This document shows positions 1-45,374 of a stretch of DNA of 45,374 nt, one piece after another; within the stretch, counting starts at the first letter, position 1, and the number at the start of each line of letters is the position of its first letter. The notes under the pieces were generated by a model. It was not told the origin of the DNA and did not search any database. It saw only the letters and a list, made by a program, of their open reading frames with translations. A program made the translations under genes and the position numbers. Source of the DNA: a virus (taxonomy: Duplodnaviria > Caudoviricetes); IMG/VR virus record IMGVR_UViG_3300025112_000030, positions 1 to 45,374 of that record. The stretch is one strand, 5' to 3'.

Positions 1-84
1 GCCTATATCCTGTATAGATGTTGAAATAAGATCATCATCGCCAACCGATCCAATCAAATCTTCTATTTCTGTCTTAAAGCTCAT
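1..84 (-). CDS. 5' part of a virion structural protein, truncated by the window edge (MSFKTEIEDLIGSVGDDDLISTSIQDIG...)
   Basis: ATG at 84-82 overlaps the upstream stop (ATGA); the frame is open to the edge; it lies in the head-tail operon. Confidence 0.6.
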   Translation of the reverse strand, partial: MSFKTEIEDLIGSVGDDDLISTSIQDIG

Positions 85-209
85 CCAGATATTCCTACTT
101 CAGTAAATGTTGTTGCTATCGGATTCACACTGCTAAAAGTAGCTGAAGCATTAGCTACTGGTGTAAAAGTAGTTCCGTCTGCATCTATTGTTGATTCTGT
201 AAAAGCCAT
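81..209 (-). CDS. 42-aa small protein with four (A/T)F(T/S) repeats, not in the ORF track
   Basis: Manual translation MAFTESTIDADGTTFTPVANASATFSSVNPIATTFTEVGISG; TAATG overlap upstream and ATGA overlap downstream. Confidence 0.6.
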   Translation of the reverse strand: MAFTESTIDADGTTFTPVANASATFSSVNPIATTFTEVGISG

Positions 210-604
210 TAGTAATCGTATTGTTTTATGTGATAGCTTGAGCCATCTCTTTGTTTATTAGCATATTTCTTTGCTTCATTTAATTCTTCTCTCCAGAGTG
301 TCCTGAAATATGTAGCTTGCTGTAATCCGTTTGGATTTGTTTCATATCCTTTTGATATAGCATAATAAGCTAAAGCATCATGGAACTCTGTAGGTATTGC
401 TGGAGATTCAGCAAGGGCAATGCCAGTTCCAGATGCTACGAAATCCTCATCCCTTTTTACCGCATGTACATTGACAGTCTTGACTTCGCTTACTGATACG
501 TAATCTGTGCTGCTGTCGCTGTCTGATCGAGTTGCTATAGCTATAGCGTCTCTCTCTATCCACCATACTTTCTTTAACGCACTTGTTCTCTCTGCTGTTG
601 ACAT
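209..604 (-). CDS. Putative head-tail adaptor / tail tubular protein A-like, C-terminal-type half
   Basis: PAIPTEFHDALAYYA resembles the C-terminal motif of podovirus adaptor proteins; lies after the capsid genes. Confidence 0.5.
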   Translation of the reverse strand: MSTAERTSALKKVWWIERDAIAIATRSDSDSSTDYVSVSEVKTVNVHAVKRDEDFVASGTGIALAESPAIPTEFHDALAYYAISKGYETNPNGLQQATYFRTLWREELNEAKKYANKQRDGSSYHIKQYDY

Positions 605-867
605 TAGGTTGTATCCATCTTCTCAGGTTGCCCCACCAGTCTGGGTATTTCATAGTTGTCATAATCTACTCTTGTAATTTCTACTATAGCATCATCAAGA
701 TTATAATAACGCTGATCAGCAACAGTAGGAAATGTATATAGCTGTTTTAGTACTCTTGTTTTCCTGCAAAATTCATCCAGAGCTTTGTTTAAAAAGATCC
801 TGATCTGCGTCTCGCCAAGATGCGGATGATGTTGCTGTACTGTTTCTATTAATTGTTTCTGTGTCAT
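604..867 (-). CDS. Putative head-tail adaptor, N-terminal-type half
   Basis: FLNKALDEFCRKT...TVADQRYYNL resembles adaptor N-termini; operon position. Confidence 0.5.
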   Translation of the reverse strand: MTQKQLIETVQQHHPHLGETQIRIFLNKALDEFCRKTRVLKQLYTFPTVADQRYYNLDDAIVEITRVDYDNYEIPRLVGQPEKMDTT

Positions 868-876
868 AATTCTAAG

Positions 877-901
877 TTAGGGGAGCATTACGCTCCCCCA
901 A
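877..901 (-). terminator. GC-rich hairpin after the capsid/decoration genes (weak terminator or stabiliser)
   Basis: GGGGAGC-GTAAT-GCTCCCC on the minus strand; poor U-tract. Confidence 0.45.
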
Positions 902-922
902 CTCGTTTTGTTTAGTTAGCTG

Positions 923-1318
923 TTAAGAAGCATCAACAGTAGCTTTTGTTGAACCACTACAATACCAGTTTGTACCATCACAAGAAATATCAATCGTATC
1001 ATTAATTGCACCAGCATTTAATGTTAAAGATGATACTGTTTCGTGTATGTCTCTACCAGTATTTGTTGCATGATCAGTACCATAGCTACCATGATAGTAT
1101 ATCTTACTTGCACCACCAGATACCACATGTTCACTTGTATCACCAGATATAACCCTAAAGCTAAATCCAGTAAGAGAACTTGATATAGTAGGTAATGTAA
1201 CAGTAATTGCACCACCAGATAGAATGAAAGCTTTTCCATGATCAGCTGGTACAATAGAAAAACTTGCAGTCTTACTTACGCATCCAGCACTTGAACCACC
1301 TAAATAAGGTCTAGCCAT
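923..1318 (-). CDS. Putative capsid decoration / head-fibre-like protein
   Basis: Directly after the MCP with an AGGAGG SD; small and beta-rich (ITVTLP...CDGTNWY). Confidence 0.45.
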   Translation of the reverse strand: MARPYLGGSSAGCVSKTASFSIVPADHGKAFILSGGAITVTLPTISSSLTGFSFRVISGDTSEHVVSGGASKIYYHGSYGTDHATNTGRDIHETVSSLTLNAGAINDTIDISCDGTNWYCSGSTKATVDAS

Positions 1319-1329
1319 AATAAGCCTCC

Positions 1330-2640
1330 TTACGCTGTGATTTTAAACAGATGATGACTTTCAATTAGCTGTATACCAACACCTTCATCAGACATGTATT
1401 GATCTTTTACTGCGTCAAACGCATTATCAGTTTTAATATTTGTCTGATACATTGAAGGACGGTATTGTGCATGAAACAGATTTTCATCAGATACAACTAA
1501 CATATACTTATTGTAAGGTCCACGTAATGCTGGAGCTGGAATCAACTGCAACATTCCATGAGGTGTCTCAAGTATACGATAATTGAAACCAAGAGCATCA
1601 CGCTTCATATCTCCAAGAGAAACTGTCCAACCTGAGTTGCCAGACATCCCTGAAGAACCAGCCATTTTAGACCAGTAACCCAAAGCACCAGCACCAACAA
1701 AAGCACGCTTAACGCCTGATTCTGGTACATACTGGAATACCTTTTCCATATCATCTACAAAATCTCCATAGCCGTAACTTGAAGAAACTGTAAAAATATT
1801 GGTATAATCAACAGATGAAGAACTGCTTCCGTATGTATTAATGGCGGAAATGATACCATAAGTTGTACGAACCAAGTTTCCGTCAGCATCTGTACGTCCA
1901 GAGTCATTGAAAGAATCCGATGTAGATCCATCTTGAAGATCCAAACCAGTACCATCATCTCTCTGTCCAAACAAGAAGGCTTTCTCCTTCTGCATCTTAT
2001 GCTCTTGAGCTTTTATCCTACGCAATCTAGAAAGTTCTGAAGATTCTCCACGAAGAACTGCTGCTTGTAACGTACCAGTTATCTGCAATGGAGTCTTAAA
2101 GATCTGACAAGAGTTCCATACGACAGATAGCTCATCTGCCCATGCTTCAGGTGCGTCAGTACCTTCACCGTGTGCACTACCGACAACATAACAAACGTCA
2201 TCATCAGCAATAGCAATAGTACTGTTGGCTAATGATTTCATTGTCAATGTTGTAGATGATGCGGTAATAACTGCCGTACCTCGGTTGGTGTCTTCATCAC
2301 TATTCCAAATCTCAACAACCAGTCCAATCCATGAACTGTCTGGAGTTGAGGAAAGACCTTCAATACCATCCACAGCGATACTGGCTAAACCAGTATCGTT
2401 ATCTGGAATAGTACCCGGATCTGCATTAATGACGAACTTTTGTTTTACCCAAGGATTACGATGTTCAAACATCTTAAACACTGGGTCTGGGACTTTCCGT
2501 TGTTCCTGATTACTAATCAATGTAGTAAAAGGTGCAACGTCTGTCCATAGCTCCTTAGTGACCTGCGGATCTACGTAAAAATTTCGTCGATCCGTATAAA
2601 GTACACCAGAAGCTTTTAGTAGCTTTTCTGTAGCTGCCAT
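1330..2640 (-). CDS. Major capsid protein (HK97 fold, DUF5309/SU10-like)
   Basis: 436 aa after portal and scaffold; NSCQIFKTPLQITGT motif; strong AAGGAG SD. Confidence 0.8.
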   Translation of the reverse strand: MAATEKLLKASGVLYTDRRNFYVDPQVTKELWTDVAPFTTLISNQEQRKVPDPVFKMFEHRNPWVKQKFVINADPGTIPDNDTGLASIAVDGIEGLSSTPDSSWIGLVVEIWNSDEDTNRGTAVITASSTTLTMKSLANSTIAIADDDVCYVVGSAHGEGTDAPEAWADELSVVWNSCQIFKTPLQITGTLQAAVLRGESSELSRLRRIKAQEHKMQKEKAFLFGQRDDGTGLDLQDGSTSDSFNDSGRTDADGNLVRTTYGIISAINTYGSSSSSVDYTNIFTVSSSYGYGDFVDDMEKVFQYVPESGVKRAFVGAGALGYWSKMAGSSGMSGNSGWTVSLGDMKRDALGFNYRILETPHGMLQLIPAPALRGPYNKYMLVVSDENLFHAQYRPSMYQTNIKTDNAFDAVKDQYMSDEGVGIQLIESHHLFKITA

Positions 2641-2676
2641 TTCATTCTCCTTTTATTGTAGTTTACTTTATAACTA

Positions 2677-3525
2677 TTACCTCCCCAGTAAAGCATCACT
2701 AAATAATTGCTCATCACTTCTAGGCTGTTCAGACTGTCCTGTCTGCACTGCTGCAGTTTTAGGAACAGCTAAACGACCTGCTTGATTTTGCATCTCTTCA
2801 GTACGCTGTTTTACTACTGGGTTGGGGTTAGTTCTCAATTCAAACAACTTGGCTAAATTGTCAAGAGTAAGGTTATCAGGATTCTGCGACCACTCTACAA
2901 ACTGTGCAGCTTTTTGATTATCGTAACCAAAATTGTTCACAGCATGGCTCATGGCTTGAGACTGTACCATACGTAGCTGTTGCTGTTGCATCTGCTGTTG
3001 GTACTGTGTCTGCATTTCCTGATCCCGTACCTGATCTTTCTTTGTGAGAAAGTCAATGTACTGGTCCCTGTATGACTCTTTAGCTATTCGATACCTAAAG
3101 GAATCCGATTCAGGATCATTATAAGCATCGACCTCATTGTATGAATGTGGTCTTTCAGGTGCTGTAGGCTCCTTCAATGAAGGCTCTTGGAGTCCTTGCG
3201 GTTGTCCTTGAACTTGTCCGTTGGAGGGTGAGCCTTGCTGGTCAGCGTTTTGTGGTACTGTATTAGTCTTGTAGTACTCCAATTCACTGCGTATAGCACT
3301 TAGCTCTCCCTTGGCTTTGTCAGCTTGTGATTGCCAATATTCAAAACGAGTTGAGTCGTCTCTGGGGGAGACTTCGTTTGTTTGTTCTTCCGTGATTGGT
3401 TCGCCCGTACCTACAGGATTTTCTGTAGGTATCTCCCCCATAGGGATACTGGGTTGCTCTGTTTGCAATCCAGCGTTCTCTACAACAGGACGATCAGCTT
3501 CACGTGTTTCTAAGATATTCTCCAT
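2677..3525 (-). CDS. Putative capsid scaffolding protein
   Basis: Acidic/Q-rich, disordered N-terminus, coiled coils, immediately upstream of the MCP. Confidence 0.65.
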   Translation of the reverse strand: MENILETREADRPVVENAGLQTEQPSIPMGEIPTENPVGTGEPITEEQTNEVSPRDDSTRFEYWQSQADKAKGELSAIRSELEYYKTNTVPQNADQQGSPSNGQVQGQPQGLQEPSLKEPTAPERPHSYNEVDAYNDPESDSFRYRIAKESYRDQYIDFLTKKDQVRDQEMQTQYQQQMQQQQLRMVQSQAMSHAVNNFGYDNQKAAQFVEWSQNPDNLTLDNLAKLFELRTNPNPVVKQRTEEMQNQAGRLAVPKTAAVQTGQSEQPRSDEQLFSDALLGR

Positions 3526-3572
3526 TACTTTTCCTTTGCGGTTTGGTTATTTCCAGCAACCGCTTTCTTCAA

Positions 3573-3752
3573 TTATTTTTTCTTCCATTTACGAGCATTC
3601 TGGGCAAAGACTTTCTTCTTCTTCATTGCCGTAGAATCGCTCTTTTTTACTTTAAGCTTACTGGCTGCTATGTTCTTACCTTTTTTAGTGCCTGTAGCTT
3701 TTCTGAGACTGCCTCTTTTACTAGGCTTGATATAAATCTTTTTCTTAGCCAT
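3573..3752 (-). CDS. Small, very basic protein (59 aa, ends FAQNARKWKKK)
   Basis: Lys-rich; likely start at 3752 via TAATG overlap rather than 3764. Confidence 0.65.
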   Translation of the reverse strand: MAKKKIYIKPSKRGSLRKATGTKKGKNIAASKLKVKKSDSTAMKKKKVFAQNARKWKKK

Positions 3753-4306
3753 TACCCTTCCCAAGCTCCTTTAGGGTTTCTTTCTCTGCCAAGATAATCA
3801 TGTGTTGGATCAAAATGTTTTGGCATTATAGTATCGCCTTGTGGTAAATCTTTTGTATAGGGGTTAGGTGGCTCTGCTCCTACAGCTCCGTAAATAACTT
3901 TTTGATCTCTGACGCTTAACATTTCAGGAGCACCATCTTTTCTTTGTGCCATTTGTAAAAAAGAGTATACATAATCAGTAGCTTTTTCTCTTGCAACAGA
4001 TCTTGGAACAAGAAATGTATCAAGGTCATCTGTAATGGAACTGTGTAATTCATTCATAACCCTATCTATATAAGCAGGGTCATTCTCAGGATCCCAAGGT
4101 CTTTTTTTCCAATCTTTTAATTCATCGCCAAGTCTTGTTATTTCAACTAGAGGCGGGTCTTCTGAATCTCTCATTAATAATGAAGCACCTCCTACAAGAG
4201 CACCAGTAGATAAAACATCTGTTAATCCAGCTCTAATAGGATTAGCTTTATATCTTTGTTTTGTTACTGCTTTAAAAGCATCAAGCCCTATTTTAAATGC
4301 ACCCAT
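3752..4306 (-). CDS. Hypothetical protein in the head operon
   Basis: 184-aa ORF coupled to the portal stop (TAATG); one hydrophobic Gly-rich segment. Confidence 0.6.
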   Translation of the reverse strand: MGAFKIGLDAFKAVTKQRYKANPIRAGLTDVLSTGALVGGASLLMRDSEDPPLVEITRLGDELKDWKKRPWDPENDPAYIDRVMNELHSSITDDLDTFLVPRSVAREKATDYVYSFLQMAQRKDGAPEMLSVRDQKVIYGAVGAEPPNPYTKDLPQGDTIMPKHFDPTHDYLGRERNPKGAWEG

Positions 4307-6528
4307 TACTCCTCCAGCCTTAACATTTCTTCATTCATTGAACGCTGCGTATTCCTGCGTTCATCAAAGTCCTCTATATCTTCTTTAGCAACCTTTAACT
4401 CATCTGCAAGGCGTGTCTGGTAAAGCTTAGTTGCCATTTCAACCTTAGCCTCTGCTTTAGCCAGTTTCTTTTCAAATTCTTTTACTTCTACACGCTTTCT
4501 ATCATGTAAGGACTCTCTTTGTGCTGTCTGCAGATCTCCTTTAAGTTTCTTAATCTCTTCACCTTGTGCCTGCATCTGCTGTTGCATTTGCTGCATTTGT
4601 CCCGCTCTCTCTAACACACCCTCCATATCTGCAACATCAGTCTGCTTAAGCACCTCAATCTGATCAATAAGACCCTTTTCGTATAACTGCATATAGTACT
4701 CAAATCTTGCCCAGCGATTAGATGGAAGAGTAGAGCCTGACAGTACAATTAAGTCATATTTGCCAATAGTGATATCATTTATCTTGCCAATAAGATTACC
4801 AACATCATCATACAGAGGGCTGTTGACCTTCATCTCTAATGGTCTGTTATTCGGCTGCATTAGCCTGAATACCTTCTCATCTGTATATACAAACTGTATC
4901 AACTGGACTACAACCTTGGCAAGCTGGTTTATACACTCTTCTATATCATCACGCTTGGATTTAATCCTTCTCTGACCATATTCGTCTAAAGCAACCGTTC
5001 CCTTGAACGTCTGGGGTGCACTGCCGACATCTCCCTGCATCATAGCATATATACCGAGGATTCTTTCGATATCGGCTCGTGCATCAGCCTCATTCTTGTA
5101 TAGCTCGTTAGGTAAGGGCACTGGACCTGCTACAATCGGCTGCCCCAATTCTGGGTCAAATTCTATTACTGCTGTACCTGCTTTTCCCCATTCTTCTTCT
5201 AAATGCTGTTTATCCATACTGCCACGTGGTATAAGAAGCTTAACATTGGTGGAACTGGATGCATGAGCTACGATCAGGGATCTGATCTTATTAATATATT
5301 CCTGTAAGCCTTTTACCAGCCTTACATCGCTCATTGGATAAGGATTGCGGTTAAAACCATTCATAAACGGTACAACAGGGTAATCTTCGATTGGCAGGTC
5401 CACCATAAACAACTGTATATCACCCACGCTGACACATTGCTGTATCTGAGTAATTTCTATCTCGTTTACCATGATACCGCCATCTTCTATGAGGTCAGCC
5501 TTGGTTAAGACATCAATGGTAGTAGTACTGCCGGGAATAGAGCCTTCATGCTCTTCACCTGCCATAGGAACAGGCTGACCACTCATTGGATCTAGCATTA
5601 AATGATATGTATCACCAAATTCTTTTTGAATCTCCATGTAAGTGCCTACATTGCTTTTGTCCGTAAAGACAGTCTGCTCACCTGCATTGGTTATCAAGAC
5701 AATAGGCTCTTTCTTATATTCTTCAAAGTCTGCTTCGTTTAAAACCTTCTGCTCATCACTTAACGGATCATATATCTTATAGTAAGGACGTTTGATTTTA
5801 CTATAGCGTTCAAACAGCTCTAACTCACGCTCATCAGTAATAGTGGTCCCGCTTATACGCCTTTTTAAGGTAACATCTTCACTCTTAAGGCTATAGCGTG
5901 ACTCTGATGCTATATTGATATAATTCGTTTCTGTTGCTTCACGTATATGCTCTTCAAACTCAGGATATGTTTCTATAAGCTGTGTCTGGGATATTATCTT
6001 GCCTACAATGATATGTGCAGCATCTCTGGCAAAAGGATCTTTGGAGCTGGGGTCTATATACAATTCCAGAGGGTCAATAGATTTTAACTTAACTTCCCCA
6101 GCCCCAAAATCAGCATCTGGGTCAATATGTGCCATCATAACGCCCATACCCTTCACATAATAATCATCAATAGCCTGCTTTAATTCAACATTGCCATTAG
6201 AGTGATCCCAGATGTAAGCCATCAGGTCAGAGAACATCCTACCGACTTTAGCATCGCTATTCTCTCTCGCTGTGGACTGAAATTTTGGACTATTGGATGT
6301 GAGCATAGCCTTTGCCTGCTCAACTGCACTATATACTACATTAACAACCAATGGCTCTTGTGCTCTCTTCCTGAGAGCTGATACTTGATCATCTGTCCAT
6401 TGCTTGCCGTTGCGGAACTCATTGTCCTCAACTGCCTGCTTTATCCAGTTCTGCCTTGCAGACGAATAGTCTGAAAGCAAATCATGGGTTAGCTGTACTT
6501 CTTCTGTTTTAGTCTGATTACCTTGCAA
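4306..6528 (-). CDS. Portal protein (P22 gp1-like)
   Basis: 740 aa after the terminase; GKQW...EPLVVNVV, LQEYINKIRS, C-terminal coiled coil; TTG start with no clear SD. Confidence 0.85.
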   Translation of the reverse strand: MQGNQTKTEEVQLTHDLLSDYSSARQNWIKQAVEDNEFRNGKQWTDDQVSALRKRAQEPLVVNVVYSAVEQAKAMLTSNSPKFQSTARENSDAKVGRMFSDLMAYIWDHSNGNVELKQAIDDYYVKGMGVMMAHIDPDADFGAGEVKLKSIDPLELYIDPSSKDPFARDAAHIIVGKIISQTQLIETYPEFEEHIREATETNYINIASESRYSLKSEDVTLKRRISGTTITDERELELFERYSKIKRPYYKIYDPLSDEQKVLNEADFEEYKKEPIVLITNAGEQTVFTDKSNVGTYMEIQKEFGDTYHLMLDPMSGQPVPMAGEEHEGSIPGSTTTIDVLTKADLIEDGGIMVNEIEITQIQQCVSVGDIQLFMVDLPIEDYPVVPFMNGFNRNPYPMSDVRLVKGLQEYINKIRSLIVAHASSSTNVKLLIPRGSMDKQHLEEEWGKAGTAVIEFDPELGQPIVAGPVPLPNELYKNEADARADIERILGIYAMMQGDVGSAPQTFKGTVALDEYGQRRIKSKRDDIEECINQLAKVVVQLIQFVYTDEKVFRLMQPNNRPLEMKVNSPLYDDVGNLIGKINDITIGKYDLIVLSGSTLPSNRWARFEYYMQLYEKGLIDQIEVLKQTDVADMEGVLERAGQMQQMQQQMQAQGEEIKKLKGDLQTAQRESLHDRKRVEVKEFEKKLAKAEAKVEMATKLYQTRLADELKVAKEDIEDFDERRNTQRSMNEEMLRLEE

Positions 6529-6598
6529 AGTATGTGGAAAGGGTTGATTGACTAATTAATCAGTACTTAAACTCTTACTTTAAGTAAAAGTTCCTAAA

Positions 6599-8074
6599 TT
6601 AAGCTATCTTCCAGCTTATATCCTGATCTTCCCTGTAAGTATAATTAATTTTTCTTTCTTTTGCAATAGTTTTGTGATTAGGAGTATAACATTTCTTCAT
6701 AGCATAGAACAACCCGTCTAAAAGGTCATCATGCTTACCCCTAGGATAAAGTAAAAGCTCATCAACCATCTCTGGCAGATCATTTTGGATGAACATCTTC
6801 TTCTGTGCAAAATAAGGCTGCATAGTCTCAAGCCTTGATGATTTACTTGTTCTTGGACTCTCTTTTATCTCTAAGCCCGATATGAAGATCTTTTCTTCAT
6901 CGCATCGCTGACGAAGGTATTCCCTAAGCATCTCCTGATAGCCTACACTCTCTACCCTGACCTTTACAGGCTTAAATAGTTTGAAATATTCTATAATGTT
7001 TTCAGCAAGCTGCATGGGAGTTGCCCTTTGGCGGTAATACTGGAGAATATACCTGTTATTGTTTTCGTCTACTGCAACAGGCATGATTACAGAGTAATCT
7101 GCCGTCTTGCGTACCGAAGAAGCAGGGTCAACCCCCATGAAGACATTGACAGGGAACTCTTTATCCCCATCTGTTAAATAATGCTTATCGTTATTGTCAA
7201 ACTTGAGCTTATAGTCATGATGCTGAATATATTCCTGTTTAAACAACTGGTCCTCATCACCAGTGATCCAGCACATATATTCCCTATAAAAGACTGAAGT
7301 TCTGCCTATGGAATCCAGTTCTTCCTTCTTTTCCTTTAGTTTCGATATTGGCTGCCATTCCTCCCATAGAGCTTTGTTGCCATCCAGATCAGGGCTGAAA
7401 TGCATATTCTTCCACCCCTTCATATCCTTTAATACCTCTACCATGCATCTCTGGTGCTGTGGAGTGCCAATGACACATATCTTACCCTTCTGAGGATCCA
7501 AAGATGGTACAGCACTCTGCAGTAGCCATCTAAGATTCTGCTCCATAGCCTCGGCTGTCTTGGTGTTGTTCTCATCTTCAGGGTCATCAACTATAATCAG
7601 AGTGGGACGCTGTGAACCAACCTTAATGCCACGCAACTGCTGTCCCGTACCCTTGCAGATAATCATAGAACCGTCTTTAAGCTCTATCTCGCTCTTAGCC
7701 CATTGCCTTGCACTGTGCTGCCCCCAGTACCCGTAGATCTGCCGGAAGGAATCACTGTACTCTATGGTGTCCTTGATTGTGCCAAGGAGCTTTATGGCAT
7801 GATCTTGGGTACGGGAGACTAACACAATAAGCTTTGCCCCACTATGGTTCATGATATGATAAAGGGGATATACACCTCCAACAATAGAGGATTTAGCATG
7901 ACCACGTGGGGCAATGATATTTGCCTGCTTGATATCGTCATCCATCAGGACATCGGCTATCTGGTAATGAAACTCTGGGGAAGAGGCTGAAAACATGTTA
8001 GGCATAATCACCTTGCCGAACATGATCATATTATCTTTCAGCTTTCGCCTGATATATGACTTATCTTCTTCCAT
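6599..8074 (-). CDS. terL: Terminase large subunit
   Basis: Walker A APRGHAKS, Walker B IIVDDPE, IGTP coupling motif, nuclease GVDPA and HDDLLD. Confidence 0.93.
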   Translation of the reverse strand: MEEDKSYIRRKLKDNMIMFGKVIMPNMFSASSPEFHYQIADVLMDDDIKQANIIAPRGHAKSSIVGGVYPLYHIMNHSGAKLIVLVSRTQDHAIKLLGTIKDTIEYSDSFRQIYGYWGQHSARQWAKSEIELKDGSMIICKGTGQQLRGIKVGSQRPTLIIVDDPEDENNTKTAEAMEQNLRWLLQSAVPSLDPQKGKICVIGTPQHQRCMVEVLKDMKGWKNMHFSPDLDGNKALWEEWQPISKLKEKKEELDSIGRTSVFYREYMCWITGDEDQLFKQEYIQHHDYKLKFDNNDKHYLTDGDKEFPVNVFMGVDPASSVRKTADYSVIMPVAVDENNNRYILQYYRQRATPMQLAENIIEYFKLFKPVKVRVESVGYQEMLREYLRQRCDEEKIFISGLEIKESPRTSKSSRLETMQPYFAQKKMFIQNDLPEMVDELLLYPRGKHDDLLDGLFYAMKKCYTPNHKTIAKERKINYTYREDQDISWKIA

Positions 8075-8289
8075 TAATCACATTCATCGCTATACTGTTC
8101 ATAATAATAACCCAGATCCTCCATCTCACGGAGTGTATCTATGGCTAACTTTGCCATATACTCGGGATTGCCGTTATGCATGACTGCCAATACATGAAAT
8201 GCACTTACAGCTATCTGTAACTGCTGATCCCTGAGATTATCTTCCGTAATACCGTTATATTGTTTCTCAACTTCACTCAGGGGCTTCAT
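8074..8289 (-). CDS. Hypothetical protein
   Basis: 71-aa ORF overlapping both neighbours in the packaging operon. Confidence 0.55.
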   Translation of the reverse strand: MKPLSEVEKQYNGITEDNLRDQQLQIAVSAFHVLAVMHNGNPEYMAKLAIDTLREMEDLGYYYEQYSDECD

Positions 8290-9046
8290 GTTCTTCGCTC
8301 TTACGCTGCAGGGTAAGACGTTTATCTTCTTTTGCTATAGTATCGGCTATCTGTTTAGTCATATCCACCTGTATCGTGTCCGTTATCATCTTCTTACTAG
8401 GCTTCATCTCCAGTAAGTCCATTAAATAGTCGTTTGCCTTTAGAAAATTGTTTACATCACCCTTACTTTCTGCCATATGAAGGGCACGGAGTACATTATC
8501 AACTGCAAGCTCCTTATTTACACCCTTATCCTTTAGCAATTCCTTTAGTTTTTTCTCTATCATACGCTTTGCTACCTTTTGTTTTAGAAATCTGCGTACC
8601 GTTGCTGCCGGGATCTGTTGATCCGGTCTATATATTTTCCCAAGAGTATCAAAGTCCACCTTTCCAGAACTAAGCAGCATATGTGCGTAAGATGCAACAG
8701 TATTCTTAGCCCTAGTAGTGCCAGATTCATCATCATCCCATCTCCTCTTAGGGTTGGTCTTGCTATATACTCCATATTTGTGATTTCTCTCAAATAATAT
8801 TTTGGAGAATCTGCTGACCCAGCCCACTCCGCAGGTTAGCTTTACAAATGTCTTAGTATTGCCATGCTTATCTGTATAATCCCTGCGGTCATAGCATTTG
8901 GATACATAATCGTCATCTGTGTATGCCCAATCGCCATCATACGCCTCTTTCCAATATATTATAACAAGCCCTCGCTTGGCTGCCTCAGCTTTTGTAAATA
9001 TGTCGTATTTACTCGTTTTTCCGTTAATTCTGCGTTTTATTTTCAT
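8273..9046 (-). CDS. Putative terminase small subunit
   Basis: Upstream of terL; basic, helical C-terminal half; position-based call. Confidence 0.45.
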   Translation of the reverse strand: MKIKRRINGKTSKYDIFTKAEAAKRGLVIIYWKEAYDGDWAYTDDDYVSKCYDRRDYTDKHGNTKTFVKLTCGVGWVSRFSKILFERNHKYGVYSKTNPKRRWDDDESGTTRAKNTVASYAHMLLSSGKVDFDTLGKIYRPDQQIPAATVRRFLKQKVAKRMIEKKLKELLKDKGVNKELAVDNVLRALHMAESKGDVNNFLKANDYLMDLLEMKPSKKMITDTIQVDMTKQIADTIAKEDKRLTLQRKSEEHEAPE

Positions 9047-9131
9047 AAAAGATTTAAGTGTAGCTACTCTAAAGTAGCAGAGCTATTTATATATAGCTAC
9101 TCTATTATTATATAATAATAATAGTACTACT

Positions 9132-9341
9132 TTAATCCATACTCTTTTTTGGAGGCGGCTCTACACCTAGATTTTGAGCTACTATACGGCTGATTATATT
9201 ATATTCAGCATCAAGCTCCTCTGTGTTGGCATCTAGCTTACTTACAAACTCCTTGTACTGCTTCTCTGTCATTGTACGCTTCTCCCAAGCACCAGTCTCT
9301 AGATTAAACACCTCGTATTTCCGCTTCGCTTTAGTCTTCAT
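9132..9341 (-). CDS. Hypothetical protein, first gene of the leftward unit
   Basis: 69-aa ORF just downstream of a sigma70-like promoter. Confidence 0.55.
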   Translation of the reverse strand: MKTKAKRKYEVFNLETGAWEKRTMTEKQYKEFVSKLDANTEELDAEYNIISRIVAQNLGVEPPPKKSMD

Positions 9342-9351
9342 GTTACACTTT

Positions 9352-9380
9352 AAGTTAAGTACTCTATAATACTGCTACAA
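9352..9380 (-). promoter_or_regulatory. Sigma70-like leftward promoter
   Basis: TTGTAG-17 nt-TAACTT on the minus strand, 10 nt before the ATG at 9341. Confidence 0.4.
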
Positions 9381-9485
9381 GCCAGAATAGTTCCAGTACT
9401 CTTTTAAAAAGTACAACAAGAATGCGTGTGAGAGGAACGTAGAGTACCTACCCCCCGTTAATTCGGGTTGGGTTGGCTTAACTAC

Positions 9486-9555
9486 GTTGAGTTCAGTTAA
9501 TTGAGTTGAATTGAATTAACTCAATGTGTTCACTCGCTACTCTCACTCACTCAGA
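9486..9555. repeat. Degenerate short repeats (GTTGA/GTTCA/TTGAA, then CACT) in the divergence region
   Basis: gttga gttca gttaa ttgag ttgaa ttgaa; inverted repeat ttgagtt/aactcaa at 9501-9524. Confidence 0.5.
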
Positions 9556-9628
9556 GCACATATATCCACGCATGTGCGATCCTTTATCTAATCCTTACAC
9601 ATCACATCTGTTACATGCTACTATGTAT

Positions 9629-9654
9629 CTCCTCTATCTCTGGCAATTAAGCCA
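9629..9654 (+). promoter_or_regulatory. Repeated early motif, copy 1 (candidate phage promoter plus hairpin)
   Basis: CTCCTCTATCTC-TGGC-AATTAA-GCCA. Confidence 0.6.
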
Positions 9655-9672
9655 CATATAAAGGAGTACATC

Positions 9673-10011
9673 ATGAAACTACTAAGAGATATTTCTATCG
9701 CTATATTCACATCTATCACATCATTTCTTACACCAGATCCTGAGCCTTGGTACAGGACATGGACATGGAAGAGATGTTCTACTTGTAACAGAACACTTGA
9801 TGGTCAGAGATTTCCAGACAGTCAACAGATACTTGGAACACCAGATGATCCACTATGCGAAACCAACGGTAATTGTAAGGTTGGACTCTTAAGCCCAGCC
9901 AGTTACAATCATACAAACCTTGTAACTCAAGTCGATCTTCACGAAAAAGATTGTTGTATGAGAGATCGTCCATGGTATGATTCGCATATCTGTGATAGCC
10001 TACCATTCTAA
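9673..10011 (+). CDS. Early hypothetical protein, Cys-rich
   Basis: AAGGAG SD; CSTC and further Cys/His; followed by a terminator. Confidence 0.65.
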   Translation: MKLLRDISIAIFTSITSFLTPDPEPWYRTWTWKRCSTCNRTLDGQRFPDSQQILGTPDDPLCETNGNCKVGLLSPASYNHTNLVTQVDLHEKDCCMRDRPWYDSHICDSLPF

Positions 10012-10015
10012 GATC

Positions 10016-10045
10016 AGCCCTGCTTGTCAGGGCTTTTCTTTTCTT
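10016..10045 (+). terminator. Intrinsic terminator
   Basis: AGCCCTG-CTTGT-CAGGGCT followed by TTTCTTTTCTT. Confidence 0.75.
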
Positions 10046-10069
10046 CTACACCACCGAGTAGCAACAATG

Positions 10070-10107
10070 ATCTTTCTCCTCTATTTGTGCTGGGTTAAAT
10101 CCCCCAG
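10070..10107 (+). promoter_or_regulatory. Repeated early motif, copy 2
   Basis: ATCTTTCTCCTCTATTT (17 nt identical to 10273-10289), then a CTGGG/CCCAG hairpin. Confidence 0.6.
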
Positions 10108-10110
10108 TTT

Positions 10111-10270
10111 TGAAGAAAGTAAACTTCGGTTATATAGGCTATCTGATTTCTAGATTTGGATAGACGCTGATGGTAGGTAGCTCCTACCACTTTCTTCATT
10201 ATTTTAGGCTAATCTACAGTCGCTCACATTCTTTTCAAGATTGATTATAAGCCGACTGTAGTAGAGCCTA
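10111..10270 (+). ncRNA. Candidate structured RNA: multibranch domain plus long hairpin
   Basis: TGAAGAAAGT/ACTTTCTTCA closing stem with three inner hairpins including C(UUCG)G; TAGGCT/AGCCTA plus CTACAGTCG/CGACTGTAG. Confidence 0.5.
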
Positions 10271-10272
10271 CC

Positions 10273-10304
10273 ATCTTTCTCCTCTATTTTTGGCAACTAT
10301 GCCA
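10273..10304 (+). promoter_or_regulatory. Repeated early motif, copy 3
   Basis: ATCTTTCTCCTCTATTTT-TGGCA-ACTA-TGCCA. Confidence 0.65.
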
Positions 10305-10329
10305 TTAACAATTAAACATAGGAGTAATT

Positions 10330-10554
10330 ATGTTTAAGTCACTTAAATCATTCCTCATTAACCTTGGCTGGTTCACCGTAGGTGTAACTGCCATAGCTGT
10401 TGAAGAATCTTATAAAGCAGGTAAAATCGTTGCTGATGCCGTCAAAGACGGAGATCCGCAGAAGTATGCCCGCTATCAGATCACCCGTTTAAAGTGCAGA
10501 GAACCTCTGCATAACCATCATGACGGCTGTCCAGCTTGCGATATGCCTGTCTAA
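10330..10554 (+). CDS. Early hypothetical protein with a hydrophobic N-terminus and a C-terminal Cys/His cluster
   Basis: AGGAG SD; CREPLHNHHDGCPAC. Confidence 0.7.
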   Translation: MFKSLKSFLINLGWFTVGVTAIAVEESYKAGKIVADAVKDGDPQKYARYQITRLKCREPLHNHHDGCPACDMPV

Positions 10555-10627
10555 ACCCGTAGCCTTGCCACCTATTTAGAGTCTGAATCAGACGTAGGTG
10601 CTTGGCTACACATACATGGAGTAAAAC

Positions 10628-11092
10628 ATGTACACTCAAATAACATTAAAAAATGGCTTAACAATAGCCAACTTTTCCTCACCTCATCCATTTACATTCA
10701 CAACAGGCGAAATACTGCCAGCTTGTGAACCAGAATGGTCAAAAAAGATGTCTTTAAACGTTTATGAAGAATCTACTGAACGCAGAAAAACCAATGATTA
10801 CAATCATGGTATGATAGAAACTGTCGGTCTTTGGAGCGACACTAAAATATCAGTAGGGATACCTGACGTAGTTCGTAAGAATTTACTTCTTGTACAAACT
10901 AAATTAGACATCGACATTGTCCTTGTTTCATTTATGCTTCTTAAAGCCCTGAAAGACTGTGATGTCTATTGGGGAAAGAAAGATCTAAGTAATGGAAGAT
11001 ATCACGATCACGATAATATTTGGAAATGCCGAACCATTCGCTGTGCAGATCGAATCACTAAAGAGATCTATCCAGATAGATTCTGTATTTAA
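10628..11092 (+). CDS. Early hypothetical protein
   Basis: GGAG SD; 154 aa. Confidence 0.7.
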   Translation: MYTQITLKNGLTIANFSSPHPFTFTTGEILPACEPEWSKKMSLNVYEESTERRKTNDYNHGMIETVGLWSDTKISVGIPDVVRKNLLLVQTKLDIDIVLVSFMLLKALKDCDVYWGKKDLSNGRYHDHDNIWKCRTIRCADRITKEIYPDRFCI

Positions 11093-11117
11093 TTAGCCCT
11101 TCTCTTTATTTCAGTAT

Positions 11118-11257
11118 TAGATTATCAAACACTTGTGAGTAAGCAGATGCTGAATCGAGTGAACTCTGAAGTTGACGAACTTCTTAATGCTCAAGGTAGG
11201 ATGAAATAGCAAGGTAATCTATAATCATTGGAGAGTCATACATTTGTGTGGCTCTCC
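11118..11257 (+). ncRNA. Candidate structured RNA (multiway junction) followed by a terminator-like hairpin
   Basis: TAGATTATC/GGTAATCTA stem; inner TGAGTA/TGCTCA with three hairpins; GGAGAGTCATAC/GTGTGGCTCTCC then TTTATGTTT. Confidence 0.45.
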
Positions 11258-11296
11258 TTTATGTTTAGTAATTTAATAACAACAAAGGAGTCACTC

Positions 11297-11416
11297 ATGA
11301 CCAAAGCACAAAAAAGGCTCAAACGAGCAAAAAACAAAAAAAAGAACTTAAATGTTCAACGTTCTCATCAACAATTTAAAGAAAGTCCTAAAAGACCAAA
11401 AGAAAGGAGTCAATAA
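11297..11416 (+). CDS. 39-aa Lys/Arg-rich peptide
   Basis: AAGGAG SD before the ATG at 11297; the longer track ORF from 11228 lacks an SD and runs through a hairpin. Confidence 0.6.
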   Translation: MTKAQKRLKRAKNKKKNLNVQRSHQQFKESPKRPKERSQ

Positions 11417-11754
11417 TGGACAGCAACATGGGTTTTAGCGAAAACTTAGCAGGTGATATACACTTGATAATGGCTTATTATGACCAGTTTAGACATCTTT
11501 GTAATAACAAAGAACAAGAACATGGTGATATGTTAGAAAAAATCTCCCACCTAAAATGGGAGATTGAAGATCTCGAAACAACGATAAGTGGCATGAATGA
11601 ACATTACGAAGAACTAAAAGTAAGAAAAGATCTATTCAGGGAAAAAGCAATTGACCTCGAAAAACAAATCGAGTCTATCAATGCTCGCTGGTATAATAGA
11701 CTATATGTCTTTGTCACTTCAATACGTTTTCGATCTCCAATTACTGCTAAGTAA
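11416..11754 (+). CDS. Coiled-coil hypothetical protein
   Basis: AAGGAG SD; heptad-like pattern. Confidence 0.7.
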   Translation: MDSNMGFSENLAGDIHLIMAYYDQFRHLCNNKEQEHGDMLEKISHLKWEIEDLETTISGMNEHYEELKVRKDLFREKAIDLEKQIESINARWYNRLYVFVTSIRFRSPITAK

Positions 11755-11763
11755 TATAACTGC

Positions 11764-11791
11764 CTCCTCTATTTCTGGGCATTATGCTCAG
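11764..11791 (+). promoter_or_regulatory. Repeated early motif, copy 4
   Basis: CTCCTCTATTT-CTGGGCA-TTA-TGCTCAG. Confidence 0.6.
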
Positions 11792-11796
11792 TTATA

Positions 11797-12158
11797 GGGG
11801 ATGGCTTTAAACAAGCCAATTTCCAACAAGCCCCGCAAGACTTGGTGAACGCACCGTATAGGGTAGAGACTGTATTTAACGATGCAGTCCTGCCCTACTT
11901 GAAATTGGGCAGTATGTCAGTATTAAAAAACAAGAGTAATCTTGTTTATCTCTTCTTACGAGATGGAGAAAAATACCTTTTCTACTTGGACGCTCTGGAT
12001 AGAGCGGTAAAATACACACAGATGTGCAAATGCATAATGTGCCTTGGACATGAAATGAATAGTAAACTAAAAAACACTTAGTCTCGTTTTTATCATGCTA
12101 TTATGTGGGTTGGCTAATTGCATCCGCCTTCATTTGTGAATCCCACCATACTGCTCAA
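11797..12158 (+). ncRNA. Candidate large structured ncRNA
   Basis: 12-bp long-range stem 11905-11916/12147-12158 enclosing about 8 hairpins; long hairpin at 11859-11897. Confidence 0.55.
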
Positions 12159-12171
12159 ACTTAAGAACTAC

Positions 12172-12196
12172 TTCCTCTATTTTTGGCAACTCTGCC
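12172..12196 (+). promoter_or_regulatory. Repeated early motif, copy 5
   Basis: TTCCTCTATTTT-TGGCA-ACTC-TGCCA, almost identical to copy 3. Confidence 0.65.
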
Positions 12197-12222
12197 ACTC
12201 AATCAAACAATAGGAGTTACAC

Positions 12223-12594
12223 ATGAGTAACACACTAAAAAAGATCATAGCCAAGATGCATCAAATTGCTGAAAAAGCACCTGAATTTGATCAAAACGAT
12301 CTTTGGCTTTCCAGATCAAAGGAAACTGCCAACGGCTGGGATAATCAAGCCACATCTATAGAAGTATTGTTAGATGATCCATCAGACGAATACTTTTATA
12401 ACGTCTGGTGTAACTGCACAGATGACGGCATAAAAGCCCTTGATAGTTTTGTTGAAACAGAACTTATACCAAACGGCTTGAGACTGCTTGCAGGTAAAGA
12501 TCACGGAAATGGAAAGGTAGATCCTGATACCAGAACCTTCTCAAGAGATGGTCAATCCGTTAGATATATGATTGCTAATCCGTCAGCATCATAA
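12223..12594 (+). CDS. Early hypothetical protein
   Basis: AGGAG SD; 123 aa. Confidence 0.75.
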   Translation: MSNTLKKIIAKMHQIAEKAPEFDQNDLWLSRSKETANGWDNQATSIEVLLDDPSDEYFYNVWCNCTDDGIKALDSFVETELIPNGLRLLAGKDHGNGKVDPDTRTFSRDGQSVRYMIANPSAS

Positions 12595-12655
12595 TACCAC
12601 CACTCAATCGAGCGATGAGCAGATGATAGTGTTCACAACAGATTAAGTGATAACT

Positions 12656-12688
12656 AAGCCACGTGGGACATCCTGCGTGGCTTTTTTT
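12656..12688 (+). terminator. Strong intrinsic terminator ending the early block
   Basis: AAGCCACGTGGG-ACAT-CCTGCGTGGCTT with a 7-T run. Confidence 0.8.
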
Positions 12689-12790
12689 AATTAAAAGGTG
12701 TTCGCAGGGCGAACCCAGTACGCTTAAAGCCACCAACTGCATTTACTGCAGAATTAACGTGGGGCATGAGCAACAAGCTGCAAATACCAA

Positions 12791-12819
12791 TTGACTAAAG
12801 TGCAAACAATCACTAATTT
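12791..12819 (+). promoter_or_regulatory. Sigma70-like rightward (middle?) promoter
   Basis: TTGACT-17 nt-TAATTT. Confidence 0.35.
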
Positions 12820-12958
12820 GTGCCTACAATTTATAGGGAATTATTAACAAGATAAACCATTCTTAACCTTTAATATTACTATATTTACAGCACACCAAGA
12901 AATAAAAACACTACGAGCATTATGTTCTAGTAAACACATTAAATGAGTGGCAAAAAAC

Positions 12959-12998
12959 GGGGGGCAGTTCAAGGCTAAGGACTGCCTCCTTTATTTTT
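12959..12998 (+). terminator. Terminator-like hairpin before the middle genes
   Basis: GGGGGCAGTTC/GGACTGCCTCC followed by TTTATTTTT. Confidence 0.45.
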
Positions 12999-13027
12999 GC
13001 TAACCCTCAAATAAATAGGAGTCACTA

Positions 13028-13297
13028 ATGAAGTGTAAGCACCATCCTGATGTAGTACTGGAAGTAGTAACTACAGAAGTAAAAGAAAAAGTTCCTTGGC
13101 TGGATGAACCAGTTATAACATATAGAGAAGCAGAATATTGCCCTAAATGCTGGGGTAAGCATGAAGAAGGTGAATCAATGAGACATGATCTCACTGATGA
13201 CTTCTTATGTGAAATACAACCTGAAGAACTTGATTACTGGGAATTACAAATAGATAATTACATCGAATCACAAGTCGATGAAAGGAGAGCCAAATGA
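13028..13297 (+). CDS. Hypothetical Zn-finger-like protein
   Basis: AGGAG SD; CKHH...CPKC. Confidence 0.7.
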   Translation: MKCKHHPDVVLEVVTTEVKEKVPWLDEPVITYREAEYCPKCWGKHEEGESMRHDLTDDFLCEIQPEELDYWELQIDNYIESQVDERRAK

Positions 13298-13566
13298 ATA
13301 CATTCAAAACATTAGATGAAGTAATGGGACCAGTGCTTACAGATATTAAACGCACTAGGGAAAAAGATAGACTAGAAAATCTTGAACTAGCAGTAAGCGG
13401 TGTAGAATCATGCATTAATGACATGAATGAGACATCTCAGGAGCTTGATGAATTGTGGTCAAAACTATCTACAGTTGAAATCATATTGGAACGAACTCAA
13501 AAAAGGTTCATCAACAGAATAGCAACACTTAAAAGATACATTGAAGATGTAAAGGATCTATTATGA
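13294..13566 (+). CDS. Coiled-coil hypothetical protein
   Basis: SD; ATGA coupling. Confidence 0.7.
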   Translation: MNTFKTLDEVMGPVLTDIKRTREKDRLENLELAVSGVESCINDMNETSQELDELWSKLSTVEIILERTQKRFINRIATLKRYIEDVKDLL

Positions 13567-13757
13567 TTACAGAACAAGATGTTATTAACGATAACCTAGC
13601 CATTTACTTAGAACCAGTCTTTAAAGAAGAATGGAAACGTGTAGTAAATGAGATAGCACATGAGCATGAAGTAAATCTAAAGACAGTTGAACAACTATTC
13701 TTTGCTCATCTAGCAGTTCATTTATCATTAAATAAATTCTTAGGAGATAAAGAATGA
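13563..13757 (+). CDS. Hypothetical protein
   Basis: ATGA coupling. Confidence 0.65.
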   Translation: MITEQDVINDNLAIYLEPVFKEEWKRVVNEIAHEHEVNLKTVEQLFFAHLAVHLSLNKFLGDKE

Positions 13758-14020
13758 GTACAGCACGAATATACACAGGAATAGCTAAAGTGGTAGGATT
13801 AACTGGTTATGCTATTAATCAAACCCTTAGAGCTGCAACTGCTGTATCAAGAACTGTAGCAGATCGTGTCAACAATGTCAGACGCTATAGAATAGAACTG
13901 CTTGTTGACGGAGCTACGTTAAAAACAAAAGATGACCAATCAACCAGAGATATTGTAAGAACCATAGAAAATATGGATGATTACGGTATAACTGGTGTCA
14001 TCATACATGAACAGGATTAA
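13754..14020 (+). CDS. Hypothetical protein
   Basis: AGGAG SD; ATGA coupling. Confidence 0.7.
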   Translation: MSTARIYTGIAKVVGLTGYAINQTLRAATAVSRTVADRVNNVRRYRIELLVDGATLKTKDDQSTRDIVRTIENMDDYGITGVIIHEQD

Positions 14021-14022
14021 CT

Positions 14023-14157
14023 ATGATAATATTCGAAGTAATGGGATTTATAGTTAATCTATTCATGTTTGGTGCAGGACTGTTCCTGATCATGTGTTCA
14101 ATTATGGGTTTCATATTCATATATGACACTATCGAAAGGAAAAGAAATCGTGTCTAA
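14023..14157 (+). CDS. 44-aa membrane peptide, not in the ORF track
   Basis: MIIFEVMGFIVNLFMFGAGLFLIMCSIMGFIFIYDTIERKRNRV; AGGA SD; fills the gap between genes. Confidence 0.55.
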   Translation: MIIFEVMGFIVNLFMFGAGLFLIMCSIMGFIFIYDTIERKRNRV

Positions 14158-14353
14158 ATCAGCAAGAGCACCAGATAGGCGACCTGCCATAGCCTTTGAT
14201 GAAAAAAGTGAAGTACAGGCTATATTAGACGCTTTAAACGCCTATCGCTATGAACATATAGATAGGAATAACAACAAACTCGATGAGTATTACAGAAAAC
14301 TGATAGATGTAATTGAAGACTGTATAAAACTCTTCGACAAAGAGAAAGGATAA
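14123..14353 (+). CDS. Hypothetical protein (start possibly GTG at 14150)
   Basis: Track ORF within a packed operon. Confidence 0.6.
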   Translation: MTLSKGKEIVSKSARAPDRRPAIAFDEKSEVQAILDALNAYRYEHIDRNNNKLDEYYRKLIDVIEDCIKLFDKEKG

Positions 14354-14355
14354 AC

Positions 14356-14991
14356 ATGGAACTTATATTTGCAAAACTAGATGAAATAAAAGAGAGTAAG
14401 TACAATCCTCCTGTAAGAACAAAATCAGTTAGCAGACTGATGAAGAATATAGCAGAGAATGGACTTCTCACTCCCATACTGGTTGATAACAAGTATATCA
14501 TAATTGACGGACACAGACGTAAAAAAGCTGCAGAACTTCTGGATATGAGCGAAATACCAGTTATTGTACATGATGGAACTTCTTCACGTAAATATTCTAA
14601 GCTATTTGTAGCTACAAGCCAAGACACTATGATGATTGGCGGTAGCCAATGGCTATGGATGTATACACAGGGAAGAGATATTCCTGAAAAGCATCTGTTT
14701 AGAATAAAGAAACTGGAAGAATACCTTGGACCTGAGTTTTCCAGAGGAATGTTTATGCAGTTGATTAAAAAGAATAGATCTGCATCAACATATCAGAATG
14801 TTATGGGTATGTATCGTAAGTACACAAACAAAAGAACTAAAGCTCACATGAAAGCGTTAGCATACTATCTCTTAAATGTTGATAGCTGCTTTAAGCTTAA
14901 AAATGCTTTAGTAACATTCATACCAATTAATCTACTTACTAAGTGTATAGAGCAAAAGAAGAAGATTAATGTAGTGTGGGAAACGGAATGA
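14356..14991 (+). CDS. ParB/Srx-like N-terminal domain protein
   Basis: YNP-R...LMKNIAENGLLTPILV...IIDGHRR...IPV. Confidence 0.85.
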   Translation: MELIFAKLDEIKESKYNPPVRTKSVSRLMKNIAENGLLTPILVDNKYIIIDGHRRKKAAELLDMSEIPVIVHDGTSSRKYSKLFVATSQDTMMIGGSQWLWMYTQGRDIPEKHLFRIKKLEEYLGPEFSRGMFMQLIKKNRSASTYQNVMGMYRKYTNKRTKAHMKALAYYLLNVDSCFKLKNALVTFIPINLLTKCIEQKKKINVVWETE

Positions 14992-14994
14992 TAG

Positions 14995-15309
14995 ATGTCG
15001 TATTACAATACTACAAAAGAAGAGAAAGATCTTAAAAAATATCATTCTAAAGCTGATACACAGGATCAGATGATATTAAAATACTTTCATGAGCATGTCA
15101 TAGCCTCACCATCAGAAGTATGGGTATGGTTCAGCAGTAACAATGTTGGAAATGTACCCATTACTTCTATAAGGAGAAGTATAACAGATCTAACTAATGA
15201 AGGTAAGCTTTTCAAAACCAGAAAGAAACGTAGAGGTTATTACGGCAGAGATGAATACATCTGGACAATACCAAGCTATAACTTTACAAAGGAGAATAAA
15301 AATGCCTGA
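14995..15309 (+). CDS. Putative winged-HTH DNA-binding protein
   Basis: PITSIRRSITDLTNEGKL...KRRGYYGRDEYIW. Confidence 0.6.
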   Translation: MSYYNTTKEEKDLKKYHSKADTQDQMILKYFHEHVIASPSEVWVWFSSNNVGNVPITSIRRSITDLTNEGKLFKTRKKRRGYYGRDEYIWTIPSYNFTKENKNA

Positions 15310-16315
15310 TTATGTTGATACTATGATGTATGTAGGAGAAATGCCTTGGCACAAACAAGGTGTCATGGTAAAAGATGCTCCCACCATCAAAGATGCTATA
15401 GAACTAGCAGGTCTTAACTGGGAAGTTAAGAAAGCACCTACTTATTTTAAACAAAATATAGGTAGGAACTTTCTTAGATTTTCAGGTGTTGAGAAAGAAA
15501 CTGGTCACTATGTAACATACAGAACTGACAGAAACGAGCCTCTTGGGAATGTTTCAGGACGCTACGAGATCCTGCAGAACAGAGATGCTTTTGAACCATT
15601 TGAACCTATGCTTGACATGGGATTCAGTATTGAAACTGCTGGAGCAGTTCAAAAAGGTAGAAAGATCTGGGTTCTTGCTAAAGCACCGGATCAGTACACC
15701 GTAGGTGATGATAAGATAAATCGTTACGTATTTATGTTCACATCACATGACGGCAGCACTGGCAATTGCTTTAGAGATACAATGATCCGTATTGTGTGTT
15801 ATAATACACTTGATTATGCTCTAAGTAAAAAAGGCACTTTCGAGTACAGCTTAAAACATACAAGCAGCATTAAGCAGCGTGTAATGAATCTGAAAGAAAC
15901 TATAGCTGAAAGTGAAGGTAACTTTGCTAAAGCAATAGAAAGTATGAACAGGTTTCAGGATATAGAACTTAATGATCATACATTAAATCTTTATCTGGAA
16001 ACAGTTATACCATTCTTGAAGAACAGAAACAAAGAGAGTATTCCAGAAAAAGGAATATTCGTTAGAAATACTGCAAAGCCAGTATATGATAGATTGGTAC
16101 ATCTGTATCGTAAGGGACAGGGCAATAAAGGCAAAACTCTATGGGATGCCTACAATGCCGTGACTGAATACTATACACATGACAAACAGTACAAAGACTG
16201 GGTGCAAGCTACACAATTTGGCAAGCCTTATGACTACAAAGTCACAGCTTACAAAGTAGCTGAACAGTTTTCTAACAGTTATCATACTGAAGCTGGACCT
16301 GTCTACTATTCATAA
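15302..16315 (+). CDS. DUF932-family phage/plasmid protein (TIGR03299-like)
   Basis: MMYVGEMPWH, YEILQN, ETAG, TSHDGS, RIVCYNTL, TLWDAYNAVTEY; AAGGAG SD supports a start at 15302 rather than 15197. Confidence 0.85.
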   Translation: MPDYVDTMMYVGEMPWHKQGVMVKDAPTIKDAIELAGLNWEVKKAPTYFKQNIGRNFLRFSGVEKETGHYVTYRTDRNEPLGNVSGRYEILQNRDAFEPFEPMLDMGFSIETAGAVQKGRKIWVLAKAPDQYTVGDDKINRYVFMFTSHDGSTGNCFRDTMIRIVCYNTLDYALSKKGTFEYSLKHTSSIKQRVMNLKETIAESEGNFAKAIESMNRFQDIELNDHTLNLYLETVIPFLKNRNKESIPEKGIFVRNTAKPVYDRLVHLYRKGQGNKGKTLWDAYNAVTEYYTHDKQYKDWVQATQFGKPYDYKVTAYKVAEQFSNSYHTEAGPVYYS

Positions 16316-16319
16316 CCTC

Positions 16320-16826
16320 AAAGGAAGCGGTACAGCACACACTTCATCTCTTATGGACTCCGCAAGCCTATCAGAGATCGTACTGCTTCCTTTATTTATG
16401 CAGGTGGAGTTAGAACTTAGAGGATATCCGCAAAAGCCGTGACAATGACAGCAAGGGCTACGGCACACCTGCAAAATATGGGGAGTGGTGACGAGTACTC
16501 ATACGCTGGAGAGAGAATCTGCAACCAGCAGCACTCCCCGAAAACTTATAAGAGACACTGGGACGGATTAGGCAAGAGTGATAGTCGAGACTCATCGTAA
16601 ACATGGATATTGAATTTGTCACCATGAACGTCCCAGAAGATTTTAGCTGTGGTATCATATGATATTACATAGGAAACCAGCTCGTCAACTAATGGCATGT
16701 CTTGTTAACGACTACAGGAACCAGTACGATGGTATTGCAATACCACAGCATAACTTAAGAAACCAACAAAGGTGGGGACACTAGGATGAACGCTAGTGCA
16801 CAGCTCAGTACTCCGACCTTCCCACC
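16320..16826 (+). ncRNA. Tandem array of six candidate structured RNA units (not canonical tRNAs)
   Basis: Six consecutive domains of 56-104 nt, each closed by an 8-14 bp stem and separated by A/T-rich linkers. Confidence 0.55.
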
Positions 16827-16864
16827 CTACGGTTTAAATAACAAAACAGAAAGGAAATAAATAC

Positions 16865-17485
16865 ATGAAAGAACTGAATGTATTTCAAAAACTGAATATT
16901 GTTCAGACATCTCTTAAAGTAGAGAAAGGTCACAGAAACAATTTCGGAAACTATAACTATCGCAATCTTGCAGATATCTTTGAAGGTGTGAAACCACTAC
17001 TCAATGAATTAGGTTGCTTTCTAACTGTAGACGATGAAATTGTATGTATCAATGGATTCAACTATATCAAGGCAACAGCAACATTTAGTGATGGCAATGA
17101 CTCTATATCTGTAAGGGGATGGGCTAGAGAGTCTGTAACTAAGAAAGGTATGGACGATAGCCAGATTACTGGAGCTACATCATCTTATGCACGTAAATAT
17201 GCCTGTAACGGTCTATTTGCAATTGACGATACTAAAGATGCAGACAGTATGGATAACCGTGAAGAAACACTGATCAATGGACAAAAACCTGTTAAAGGTC
17301 ATATTACAGTAGATCAGAATGTTAAACTGGAAAGACTAAGCAGAAATCCTGTATTTAACAAAACAGATAAAGATAAAGCTAAGAAAGTAAGATCCTTCAT
17401 AGATAAGAACCCTACTGAAGAACAAGCTGATGCTGCTATAGAGAAAATTCAAATACAAATAAAAGAACAAAAGGAGGCTGCATAA
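16865..17485 (+). CDS. erf: ERF-family single-strand annealing recombinase
   Basis: NFGNYNYR and KGMDDSQITGATSSYARKY...LFAIDD ERF signature. Confidence 0.9.
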   Translation: MKELNVFQKLNIVQTSLKVEKGHRNNFGNYNYRNLADIFEGVKPLLNELGCFLTVDDEIVCINGFNYIKATATFSDGNDSISVRGWARESVTKKGMDDSQITGATSSYARKYACNGLFAIDDTKDADSMDNREETLINGQKPVKGHITVDQNVKLERLSRNPVFNKTDKDKAKKVRSFIDKNPTEEQADAAIEKIQIQIKEQKEAA

Positions 17486-18066
17486 TGCCAGCAATTAGTG
17501 AATCAATAGGAACAGTTAAATCTGTATCTATAGAATATGATGCAGAGAGAGAATGGGGTAAATGGAACCCATGCTTTGACATGTTCTTAACTGTTACATA
17601 TAACGATGGACAGAGTTGGGATAAGAAACTAGAGATCTTTGGAATGCTAAAACGTGATCTGCCAATAACCGATCAGAAAGCGTGGGGATCTGCATTCAAA
17701 GTAAGAGCGTTCTTTGAGTCCTGTACAGGCAAAAAGAGCCTCATGATGCAAGATGACTATACGGTTCCAGAATCATGGTTTGATGAAGTTGTTGGTAAAC
17801 AATTTATGGTATGCTCTTACAAGACTACCAAGATTAGAAACAACGGTAAACCATTTTGGAACACATATTCTATTGTAGCACCACCCAGTGCACTACAAGG
17901 TACTTTAAAGAATAAAGTACTCAAAGAAGTCGAACAGGGATACATCAAGAATTATGATTCAGATGATGCATCAACCGATTTTGATTATGGGAATAATACT
18001 AATAATCAATCAACAAAGACTGCAGAACCTGAAAAGGAAACTGCTGATTTTGATGTAGATATTTAG
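17485..18066 (+). CDS. Putative single-stranded DNA-binding protein
   Basis: Between ERF and primase; aromatic beta-rich core; acidic tail ending ADFDVDI. Confidence 0.5.
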   Translation: MPAISESIGTVKSVSIEYDAEREWGKWNPCFDMFLTVTYNDGQSWDKKLEIFGMLKRDLPITDQKAWGSAFKVRAFFESCTGKKSLMMQDDYTVPESWFDEVVGKQFMVCSYKTTKIRNNGKPFWNTYSIVAPPSALQGTLKNKVLKEVEQGYIKNYDSDDASTDFDYGNNTNNQSTKTAEPEKETADFDVDI

Positions 18067-18088
18067 TATTTGGTTGAGTGGTGAGAAA

Positions 18089-18118
18089 AGTATCAGGGGC
18101 AGAGATGTCCCTGATACT
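18089..18118 (+). promoter_or_regulatory. 13-bp hairpin with a GAGA tetraloop just before the primase-helicase SD
   Basis: AGTATCAGGGGCA-GAGA-TGTCCCTGATACT; no U-tract on the + strand. Confidence 0.5.
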
Positions 18119-18135
18119 AAAACGTAGGAGTTACA

Positions 18136-19962
18136 ATGGAAAAGCAAGATTGGTATTTAGAATATGCAACAGGCAGTGTAAGTAATAGAAACCAGCTATG
18201 CAGATTAGAAGACTTTTCTGAAGTTGCAAAGCTGAATGCAGGTGGAGAAATCTACCGCAGTATGTTTCTATACTCACCTGATATTGTTGCATTCGTAGCA
18301 GAGAATAACACAGTAACTGGATTTAACGGTATACAGGCAGTAGATAAGATTGTAGTAGATATAGACTATGTGAAAGATAAAACCAATGGAGATGAATTAA
18401 CTGTTACGGCAGTATTCGACATATGCGATGCTATGCATAATAAGGGCATTGAATATGGACAGCATTATCAGATATGGTTCTCTGGAACTGGCTTTCACAT
18501 TCACTTAGGCAATGTTTACGGCTTTGAGCCATCAGCTAACATTGCCAAGCAGGTTCGTGCTACTATGCAGAGAGACTGGGGTGAATATATAGATCTGATC
18601 TATGACTCCAGACGCTTAATACGAGCTGGGTGGTCATACAATCAAAAATCAAAACTGTACAAGATACCTGTACCGATTCCAGATTTAGCTAACTTTTCTT
18701 ATCAGACAATAGCTGAAAGTGCTAAGAAAATGGGTGGTCATGAAACACCATCTAAGATCAAACACGAAAAGATCGAAGGCTTAGATCCTATAGATATGAG
18801 CCGCAAGAACACAGAAGAAGTACGTAAAGTGTTTGATAATGCTAAAGGACAGACCAGCAGATATATTACATGTGCACAACACATTTATAATGCAGGGTAT
18901 GTTCCTAAGCATAGACACAAACATCTTCTTGCATTAGCCAGTATATGGCGTAAGAAATGGGGTTTAGACAAACATGGATGCGATAACCTTGCAAGGTCAT
19001 ATATGGCTAAGGTAGAGAAACCTCTACCTGCTGAAGAGACAAGCAAAGTTGTATCAGATGTATTCAAGAGCGATTACAATTATGGATGCAATCATGAAAC
19101 ACTGCAGCCTTATTGTGATAGCAAATGTATACTATTTCGATATAAGAATCTGGATGAAACATCTGGAGTGATGAATGCAGAAGATATGATCAATAAACTT
19201 ATTGAAAATGTAAACTCTGATTTCACAGACAGATCGTTTAATCTACAGGAAGTATTCCCATTCTTACCAGTAAGTCATATGTTCAAAACAGGTCAGCTTA
19301 TAACTCTTATAGGTGATACTGGTTTGGGCAAGACAGCTTTTGTACAATACTTGGTTACAAAATTAAGAAAGATCAAAACATTGTTCCTTTCATTAGAAGT
19401 AGAAGAAGACACCATGATCAGAAGATTTCTTCAAGCATCGTTAAGAATGACAGAAAATCAAATTCTTAACGGTGCTAAAAATCTAGATCCTAGGATTGTA
19501 AAGGACGGGCTTGATTCTATATCACACATAAAACTAAAATGCTCTTGTCCAGACATACAAAATCTGGCAGGATTTATTTCAGACAATGAAGCTAAAATAG
19601 TTGTAGTTGATACTATAGATCGAGTACCAGCTAAGTATGCTGGTAAAGACGATTTCGCAAGACAGGAGATAATAGCTAATAGTCTAAAAGACATTGCAAT
19701 TAGTGAAGATGTAATGATCATAGCGGTACATCACATTTCTAAAAGTGCATCTTATAGAATCAGGGAAGGACAGCGTTTGGACGTTCATAGCGGTAAAGGA
19801 AATAGTGCTATTGAACAGAAGTCCGATCAGTACATAAGTTTTGAAGGTCTTGAAGGAAGTAAGATCAGAATTATAGAATCGTTGAAAGCAAGAGATGATT
19901 CTCATTTCAAGCTCACAGTTAATTATAACTGGGAAACATTCAGTTTTGATAAACGCAACTAA
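18136..19962 (+). CDS. AEP primase(-polymerase) fused to a Cys-rich PriL/PriCT-like domain and an SF4 (DnaB/RecA-like) helicase
   Basis: AEP motifs VVDID, FSGTGFHIH, IYDSRRLIR; Walker A GDTGLGKT, FLSLE, Walker B VVVDT. Confidence 0.85.
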   Translation: MEKQDWYLEYATGSVSNRNQLCRLEDFSEVAKLNAGGEIYRSMFLYSPDIVAFVAENNTVTGFNGIQAVDKIVVDIDYVKDKTNGDELTVTAVFDICDAMHNKGIEYGQHYQIWFSGTGFHIHLGNVYGFEPSANIAKQVRATMQRDWGEYIDLIYDSRRLIRAGWSYNQKSKLYKIPVPIPDLANFSYQTIAESAKKMGGHETPSKIKHEKIEGLDPIDMSRKNTEEVRKVFDNAKGQTSRYITCAQHIYNAGYVPKHRHKHLLALASIWRKKWGLDKHGCDNLARSYMAKVEKPLPAEETSKVVSDVFKSDYNYGCNHETLQPYCDSKCILFRYKNLDETSGVMNAEDMINKLIENVNSDFTDRSFNLQEVFPFLPVSHMFKTGQLITLIGDTGLGKTAFVQYLVTKLRKIKTLFLSLEVEEDTMIRRFLQASLRMTENQILNGAKNLDPRIVKDGLDSISHIKLKCSCPDIQNLAGFISDNEAKIVVVDTIDRVPAKYAGKDDFARQEIIANSLKDIAISEDVMIIAVHHISKSASYRIREGQRLDVHSGKGNSAIEQKSDQYISFEGLEGSKIRIIESLKARDDSHFKLTVNYNWETFSFDKRN

Positions 19963-20018
19963 GAGATGGGCACAGATTCCTTTATTTGTGCCCTCTCTCC
20001 ACATACTAGGAGCAAAAC

Positions 20019-20225
20019 ATGGGAAAGATAGTAGTTAAAGTAATAGATAACCAAATTCACAGCATAGAGGGGCATGATACTCAAGTAGAAGTACATGATG
20101 ACGGTAAAATAGTGCATATGAATTTTAAAAAACAGGAATATAACTATGAAGAAAGGAAGATCATGGACCCTTCTAGGTATCCCTTTGATCAGAACGACAA
20201 CAACGGAAAAGAACTACAAAAATAG
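20019..20225 (+). CDS. Hypothetical protein
   Basis: AGGAG SD. Confidence 0.6.
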   Translation: MGKIVVKVIDNQIHSIEGHDTQVEVHDDGKIVHMNFKKQEYNYEERKIMDPSRYPFDQNDNNGKELQK

Positions 20226-20379
20226 TATACTAAGACAATATAAGATCATACTGTTAAGAACATTCCTATTAAGTGTAGGATACTCTTCATTTGAAGGCGA
20301 TAGTATCATTATACAAATAGGAATAACCAAATTGGAGTTATTCACTTCATTCACAATAAAGAACAGGTGGTTCAGATGA
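20146..20379 (+). CDS. Hypothetical protein
   Basis: Track ORF; overlaps the previous ORF by 80 nt. Confidence 0.45.
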   Translation: MKKGRSWTLLGIPLIRTTTTEKNYKNSILRQYKIILLRTFLLSVGYSSFEGDSIIIQIGITKLELFTSFTIKNRWFR

Positions 20380-20585
20380 AAGAAGTGCCCGGAGTAAAGG
20401 TATATCCAATGCCAAAAAACAAAAGAATGAGAGAGTTAATAGAAAACTTAGCAAATCTTGAAAGCTCTGATTATGATCGTTTAAGCAGTTCTGGAAGGCA
20501 TTATATAGGTAAGATATGGAATCTTCTGGGAATGCAAAGTCAGGAACAAATATCAGGGAATAAAACAGATCGGAGCACAAAATGA
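20367..20585 (+). CDS. Hypothetical protein
   Basis: Coupled to the resolvase start; own start uncertain. Confidence 0.55.
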   Translation: MVQMKEVPGVKVYPMPKNKRMRELIENLANLESSDYDRLSSSGRHYIGKIWNLLGMQSQEQISGNKTDRSTK

Positions 20586-20914
20586 GTGGCAAAGCACCAA
20601 AACAAAAAGGTAATAGAATTGAAAGAGAGTGCGTTAATTTAGCACAAGGCTATGGATTCAAATCACGCAGAGCATGGGGATCTGACGGCAGATCACTGGG
20701 CTGGCATGAAGAAGTAGACATGGTAATAGAAACTAATGGTTTCTTTGAAGACAACTTGAAGTTCCAAGTCAAGGCTAGAAAAGCTATAGCTAACTACCTA
20801 AAGCCATGTGAACACGTAGATGGACAGATATTAAGAGAAGATGGCGATAAAGATGCTTATGTCGTTATCAGATACAAAGACTTGTTGAACATCTTAAAGA
20901 TGTTGACGGGGTAG
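20582..20914 (+). CDS. Holliday junction resolvase, archaeal Hjc-like PD-(D/E)xK
   Basis: KQKGNRIERE...VDMVI...FQVK. Confidence 0.75.
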   Translation: MSGKAPKQKGNRIERECVNLAQGYGFKSRRAWGSDGRSLGWHEEVDMVIETNGFFEDNLKFQVKARKAIANYLKPCEHVDGQILREDGDKDAYVVIRYKDLLNILKMLTG

Positions 20915-21022
20915 GCTTTTTAACACATAGTATGTGTGGAAGGCTGACAAATGATAAACAGGGGACGGTTGGCTAAAACTATCCCCTGTTTTAGTGCATA
21001 TCAAAGCAATGTAGGAGTCACT

Positions 21023-21199
21023 ATGAATGCAAAAGAAATTAAAGAACTTTTAGATATTATTAGCAAGCTTATAAAAATGGCTAAAAAGGGCTATAGAATT
21101 GAAACGTCTGATGTAGAAACAGTAGATATAATTATTAATCAAATTAAGGAGGTTATTGATGGGGTCGAGTATCAAAGACTTTATGGGAAGGATTATTAA
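21023..21199 (+). CDS. Hypothetical protein (58 aa)
   Basis: AGGAG SD before the ATG at 21023; the track extension from 20951 crosses a hairpin at 20956-20991. Confidence 0.55.
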   Translation: MNAKEIKELLDIISKLIKMAKKGYRIETSDVETVDIIINQIKEVIDGVEYQRLYGKDY

Positions 21200-21431
21200 T
21201 AAACATAACATCCGTCAATTACGATCAGATAGAAACTATTGGATACAAGACTGTCGTAAAGCAGATAAAAAAATAAAGCATTGTCCAAGATGCAATAAAT
21301 GCTGGGAAACGTATAAAGAGCAGCGTGGCATTAATAACAAATCACGTAAAAGAAAAGTGTACTTAAACATGTATAAGGATTTTCCTGCATACGGAAAGGA
21401 GAAAGCAATATGCCCGATGTGCCAGAATTAG
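21156..21431 (+). CDS. Basic Zn-ribbon-like protein
   Basis: CPRC...CPMC. Confidence 0.6.
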   Translation: MMGSSIKDFMGRIINKHNIRQLRSDRNYWIQDCRKADKKIKHCPRCNKCWETYKEQRGINNKSRKRKVYLNMYKDFPAYGKEKAICPMCQN

Positions 21432-21562
21432 AAGAAGTACTCTGGAAAAAGATCCAATTGCTTATAGACGCTTTGGATACAATAATAACAACACATGCTG
21501 ACAGCGGTACTCTTAAAGAGATCGCTCGTCAAGCATTGAATCATATATTGGAGGACGAGTAA
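21410..21562 (+). CDS. 50-aa hypothetical protein, not in the ORF track
   Basis: AAGGAG SD; MPDVPELEEVLWKKIQLL...; TAATG coupling to the next gene. Confidence 0.55.
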   Translation: MPDVPELEEVLWKKIQLLIDALDTIITTHADSGTLKEIARQALNHILEDE

Positions 21563-21834
21563 TGGAGTTTACCTGTATTAAATGTGAATTTAAATTTCAC
21601 GAAACAAAAATGGACACAGATGAGCGTATGTGTTACGACTGTCTCGAAGAAGATGACACAGAGCCTACAACGGCTGATGAGTATAATAAAGTACAGAACT
21701 ATGGACCTCCCTATTCAATGGCTAATCCAACTGGAGAACCTGTTGGTGCACAACCTTACCCAGAATGGGACTGTGAAAAAGGATGTTACATCCTTCCTAA
21801 AAAGAAAGGTATTCAACATGATCCTGAGTGTTAA
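21562..21834 (+). CDS. Zn-ribbon-like hypothetical protein
   Basis: GGAGG SD; CIKC...CYDC. Confidence 0.6.
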   Translation: MEFTCIKCEFKFHETKMDTDERMCYDCLEEDDTEPTTADEYNKVQNYGPPYSMANPTGEPVGAQPYPEWDCEKGCYILPKKKGIQHDPEC

Positions 21835-22157
21835 ATATGATCTATGATAAAGGAAATCCACTTACAGGAGACGAAATACTAAACAAGATACATAGTATTG
21901 GTAAATATTCATTTTGTTTTGGTTTACTGAATGAGACGGGAGAATTAATTCATGAAGAAGCAATAGCTATATATGAACCAGAATATAATGAAATTATAAA
22001 AGACTTAAGTAAGATATTAGTGGTATCTGGTTTATCAATAGGTGAATCAATATTTAGCGGGGATCATTTCCTTACTCTAAGAGAAAAGGAATGGTTTGTT
22101 GCTAATATTGAAAATTTTAGTCAACCATATACTAGACTTATTTTTGAATCAAGATAG
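21828..22157 (+). CDS. Hypothetical protein
   Basis: Track ORF in a packed operon. Confidence 0.55.
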   Translation: MLNMIYDKGNPLTGDEILNKIHSIGKYSFCFGLLNETGELIHEEAIAIYEPEYNEIIKDLSKILVVSGLSIGESIFSGDHFLTLREKEWFVANIENFSQPYTRLIFESR

Positions 22158-22169
22158 AAAGGAAACAAT

Positions 22170-22376
22170 ATGACTGAAACAGTAGAATGGTATGCATGGG
22201 AAATGTTTACTAACACCGAAGCTAATGCTTGGTGGCTGATGATGTGCGTATTTGCAATAACCTGCATCACATTTATCATAACAAACATTTCCATAAGAAA
22301 AGGAATAGATGATATCAAAGATCATCTTGGAATAAAAGAAGGGGATAAACATGACAAACAAACAGATCAGAGCTGA
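22170..22376 (+). CDS. Single-pass membrane protein
   Basis: AAGGA SD; hydrophobic WWLMMCVFAITCITFIIT. Confidence 0.65.
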   Translation: MTETVEWYAWEMFTNTEANAWWLMMCVFAITCITFIITNISIRKGIDDIKDHLGIKEGDKHDKQTDQS

Positions 22377-22539
22377 ATTTTCAAATGTAGGAGTTCAGTT
22401 AGGTAAAGGATCTTTAGAAAGTATAGAATACGAACTAAAGGCACTTGTTAGAAGAATGGCTAACAGATGCGAGTTGCATAACATAAAGAGACTTACACCA
22501 GAACTCATGTGGGCAGCTCTTGGAAGGAACGTGAAATAA
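22351..22539 (+). CDS. Putative histone-fold protein
   Basis: 62 aa; short helix-G-loop, long helix, IKRLT loop and short helix, as in prokaryotic singlet histones. Confidence 0.5.
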   Translation: MTNKQIRAEFSNVGVQLGKGSLESIEYELKALVRRMANRCELHNIKRLTPELMWAALGRNVK

Positions 22540-23033
22540 TGGGTTATCACACAGAGTTTCATGGACAATTCAATCTAAATAGACCGCTAGATAAAGAGAC
22601 TCATGAGTTTCTAACTAAACTAGCAAGTACTAGAAGAATGAAAAGGAGAATGGATCCTAAGTACGGAGTTCAAGGCGAGTTCTATGTAGACGCAGCAACT
22701 GAAGATGATCCATTCGGTCAAAACGAAGACGAAACAGTTACTGATGGTAACAGACCTCCCAGAACACAGCCAAGCCTATGGTGTCAATGGATACCAAACG
22801 AAGACGGTACAGCTATTGAATGGGATGGTGGAGAGAAGTTCTATGACTATATAGAATGGATAGAATATATACAGAAAGCTATACTAGACGATAAAGGCTA
22901 TCATCTCACTGGAACAGTTTACTGGGACGGAGAAGAAAGTGGAGACTTAGGGCAGATAGAAATGCGTGGCGGTAAAAGGATTGTGAGACACGCTCAAATA
23001 TCCTATCATGAGCAAGACTTTTACCGAGTATGA
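22539..23033 (+). CDS. Phage hypothetical protein (MGYHTEFHGQF...SLWCQW...IEWDGGEKFY)
   Basis: TAATG coupling supports a start at 22539. Confidence 0.7.
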   Translation: MGYHTEFHGQFNLNRPLDKETHEFLTKLASTRRMKRRMDPKYGVQGEFYVDAATEDDPFGQNEDETVTDGNRPPRTQPSLWCQWIPNEDGTAIEWDGGEKFYDYIEWIEYIQKAILDDKGYHLTGTVYWDGEESGDLGQIEMRGGKRIVRHAQISYHEQDFYRV

Positions 23034-23218
23034 TCTGTAAATCTGTTTATATTGTAAACACGGATGGTCAAACAGTAATAGCTACCTATGACCTGCAAAA
23101 AGGAATTTTCCAGTCTCATACTATAAATGGAGTAAAACACCTTAGAAAATGGGGCTGGAATATTCAAAAGAAAGATACAAAAAGAAAATGGCATCCAAAT
23201 ACTCCAGATGTCAAGTAA
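23030..23218 (+). CDS. Hypothetical protein
   Basis: ATGA coupling. Confidence 0.55.
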   Translation: MICKSVYIVNTDGQTVIATYDLQKGIFQSHTINGVKHLRKWGWNIQKKDTKRKWHPNTPDVK

Positions 23219-23277
23219 AAAGGGGATAAATCCCCAAAAAAAGGGGATAAAACTTGTTTTTTCCTGAAGGAGATAAG

Positions 23278-23568
23278 ATGGATAACGTAGAAACACCAGA
23301 GTTCACATACACCAAGCATGATATGACTACTACTGATAAGTTTGAAGATGTAGATGCAGGAACTTTAGAGTATAAGGAGACATTTGATAAACTGTTAGTA
23401 GAAGTAGTTCATAGTGTTTTAGAAAACAACAATACATTTGATGAGCTAAAATTCTATATGAAACAATACTACTGGTCCTATGAAAACAGAGAACAGGATA
23501 ATCTGCCTATTGATTTACTGTTAGAAGAATGGGACCCATATCGTGAGTGGTTGGAGCCGGGGGGATAA
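23278..23568 (+). CDS. Acidic hypothetical protein
   Basis: AAGGAG SD before the ATG at 23278. Confidence 0.65.
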   Translation: MDNVETPEFTYTKHDMTTTDKFEDVDAGTLEYKETFDKLLVEVVHSVLENNNTFDELKFYMKQYYWSYENREQDNLPIDLLLEEWDPYREWLEPGG

Positions 23569-23591
23569 AAGCGGTTTATATTATAAATAAT

Positions 23592-23622
23592 AAAAAGGGG
23601 GGCTAGTCCTCCCTTTTTTTTT
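23592..23622. terminator. Bidirectional terminator between the convergent blocks
   Basis: A5-GGGGGG-CTAGT-CCTCCC-T9. Confidence 0.75.
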
Positions 23623-26600
23623 AAGCCTCTCCAAGGATCTCTTCAATACCGGATATTTGTGTACGTCTTTTTTTAGCTTTATTTATTCTGCTGATCATTT
23701 GATGATACGGAAACCTGAATAAGATCTCAGGTGCTCTCTCTACACCGTGGAACGGTCTTGGATCAGCTAACTGCTTTAATTGCCTGACACCACGCCCAAA
23801 AGGGAACAAGGTATACATAGTATAGCCTGTAAAGTCCTTATACTGCCCAGTTAATAGCTCTCCAAACGCTTCAGGGATCCTAGCTATAGGCGGTTTCAAT
23901 ACATTAAGAGGACCAAGCTTAGATCCAAAGAATGCCATATCCTTTTCACGTTTATCTCCAAATGTCCAGTCTGCCATTGCCTGCACCCAGTCCCAAGGTG
24001 GTGGCAGCGTTGTATCAAATATGCTGAACATAAAGGCTGCACCTAGTGCATACATAAACATATCTATAGTAAAGGTGTCTTTAAACCTTTCATAGGACTC
24101 TGTTCCCGGTTTAAAGCCCTGTAGCTTGGCTTGCCTGTAGAACTCCTTACGGATTCTAACACTATTGAAAGCAAACAGCTTGAATCTGCCCATTACTTTA
24201 CCCATAGCTGTACGCATGAAAGGAGGTCTGAAAGCATTCTGATACAAGAATTGTGTCATCTCAATGCCTTTTTCTGCTTGTTGAAATACATAAGGATCAG
24301 CAAGCGACATGTTTCTGCCTGCAGCTCCAAAGCCTTCAACTGCCTGCATAGCATGTGCGGTAAAAGCATTTAAGCGGTTGACTCGTTCAGATTGTTTCAT
24401 AAGAAAACCACCATATTTTAGCATAAGATCTTTAACGCCATATCTTTTAGCAACATCTCTTACGCTTTCATCCCTGTTGCCTTTCTTAGACTTCATAGCT
24501 TTCAAAAGATCCCGCTGGAAATCTTTGATGTTTACACCAGCATTCTTTAGTCTGCTGGTCATAGCACTATTATATTCAAACTCGTTTTGTATAAAGTTAT
24601 CTATTACACCACGCTCTTCTAAGTATGTCATAAGATCTTTACGATTCCTTACTTCCTTACCACTTAAAAGTTTAAGTACAGAATTGCCATCCTTATCACT
24701 AAGCAATGTTCTATAGACACGATCATTGCTAAAACTATTCATATAGTTACGTACACCAGCACTCCCTATAGCCATAGTAGCACCACCAAATATATTAGTA
24801 GTCCATGTGCCAGTATTGGCAAGAAGTGTTAGTAGCTCATATTGAGCTTCACCCCTGCCCAGATCATGCAGTACCCTTGTAAAGTACTCCTTTCTGGCTT
24901 GCGGATCTTTAGGTATGGCTTTGTTATTAAAAAAAGGTATAGCTTCTTTTTTACCAAGCTTACTCTGATATAGTTTCTCCATCCCTTTAACCATTACATC
25001 ATCAGACAGGTTGTAATACATATTCTTCTTGTTAAGGTGGAGCAACTCTCTGCCTTGTTCGGTCATCATCTTCTCAGAGAAATGAGACTGATAGCCTAAA
25101 GAATCTTCTGCATATAGCCGAACATAGTCAGCCCATACATCTACATAATTTTTATATCTTAGTTTATCTGAGATTTCTATATCAGATACACCTTTATATA
25201 GATCTTTAAATCTTTTTTCTTCAGACTTACTTGGTTGGTAATCCCTCATGTTCTTAAGCATTATATCTATTTCATTTTGTGCCTTAAACTTCATCAGGTT
25301 TCTAAAATAACCTGATATAAGAGCATTCTGATAATCATTGATCAGATCATAACTTCGTTTAAATGGTATTGGATCTTTACCACGTGGCTGTAGCGGTGCT
25401 GGTCTTACCCCAGTTCCTGCTACATCACCTTCCATGCCAGTAGAATCTATATTGATTCTATCTGCAGGATCTACAAAAGGATTCTCCTGCTGAATCTGTC
25501 TAGCTATTTCTGTTTGTAGAGATGGATCCTTACGGGCTATCCATTCAGCCTGTTGAAGTTTTATACCTTCTGGTACATTCCTAAGACTATGGTGAACATA
25601 CTCATCAAATTTTCTTTTGAATGTTGCCTTAAAAGGTTTTTCCTTTCTCTGGAGTTCACGAAACTCTTTTCTGTTCTTAGGATTACTATCATAGAGTCTT
25701 TTCTCAAGCAAGTATTCATATCTATATCTGCGTACACCATCTATACCTACCATACCAATGATCTTATCAGATTGCTCGACAGCATCAATAACTTTCTTCT
25801 GGAATAACTCAAAGTCAAATCTGCCATTCTTATCATAGCGTATATATTCGTTTACTCTACCATATGTATGCTCATTATCTATAGTATCCCAATCAAAATC
25901 CTGCTTATTAATACCTTTAGTTGACACCCACTTGTTCCACATCTTCTCATTGAAGTTAGTCAATTCGCTATTTAACTTATCGAATGTTGCTCTATTGATC
26001 TCTTTAGGCAAATCGTCAATAGGCAGCCTCCCTTCACGTACTTCTATTAAGCTATCCATATATAGATCACGTTCATTAGGACTCTTAAGTGAACCAATGA
26101 TTTTATCAAGCTCTGCTCTTTCGTCTGGCTTAAAGTTGGTATACTTATCTAAACCAGCCTGACTCTTTTTAAAATAGTGCCCTATAATGCCTATAGGAGA
26201 CATGATCTGGCTTACTTCTCTAACAACTGGACCTTTACTGGTCATAACAGTCATCTTGATCTTATTACTGCTTCCTATGATATTTTTAGCTACCATCTTT
26301 TCATCGGTAGTCATAGGATGCTCATAGAATTGCATAAGTTTTAATTCCATATTGGAATTGTCTCTCATACTCTTCCAGTAATTGTTTACCATTCTGAAGT
26401 CACTCATATCCATTGTAGTAGCATCACGTGGTGATCCCATCCTTGATGTAAAATCCATGAACCAGTTATTAAAATCTTTACCAAGTATAGGATGGTCATC
26501 TATTAAAGATTGAAATTTCTCTATCTCTTTAACATCAACATCATAAATTGCCAAGCCCTTGATCTCTTTAGACTTGATTATTTCGTTCAGCTCATGATGA

Positions 26601-29600
26601 ACCTTAGCATTATTATTCAATGGTGTCTTCTTCATATCAGACATTTTAATATCTACACTAGGTTTTTTTGTCCCGCTAACACGATTATATATAGTATCCA
26701 TTCTCTGGTAGAAAGACCTCTTGGCTCTCATTGGAACCATACGGGATGCATGTATAGGCTTAAAGTACTGTGGAGAATCTTTAGAAGTCTTTAATGGTCT
26801 AATAGGACTTAACAGCCAATAACTAAAATAATCCTGTAACAAGCCGTCTGTAAGCCCTGCAGAGCGTTCAAGTGCTGCGAGCTTAGACATGGTATCATAT
26901 ATCTTGCCGTCTAGATCTACATTCATAGCATTATCACGTGCTTTATCACCATGTATTTCTCTGGCAAACTCTTTTATCTCAAAAGCAGCCTCTTTTATTT
27001 TAGGATAAACATCTTCAACAACATTTACGGTTCTGCCTTGCTTGGCAAATTCATTTTGTATCTTAATGAATTGATCTGTTAGTAATTCCATTGTGGCATA
27101 CTGCCCAAGCTCTTTACCTATGAACTCAAGAGCCTGCTCTGGATTGGAAACCATTAAGTCTCTCATTCTTTGTGATGTAGCAAAAGATAACTCACTTGCT
27201 ATAATATTATAATGTTCACTTAAGTATTTAGCAACTATATTATTCCTTTGTTCAAGCTTTCCGCTTGCATTCCTATAAAATCCTTCTATACCTAAAATAG
27301 TATCATACATAAGATTTTGTACTTCTACTAAATTTTCAAACATAAAACTCTCTCTAGTGAAACCTAGATTTTCAAGTTTCTGGTTGAGCTTTGGATATAT
27401 AGTATTGATTCCTGCTTTGTATCCCATCTTATTATTGGAAGCTTTGATTGAATCTAATACTTCAAATAATTTCTTCTGCCTATCGTACTCATAGTTATAT
27501 TGTCTAGGCTTTATATTATCTATAGCCTCTTTTATACCGCCTATTTCTGTATTTCTCATTAACCTAATGAAGTCACTATAATTATCTATAGACTTTCCCT
27601 TTTCAGTAACATCAAATAAAGATCTATATAATAAATCTCTGAACTGGTTGTAAGGTCTTACATTAGGATCCTTACTGGCATCTGCTGACTTATTAACAAT
27701 CATAGTGCCCAGATCAAGGAAGAACCTATGTGCTTTCTCTTTGCCCATAGGAGCATTCTCCTTTAAACGTATATTAAGACTTCCTTTAACAGTCTTACCC
27801 TTTCTCGTTTTGTAAGAATATGGTATTTTTATATTACCGCCATTTGCGTTGATATAATCATACATGTTCTGCATAGCTATCTTAGCTGATAGCCCGTAAC
27901 CCAGCCCCTGTTTACCAGTACTGGCGTTCTTAGCTACCTGAAACCTGTGGGATGGTGAGAACATCATAAACTTCTCATCCATGAAGTCTTTTCTAGTTAC
28001 TTCACTCATGTCAGCTTGAAACAAGTCTTCAAGCATAGACTCATATTCCTTGTTCCAATGTTTACGCTCATTCCTGTTGACTTCATAAAAGTCAATCAAC
28101 TCTTTATTCATACCCTGAAATATCTTGATACTGTCTGAATCTTTATCTGCTCCACCAAGATAGGTATTGTCTTTGTGGTGCGTAAATGATCCCGCACCTT
28201 TCTGATTTGTCCAACCCTTGAAACGTAGTTTACGTATTCCAGATATCGAATCAGCAGGAGTACGTATAGTAAGAAGGCTGAAAGCCTGATCAAACTCCTT
28301 CTTAGCCTTTTCGGAAAGTCCTGCGGAGTGTTCCCTAAGATATAAGTCCCAAACCTTGCCAAGGGTGTTTGACTCACCCCTAAATACCACAGGCATTTGT
28401 TTAAAACCATTGTCAAGATAAATTTCTCCTTCTTCCAGCAATCTGTTTTTCTTAGCAGGATCTATTTCAACATAGCTCATCATGTCTGGAGTAAAACCCT
28501 TCAGCCATGATTTACCTCCTGTATGTATATATGGATTGCTTATTCGCTTAGTAAAATATTTACGTAAAGCGTTAAAATAATTATTCTTATTAAAACTCAT
28601 AGTATGCTTGGCTACATAAGTGCCACGCAATGCTTCTGTGAGATTGCGATTATCATCATGAAACTTCCTGAATGCTGAGTCAGTATCAGGTTCAAACGAT
28701 TCATGGCTAGGCTGATCTAGCTCACCAGCCAGATCAAGCTTCATAATACGGTCTGATATAAGTTTACCCATCTCACTATCGGGTCTATTAATCAGTATCT
28801 CACTCATAAATTCATAAGGCATTTCATCAAGATCCATCTTCTCATCAACAAATTTCTTACGGAATGCCTCTACATCATCTGTATTTCTAAACTCATTAAC
28901 AAGCTCTACAGCCCTCTTTGATCCTTTGAGTGACGGCTCAAGGATATCCCTGATATAGACATCCGCATACCCTTCTGCTTGGACTTCGTTTGACTGTCCA
29001 TATAATTGAATTGGCATACTTGTTCCATATACATCTTTTCCTGTGTTCTCATATGTTCCAGAACTAATCTGTAATTTTTCAATTGGAATCTCTATTGGTT
29101 GTAAATTATCTGATTCATATTTGCCCTCTTTATACTTAAGAGTGCTCTTTGGATTGTTGCCAGCAAGCTTGGCAGCACTACCATAGACAACAGCATGTAT
29201 GTTATTGGCTTTCATCCAGTCGTTTAAGGCTGGGAAAGCCTCTTGCCCATTAGACTTAGTACCTAAGAAGCCTTGTTCTGTTCTAACGGCAATTACGGGC
29301 TTAAAATGCCCTGTGTTATTAGAGTTGCGTCCCATTGCTATTGTGCTTGCATCAATAAAGTCGCTTCTAAATTCCATAAGACCATCAGAATCACTGATTT
29401 CTACTTTGATATCTTCATACTCTTTAGTCTCAGGGTTATAAAGCTTTACTGTTTTTGGATCATCTATAATAACTATACGAAATGTTTCACCATTATTAGT
29501 GCCTTCAATACCCTCAAAACTTTCCTTAACCATAGGTGTCATACGATTAGCCATAAGCTGTACTCTTTTATTAAGGTCAGCTACACTACTGCCAAAGTTC

Positions 29601-31687
29601 TGCTTAGGATCTATAATAGCCCATGCCTGCTCTACAGGTAGATTGTTCATTTGTGCGAGATTTACTACATTTGATATAAACTTACGCTCATGCAGTTCTT
29701 CTGTCTTGGGTGTATCTCCGAAGATCTCTTTCTCTAAAGCAAGTGATCTGTTATACATCTCTCGGATACGTTCTGGAGTTTCTATCGCACCATTCTGGGA
29801 GAGTATATCAAATATATTATCAAGAGTATAGCCCTCATCCCTAAACAGACTGGTAAGCACAAAGTCCTTATCTTTAACTCCATGTACAATATAACGGTTG
29901 TTCTCTGCTAGTGATGACTGCATTAAACCCAGATCATTAGAATTAAGTGAATATTTTATCTCACCTTTTTCAAGGCTCTGCTCCAGTATCTTAAAGGCTT
30001 GTTTCTCAGTAACGCCTTTATCGTTGACAATCTTTTTTATTACATGAGTCATAAGCATAAAGTCTGACTCTGGAAGAATATCGTTTATAGGCATTTCATT
30101 AAACTTCTCACCTATATCTTTATCACCGATCTTCTCTTTAGTGGTTTCACCATATACAGCATTCTTCTCACCAATCTCTATAAGTACAAGAGGCTGCATC
30201 TTCTGTGTTGTACTTCTGTACCAGCCACGTAACCGTTTGTTCTGATCTTTAGCTACTTTATCACCAAATTGATTAGTGATCTCTTTCATGAATAATTCAA
30301 CATTAGGTTTCTTACCATCCTTGATAGAGTTCTTAGCTATATTGTCTATTACAGTACCTACATCTACAGCATTGCTAAACTTGTCATTGCCTTCAAATAT
30401 ATTTTCAGAAATGTCTTTTATATTCTGGAGATCTTTCTCTGCTGTATCCATCATATCCATCTGATCGTTATTCAATACAGCATTTGTATATACAACAGCA
30501 TTCTCTAAAAGAGTTTTATTTATCTTGTATAAGCCATAAGCCTTATCACGATAGTAATCGTTTACATCCTTCTCTGTATAATCAATCTTATTATCTTCAA
30601 AATGCCTCTCAGCATTGGCTCTCCAATCAATACTCTTACCGCTACTTTCACTCCAGCGGTTTAAGTATCCTAATGCTATACCACTAGAACCTCCTACAGT
30701 ATCACCACTCATTTCATAGCCCATAGGATGTTCGTATAAAATAAACTCTTTAGCCTTACTATTGACTGTGTCCCAGTCTTTTGAATCCTGCGGTCTGAAT
30801 GTTTCCTTACCCGATCTATTGCGGTTAATCCATTTAGCAGCCTCTACTTCTCTGGCGGGTCTTGTATTATATCCAAAGAAACCACCCAGCAAGTATTCAT
30901 AGATCTGCATCTCTGTAGGCTCACCACGAAGTGTAGATGGAAGTCCTGTTACCATAGCACCAAGACTTGTACGCAGCATCTTATTGGCTGTCTCTACTTG
31001 TTGAGCATTGCCTTTATATAAATTACCAACAGAAACAAAGTTGCCTATACCGCCAAAAGCTCCACCTGCTATAAGACCGCCTATATAGCTATCAACAATA
31101 GCATCTTCGCCTTTCCATACATTACTTACAGCACTGGCAGATGCAAGCCCTAACGCTTCTTCTGCTATAGCCCTTGTCCTTGATCCATGCTTTAAGAAAT
31201 CTAGAGATTCTGCACCAGTCTTAGTAAGTCCTTTATTAAGAAGTTTCTTTGTGCCACGTGAAAAGAACATAGGTACAGACACTCTATCTAAGACATCAAT
31301 ACCATCTAAGGTAGCTTGTGTGAATCTTCCTACCTGTTTGCGACCAGTAGCCTTCATACCTAGTTTGGCTAAACCCAGAACTGGTGCTTTAAGTATACCG
31401 GGAGCAAAGCCTGCAAGGTGTCCAAGCTGTCTGAATATAGCCTCACCTGTATTGCGTGGCTCTTTAGGAATAAGATTAAAGGTGGTTAAACCTTCTAGAA
31501 AGCCTGCCTGAGCCTGCTGTAAGCCACGCTTAAGCGAGAAGTCGCTATGTGTACGCTTAAACTCTATAAGGTTATCAGATGCAAGACGCTCCAGTTCATC
31601 TAACTGATCGTCATTGAACATCATAGGGTTAGCCCTATAAGTCCGTATAAGGTTCTGAACCTTTAGAGCTTCATAGGGAGATGGCAT
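23621..31687 (-). CDS. Giant internal virion protein with a two-barrel (crAss-like) RNA polymerase core; putative virion RNAP
   Basis: R1142-T-P and GAD1181-K-D-S-D1185 (beta'-like); SD768G, FKP, K811, SAAK840 (beta-like); last gene of the ejection-protein cluster. Confidence 0.75.
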   Translation of the reverse strand: MPSPYEALKVQNLIRTYRANPMMFNDDQLDELERLASDNLIEFKRTHSDFSLKRGLQQAQAGFLEGLTTFNLIPKEPRNTGEAIFRQLGHLAGFAPGILKAPVLGLAKLGMKATGRKQVGRFTQATLDGIDVLDRVSVPMFFSRGTKKLLNKGLTKTGAESLDFLKHGSRTRAIAEEALGLASASAVSNVWKGEDAIVDSYIGGLIAGGAFGGIGNFVSVGNLYKGNAQQVETANKMLRTSLGAMVTGLPSTLRGEPTEMQIYEYLLGGFFGYNTRPAREVEAAKWINRNRSGKETFRPQDSKDWDTVNSKAKEFILYEHPMGYEMSGDTVGGSSGIALGYLNRWSESSGKSIDWRANAERHFEDNKIDYTEKDVNDYYRDKAYGLYKINKTLLENAVVYTNAVLNNDQMDMMDTAEKDLQNIKDISENIFEGNDKFSNAVDVGTVIDNIAKNSIKDGKKPNVELFMKEITNQFGDKVAKDQNKRLRGWYRSTTQKMQPLVLIEIGEKNAVYGETTKEKIGDKDIGEKFNEMPINDILPESDFMLMTHVIKKIVNDKGVTEKQAFKILEQSLEKGEIKYSLNSNDLGLMQSSLAENNRYIVHGVKDKDFVLTSLFRDEGYTLDNIFDILSQNGAIETPERIREMYNRSLALEKEIFGDTPKTEELHERKFISNVVNLAQMNNLPVEQAWAIIDPKQNFGSSVADLNKRVQLMANRMTPMVKESFEGIEGTNNGETFRIVIIDDPKTVKLYNPETKEYEDIKVEISDSDGLMEFRSDFIDASTIAMGRNSNNTGHFKPVIAVRTEQGFLGTKSNGQEAFPALNDWMKANNIHAVVYGSAAKLAGNNPKSTLKYKEGKYESDNLQPIEIPIEKLQISSGTYENTGKDVYGTSMPIQLYGQSNEVQAEGYADVYIRDILEPSLKGSKRAVELVNEFRNTDDVEAFRKKFVDEKMDLDEMPYEFMSEILINRPDSEMGKLISDRIMKLDLAGELDQPSHESFEPDTDSAFRKFHDDNRNLTEALRGTYVAKHTMSFNKNNYFNALRKYFTKRISNPYIHTGGKSWLKGFTPDMMSYVEIDPAKKNRLLEEGEIYLDNGFKQMPVVFRGESNTLGKVWDLYLREHSAGLSEKAKKEFDQAFSLLTIRTPADSISGIRKLRFKGWTNQKGAGSFTHHKDNTYLGGADKDSDSIKIFQGMNKELIDFYEVNRNERKHWNKEYESMLEDLFQADMSEVTRKDFMDEKFMMFSPSHRFQVAKNASTGKQGLGYGLSAKIAMQNMYDYINANGGNIKIPYSYKTRKGKTVKGSLNIRLKENAPMGKEKAHRFFLDLGTMIVNKSADASKDPNVRPYNQFRDLLYRSLFDVTEKGKSIDNYSDFIRLMRNTEIGGIKEAIDNIKPRQYNYEYDRQKKLFEVLDSIKASNNKMGYKAGINTIYPKLNQKLENLGFTRESFMFENLVEVQNLMYDTILGIEGFYRNASGKLEQRNNIVAKYLSEHYNIIASELSFATSQRMRDLMVSNPEQALEFIGKELGQYATMELLTDQFIKIQNEFAKQGRTVNVVEDVYPKIKEAAFEIKEFAREIHGDKARDNAMNVDLDGKIYDTMSKLAALERSAGLTDGLLQDYFSYWLLSPIRPLKTSKDSPQYFKPIHASRMVPMRAKRSFYQRMDTIYNRVSGTKKPSVDIKMSDMKKTPLNNNAKVHHELNEIIKSKEIKGLAIYDVDVKEIEKFQSLIDDHPILGKDFNNWFMDFTSRMGSPRDATTMDMSDFRMVNNYWKSMRDNSNMELKLMQFYEHPMTTDEKMVAKNIIGSSNKIKMTVMTSKGPVVREVSQIMSPIGIIGHYFKKSQAGLDKYTNFKPDERAELDKIIGSLKSPNERDLYMDSLIEVREGRLPIDDLPKEINRATFDKLNSELTNFNEKMWNKWVSTKGINKQDFDWDTIDNEHTYGRVNEYIRYDKNGRFDFELFQKKVIDAVEQSDKIIGMVGIDGVRRYRYEYLLEKRLYDSNPKNRKEFRELQRKEKPFKATFKRKFDEYVHHSLRNVPEGIKLQQAEWIARKDPSLQTEIARQIQQENPFVDPADRINIDSTGMEGDVAGTGVRPAPLQPRGKDPIPFKRSYDLINDYQNALISGYFRNLMKFKAQNEIDIMLKNMRDYQPSKSEEKRFKDLYKGVSDIEISDKLRYKNYVDVWADYVRLYAEDSLGYQSHFSEKMMTEQGRELLHLNKKNMYYNLSDDVMVKGMEKLYQSKLGKKEAIPFFNNKAIPKDPQARKEYFTRVLHDLGRGEAQYELLTLLANTGTWTTNIFGGATMAIGSAGVRNYMNSFSNDRVYRTLLSDKDGNSVLKLLSGKEVRNRKDLMTYLEERGVIDNFIQNEFEYNSAMTSRLKNAGVNIKDFQRDLLKAMKSKKGNRDESVRDVAKRYGVKDLMLKYGGFLMKQSERVNRLNAFTAHAMQAVEGFGAAGRNMSLADPYVFQQAEKGIEMTQFLYQNAFRPPFMRTAMGKVMGRFKLFAFNSVRIRKEFYRQAKLQGFKPGTESYERFKDTFTIDMFMYALGAAFMFSIFDTTLPPPWDWVQAMADWTFGDKREKDMAFFGSKLGPLNVLKPPIARIPEAFGELLTGQYKDFTGYTMYTLFPFGRGVRQLKQLADPRPFHGVERAPEILFRFPYHQMISRINKAKKRRTQISGIEEILGEA

Positions 31688-31690
31688 CTA

Positions 31691-32233
31691 TTAATAGAAA
31701 CCTACGTTACCTATGCCACGTGTTGGATCCATATCCCTCATAAGTCTTTGCAATCTTGATAAAGCTCTTGCTGTCTGATCTCTACCTTCGCCTGCTATAG
31801 TTGAACCAATAGCCCTAGTTCTATCATAGGCTCTTGGGGCTGCGGAACTAGCCCTTCTATATGTTTCTGCTGCTCCTGACCTAATCTTATCTGCTGCTCC
31901 TGATCTCATTAAGCCTCTTGCTCCTTTATAAGCAAGAGCACCGCCACCAAGAAGACCAAGCAAACTACCAGCTCCCCCTGCAAATCTTTCTCCAGTTGTT
32001 TCTCCATAAACAGATTCGCCTCTGGATGTTGGTCGCCATTCATTAGGGACCATACCAAGTGCAGCAGTATCTAGAAGATCGAATAGACCTTTTCTTCCTG
32101 CTTTGCTTTCTCTTTGGAAGTCAGCACCAATAGCCTGAGATAAAGTAGCTATAACTTCAGCTTCTTCATCTGAGTAACGCTGTGGATTAGCATTGTATTC
32201 TTGTATTAAGTCATATATCATGTTTGGATCCAT
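31691..32233 (-). CDS. Putative ejection/internal virion protein; N-terminus similar to that of the giant protein
   Basis: LIQEYNANP motif; Gly-rich hydrophobic helix. Confidence 0.6.
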   Translation of the reverse strand: MDPNMIYDLIQEYNANPQRYSDEEAEVIATLSQAIGADFQRESKAGRKGLFDLLDTAALGMVPNEWRPTSRGESVYGETTGERFAGGAGSLLGLLGGGALAYKGARGLMRSGAADKIRSGAAETYRRASSAAPRAYDRTRAIGSTIAGEGRDQTARALSRLQRLMRDMDPTRGIGNVGFY

Positions 32234-32769
32234 TAGTATCCTCCTGTTCCTAAACCCTGCATCATTAACATTTGTAGTAATGAATTAGGGTCATATTCTA
32301 AGCTTCTAAGATATTCTTGCGTACCATATTGAGGTAGAAAATCACCTTGTGGTAAACCCGCCATTTTAGGCTCTGGTCTTGGACCAGTTAGTTCTTGAAA
32401 CTCTTTAGCATAGTCACTTTCATCTGAAAATGGATTAAGCCAATTTAAAGGATTGGCTTCCTTTGCTTCAATAAACTCTCGTTTACTTCTATCATAGTCT
32501 TTTTGAAATCCTCGCTGTTTGCGAAAGCTGGCAGCTTGCTGAAACATTTGCTTATCTCCTTTACGCATTTGTCCCATAAGATCTTCTGCTCTCATGCTAC
32601 GAGCTTCTCCAAGATCAAATTGTCTACGCTCTTCACCCATGCTGACATCAAACTGCCTAGACTGTTCCTGCATTTTTCTGTTTTGCATAACATAATTCAA
32701 TAGAGTATTCTCTAAAGTATCTGCTATTGCCAAACCAGATGTATATCCACCATAATCTTGATAAGCCAT
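32233..32769 (-). CDS. Putative ejection/internal virion protein
   Basis: AGGAG SD; repeated RQFD; Q/M-rich; position. Confidence 0.5.
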   Translation of the reverse strand: MAYQDYGGYTSGLAIADTLENTLLNYVMQNRKMQEQSRQFDVSMGEERRQFDLGEARSMRAEDLMGQMRKGDKQMFQQAASFRKQRGFQKDYDRSKREFIEAKEANPLNWLNPFSDESDYAKEFQELTGPRPEPKMAGLPQGDFLPQYGTQEYLRSLEYDPNSLLQMLMMQGLGTGGY

Positions 32770-32794
32770 AATTAACTCCTATTAAAATATATTA

Positions 32795-33415
32795 TTAAGT
32801 GCGTTGCCATTTGTTATACATAAATACCCAATTTAATCCATCGTTATCTGTATGTGTAGTACCAGTACTTGGTGTACCTCCCGTCCATCCAGACGGCATA
32901 AAAGAATTAGGATTATTTAATCCATCGTTCCCCCCCGTATCACCCATGCTGATATTAAATTCATCTTCACCAGAAGCAAGTATATTGCCTAATGCACTTG
33001 TTAATGCATCTTGATATCCATATTGAGCACCTAATACATCTGCCTGATATCCAGCCATAGAACCTTGCAAACCTTGTGTATAAGCCTGATTAGCAGTACC
33101 TAAACCTTGTTGTAAACCATACTGCGATCTACCAAAACCAGATCCAGAAGCTCCTGCTAAACCTTGCCCACCTGTCATAGCAAGAAGATTCTGCTGTCCT
33201 GCTAATTGCTGACCAGACATATCAAAGCCTAGCCCTGTTCTTGCCATACCAATATCTGTCTGCATTTGCCCCATTGATGGGAGAAATGCCATACTGGATT
33301 TATCTAGTCCAGTAACATTGATATCGCCAAATTGTTTTAGAAAACCCAAGGGATCTTCATAACCACCAGAAGGATTTGATTGATTCCAATCGAAATGATA
33401 AGGTGTATGTGCCAT
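32795..33415 (-). CDS. Putative ejection/internal virion protein (G/Q-rich)
   Basis: Composition and position. Confidence 0.5.
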   Translation of the reverse strand: MAHTPYHFDWNQSNPSGGYEDPLGFLKQFGDINVTGLDKSSMAFLPSMGQMQTDIGMARTGLGFDMSGQQLAGQQNLLAMTGGQGLAGASGSGFGRSQYGLQQGLGTANQAYTQGLQGSMAGYQADVLGAQYGYQDALTSALGNILASGEDEFNISMGDTGGNDGLNNPNSFMPSGWTGGTPSTGTTHTDNDGLNWVFMYNKWQRT

Positions 33416-33433
33416 AATTATTTTCCTTTTTAT

Positions 33434-34477
33434 TTACGGATAGGTTGGACCTATAAAACTGGGATTATTCCAGTATGGTTGAGATTGAGGCAGTTGATTA
33501 TATGCCTGTAAAGCCGAACCATATAAGGGATTACCTGCGGCATTACCAACAGTAATAGTTTGTGGATTATAGCCTACTTGCCAAGGTTGTAAACCTCTTC
33601 CTTGTATTTGCGGAACCATATTAATATTACCACCAAAAGTGTGTCCAGATAAAGCTGGAGTAGTTCTAGCTCCTATATTAGATGGTACTGGATTTACAAG
33701 ATTGTTATTAATAACCCCGCCTACTGGGGATGCTTGTGTTGTAGCACCAGTTAATCCAGCAGTTGGATCTGGGGTAAGAACTGGTGCATTACTAACTGGA
33801 TCTGTAGCTATATTAAGCATATTGTTAGGCTTTAACTGTGATCCGGTTAGTTTGGTAAGACCGGGATCACCAGTTAATGCTTTGCTTGTATATCCGGGTC
33901 CACTAAAAGGATCATACGCCTGTGCCCCAGCTATATTAGCTGCTGCTGGTTGTAAAGCACCTATCTGTTCCATGCCTAATGCACTTTTGCCCCAATTAGC
34001 TGCTTTGGTTGCCATAGCAGGATTTGCCCATGCAAAAGCAGCAGATTTTATACCTGTGGAAATAGCCTTATTACGCATAGATGTTTTCATATCATCCTGA
34101 TAATCACTTATATCTTTTTTAAATCTCCTCTTAACTCCTTCTGAGTATTCTTTTTGTTCACCAGTTAAGACATTAATATTTTTACCCAATCCAGTTGCTT
34201 GTGCTTCTCTTCCACCTGCCCATTGCTGACCAAGTAATGACCCGCCATAGGATCCTGCAGCACCACCAAGCCCTGCAGCTACAGCTAAACTAGCCCCACC
34301 AGTTACAGGGGCTAAAGCAAGTCCAAGTAAACCTCCACCAATACCACCAAGAGTAGTAGTTAAACCCTGCCAACCAGCAGTCCTTCGCCTACGCCTATCT
34401 TCAGCACCAGTTTTTTCACTTAACCGCTTATCGGTTTCCATCATTTGTCTTTGTAGTAATAAATCTCCTATTGCCAT
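33434..34477 (-). CDS. Putative ejection/pilot protein with a glycine-zipper hydrophobic segment
   Basis: GGIGGGLLGLALAPVTGGASLAVAAGLGGAAG. Confidence 0.55.
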   Translation of the reverse strand: MAIGDLLLQRQMMETDKRLSEKTGAEDRRRRRTAGWQGLTTTLGGIGGGLLGLALAPVTGGASLAVAAGLGGAAGSYGGSLLGQQWAGGREAQATGLGKNINVLTGEQKEYSEGVKRRFKKDISDYQDDMKTSMRNKAISTGIKSAAFAWANPAMATKAANWGKSALGMEQIGALQPAAANIAGAQAYDPFSGPGYTSKALTGDPGLTKLTGSQLKPNNMLNIATDPVSNAPVLTPDPTAGLTGATTQASPVGGVINNNLVNPVPSNIGARTTPALSGHTFGGNINMVPQIQGRGLQPWQVGYNPQTITVGNAAGNPLYGSALQAYNQLPQSQPYWNNPSFIGPTYP

Positions 34478-34486
34478 AACTGACCT

Positions 34487-35524
34487 CTATCCTTTAAGTT
34501 TTTCTACTTCTGCTGATAATTCTTGTACAGCTTTTATTAAATAGGCTGTTAATTGAGTATTATTGTAAGATTGGAAAATTGGATCTCCGTTATCATCTAC
34601 AGCATCCTTATCTCCTTTTACAATATCGGGAAACTGTTCTTCTAATTCATGAGCCACAAAAGAAACTCTCTGTTCATCAACTTTTTTAAATATACCTATT
34701 TCTTTTTGTGTGAAATGAATAGGTTTGAGAGCATTGATTTTTTCCAAAACCCCATCACTTATATCAACTATATTTTCTTTAATACGGTAATCAGATGTCT
34801 CATTGGGCCAAACCTCAGTAGTGCCAACCCATCCATCTAAATAGGTATCATCCCAAAAAAAGTTTATAGCGTGTTGTCCATTATCGAGTCCACCAGTTCC
34901 AGCACGAGAAAGAAATCCGTCAAAAGATACATAACCATCAACTTCAAGAGCCGGATTTGGAGATATTGAAGTAGCCGCTTTAGAACCCCTTCCTATTAAA
35001 ACTACATCAGTACCACCGTCTACTTTAAACATATTTACATCATTTAAAGATTCTATTCTAAAATTTACATCAACACCATCCTCATTAAATACAGCAACAT
35101 CAGCTCCAGCCTCATCTATTGTTAATATCTTTATATTACCAGCATAAAAATCTATTTGGTCGTCAGTAAAAGTTATTTTTGTATCAGTATCACCATCATG
35201 AAGAATCTCGTCACATTGAATCTGGTTTATATTAGTAATGTCTGTGGTATCATCACCAATTATATTCCCATTCGCATTTATATCACCACTTATAGTTACA
35301 TTATTTTTAACAGTAAGGTTCTTATCTACATGCTCATTGCCATCACGAGTCATATCAGAATACCATAGAATGCCGTTCTGCTTACGATATCTCCTAAGTG
35401 GCTTATTTGTACCATGATATAATACTTCTTCACCTTCACGTAAAGCAGATATTGATGGTTGGGCTTTAACAGTTCTAACCTTATCCTGCTTTTGATTATT
35501 GATATATCTTGATACTCTATCCAT
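34487..35524 (-). CDS. Tail fibre/spike with a C-terminal intramolecular chaperone (peptidase S74)
   Basis: TSDYRIKENI...FVAHELEEQFPDIV...LIKAVQEL. Confidence 0.8.
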   Translation of the reverse strand: MDRVSRYINNQKQDKVRTVKAQPSISALREGEEVLYHGTNKPLRRYRKQNGILWYSDMTRDGNEHVDKNLTVKNNVTISGDINANGNIIGDDTTDITNINQIQCDEILHDGDTDTKITFTDDQIDFYAGNIKILTIDEAGADVAVFNEDGVDVNFRIESLNDVNMFKVDGGTDVVLIGRGSKAATSISPNPALEVDGYVSFDGFLSRAGTGGLDNGQHAINFFWDDTYLDGWVGTTEVWPNETSDYRIKENIVDISDGVLEKINALKPIHFTQKEIGIFKKVDEQRVSFVAHELEEQFPDIVKGDKDAVDDNGDPIFQSYNNTQLTAYLIKAVQELSAEVEKLKG

Positions 35525-38280
35525 TATGCTGCTCTTTTGTGAAGTACCCTATATTCAATACCTATATCATTGATATATACTTTTCTTGAATTAGTAGCAG
35601 TATCCATTTGTAAAAGTATTTTATTACAAGTTATAGGAGATGTTGGAGTAAGTTTTACTGTTGCCCAGTCTGAGGCTGTTGCTACTGTTCCGCTTAAAGC
35701 ATGGGACGTACCATCATCTTCTTTAAGTGTAAAATATCCAGTTAGAGCACTATCAGTCTTATAGGTAATATAGACTGCATAGACCTTTTTACTGGTAGAG
35801 GGATCTCCAAAGTCAGTTTGTTTTGTGCGAAATTCTGTTTGAACCTGTGCTATTGCTGATCTTCTTAATTGATAAAAATCTATAGTATCACCTTCGTCGT
35901 GAGCTATAATAGTATTGTTATCTTCCGTATCTACAGAATTAGTTATACCATCATTGGTAACTGGAACGAAACTTTCTATAAAAGTAAATGAATTATTTTT
36001 AAGGTCACACATATAAGTTGAACCATCGCCACCCATATCGCTGATTACAAAGACCATAGACTCTTGTTCGTCATAAATAATGCTTGTATCGTTTGTTATC
36101 TTTCTAGACCATGTTGAATCACTAATTAGTTTCTCTGACAGATTTCTTATTTGAGAACCATCATATAAAAACAAACCTTGTAAGTTAGCCCAGACAATAC
36201 CATACTGTGTACGCTTTACAGCTTCAGGATGCATAACTCCTTGGTACTTATAACTATTTTCAAGAAACCAGTTATAGTCATCTCCTGATATATTTATGAT
36301 ATCTAAACTATATTGCTTAAAAGCTAATAGACGATCAGCGAAAGAATCTATAGCTATATAATGATCTGCATCTCCCTTTGCCGCCTCTATATAATTATGA
36401 TATGGAAAAGTATCATATCTTCCCGGCATTGAGTACAGAATCCTATCTGGGAAATTAGTGGTGGTTGACTCTGATTTGCTTGGACCTTTAGTCTCGTCTT
36501 TTATAGTAACATTACATACAAATACTCTATCATTAGAAACGGTTGCATCTTTCCAATATTCACCTTGATCTCCAATAGCATTACTAAATATACTAGATGA
36601 ATAACCATTTATAACTTCATATGTAACAAGCCCAAGTTCTAAAACTTCAAAGTTTGCAGAAGCAGTAGCCGTAGGACAATTATAAGTAGAACTGTCAGCA
36701 TCAAACCAAGTTGTATAATCATCTGATAATTTAGTCCTCCCGCCTTTAGTAAGGTCTAAATCTAAAAGCATAATCCATTCAGAGTCGGTACCTTGTTCCC
36801 TGATATATATTCTTCCTCCACTAATTCTAGGATCATATGGACCTTTTGCAGATACGTTCAATGATAAAGCTTTTAAATCATTTGAAGTTGAATCATGTGT
36901 ATTTGCATATACTAACGGCAATGATTCTTGATTACCGTCATATATAAATGTAGATGCACATTCATAAACAGCACCGGGGATAGCCCCATCTACATCGGTA
37001 TGTGTTATAATATTAAACTCAAAGCCAGTGCCTGCACTAGCTGGATATGTAGTAAAATTTGCAGGACTCGCAGTTGATGCAGATGTTAAATCATTTTCAG
37101 TTGGAGGAGCTAAATCATTGTCTTTTGCATAATAAGCTGAATATGAGTTATCATCTGTAGTTGATCCAGCATCTGGGAAATGCCTTCTTTGAATATATCC
37201 ATACCACTGTATTTTAGAATCACCTAAATCTGCAGTATCGCAACAGCGTATAGCTTCTCCTGATTTATAATATTTTACTTTTGAGTCAATTCCTGTTTCA
37301 GAAGAACGAAGTGTTATACTATTTTTATTCCACTTAGTGAGGGTAGCAACAACTAAAACAGCAGTATTACTTGTACTACCGGGATCTGTAAATGTAATCT
37401 CTTCATCTACTACATAACCAGTACCTCCATCTACTATCGTAAATGTGGGATTTCCAGATCCATCAGTAGCTATGTTACACGATATACTAGAGCCACTACC
37501 ATCAGTACTGGTTTGAGCTGTAGAAGTATGGCTTTGGCTTGCCTGCCATGCAGAAGATGGAGTTGGTGTAGTATCATCTACTGTAGCAACACCGCCAAAA
37601 CCAGTATTAAAAGAGAACGAATCAATTGTATGCTCTTTGGGATTTGCCATTAGTATGATCTTATCACCAAATGCAAAGCCTTTAACAGTAGCAGCCCAGT
37701 ATACTTGTCCTGTTTCCAAAGAAATAGCAACTGATCTGTCCAATATTAGATTGTTGCCATTATGTGCTACAACCTTATATATGCCTTGCCCATTAGGATC
37801 TATTGAATTAGCTGGGAAAGCTGGAGCGGTTAATAATATTTGACTGCCTACTGCAAATGAAGTTGATAAATTTACTCCAGAACCATTTACAGTTAAATTT
37901 AGTTCAGTTTGACTGGTTAATACTTTAAATCCATCTTCAGAACCGCCAGACTGATCAGCTGTTGCTACTAATACCGTGACTGGATCTCTAACCCAGTCTA
38001 CTTCAAAGTACCCAAGCCCATAACCGGGCTGTACAGATTCTCCAGAAGTCGTAGATGTTATATAAGGATTACTATAAGTAGCTCTAGTTAATAAGTTCCC
38101 ACTTCCTGATGGTGCTGCTTCTGTTGTATCTGACATTAAATATGCAGGACCAATAGATCCATGTATGTTAAACATAAGATTCTGTACATGAGATAACTGG
38201 TTATCCCTAATGTCAGCAGCGTCTTGAAGCTCATTTAATCCACCACTGAAATCTTTTATCTGATGAATGCGTTTAGGCAC
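35524..38280 (-). CDS. Tail nozzle / tubular protein B-like structural protein
   Basis: N-terminal IKDFSGGLN; beta-propeller-like C-terminal half; podovirus gene order. Confidence 0.6.
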   Translation of the reverse strand: MPKRIHQIKDFSGGLNELQDAADIRDNQLSHVQNLMFNIHGSIGPAYLMSDTTEAAPSGSGNLLTRATYSNPYITSTTSGESVQPGYGLGYFEVDWVRDPVTVLVATADQSGGSEDGFKVLTSQTELNLTVNGSGVNLSTSFAVGSQILLTAPAFPANSIDPNGQGIYKVVAHNGNNLILDRSVAISLETGQVYWAATVKGFAFGDKIILMANPKEHTIDSFSFNTGFGGVATVDDTTPTPSSAWQASQSHTSTAQTSTDGSGSSISCNIATDGSGNPTFTIVDGGTGYVVDEEITFTDPGSTSNTAVLVVATLTKWNKNSITLRSSETGIDSKVKYYKSGEAIRCCDTADLGDSKIQWYGYIQRRHFPDAGSTTDDNSYSAYYAKDNDLAPPTENDLTSASTASPANFTTYPASAGTGFEFNIITHTDVDGAIPGAVYECASTFIYDGNQESLPLVYANTHDSTSNDLKALSLNVSAKGPYDPRISGGRIYIREQGTDSEWIMLLDLDLTKGGRTKLSDDYTTWFDADSSTYNCPTATASANFEVLELGLVTYEVINGYSSSIFSNAIGDQGEYWKDATVSNDRVFVCNVTIKDETKGPSKSESTTTNFPDRILYSMPGRYDTFPYHNYIEAAKGDADHYIAIDSFADRLLAFKQYSLDIINISGDDYNWFLENSYKYQGVMHPEAVKRTQYGIVWANLQGLFLYDGSQIRNLSEKLISDSTWSRKITNDTSIIYDEQESMVFVISDMGGDGSTYMCDLKNNSFTFIESFVPVTNDGITNSVDTEDNNTIIAHDEGDTIDFYQLRRSAIAQVQTEFRTKQTDFGDPSTSKKVYAVYITYKTDSALTGYFTLKEDDGTSHALSGTVATASDWATVKLTPTSPITCNKILLQMDTATNSRKVYINDIGIEYRVLHKRAA

Positions 38281-39034
38281 TTATGATCTTTCCTCCATAA
38301 GATGTAACTCCATCAACAATATCCAATACAACAATATTAAAATTGTTATTACTAAAGATATCAATGATACCAACATTATGACTCCAGTTAGTAGGTCTAC
38401 CCTTTAAATATGTTTTTTGCATATCCGTTAAGCATCCCATTGAATGTGCCATGTGTGCTCCGTCAATATGCTGGACGGTTGACTTCTGGCAGTCATGAGT
38501 GTGCCCATAGATGATGTTGCATCCCATCTGTAAGGCATGGGTTCGGGCATGATGTATTCCGCCATAGTGCCCTCCGTGATAGACATAGAGCTTACTCCCC
38601 AAGAGTTTAAATACTTTACCATAGTCATGCCACTCATACCCACGTTCACTTATCTTAAAAGCTCTCCTAGAGAGCAAGTGAGGCATATAGGGGTTCTCTT
38701 CCACGAAATTGTCAAACCAGATCTCGTGATTACCTTGAACCATGATCTTTTTAGTGCATTTAACTTTCTTAAGAACTTCATCTATTTTGTCTAAACCTTC
38801 ATTAACTGCATTTATCTCTTCCCATATAAGAGGGAGTTGATATTCGATAGGAGGACGTTTTCGTCTTCTCCATTGCCAGTGAGAAACAGAATCGCCTTCC
38901 ACAAAATCACCGAGACAAAGAAAGGCATTAGGCTTTACCACCTTTATAACATTTAAAGCACAAGCAAATGCCTTCTTGTCTTCTTTTGGAAAGTGAATGT
39001 CTGGAAAGACAATCACTCGATGTTTGATTTTCAA
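38273..39034 (-). CDS. Calcineurin-like metallophosphoesterase
   Basis: DIH, LGD, GNHE, HG and GHTH motifs. Confidence 0.85.
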   Translation of the reverse strand: MKIKHRVIVFPDIHFPKEDKKAFACALNVIKVVKPNAFLCLGDFVEGDSVSHWQWRRRKRPPIEYQLPLIWEEINAVNEGLDKIDEVLKKVKCTKKIMVQGNHEIWFDNFVEENPYMPHLLSRRAFKISERGYEWHDYGKVFKLLGSKLYVYHGGHYGGIHHARTHALQMGCNIIYGHTHDCQKSTVQHIDGAHMAHSMGCLTDMQKTYLKGRPTNWSHNVGIIDIFSNNNFNIVVLDIVDGVTSYGGKIISA

Positions 39035-39052
39035 ATGTGACTCCTACGTACA

Positions 39053-39433
39053 TTAATCTCTTAACTCCACATGAACTAAATCATCAAAATTGTTATCTTT
39101 AATTTCTCCATCACTATCCCAGTCTCCACCCCAGCGGATCTTTACTCCCATTTCATGACCTATACCACGTAGCATACCACCCATATAATGAAACCTTTCA
39201 CGATCATTCCAATCAATAGGATACGGAGCAACATCCACGGCTTTGCCTTCCATGTGCTTACTATATTTAACTTTTGTTGCTCCCTTTTCGAGTAGCTCCT
39301 GCTGCCTTTTTTCAGTGCGTAATCCTTCAATTATAGTTACATCCATAATCTTAATAAGCTCATTTAATACATTAATAAGCTTAGTATTAACGCCCTTTAA
39401 ACGCCTTCTGGATGTTTTGCCAAACTTGGGCAC
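39053..39433 (-). CDS. Endolysin, M15 family (L-Ala-D-Glu peptidase-like)
   Basis: EGLRT, SKH...AVD, RWGGDW, DLVHVEL; likely GTG start at 39433. Confidence 0.85.
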   Translation of the reverse strand: MPKFGKTSRRRLKGVNTKLINVLNELIKIMDVTIIEGLRTEKRQQELLEKGATKVKYSKHMEGKAVDVAPYPIDWNDRERFHYMGGMLRGIGHEMGVKIRWGGDWDSDGEIKDNNFDDLVHVELRD

Positions 39434-39666
39434 TAAAATTTCCAGACAAGTTTTACAGCTGCTAATAGTACATCCATGCACTCTTTTGCTATAGCTTGCT
39501 GTTCACTAGCGGTAATTTTACCATCCTTGGCAGCCTCATGATATTTTTTAGCTGCCTCTTTCATTTCTTTAAAAATAATGCGATATCTTGTAGCAGCCAT
39601 AGTGCCCCAAGCACCAAAGATGATTACTAATAAATACGCAGCATTAGACCAGTTTAACCATTCCAT
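39433..39666 (-). CDS. Holin-like small membrane protein
   Basis: N-terminal TM segment; adjacent to the endolysin. Confidence 0.5.
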   Translation of the reverse strand: MEWLNWSNAAYLLVIIFGAWGTMAATRYRIIFKEMKEAAKKYHEAAKDGKITASEQQAIAKECMDVLLAAVKLVWKF

Positions 39667-39902
39667 TATACTAACCTCATTATTATTGATACGATTACAG
39701 GCATCACAAGTATACCAATTGAACCAACTGTACTTATCTTGGTTAAGTTGGTCTTGTTCTCTTCTACCTGTCCATTAAGCTTTTCAATATGTTTCTCTAC
39801 TCTTTGGATACTTTTAAAAATACTGATCTGACGCTCTCCCAGTTTAACTAAACTAGCAGTGGTTTCTGCTCTGTAATCTGCTACTGACTTAGTGCCTGCC
39901 AT
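39666..39902 (-). CDS. Coiled-coil plus C-terminal TM protein (lysis cassette)
   Basis: Heptads followed by IGILVMPVIVSII. Confidence 0.55.
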   Translation of the reverse strand: MAGTKSVADYRAETTASLVKLGERQISIFKSIQRVEKHIEKLNGQVEENKTNLTKISTVGSIGILVMPVIVSIIMRLV

Positions 39903-40206
39903 TGATCCTGCTCACATTTCCCTTAACTTCCATCATAACATCTGATAGATCATTAATTTCTTTAACCATATCTTCATGCCGTCTGTCTCTTATTTCATCT
40001 GATTTATTCCAACGGTCTATCAGTTTAATTATCATGCTTTCCATATTTTCCAGTGTTTCGCTTTGTCCTTTATTTTCAATACGCAAATCTTCAAGTGATT
40101 CTTGTTGTTTCGCACTCTTCTGGCTTAAAGAAATAACGAGATAGACAAACATCGCCCCCACAACGCCTATCATTCCAGCCTCGCTGTATACTGCTAAAAA
40201 ATCCAC
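39889..40206 (-). CDS. Holin-like protein (N-terminal TM plus coiled coil, BhlA-like layout)
   Basis: AGMIGVVGAMFVYLVISL. Confidence 0.55.
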   Translation of the reverse strand: MDFLAVYSEAGMIGVVGAMFVYLVISLSQKSAKQQESLEDLRIENKGQSETLENMESMIIKLIDRWNKSDEIRDRRHEDMVKEINDLSDVMMEVKGNVSRINGRH

Positions 40207-40285
40207 TATTAGTTGCCCGGAAGTTTGCCATGTATGCTTACATAATGATTTATCTTAGCTAATATCTCGCTCCAAGATATGGCTC

Positions 40286-40621
40286 TCACTTCTTTTTTTT
40301 CTTTCGCCAACTTAGCGGGTTTAGGTTTAGCTCCTTTTGATACCATTGCAATTCTTCTTCCATCTTTTTGTATCTTTGTTGTTCATCTATTATATGTCTA
40401 TCAACCAGTTCACCGATCTGGGCAGTCGAAGTAGCCATCCCCTCTTCAAGGGCTTCAATTCTTGCGATAATATTCCAGAAACCGTAAACCAGCATCCCAC
40501 ACAAAACCAGAATCTGTCCCAGCCATTTAATGTTGAAAGAGAAAACCATGTTATCATCCACGAGAGTTCCCCGATAGCTTCTGGCTGTAGGTGGTTTATC
40601 ATTTATACTGTTGTCAGCCAT
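40286..40621 (-). CDS. TM plus coiled-coil protein (lysis cassette)
   Basis: WLGQILVLCGMLVYGFWNII followed by a coiled coil. Confidence 0.55.
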   Translation of the reverse strand: MADNSINDKPPTARSYRGTLVDDNMVFSFNIKWLGQILVLCGMLVYGFWNIIARIEALEEGMATSTAQIGELVDRHIIDEQQRYKKMEEELQWYQKELNLNPLSWRKKKKK

Positions 40622-40695
40622 GACATTAAATAAAATGATCCAAGTATAAAAACAAACACCCCTAACCAGAAATGATATTCTTTACTATCATTCAT
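40603..40695 (-). CDS. 30-aa membrane peptide, not in the ORF track
   Basis: MNDSKEYHFWLGVFVFILGSFYLMSWLTTV; ATGA coupling and GGGAG SD. Confidence 0.45.
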   Translation of the reverse strand: MNDSKEYHFWLGVFVFILGSFYLMSWLTTV

Positions 40696-40817
40696 TTTAT
40701 CTCCCAGCCAGCTATTGACCAGCCTGAGTCACATCCAGTAAGGACTACAGTTATAATTAAAATACCAAGCAGTACAAGTATAAACCCTGCAAATACTTTA
40801 AACTCATTCGGTTTCAA
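40692..40817 (-). CDS. 41-aa predicted micro-lipoprotein, not in the ORF track
   Basis: TTG start after AAGGAG; hydrophobic stretch, then lipobox LTG-C. Confidence 0.55.
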   Translation of the reverse strand: MKPNEFKVFAGFILVLLGILIITVVLTGCDSGWSIAGWEIK

Positions 40818-41034
40818 CTTCTTCAGGCTCCTTATTTAAGTCTACCTGAAGAGCATCTAAGAATGCCTGTCTACCAAATCGCAGTTGTGTTAAGTTGAAC
40901 TCTGATGCTCCAACTTTTCTATCTAAGTCTGCTATATGGTTAATCATTGTTTTCTGCTCATCAGTTAGTTCTGACTCTTTATAGTCTTTTCCGAACAGAT
41001 TGATTGGTGTTTCTTTTTCTTTTTTCGCCATCAC
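40804..41034 (-). CDS. Small coiled-coil protein (tail-fibre associated?)
   Basis: AAGGAG SD. Confidence 0.65.
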   Translation of the reverse strand: MMAKKEKETPINLFGKDYKESELTDEQKTMINHIADLDRKVGASEFNLTQLRFGRQAFLDALQVDLNKEPEEVETE

Positions 41035-41056
41035 AATCTCCTTTGTGGTTTGTTAT

Positions 41057-41527
41057 TTAAACTTTTTTGAAATCAGCAATCACCTTTGCGAGTTCATCGC
41101 TCTGTGCTTTAGCCCTTGCTATCTCATTATCATAACGCTCTTTTTCACGCTCTAATTCAGATAGGCTATACTCACGGCTACTGTCTGGCAATGCTTCGCC
41201 AGTTGCACCATTCCATTGCTTTGAAACCATAGCAACGTACTCACGCTCTTCTTTAGCATGTCCCGATACTCCCGGTACTGCATCTTTCTTATATGCTGGA
41301 ATCTTACCAAGCAAATCAGACTTACTGTCACCAGCAGAGTAGTCAATAGAGTTAGTGTCCATGAAAGACTTAATCTCTGCAACTGTATTATCATCAGTAG
41401 GTTTGCCTTCCCACTCAACCGCATCAACTGCCTTTACTTCAGCAACTGCTTCTCTGGTAGTCTGTTTCTGCTTTGCAAAAGAGACAGAGCCAGCAGATTT
41501 TAGTGTACTATAATTTGACCAATTCAT
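41057..41527 (-). CDS. Hypothetical protein with a small HeH/LEM-like insert
   Basis: AAGGAG SD; TVAEIKSFMDTNSIDYSAGDSKSDLL. Confidence 0.6.
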   Translation of the reverse strand: MNWSNYSTLKSAGSVSFAKQKQTTREAVAEVKAVDAVEWEGKPTDDNTVAEIKSFMDTNSIDYSAGDSKSDLLGKIPAYKKDAVPGVSGHAKEEREYVAMVSKQWNGATGEALPDSSREYSLSELEREKERYDNEIARAKAQSDELAKVIADFKKV

Positions 41528-41589
41528 TTGGTTCTCCTTTGTTTATTTTACAAAATACATTTCAACTGTATCTGAAACGTCTTTCATTA

Positions 41590-44500
41590 TTATGCCCACG
41601 GGGTGAATTGCTGTAAACCATACTGAACCGCTACTAATTTTGATTCACTACCACTAAAAGACACATCTTCTTGAGCAATACCTATGCACATTGCCATTTT
41701 ATCTGCCTTCATTCCTTCACCTTCTGCTGAAGAAGTGCAGATTCCATCGCCTACTGCAATATCGCCTTTTTCACCATTGCAAAGAATATGACCATCACCA
41801 AGCACATAGACTTGATGTAGGTTTTCATTTTCAGCATCTCTGGCTTTCACCGCTTTAATTTTTACATCTCCAATTTCCGCATCTGGAGGTAGTTCATCAC
41901 CTTCAGCCCATAAAACTTCTTCAACGGCTTCTTTCGCCGGGAATAGCAGATGTTTAGCGGCGTAAGCACCCAATACAGATTTAGAATATGCAGAAGATGA
42001 TTTCTGTACTTTGTATAAAATGCCACGCTCTGTATCTGCTCCATCTTTTTGTTTATAAAAGATTTCTGTATGCTCTACCAGTGTCCCGTAAGGATAACCA
42101 TCATCATTGTCTGCATCGGGCAATTCTACATCGTGATTAGCAGTAAAAGTCCCCCAAGTAACTGTTCCGCTTGTAAAAGTAACATAAGCCTGATTGGTGC
42201 CATCACCATCATTGATGGACATTACATAATTAGTCCCAGAACCATCGTCAGCCCCGGTTTCCATACTAATTCCATGCCGTGCAGCAGTACCTCCATCGTG
42301 GTTTATGTTAAAAATATAGTCACCAGCAGAACTATTTCCAGTAAAGTAAAACATCCCTTTAGAATCAATTCTAAGGCGTTCTGTTAAAGCATTTTCCCCG
42401 TCTAACGTTGTATGAAACTCAATACGACCCGGCATATCAGAGGTGTCTCCACCAGTTGCGGGTTCTCCATCGACATCGAATACAATAGCCGCCGCTGATT
42501 CATAATTACTGCCATCATGTCCATAAGCTACTATCGAACCTATCAGTTCATCATCGGCAACTACAGTAGGGCTTGCAATGGTTCCCCCAGCCTTACGAAA
42601 AAATAATCTACTGGATGTAGTATCAGTATCATTGGCAGCACCTATATACAGGTCTGAACCACTGTTACCTTGAAGGTAATAGCTCGCAACATCATCATTA
42701 CCAAGTGTGACTGAGTTGTCTGCTTGTCCTGTTGCACTTTTACCTATTACTATTTGGTTTAAGCCGTTGGCATCGTCAGCTTGAGCATCATATCCGATAA
42801 GCACATTATAACTACCCTGACCTGCACCACCTGCACCTGTTAAATTGTTACCAGCGGATATACCGATTGCGACATTTCCTAAAGCCGCAGTTAAAGCACC
42901 GCTAAGAGTACCTGCTCCAAGAGTACAATTATAATTTGAAGCTCCAGCTCCCCATGTTCCACCTCCTGCATTTTGACCTATAAAAGTATTACTAAGAGAA
43001 CCTAACGAATTACTATCTGCATCAGTATCATCCATAGTCTGATACCCCAAACAAGTATTATTTGTACCAGTAGTATGAACTAACATGGCTTGATATCCAA
43101 CAGCCGTATTCCCAGCACCACTTGTGAGGGCGGCAAGGGCATCTTTTCCGATTGCAACAGTTCCATCCTGAGTAGCCTCTCCAAACATTGCACCATATCC
43201 AATGGCTACACAGGCATCAGCACCATTAACAGCCGCACCTAATGCGTTTTGTCCTATTGCTACATTTTGTTCTTCTGTATCAAATCCATCACCAGCCCCA
43301 TATCCGAGCAAAACATTAGATGACCCAGTAGTAATGGCTATTCCCGCCAATGAACCGATTGCCACATTATTATCTCCAGTAGTAATTCCACCCAATGCAT
43401 TATGACCTAACGCAGTATTATAATTAGCACCAGCCAAAGCGGAATCCATTGTATAGTTTCCAATACAAACATTGTATTGATTTGTAGCAGTAGCCCCAGC
43501 AGACCAATCTCCTCCACCGGAATTATACCCAATAAAGACATTATCACCAGATGTGTCACAAGTGCCACCACCACTTAAACCCATTGCCCCATATCCAACT
43601 GCCAGATTTCTTGCGCCAGTAACATTCTGTTGTAATGCAGTATATCCCACCGCCACATTCCCAGCACCACTTGTGAGGGCGGCGAGCGCAGAACGACCGA
43701 TAGCAACCGTTCCGTCTGCGGTTGATTCCATAACTGCATAGCCAGCATATCCCCCAATACAAACAGTATCATCCACATCAGTTGCTTGTCCACCACACCA
43801 CTGACCCATAAAAACATTATGACCGCCAGTTAAATTATTATAACCCGCAGCAAAACCAACTCCAACATTAGCATCACCTTGTGTAGCTTTACCTAATGCA
43901 TTAGAACCAATTGCTACACTATCAGAAACCGCATTCATAACGGCGGCTAAAGTATTATTACCAACTGCTGTATTACTGTTTGATGCCGCATCAGCCCACG
44001 CTCCACCACCTGAATTTTTACCAATAAAAATATTATCTGTTGAACCTGCAGATGTTGATTGAGTACCGCCAGCTTGTGTTCCGTCCATTGCTCCATAACC
44101 AATAGCCATATTGGAACCACCAGTAGTATGTTGTACCATAGCATTGTATCCGACAGCTAAATTATATTGACCAGTTGTGACGGCTGCAAGAGCAGAAGTT
44201 CCGATTGCAACACTGCCAGAGACTTCATCCTCAGCCGCACCAGCAATGGCACCACTGCCAATAGCAACAACGTCGTTTACTACTTGTGTAGTAATAGCTC
44301 CACTCATAGCGTTGTATCCGATTGCTACGCAATCATCTGTTTCAGTAGTACCTTGAAATAATGCATGATAACCTACTGCTACATTGTGTTCGCCTGTTGA
44401 AATGTCTGCTCCTGCTCCTTCACCAAATAATGAATTTCCAGTACCTGCGGCTAAATCTACACCGCAATCTTTTCCAAATGCGGTATGTGATGTACCTGTA

Positions 44501-44670
44501 CCGCTACCTATTGCATATACTTCAGTAGCTGATACAAATAAAGGTATAGTATTACCAGCACCATCTGAGCATTGGTCAGCAGAACCTTCTGCACCTCTTG
44601 CTCCGCTATCGGATGTTTTTAATAAACCAGTATAAGTACTGGCAATCGTTGAACCTGTTAAACTTGCCAT
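41590..44670 (-). CDS. Long tail fibre / adhesin with YadA-head-like (NxAxGxxA) repeats and a probable C-terminal chaperone domain
   Basis: Dozens of NVA(I/V)GxxA repeats; C-terminal TFTANH...GDGICTS...GMKA. Confidence 0.75.
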   Translation of the reverse strand: MASLTGSTIASTYTGLLKTSDSGARGAEGSADQCSDGAGNTIPLFVSATEVYAIGSGTGTSHTAFGKDCGVDLAAGTGNSLFGEGAGADISTGEHNVAVGYHALFQGTTETDDCVAIGYNAMSGAITTQVVNDVVAIGSGAIAGAAEDEVSGSVAIGTSALAAVTTGQYNLAVGYNAMVQHTTGGSNMAIGYGAMDGTQAGGTQSTSAGSTDNIFIGKNSGGGAWADAASNSNTAVGNNTLAAVMNAVSDSVAIGSNALGKATQGDANVGVGFAAGYNNLTGGHNVFMGQWCGGQATDVDDTVCIGGYAGYAVMESTADGTVAIGRSALAALTSGAGNVAVGYTALQQNVTGARNLAVGYGAMGLSGGGTCDTSGDNVFIGYNSGGGDWSAGATATNQYNVCIGNYTMDSALAGANYNTALGHNALGGITTGDNNVAIGSLAGIAITTGSSNVLLGYGAGDGFDTEEQNVAIGQNALGAAVNGADACVAIGYGAMFGEATQDGTVAIGKDALAALTSGAGNTAVGYQAMLVHTTGTNNTCLGYQTMDDTDADSNSLGSLSNTFIGQNAGGGTWGAGASNYNCTLGAGTLSGALTAALGNVAIGISAGNNLTGAGGAGQGSYNVLIGYDAQADDANGLNQIVIGKSATGQADNSVTLGNDDVASYYLQGNSGSDLYIGAANDTDTTSSRLFFRKAGGTIASPTVVADDELIGSIVAYGHDGSNYESAAAIVFDVDGEPATGGDTSDMPGRIEFHTTLDGENALTERLRIDSKGMFYFTGNSSAGDYIFNINHDGGTAARHGISMETGADDGSGTNYVMSINDGDGTNQAYVTFTSGTVTWGTFTANHDVELPDADNDDGYPYGTLVEHTEIFYKQKDGADTERGILYKVQKSSSAYSKSVLGAYAAKHLLFPAKEAVEEVLWAEGDELPPDAEIGDVKIKAVKARDAENENLHQVYVLGDGHILCNGEKGDIAVGDGICTSSAEGEGMKADKMAMCIGIAQEDVSFSGSESKLVAVQYGLQQFTPWA
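43108..43683. repeat. 27-bp exact direct repeat within the tail fibre gene (43108-43134 and 43657-43683)
   Basis: ATTCCCAGCACCACTTGTGAGGGCGGC occurs twice and encodes AALTSGAGN. Confidence 0.85.
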
Positions 44671-44703
44671 AATTTTACTCCGTTAAGTTTCCTTGTGTTT
44701 ATT

Positions 44704-44745
44704 CTTATAACTTGCCGCCCGAAACTTTTCTGACATGGTTATAAG
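44704..44745 (-). promoter_or_regulatory. Leader hairpin with a CAU/GGCAA internal loop upstream of the tail fibre
   Basis: CTTATAAC-CAT-GTC...GGC-GGCAA-GTTATAAG. Confidence 0.5.
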
Positions 44746-44753
44746 CAAATTCT

Positions 44754-44879
44754 TTATGTTATGTCTTCCCATTTACGATGCTCGTTTTCCCATAAGTCAC
44801 CAACCAGTTCCCAGAGATCTCTGGCAATAGCTGCTGATCTGGTAACGAAACTTCGTAAGCCTAATTTTAATGTTAGCAT
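44754..44879 (-). CDS. 41-aa Trp-periodic small protein, not in the ORF track
   Basis: MLTLKLGLRSFVTRSAAIARDLWELVGDLWENEHRKWEDIT; TAATG coupling. Confidence 0.55.
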   Translation of the reverse strand: MLTLKLGLRSFVTRSAAIARDLWELVGDLWENEHRKWEDIT

Positions 44880-45253
44880 TATCCAATGTAGGCTACTAGC
44901 ATCCCAGATGTAATATCAATCTCAGTCCACCTGCCAAAGATCGTAGCACCCTGTGGGAATGTATTGCTACCGTCTACAATTGCTCCTAGTTCTCCCTCAG
45001 TTGCAGTTGCATTTCCATCAGTTTTACTATGAGCCGCGGCTGCAGTGTTTATATACTGACTTGAATCTTCAGCTAATAAACCACTAGTAGCATCAAATAT
45101 AGTATCCTCTAAAAATGTTATTGCTACAAATACAGTATTTAATGGGGGTAGTACAGCACTAGTTGTACTTGCATCCATAAATACTGATCCTATTTGACCG
45201 AATCCTAGATTCCCTGCCTCTACTACTGAGTATTTTTGTTTTCCACCAGCCAT
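44879..45253 (-). CDS. Putative tail/virion structural protein
   Basis: AAGGAG SD; beta-rich, ends FPQGATIFGRWTEIDITSG-LVAY. Confidence 0.65.
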   Translation of the reverse strand: MAGGKQKYSVVEAGNLGFGQIGSVFMDASTTSAVLPPLNTVFVAITFLEDTIFDATSGLLAEDSSQYINTAAAAHSKTDGNATATEGELGAIVDGSNTFPQGATIFGRWTEIDITSGMLVAYIG

Positions 45254-45272
45254 CTTTTTTCTCCTTTATTAC

Positions 45273-45308
45273 GATACCTTACCGAGCTTGACTATTCTCA
45301 TGGGTATC
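45273..45308 (-). promoter_or_regulatory. Leader hairpin with a CAU/GGUAA internal loop
   Basis: GATACC-CAT-GAG...CTC-GGTAA-GGTATC. Confidence 0.5.
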
Positions 45309-45312
45309 TTGG

Positions 45313-45374
45313 TTATGTTTTTGCTATTAAATATTCAATGTTTGTTGTATCGCTATCAGACTTGGCATACACAT
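45313..45374 (-). CDS. 3' end of a truncated structural gene (...VYAKSDSDTTNIEYLIAKT*)
   Basis: Frame open from the window edge to TAA at 45315-45313. Confidence 0.45.
   Translation of the reverse strand, partial: VYAKSDSDTTNIEYLIAKT

Follow-up and report, generated by a model that had tools for sequence, protein, structure and literature searches.

Virion-packaged RNA polymerases of the crAss type have no described start signal: the accessible part of the study on phi14:2 gp66 reports no common motif upstream of its early transcripts and does describe long non-coding early RNAs (bioRxiv 2020.03.07.982082). In the Thermus phage P23-45, an AT-rich pre-early promoter, TTATTCCTTTA, sits directly ahead of mapped starts and beside terminators and, in the portion of the report available, is assigned to the virion RNAP gp96 (PMC10770324). 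In the T4-type phages RB49 and phi1, the elements termed PeSLs are described, in the accessible text, as units of promoter, stem-loop and Shine–Dalgarno sequence (SD) that depend on σ70 and the host enzyme (PMC2839356). The available part of a further report treats the N4 enzyme as fundamentally distinct from gp66 (PMC13434306). The general arrangement described below is thus already known from P23-45 and the PeSLs.

The window, meaning the whole 45,374-nt stretch of DNA analysed here, comes from an uncultured marine phage, a podovirus of ~45 kb. Its 45-kb genome, SD-led genes and structural genes with matches to an SU10-type capsid and a P22-type portal separate it from phi14:2, with which it shares a giant DxDxD-bearing protein encoded among the virion genes. 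The window contains nine intergenic copies of TCCTYTATNTNTR, all on the + strand and spanning 9630 to 19990 (Table 1). Copies 2–5 read exactly TCCTCTATTT and copy 1 reads TCCTCTATCT; these five had been listed in an earlier note on this DNA, with coordinates that include one preceding base, as a set limited to the first 2.6 kb of the early block. The note overlooked the other four copies, in which T replaces C (TCCTTTAT), and the set therefore extends beyond those 2.6 kb. The full motif is also longer than reported, TCCTYT-ATNTNT-R, often with ACTGCT ahead of it.

Table 1. Motif copies, neighbouring elements and the polymerase gene in the window
Feature	Position	Strand	Details
Motif copy 1, TCCTCTATCTCTG	9630–9642	+	16.5 bits; predicted start G9642; heads ORF 9673–10011
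Copy-1 hairpin	9641–9654	+	
Terminator-like stem and T tail closing first cassette	10016–10044	+	stem 10016–10034
Motif copy 2	10077–10089	+	19.9 bits; predicted start G10089; hairpin 10089–10108
Structured non-coding unit headed by copy 2	10089–10272	+	z −4.5
Motif copy 3	10280–10292	+	20.1 bits; heads ORF 10330–10554
Copy-3 hairpin TGGCA-ACTA-TGCCA	10291–10304	+	
Terminator-like stem; motif copy 11255–11267 forms its 3′ arm and T tail	11230–11267	+	stem 11230–11257
Motif copy	11255–11267	+	8.3 bits; heads small ORF, ATG 11297
Motif copy 4	11765–11777	+	27.4 bits; predicted start G11777; hairpin 11775–11791
Structured non-coding unit headed by copy 4	11777–12165	+	z −7.8 and −6.0 in two separate tests
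Motif copy 5	12173–12185	+	24.8 bits; heads ORF 12223–12594
Copy-5 hairpin TGGCA-ACTC-TGCCA	12184–12197	+	
Terminator-like stem overlapping motif copy 12987–12999	12959–12999	+	stem 12959–12990
Motif copy	12987–12999	+	24.8 bits; heads operon from 13028
Motif copy, best score in the window	16388–16400	+	29.2 bits
Structured non-coding unit headed by 16388 copy	to about 16850	+	z −6.2; precedes ERF/primase-helicase genes
Motif copy 3′ of primase-helicase gene	19978–19990	+	24.8 bits; heads ORF 20019–20225
2688-aa single-chain two-barrel RNA polymerase (fold predicted)	23621–31687	−	last gene of virion operon
Catalytic GADKDSD of the 2688-aa polymerase	28133–28153	−	residues 1179–1185

Several observations bear on what the repeat does. 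First, the 8-mer TCCTCTAT occurs five times in 9401–13100, against a mean of 0.062 and a maximum of 2 in 2,000 dinucleotide shuffles of that stretch, in which any 10-mer reached four copies in 2 shuffles and any 8-mer reached five copies in 60. Second, a scan of related genomes, a check that the earlier note had proposed, gave a scoring matrix from 85 sites in 14 relatives, with the window left out; on both strands of the whole window its 8 top matches were motif copies (16.5–29.2 bits), followed by a match at 11.0, and the copy at 11255 scored 8.3 bits. Against these values, the weaker copy that had been proposed near 11099 scores −7.7 bits and is unsupported. No minus-strand virion gene is headed by a top matrix match.

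Third, the placement is promoter-like. As the earlier note had it, copies 1, 3 and 5 precede an SD and ATG, copies 2 and 4 stand ahead of non-coding DNA that folds strongly, and copy 2 follows a terminator-like stem, here placed 42 nt upstream. That protein genes and strongly folded non-coding units are both headed by the motif makes it promoter-like, unlike a translation signal. The absence of σ70 boxes at the sites also held up, σ70-like sites being at chance level (36 versus 32.7 expected) and none being conserved in the leaders, where a 10/12 match occurs in 5 of 30 versus 3.0 expected. A −10-like box precedes the purine at 9 of 183 sites. A separate σ70-like site at 9342–9370 was set aside as not conserved.

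The gene of the proposed reader closes the virion operon and is preceded there by four small G/Q-rich ORFs. The sequence G[AS]DxDxD is present in 93 of 94 homologues, and the three Asp of DxDxD are invariant across 51 aligned rows. With a predicted model of residues 691–1400 (pLDDT 87), the best Foldseek match was phi14:2 gp66 (6VR4, E 1.5e-10), with QDE-1 next; VIA aligned the model to QDE-1 (Z 17.9, rmsd 4.1, 433 aligned), P23-45 gp64 (Z 13.5, rmsd 4.8, 368 aligned), gp66 (Z 12.8, rmsd 4.5, 522 aligned) and P23-45 gp96 (Z 11.3, rmsd 4.8, 310 aligned). N4 vRNAP and T7 RNAP are absent among the 50 structural matches listed by Foldseek and VIA, which alone excludes nothing. By sequence, the 2688-aa protein had no match in Pfam, PHROGs or the PDB, and tblastn with the RNAP core found none among 50,697 GenBank phage records. 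The modelled fold supports a two-barrel RNAP of the gp66/QDE-1 type, another class than the N4 enzyme, and the gene position suggests that it is probably packaged in the virion and injected with the phage DNA. No second polymerase gene was recognised in the window phage.

The comparison with P23-45 is close but incomplete. In both phages a short pyrimidine-rich repeat, confined to a single strand, stands ahead of the first small genes, with adjoining terminators (predicted ones in the window) and without −35/−10 boxes; the core TTCCTTTA is common to both motifs, although the shared letters may be convergent. Both gp96 and, by prediction, the window enzyme are single-chain two-barrel polymerases, the former fused to the tape measure and the latter a free-standing 2688-aa ORF in a podovirus-type gene set. 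The P23-45 11-mer TTATTCYTTTA is not matched, the consensus here being ACTGCTTCCTYTATYTNTRR. Further, the window motif is extended by a conserved TNTNTR and runs into leaders that contain an SD, unlike the P23-45 type, and in P74-26 the last A of the motif is mostly the A of ATG. The AT-rich gp96 promoter is the better precedent, ahead of N4.

The signal recurs across the family. A search seeded with the 8-mer gave 104 sites in 16 genomes, of which 101 fall outside called ORFs; beyond the seed's A, positions 4, 6 and 7 are T, T and a purine in 96, 94 and 99%. The tail NTNTNTR is kept among relatives, whereas the upstream hexamer differs by lineage: for lineages with other hexamers, which were picked after looking at the data, T stands at positions 2, 4 and 6 in 91, 95 and 89% and G or A at position 7 in 94% (n = 117 intergenic sites). 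A purine at position 7 is also found in 75% and 65% of in-ORF matches (n = 16 and 20). Of the 183 sites, 122 lie within 60 nt of the start of a protein gene, with leaders of 17–49 nt, and 150 are no more than 5 kb away from the start of TerL. Two relatives, G032 and G038, have no clear motif, and G021–G024 have a weak T-rich one only. The RNAP is present in 7 of 7 tested records at least 90% complete (3/3, 3/3 and 1/1); G004, G056 and G057 gave no RNAP match but are fragments (31, 80 and 55% complete). The TerL-alignment search for polymerase-less relatives covered the best 80 of 471, each at least 68% identical.

We consider it likely that the phage's own 2688-aa polymerase uses the motif as its promoter, in an arrangement like that of P23-45. 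The earlier note had proposed this reader by analogy with the hairpin promoters of N4; the polymerase motif and the predicted two-barrel fold, together with the intergenic, strand-specific, family-wide and promoter-like signal, sustain the first part of that proposal and not the analogy. The polymerase would recognise the pyrimidine-rich 12-mer and initiate at the purine right after it. We lean towards this purine as the start base; the A of ATNTNT is a doubtful candidate. An upstream hairpin would end the preceding unit, the motif itself often providing its T tail, and an optional downstream hairpin would be the first element of the RNA, a protective 5′ stem-loop. The outcome would be terminator–promoter–RBS–gene cassettes that double as gene-swapping points, with the signal heading nine early and middle units. 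Two findings speak against this reading: a basal clade of eight genomes carries the polymerase and lacks such a motif, and the early transcripts of gp66, the closest virion enzyme, are reported to share no upstream motif.

The hairpins themselves are as the earlier note described, present at all five of its main copies and with TGGCA-N4-TGCCA at two. Among relatives, a downstream hairpin is found at 27 of 183 sites (19 of 100 in a smaller set, shuffle mean 1.7), above chance and yet optional; its loop varies from 3 to 8 nt with no common sequence (25 hairpins), and its first G–C pair falls on the conserved purine in 20 of 27 cases. Being optional and usually beginning at the final purine, it is probably an RNA stem-loop at the 5′ end rather than an N4-type promoter hairpin. 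The promoter hairpin of N4 lies upstream of the start at every promoter and has a three-base loop geometry, and upstream hairpins with three-base loops occur at 2–6 of 183 sites, against a shuffle mean of 2.0. A DNA-hairpin promoter of the N4 type would fit the excess of motif-adjacent hairpins and the preference of gp66 for single-stranded DNA in vitro, but the observed hairpin lies 3′ of the motif and is optional, and the catalytic core was modelled as two-barrel instead of the T7-like palm, fingers and thumb expected of such a reader, and we regard this reading as extremely unlikely. What the window phage would share with N4 is phage-specific early signals for a giant, here presumably injected, polymerase.

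A lambda nut-like boxA/boxB antitermination site is another alternative raised in the earlier note. Apart from two additional bases, CACTGCTTCCTTTA, found in many copies, resembles the rrn CAC-boxA, CACUGCUCUUUA (PMC2724277), and it can be followed by a small hairpin. However, an exact boxA (YGCTCTT(T)A) occurs at 1 of 183 sites, the loops lack a shared sequence, and the sites come after terminators and recur ahead of almost every cassette; we judge an antitermination role highly improbable.

Upstream of the motif, a strong terminator-like hairpin is predicted to end transcription at 94 of 183 sites, and its stem extends into the motif at 81 of 183. The copies might be terminator tails or recombination points only, homogenised by shuffling and with no initiation role. 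In T-rich lineages, where part of the motif tail is the T tract of the terminator, the sites do resemble plain terminators, and an extra cassette in two relatives is bordered by motif copies. Against this reading, which we judge very unlikely, the strong upstream hairpin is missing at 89 sites overall and present at only 7 of the 30 first sites, and terminators directly ahead of RBSs require a restart signal, where no σ70 site is conserved.

A site for RNA processing within one long early transcript, where the CCU-rich motif hides the SD until cleavage close to the purine exposes it, predicts 5′ ends identical to those of the promoter model. Mean SD accessibility is 0.21 with the motif in the RNA and 0.61 when the RNA starts at the purine (n = 122), and copy 4 can pair with a conserved complement 3′ of it, ATAGGGGA, which is kept in the relatives L005 and L033. 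On the other hand, pairing of a motif with its own RBS is no better than with other RBSs from that genome (better in 47 of 108 cases, p 0.51), the surrounding structures differ between sites (neither hairpin is present at 41 of 100), and terminator-like hairpins ahead of half the sites would interrupt a long transcript; we consider processing unlikely. The anti-SD alternative raised in the earlier note shows no covariation from site to site, though a generic occlusion of the SD may occur in read-through RNA.

Alternatively, the host RNA polymerase could use the motif as a promoter, through an unusual sigma or a phage-encoded specificity factor. In Bacteroidota the −7 box is TAnnTTTG, with TTG 19–21 nt upstream, and TATNTNTR in register resembles this box. 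Such a reading would also suit the basal clade (branching taken from a quick tree), in whose eight genomes the polymerase is present and the motif was not found; a second polymerase was looked for in the early block of this clade and not found, the 610–660-aa genes there having no conserved DxDxD and being followed by a Prok-JAB gene. A candidate for the phage-encoded factor in the window is the gene at 14995–15309, which has weak winged-helix hints (E 0.006–0.2, all below cut-off). However, an exact TAnnTTTG occurs at 14 of 183 sites, TTG is found 12 times in the −33 slot (control slot, 23 times), the A of the motif is absent at 60 of 183 sites, and the hexamer varies among close phage lineages. 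Leaders down to 17 nt leave no space for a downstream −10 box. Further, the phage genes use SD sequences, unlike Bacteroidota mRNAs, which the accessible part of one report describes as lacking them (PMC6847099). We consider a host promoter quite unlikely. No host is assigned to the phage because the one 46-kb contig matched by RNAP alignment, in the record Prochlorococcus sp. AG-436-M02, may come from a co-sorted particle; TerL had no match among the genome contigs searched.

If the motif is the promoter of the phage polymerase, motif and enzyme might have diverged together. Motif distance correlates with polymerase distance (Mantel rho 0.43, 29 genomes) in a way inseparable from kinship. Counting against the promoter reading, the hexamers differ between the sister polymerases of G009 and G003, whose cores are 64% identical, and the same hexamer is shared by the window and G009, whose polymerases are 45% identical; a sliding-window comparison of 19 polymerases located no specificity region. 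It is conceivable, though we put it forward tentatively, that this is a defined promoter for a virion RNAP of the gp66/QDE-1 type, with a constant alternating-T tail by the start and a lineage hexamer forming orthogonal T7/T3/SP6-like pairs on a two-barrel scaffold, and that it also drives undescribed structured RNAs, one of them in ocean RNA libraries. In this family, a 13-base candidate signal and a predicted start base come with about a dozen naturally occurring variants, paired with diverging enzymes. Judging from sequence, this 45-kb marine podovirus family appears undescribed, and polymerases of the crAss type would occur outside the crAss-like group too, in compact podoviruses and with a predicted fold close to the eukaryotic RNAi polymerase QDE-1. 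A literature search that left most subscription papers and bioRxiv supplements outside its reach found no paper on the family or motif.

Rfam gave nothing at gathering score in 9000–17000 and one tRNA in the stretches of seven relatives. Within the copy-4 unit, 11915–12156 is covered by RNA-library contigs and is predicted to be closed by a helix of about 11905–11917 with 12147–12158; an exact 19-mer of this RNA matched a single near-identical contig. These data are assembled contigs from four runs, a small share (0.05), that carry neither strand nor 5′ ends, and their lack of cover at motif sites is no evidence either way. The copy-2 unit differs in its middle part in the near-identical relatives L004 and L005. 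Finally, as with the PeSLs, repeated units among the small ORFans of a variable region may serve as shuffling points, here without σ70 −35/−10 boxes. One exchange is seen: L004 and L005 carry an extra cassette at the copy-3 junction, with motif copies at its borders (a single event), and in L005 the counterpart of site 11255–11267 is TCCTCTATTTTTG.

The TCCTYT-ATNTNT-R-type motif marks the early block of a 45-kb podovirus-type genome whose near relatives are IMG/VR contigs. SU10-type capsid, P22-type portal and TerL are encoded on the minus strand; next comes the plus-strand block of small ORFans, which runs on to ParB, DUF932, ERF, primase-helicase and resolvase, and then a minus-strand virion block with the 2688-aa polymerase ORF at its end. 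All five copies described earlier are there; four match exactly and the fifth carries one change. Within 9401–13100 the 8-mer is found 5 times, where shuffles average 0.062, and in 2 of 2000 shuffles some 10-mer reached four copies. A relaxed pattern yields nine plus-strand copies in the block, plus 5 matches outside it or on the opposite strand. A matrix trained on 85 sites of 14 relatives, with the window left out, ranks eight of the nine first over the whole window (16.5–29.2 bits), followed by two minus-strand matches, at 11.0 (the reverse of an SD) and 10.1 (inside terL), and then the copy at 11255 (8.3 bits). The weak copy proposed at 11099 finds no support, scoring −7.7 on this matrix.

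Positions of features in the window and in relatives' contigs (L numbers)
Feature	Position	Strand	Remark
Conserved non-coding leader	9400–9600		Between terS and first motif, across dozens of relatives; words GAATGyGTGTGAGAGG, TACCCCCC, GTTGAGTT, AATCCYTAC; may mark a genome end or act in packaging or as an origin
Motif copies 1–5	9630, 10077, 10280, 11765, 12173	+
Other relaxed-pattern copies	11255, 12987, 16388, 19978	+
Small-ORFan block	from 9673	+
130-nt segment with hairpin	11099–11227		Starts at the proposed weak copy; absent from L005; may be a degenerate small cassette
Copy-4 imperfect palindrome	11765–11801		Motif, hairpin, then ATAGGGGA, a near-motif on the minus strand
Structured non-coding unit, about 390 nt	11777–12165	+	No Rfam match
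Structured non-coding unit	16400–16850	+	Middle, about 16520–16650, has homologues in about 11 relatives
Polymerase ORF	23621–31687	−
Early-block locus of basal clade (610–660-aa gene and Prok-JAB gene)	L194:7189–9985 (genome G043)
tRNA-Tyr	L162:14833–14912	−	Inside early cassette region
tRNA-Tyr	L184:5663–5742	+	Inside early cassette region

We compared the early blocks of 45 relatives; the site counts include related, non-independent genomes. Across 16 genomes picked because they carry TCCTYTAT, the early strand has 104 sites and the opposite strand 36; 101 of the 104 fall outside called ORFs, which occupy 41–83% of the stretch, and conservation runs past the seed (consensus ACTGCTTCCTYT-ATYTNTRR). 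Other lineages of a quick polymerase tree carry different hexamers, picked post hoc from data already viewed (for example, CTCCCTT, GCTCTTT, CACACCC and TKCTAT), in the same register and with the same tail. When the tail is unconstrained, the 117 intergenic matches from 15 other-hexamer genomes have T at positions 2, 4 and 6 in 91, 95 and 89% and a purine at 7 in 94%, conservation that T tracts inflate in T-rich lineages; the same Ts were not seen in 20 in-ORF matches from these genomes. The motif is clear in 28 of the 34 main-clade genomes and weak in G021–G024, and none could be defined in G032 and G038. In the 8 basal-clade genomes the polymerase is present and the motif was not found; the word ATACCCTACAA occurs once or twice in 7 of them. 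The early block of G043 and six other basal-clade genomes holds a 610–660-aa gene whose HPF...N.C.G word may recall prokaryotic E2 proteins; a Prok-JAB gene (E 3.6e-8) comes next, and the two may form a ubiquitin-like system.

The motif is most simply a promoter, because its DNA sequence is constant whatever the surrounding RNA structure, because it follows terminator-like stems with no room for a second promoter before the SD, and because it heads both genes and non-coding units. Among 183 sites, a set selected using the tail itself, 122 are followed by a start codon no more than 60 nt away (leaders of 17–49 nt counted from the purine), and 94 have a strong upstream hairpin, which at 81 sites extends into the motif; among the 30 first sites only 7 have one. 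The three non-coding units in the window headed by copies have folding z of −4.5, −7.8 and −6.2 (12 shuffles each; −6.0 for the copy-4 unit with 100). In L004 and L005 (TerL 100% identical) an extra motif–gene–terminator cassette is inserted at copy 3. Processing of read-through RNA at the motif stays the main rival, since such RNA would hide the SD (unpaired 0.21 versus 0.61); the anti-SD pairing proposed earlier, however, lacks site specificity (p 0.51), leaving general SD hiding. The boxA features of the suggested boxA/boxB site fail sequence tests. A Bacteroidota-type promoter was also tried, and its sequence features fail.

The promoter would be read by the phage polymerase, the likely reader because sigma70 boxes are missing, as the earlier note had observed, and the motif varies between phage lineages. 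Motif and polymerase distances correlate at rho 0.43, confounded by kinship and broken by G009 and G003; no polymerase-less genome was found among the complete relatives tested. G009 and G003 are 90–92% identical to the window in TerL and only 44–45% identical in the polymerase core, which is of a different clade, suggesting that the polymerase module may have been exchanged. Residues 720–1360 have 94 homologues, 93 with G[AS]DxDxD; R-x-P, GG and the three Asp are invariant across a 51-row alignment. An AlphaFold model of residues 691–1400 (pLDDT 87) best matches phi14:2 gp66 in Foldseek (E 1.5e-10), then QDE-1 and RDR2, and VIA gives Z of 17.9 to QDE-1, 13.5 to P23-45 gp64, 12.8 to gp66 and 11.3 to gp96. 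With these matches, the RNA polymerase premise holds by prediction, from motif and modelled fold, and the class is gp66/QDE-1-type rather than that of N4. From gene position, we infer that the enzyme is packaged in the virion. Several homologues (P0005, P0018, P0033 and others) carry precomputed PF13532/PF03171 domains, and several have insertions in or beside the catalytic core.

The N4 hairpin analogy also gives way: N4-type features fail tests, and the downstream hairpin is optional, present at 19 of 100 sites, where shuffles average 1.7, and at 27 of the 183. Its loops are 3–8 nt, and its first G-C pair lies at the conserved purine in 20 of 27, a position that fits a stem-loop at the extreme 5′ end of an RNA begun there. 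RNA would begin at this purine, six bases past the A; we favour it as the predicted start because 60 of the 183 sites lack the A and the purine and hairpin position are kept. In P23-45, TTATTCCTTTA stands directly before mapped starts, abutting terminators (PMC10770324); P23-45 TTCCTTTA aligns with our motif, and by that alignment the start would be the A, in P74-26 mostly the first base of ATG. Terminator–promoter cassettes for phage polymerases are already known, from P23-45 and from PeSLs (PMC2839356). Neither the sections consulted of the gp66 preprint (bioRxiv 2020.03.07.982082) nor the wider literature searched gives a promoter for a gp66-type enzyme. The additions here are the non-crAss family, the lineage series of motifs and the predicted start base.

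At the copy-4 palindrome, 45 bases are conserved in L005 and G009, and the changes they carry leave the inner stem intact. The structured unit headed by copy 4 was found only in near-identical relatives. RNA contigs (four runs, three samples, two studies) cover 11915/11926–12146/12156, a predicted helix-closed domain, at at least 99% identity; the only other piece in 8000–21000 is a partial 47-nt match at 18036–18082, and 21000–40900 has only short, partial, lower-identity matches. Because the runs were selected on their share of 9300–13300, and contigs carry no information on strand or ends and may include DNA carry-over, this cover only hints at a stable RNA and is silent on its start. The middle of the 16400–16850 unit is similar to a portion of the unit at G016 3221, possibly an undescribed RNA family. 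Relative L208 is a 46-kb contig within the genome record titled Prochlorococcus sp. AG-436-M02, where infection or co-sorting is possible. Two of 24 relatives scanned carry tRNA-Tyr among their early cassettes.

Follow-up and report, generated by a model that had tools for sequence, protein, structure and literature searches.

An uncatalogued, probably tRNA-like noncoding RNA of about 250 nt in a tailed phage genome

The locus and the discrete RNA

The window, meaning the whole 45,374-nt stretch that was analyzed, is the genome of a tailed phage. Genes for the terminase, portal, capsid, tail fiber, and endolysin lie on the minus strand, and the plus strand carries ParB-like, DUF932, Erf, primase-helicase, and resolvase genes. 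The nearest cultured terminases are approximately 26% identical to that of the window. Because an endolysin gene is present, the host is probably a bacterium; the stretch occurs in runs from marine, seawater, vent, or unspecified metagenomes. The structural module also includes a 2,688-aa open reading frame (ORF) (23621-31687, minus strand) with no match in PHROGs or Pfam. A repeated motif that is conserved across the clade precedes early genes at positions 9624, 10071, 10274, 11759, 12167, and 12981. In some copies, base pairing is possible between its pyrimidine core and the ribosome-binding site downstream, with a small hairpin enclosed, and the motif may be a promoter, a processing site, or a translational switch. 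The RNA domain described here is placed in the early plus-strand region, between motif copies 4 and 5. The features of the locus are as follows, with related loci denoted by L numbers:

11759 to 11800, plus strand: motif copy 4 (repeated early-region motif, hairpin), in the upstream flank and outside the RNA
11801 to 11904, plus strand: small hairpins and a long hairpin (11859-11897), a separate upstream element that is identical in L207
11842 to 12081, plus strand: a 79-codon, TTG-started ORF, judged not to be the selected element
11905 to 12158, plus strand: the noncoding RNA domain from closing stem to closing stem, delimited by RNA contigs, the homologues in L054, L057, and L305, and its replacement in L207
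12167 to 12594, plus strand: motif copy 5 and a 123-aa gene of unknown function (gene 12223-12594), the marker of the slot in relatives

The 254-nt domain is present as a discrete piece in ocean RNA libraries. Twenty runs matched the stretch, six of them RNA runs (three studies) and 14 of them DNA runs. The word share of region 11700-12250 ranged from 0.26 to 0.39 in the RNA runs and from 0.63 to 1.00 in the DNA runs, one of which may be the source of the window; the domain by itself would give 0.43. Four of the six RNA runs, representing three studies with two runs sharing one, were mapped onto 8000-16500. Each of the four yielded a single contig, at least 99% identical, which lay within the closing stem and had no loose end (11926-12156, 11915-12146, 11926-12146, and 11929-12098; all within 11915-12156). 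Elsewhere in these 8.5 kb there was a single 37-nt partial match with five differences and a loose end and no full-length contig, although missing RNA cover outside the domain is not proof of silence. The chance of four random pieces all landing in the domain is 1.6e-4, a figure that overstates the case since two runs share a study. The RNA runs were found using this stretch, and their contigs carry no strand, exact ends, or level. A second noncoding stretch of approximately 430 nt (12590-13020), with a terminator-like hairpin at 12656-12683 and windows at a z of about -4, had no RNA contig in the four mapped RNA runs.

The boundaries are set by L207, which is approximately 99% identical to the window in both flanks, 11775-11911 included, and has unrelated AT-rich fill between the stem arms, which are themselves decayed. 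Because L207 swaps the domain but keeps the flanks, the 254-nt domain was regarded as a dispensable unit and the upstream 130 nt as separate. The first-pass annotation had joined both into one unit of about 380 nt (11775..12158); the actual unit is about 250 nt (11905-12158), and 11775-11904 lies outside the RNA. This upstream segment folds at z = -4.9 and does contain the long hairpin that had been annotated at 11859-11897 (-23.8 kcal/mol). It had no counterpart before the homologues, and no RNA contig covered it. A group I intron reading of the upstream hairpin was rejected for want of a P4 and of Rfam support. The mature RNA would extend from approximately 11909 to 12157. We infer the plus strand because G-U wobble changes and tRNA geometry fit it, and seven one-sided pair changes are G-U wobbles of this kind.

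The 384-nt region folded at z = -5.3 on the plus strand and -3.2 on the minus strand, and the domain alone at -4.0 and -4.5, respectively. Folding energy says little for the domain, because 11 of 60 sliding 254-nt windows in 9000-16500 were also at z ≤ -4. Stems of at least 12 bp with no more than one G-U and spanning 200 to 300 nt occur twice on the plus strand of the window. Unusually strong folds (z of -4.2 to -5.7) were also noticed in early-region coding stretches at 10375-10750, 12250-12500, and 13750-14130.

A single frame stays open through the middle of the two alleles, which could mean that the 79-aa ORF at 11842 is what selection acts on, the outcome that the first-pass annotation had named as fatal to its RNA proposal. 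We consider this extremely improbable. The ORF has no protein homologue and occurs, among viral contigs, only in a near-identical contig; it has stops in L207, its start region is missing in relatives, and there was no significant tblastn match in L054, L057, or L305. Moreover, the substitutions follow base pairing.

Homologues, covariation, and distribution

Searches with blastn and nhmmer over 80 of the 90 terminase-anchored loci found returned identical copies only. A first covariance model, built from the window sequence alone and giving rough E-values, matched over its full length in L054 (24.7 bits, E = 5e-6) and L057 (20.2 bits, E = 2e-4). Both copies directly precede the motif and the 123-aa gene homologue, the same slot as in the window. 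Scanning all viral contigs for a loop-based pattern gave six matches: L054, L057, the near-identical contig, L305, and two chance matches. L305 is a new member that differs from L057 by one base, and here too the 123-aa gene homologue comes after the RNA. The two chance matches, L303 and L304, lie inside coding sequence and had no model match. With a second model, neither 86 sources nor two sets of whole records (48 and 41) yielded additional members; eight of the 48 are unrelated pattern matches, and most records are fragments. The one weak match in whole records, L310 (19.3 bits, E = 0.016), extends over a coding gene's end and was taken as chance. The alleles are approximately 51% identical (global score z of 3.5; 0 of 500 shuffles), and blastn over 47 whole records missed even the true homologue. 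Against GenBank phages, blastn gave no match, and the single 28-nt match of a plasmid search was attributed to chance. Exact-pattern scans found identical copies or chance only (2, 3, and 66 viral, 4 genome, and at least 120 metagenome loci among the matches listed from 23 of 64 parts). Capture from a host chromosome was not supported in GTDB as probed with one exact 18-mer.

Covariation was assessed on helices taken from L057 and a sequence-only MAFFT alignment. In this alignment, 94% of 199 cells were paired, and 19 of 69 pairs had changed on both sides, whereas shuffling gave 6.2 (0 of 500) and sliding the helices gave no more than 5. The closing stem, D-like stem, P5, and T-like stem were fully paired (100%) and the variable-like stem was 96% paired. 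P3 and P4 were 81% paired, and in the sequence-only alignment both are broken in the allele of the window; helix 10 faces a gap in the window sequence. In an unselected test with the relative-only structure, 22 of 31 double changes in L057 kept the pair, compared with 13.8 expected (P = 0.003). The values for L054 were not significant (17 of 28 double changes paired, P = 0.055; 13 of 22 with another aligner, P = 0.093). The homologue search that had been proposed as a check thus has homologues and two-sided changes to show; the evidence, from only two independent lineages, is good but short of R-scape grade.

Among the anchored loci that cover the slot, the RNA is carried by 3 of 26 and absent from 23, with many near-duplicates in the set. 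At least two changes are required to place the carriers on the terminase tree, where they are interleaved with phages holding other fills, a distribution that is consistent with cassette exchange or repeated loss. The RNA is an accessory in a swappable slot. Its absence from most relatives, its replacement in the near-identical L207, and an early region rich in stable folds would all fit a functionless element, either a stable product left over when the early transcript is processed or a captured sequence in decay. However, the compensatory changes in five internal or terminal helices at 49% divergence imply selection on the whole fold, judging from the aligned alleles, and we give the functionless reading very little credence. 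Motif copy 4 is retained in L033, L005, and L207, which are without the RNA or stop short of the slot. In L033 and L032, a tRNA-Tyr(GTA) was noticed immediately before this motif copy (7333-7412 and 217-296, respectively, minus strand), and in L005 only an apparent 3' remnant of it is left near 70-45.

Rfam gave no match at the gathering score on the window and 10 related loci and nothing over the domain at E ≤ 10; nothing came near the gathering score on the early region, L078, or L305. No Rfam covariance model for GOLLD, ROOL, OLE, raiA, CsrB, 6S, RNase P, SRP, C4, or introns matched, in agreement with the earlier failure to place the element with tmRNA, RNase P, SRP, 6S, or an intron. There are four GGA in the 254 nt, the sole loop GGA being lost in relatives, which is not the pattern of CsrB or RsmZ. 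No reverse transcriptase, as would accompany a retron or DRT, was present among the ORFs scanned with PHROGs and Pfam. A description of such an RNA was not found in the literature covered, which included few subscription papers. With RNA contigs that match it, compensatory changes in syntenic homologues, a 79-aa ORF that is lost in relatives, and no Rfam match, the "novel phage ncRNA" of the first-pass annotation is borne out for the 254-nt domain, which is very probably a real, selected, and uncatalogued phage noncoding RNA of about 250 nt.

Probable tRNA-like architecture of the domain

All hairpin strings that had been annotated were located at their positions, with the closing arms at 11905 and 12147. 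Their value differed once homologues were compared. Homologues retain the closing stem and GTGGG/CCCAC and also CACA/TGTG, there as the outer helix within a longer hairpin. They do not retain ATCTC/GAGAT, AGAAAA/TTTTCT, or CATGA/TCATG, and at these sites the homologues have other pairings in common. The GTAA-loop hairpin is present in the window and sits in a 23-nt insertion confined to its allele. What the first-pass annotation missed is the tRNA-like architecture of the domain, the parts of which are listed below (tRNA numbering):

11906 to 11916, plus strand: 5' arm, with a 7-nt acceptor-like strand (11910-11916), G-1 (11909), extra pairs (11906-11908), and U8 following at 11917; 11 of 11 pairs kept in three of three aligned sequences, five changed on both sides
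11920 to 11976, plus strand: D-arm-like 4-bp stem (11920-11923 with 11973-11976); four of four pairs kept, one compensatory
11928 to 11947 and 11949 to 11969, plus strand: the allele-specific GUAA-loop hairpin and hairpin P2, respectively, within the D-like arm and enclosed by its 4-bp stem
11977 to 12057, plus strand: anticodon-stem-like helix (11977-11982 with 12052-12057, one U-U), firm in relatives and weak in the allele of the window
11991 to 12006 and 12017 to 12041, plus strand: hairpins P4 and P5 (AAAU loop) in the approximately 70 nt that take the place of the anticodon loop; P5 with nine of nine pairs kept, four compensatory
12058 to 12102, plus strand: long variable-arm-like helix with a conserved loop heptamer (12077-12083); seven of eight pairs kept in the window allele, two compensatory, one pair with three types
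12105 to 12146, plus strand: T-arm-like 5-bp stem with G53 U54 U55, 26 nt (12112-12137) replacing C56, and G57 A58 A59 U60 C61; five of five pairs kept, three compensatory
12147 to 12158, plus strand: 3' arm from the tRNA-geometry analysis, with the acceptor-like strand (12147-12153), C73 (12154), and UCA (12155-12157; CCA in L054, L057, and L305)

The helices in common follow each other in the order of a tRNA: acceptor, a 3-nt linker from U8, a 4-bp D stem, a 5- to 6-bp anticodon stem, a 6- to 8-bp variable stem, 2 nt, and a 5-bp T stem. The T-like stem is followed by 7 nt, C73, and then CCA in the relatives or UCA in the window, and G-1 stands opposite C73. As in tRNAs, a 7-bp acceptor and a 5-bp T stem are combined with N73 and an NCA end. 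The positions that are invariant in tRNAs are established, and ten such bases are kept against a background identity of 51%. The T-loop reads G53 U54 U55, insert, G57 A58 R59 U60 C61 in four of four sequences, and the tRNA geometry is likewise found in all four. The geometry pattern, which was composed after the sequences were seen, occurs at eight places in 1.7 Mb, five being the RNA itself and three others, and in none of 20,000 shuffles of the window allele.

Compared with class II tRNAs and tRNA-His (G-1:C73, 8-bp acceptor), the RNA is alike in the order and lengths of its stems (7+1, 4, 5, 6 to 8, and 5 bp), in its short linkers, and in U8, G53, U54, U55, R57, A58, Y60, C61, C73, and (C/U)CA. 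It differs in its length of 242 to 249 nt, in a D-loop of 26 to 49 nt, in an insert of 26 nt (window) or 32 nt (relatives) in place of C56 of the usual 7-nt T-loop, and in a domain of approximately 70 to 80 nt in place of a 7-nt anticodon loop with U33. Because it has no 7-nt anticodon loop, the RNA cannot decode mRNA. All four loops of the predicted cloverleaf are enlarged, and the RNA was not detected by ARAGORN or the Rfam tRNA model. Constrained to the cloverleaf, the RNA folds at an energy 4.8 kcal/mol higher than its minimum-energy structure, and the central junction of the cloverleaf is weak in the window allele. The inner helix P3 is firm in relatives and weak in the allele of the window, and the pairing probability of the D-like stem is a modest 0.35 to 0.66 in relatives. 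On balance, we consider the tRNA-like frame likely.

A further difference from tRNAs lies at the ends, where the leader pairs with the whole CCA. In the window, U74 keeps a G-U pair with the leader while spoiling CCA, which suggests selection for an 11-bp closed stem over a free CCA. The T-loop insert removes C56 and probably the tRNA elbow that RNase P contacts, as the accessible text of PMC11143913 describes it.

The covered CCA would also fit a plain closing stem of 11 to 12 bp on a self-assembling RNA of the GOLLD or ROOL kind, the tRNA likeness then being due to ancestry or coincidence. GOLLD and ROOL are phage-borne and often found near tRNA islands, and their function is unknown, according to the accessible part of 10.1101/2024.12.08.627333. 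A palindromic UGCA in the T-loop insert of both alleles and another structured element of about 500 nt in the same slot of relatives point the same way. Like GOLLD, ROOL, OLE, and raiA, the phage RNA is a structured noncoding RNA of unknown function; however, it has no sequence or model match to them, is much shorter, and has a tRNA-like frame. Loop-loop complements exist but are not in homologous register, one being broken in L054, and no conserved pseudoknot was found among them. The word "ornate" of the first-pass annotation, if taken in the sense of GOLLD, ROOL, and OLE, is therefore not supported. As the ten tRNA-invariant bases kept at this divergence also speak against this reading, we regard a self-assembling RNA as improbable.

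Possible roles and other contents of the slot

To our knowledge, the known bacterial tRNA mimics are few, namely, tmRNA, Y RNA, and some antisense precursors. By analogy, the phage RNA would work most like other tRNA mimics (tmRNA, YrlA, and allo-tRNAs), yet it lacks what would place it in any of these classes. With tmRNA (RF00023, RF04321) it shares tRNA-like ends and a large domain replacing the anticodon loop. The alanine identity of tmRNA consists of G3-U70 and A73; the phage RNA has G3-C70 or A3-U70 and C73, so that these elements are missing. In addition, a D-like stem and a long variable-like arm are present, the T-loop is interrupted, and there is no PK1 and no conserved resume motif or tag. 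The idea of a reduced tmRNA-like RNA that rescues ribosomes by a reading frame inside the anticodon-like arm draws on weak Rfam matches of L305 at a resume-like motif (tmRNA_permuted, 15.9 bits, E = 0.38; tmRNA, 5.1 bits, E = 6.7) and on a frame of about 30 codons that is open from this motif in relatives, the aligned frame being open in the window allele. However, these scores are far under the gathering score of 47 and none was obtained on the window, ARAGORN made no call, and the motif exists only in L057 and L305, L054 having an altered version and the window allele a deletion there. Such a role is very unlikely.

According to the accessible part of PMC4201824, YrlA is likewise a noncoding tRNA mimic, known from bacteria and phages; some YrlA RNAs are RNase P substrates, the gene neighbors Ro60, and the T arm is intact. 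In contrast, the phage RNA has neither an Rfam match nor a Ro60 (no Ro60 or TROVE match among 49 ORFs scanned with Pfam), and its acceptor is formed by its own ends. The allo-tRNAs and irregular tRNAs in the accessible part of PMC5389517 are unusual cloverleaves, too, some of them phage-borne, some with G-1 or an extra loop, and some probably outside translation. Those are 8/4 or 9/3 types of near-normal size with anticodons, whereas the phage RNA is 7/5 with four enlarged loops.

We tentatively favor, at a confidence somewhat short of even, a non-decoding tRNA mimic that acts as a decoy for host tRNA-recognizing proteins early in infection. The RNA would be transcribed together with the early genes and excised by tRNA-processing enzymes of the host, with RNase P acting at G-1 or +1 and the 3' end being trimmed. 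Stacked acceptor and T stems would stabilize it, and it could then be a decoy or competitor for a tRNA-targeting defense or an acceptor-stem-reading enzyme. Release by tRNA-processing enzymes is suggested because RNase P reads the acceptor and T stems and yields 8 bp in tRNA-His, as stated in the accessible text of PMC11143913, where T-loop changes reduce RNase P efficiency and shift the cut. The accessible text of PMC5389517 expects G-1 species to be HisRS substrates. The relative with a true tRNA-Tyr next to the slot was counted in favor of the mimic.

The C4 antisense RNA of P1 and P7 and the CI RNA of P4 are about one third as long as the phage RNA. As is proposed for the phage RNA, they come out of an early transcript, with RNase P as the probable nuclease; a difference is that the phage RNA has no Rfam match and no target sites were found for it. 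Their example raises the alternative that the tRNA-like frame is a scaffold for processing and stability only, and that the enlarged conserved loops are antisense or protein-binding regulators of early genes, like C4 RNA or Y RNA tethering. Conservation is no lower in loops and linkers than in stems (56 of 102 unpaired compared with 62 of 130 paired positions identical). A title cited in PMC11143913 presents the C4 precursor as a substrate of RNase P, and in the accessible part of PMC4201824, RNase P cleaves M. smegmatis YrlA, which also acquires CCA. On the other hand, a 12-nt loop stretch has no partner in the window except its own opposite strand, only isolated 8- to 9-nt matches and no shared target were found, and the Ro60 partner of Y RNA is missing from the ORFs scanned. 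We consider a mere scaffold unlikely, if worth keeping in view.

Phage tRNAs defeat tRNA-targeting immunity, and a non-decoding mimic would, if true, be an RNA-only version of this. It is possible, though doubtful, that the favored mimic represents a wider class of phage "giant tRNA" in which the D, anticodon, variable, and T loops are all expanded. Its members would be matured by the host with a His-type G-1:C73 acceptor, would soak up tRNA-cutting or acceptor-reading enzymes as RNA-only counter-defense, and would count among several unrelated noncoding RNA cassettes that replace one another at a single hot-spot slot in an abundant clade of marine phages. Since a 250-nt cloverleaf with an interrupted T-loop evades tRNA finders and Rfam, more may be hidden in phage genomes.

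The slot itself may be a source of further uncatalogued noncoding RNAs. A different multihairpin element of approximately 450 to 500 nt occupies it in L078 (5245-5770, minus strand), L037 (6275-6770, minus strand), and L038. Its carriers come from two branches of the terminase tree, 5 of 144 pairs are compensatory between two copies, and it had no Rfam match; it is a strong candidate for a second new large noncoding RNA. A third structured noncoding fill of approximately 120 to 170 nt, with a long terminal hairpin and no Rfam match, was seen in L052 (4225-4370, minus strand) and L070 (4560-4750, minus strand), the middle of the hairpin being expanded in the L070 copy. In L021, L027, L028, and L029, one or two tandem related elements of approximately 70 to 80 nt, whose ends match and whose middles differ, lie upstream of the 123-aa gene homologue. 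Finally, L207 (2836-2891, plus strand) and L033 (7190-7245) have in common a 56-nt G-run/C-run element of 91% identity. It stands in opposite orientations relative to the early genes in the two loci and is possibly an orientation-independent, DNA-level element.
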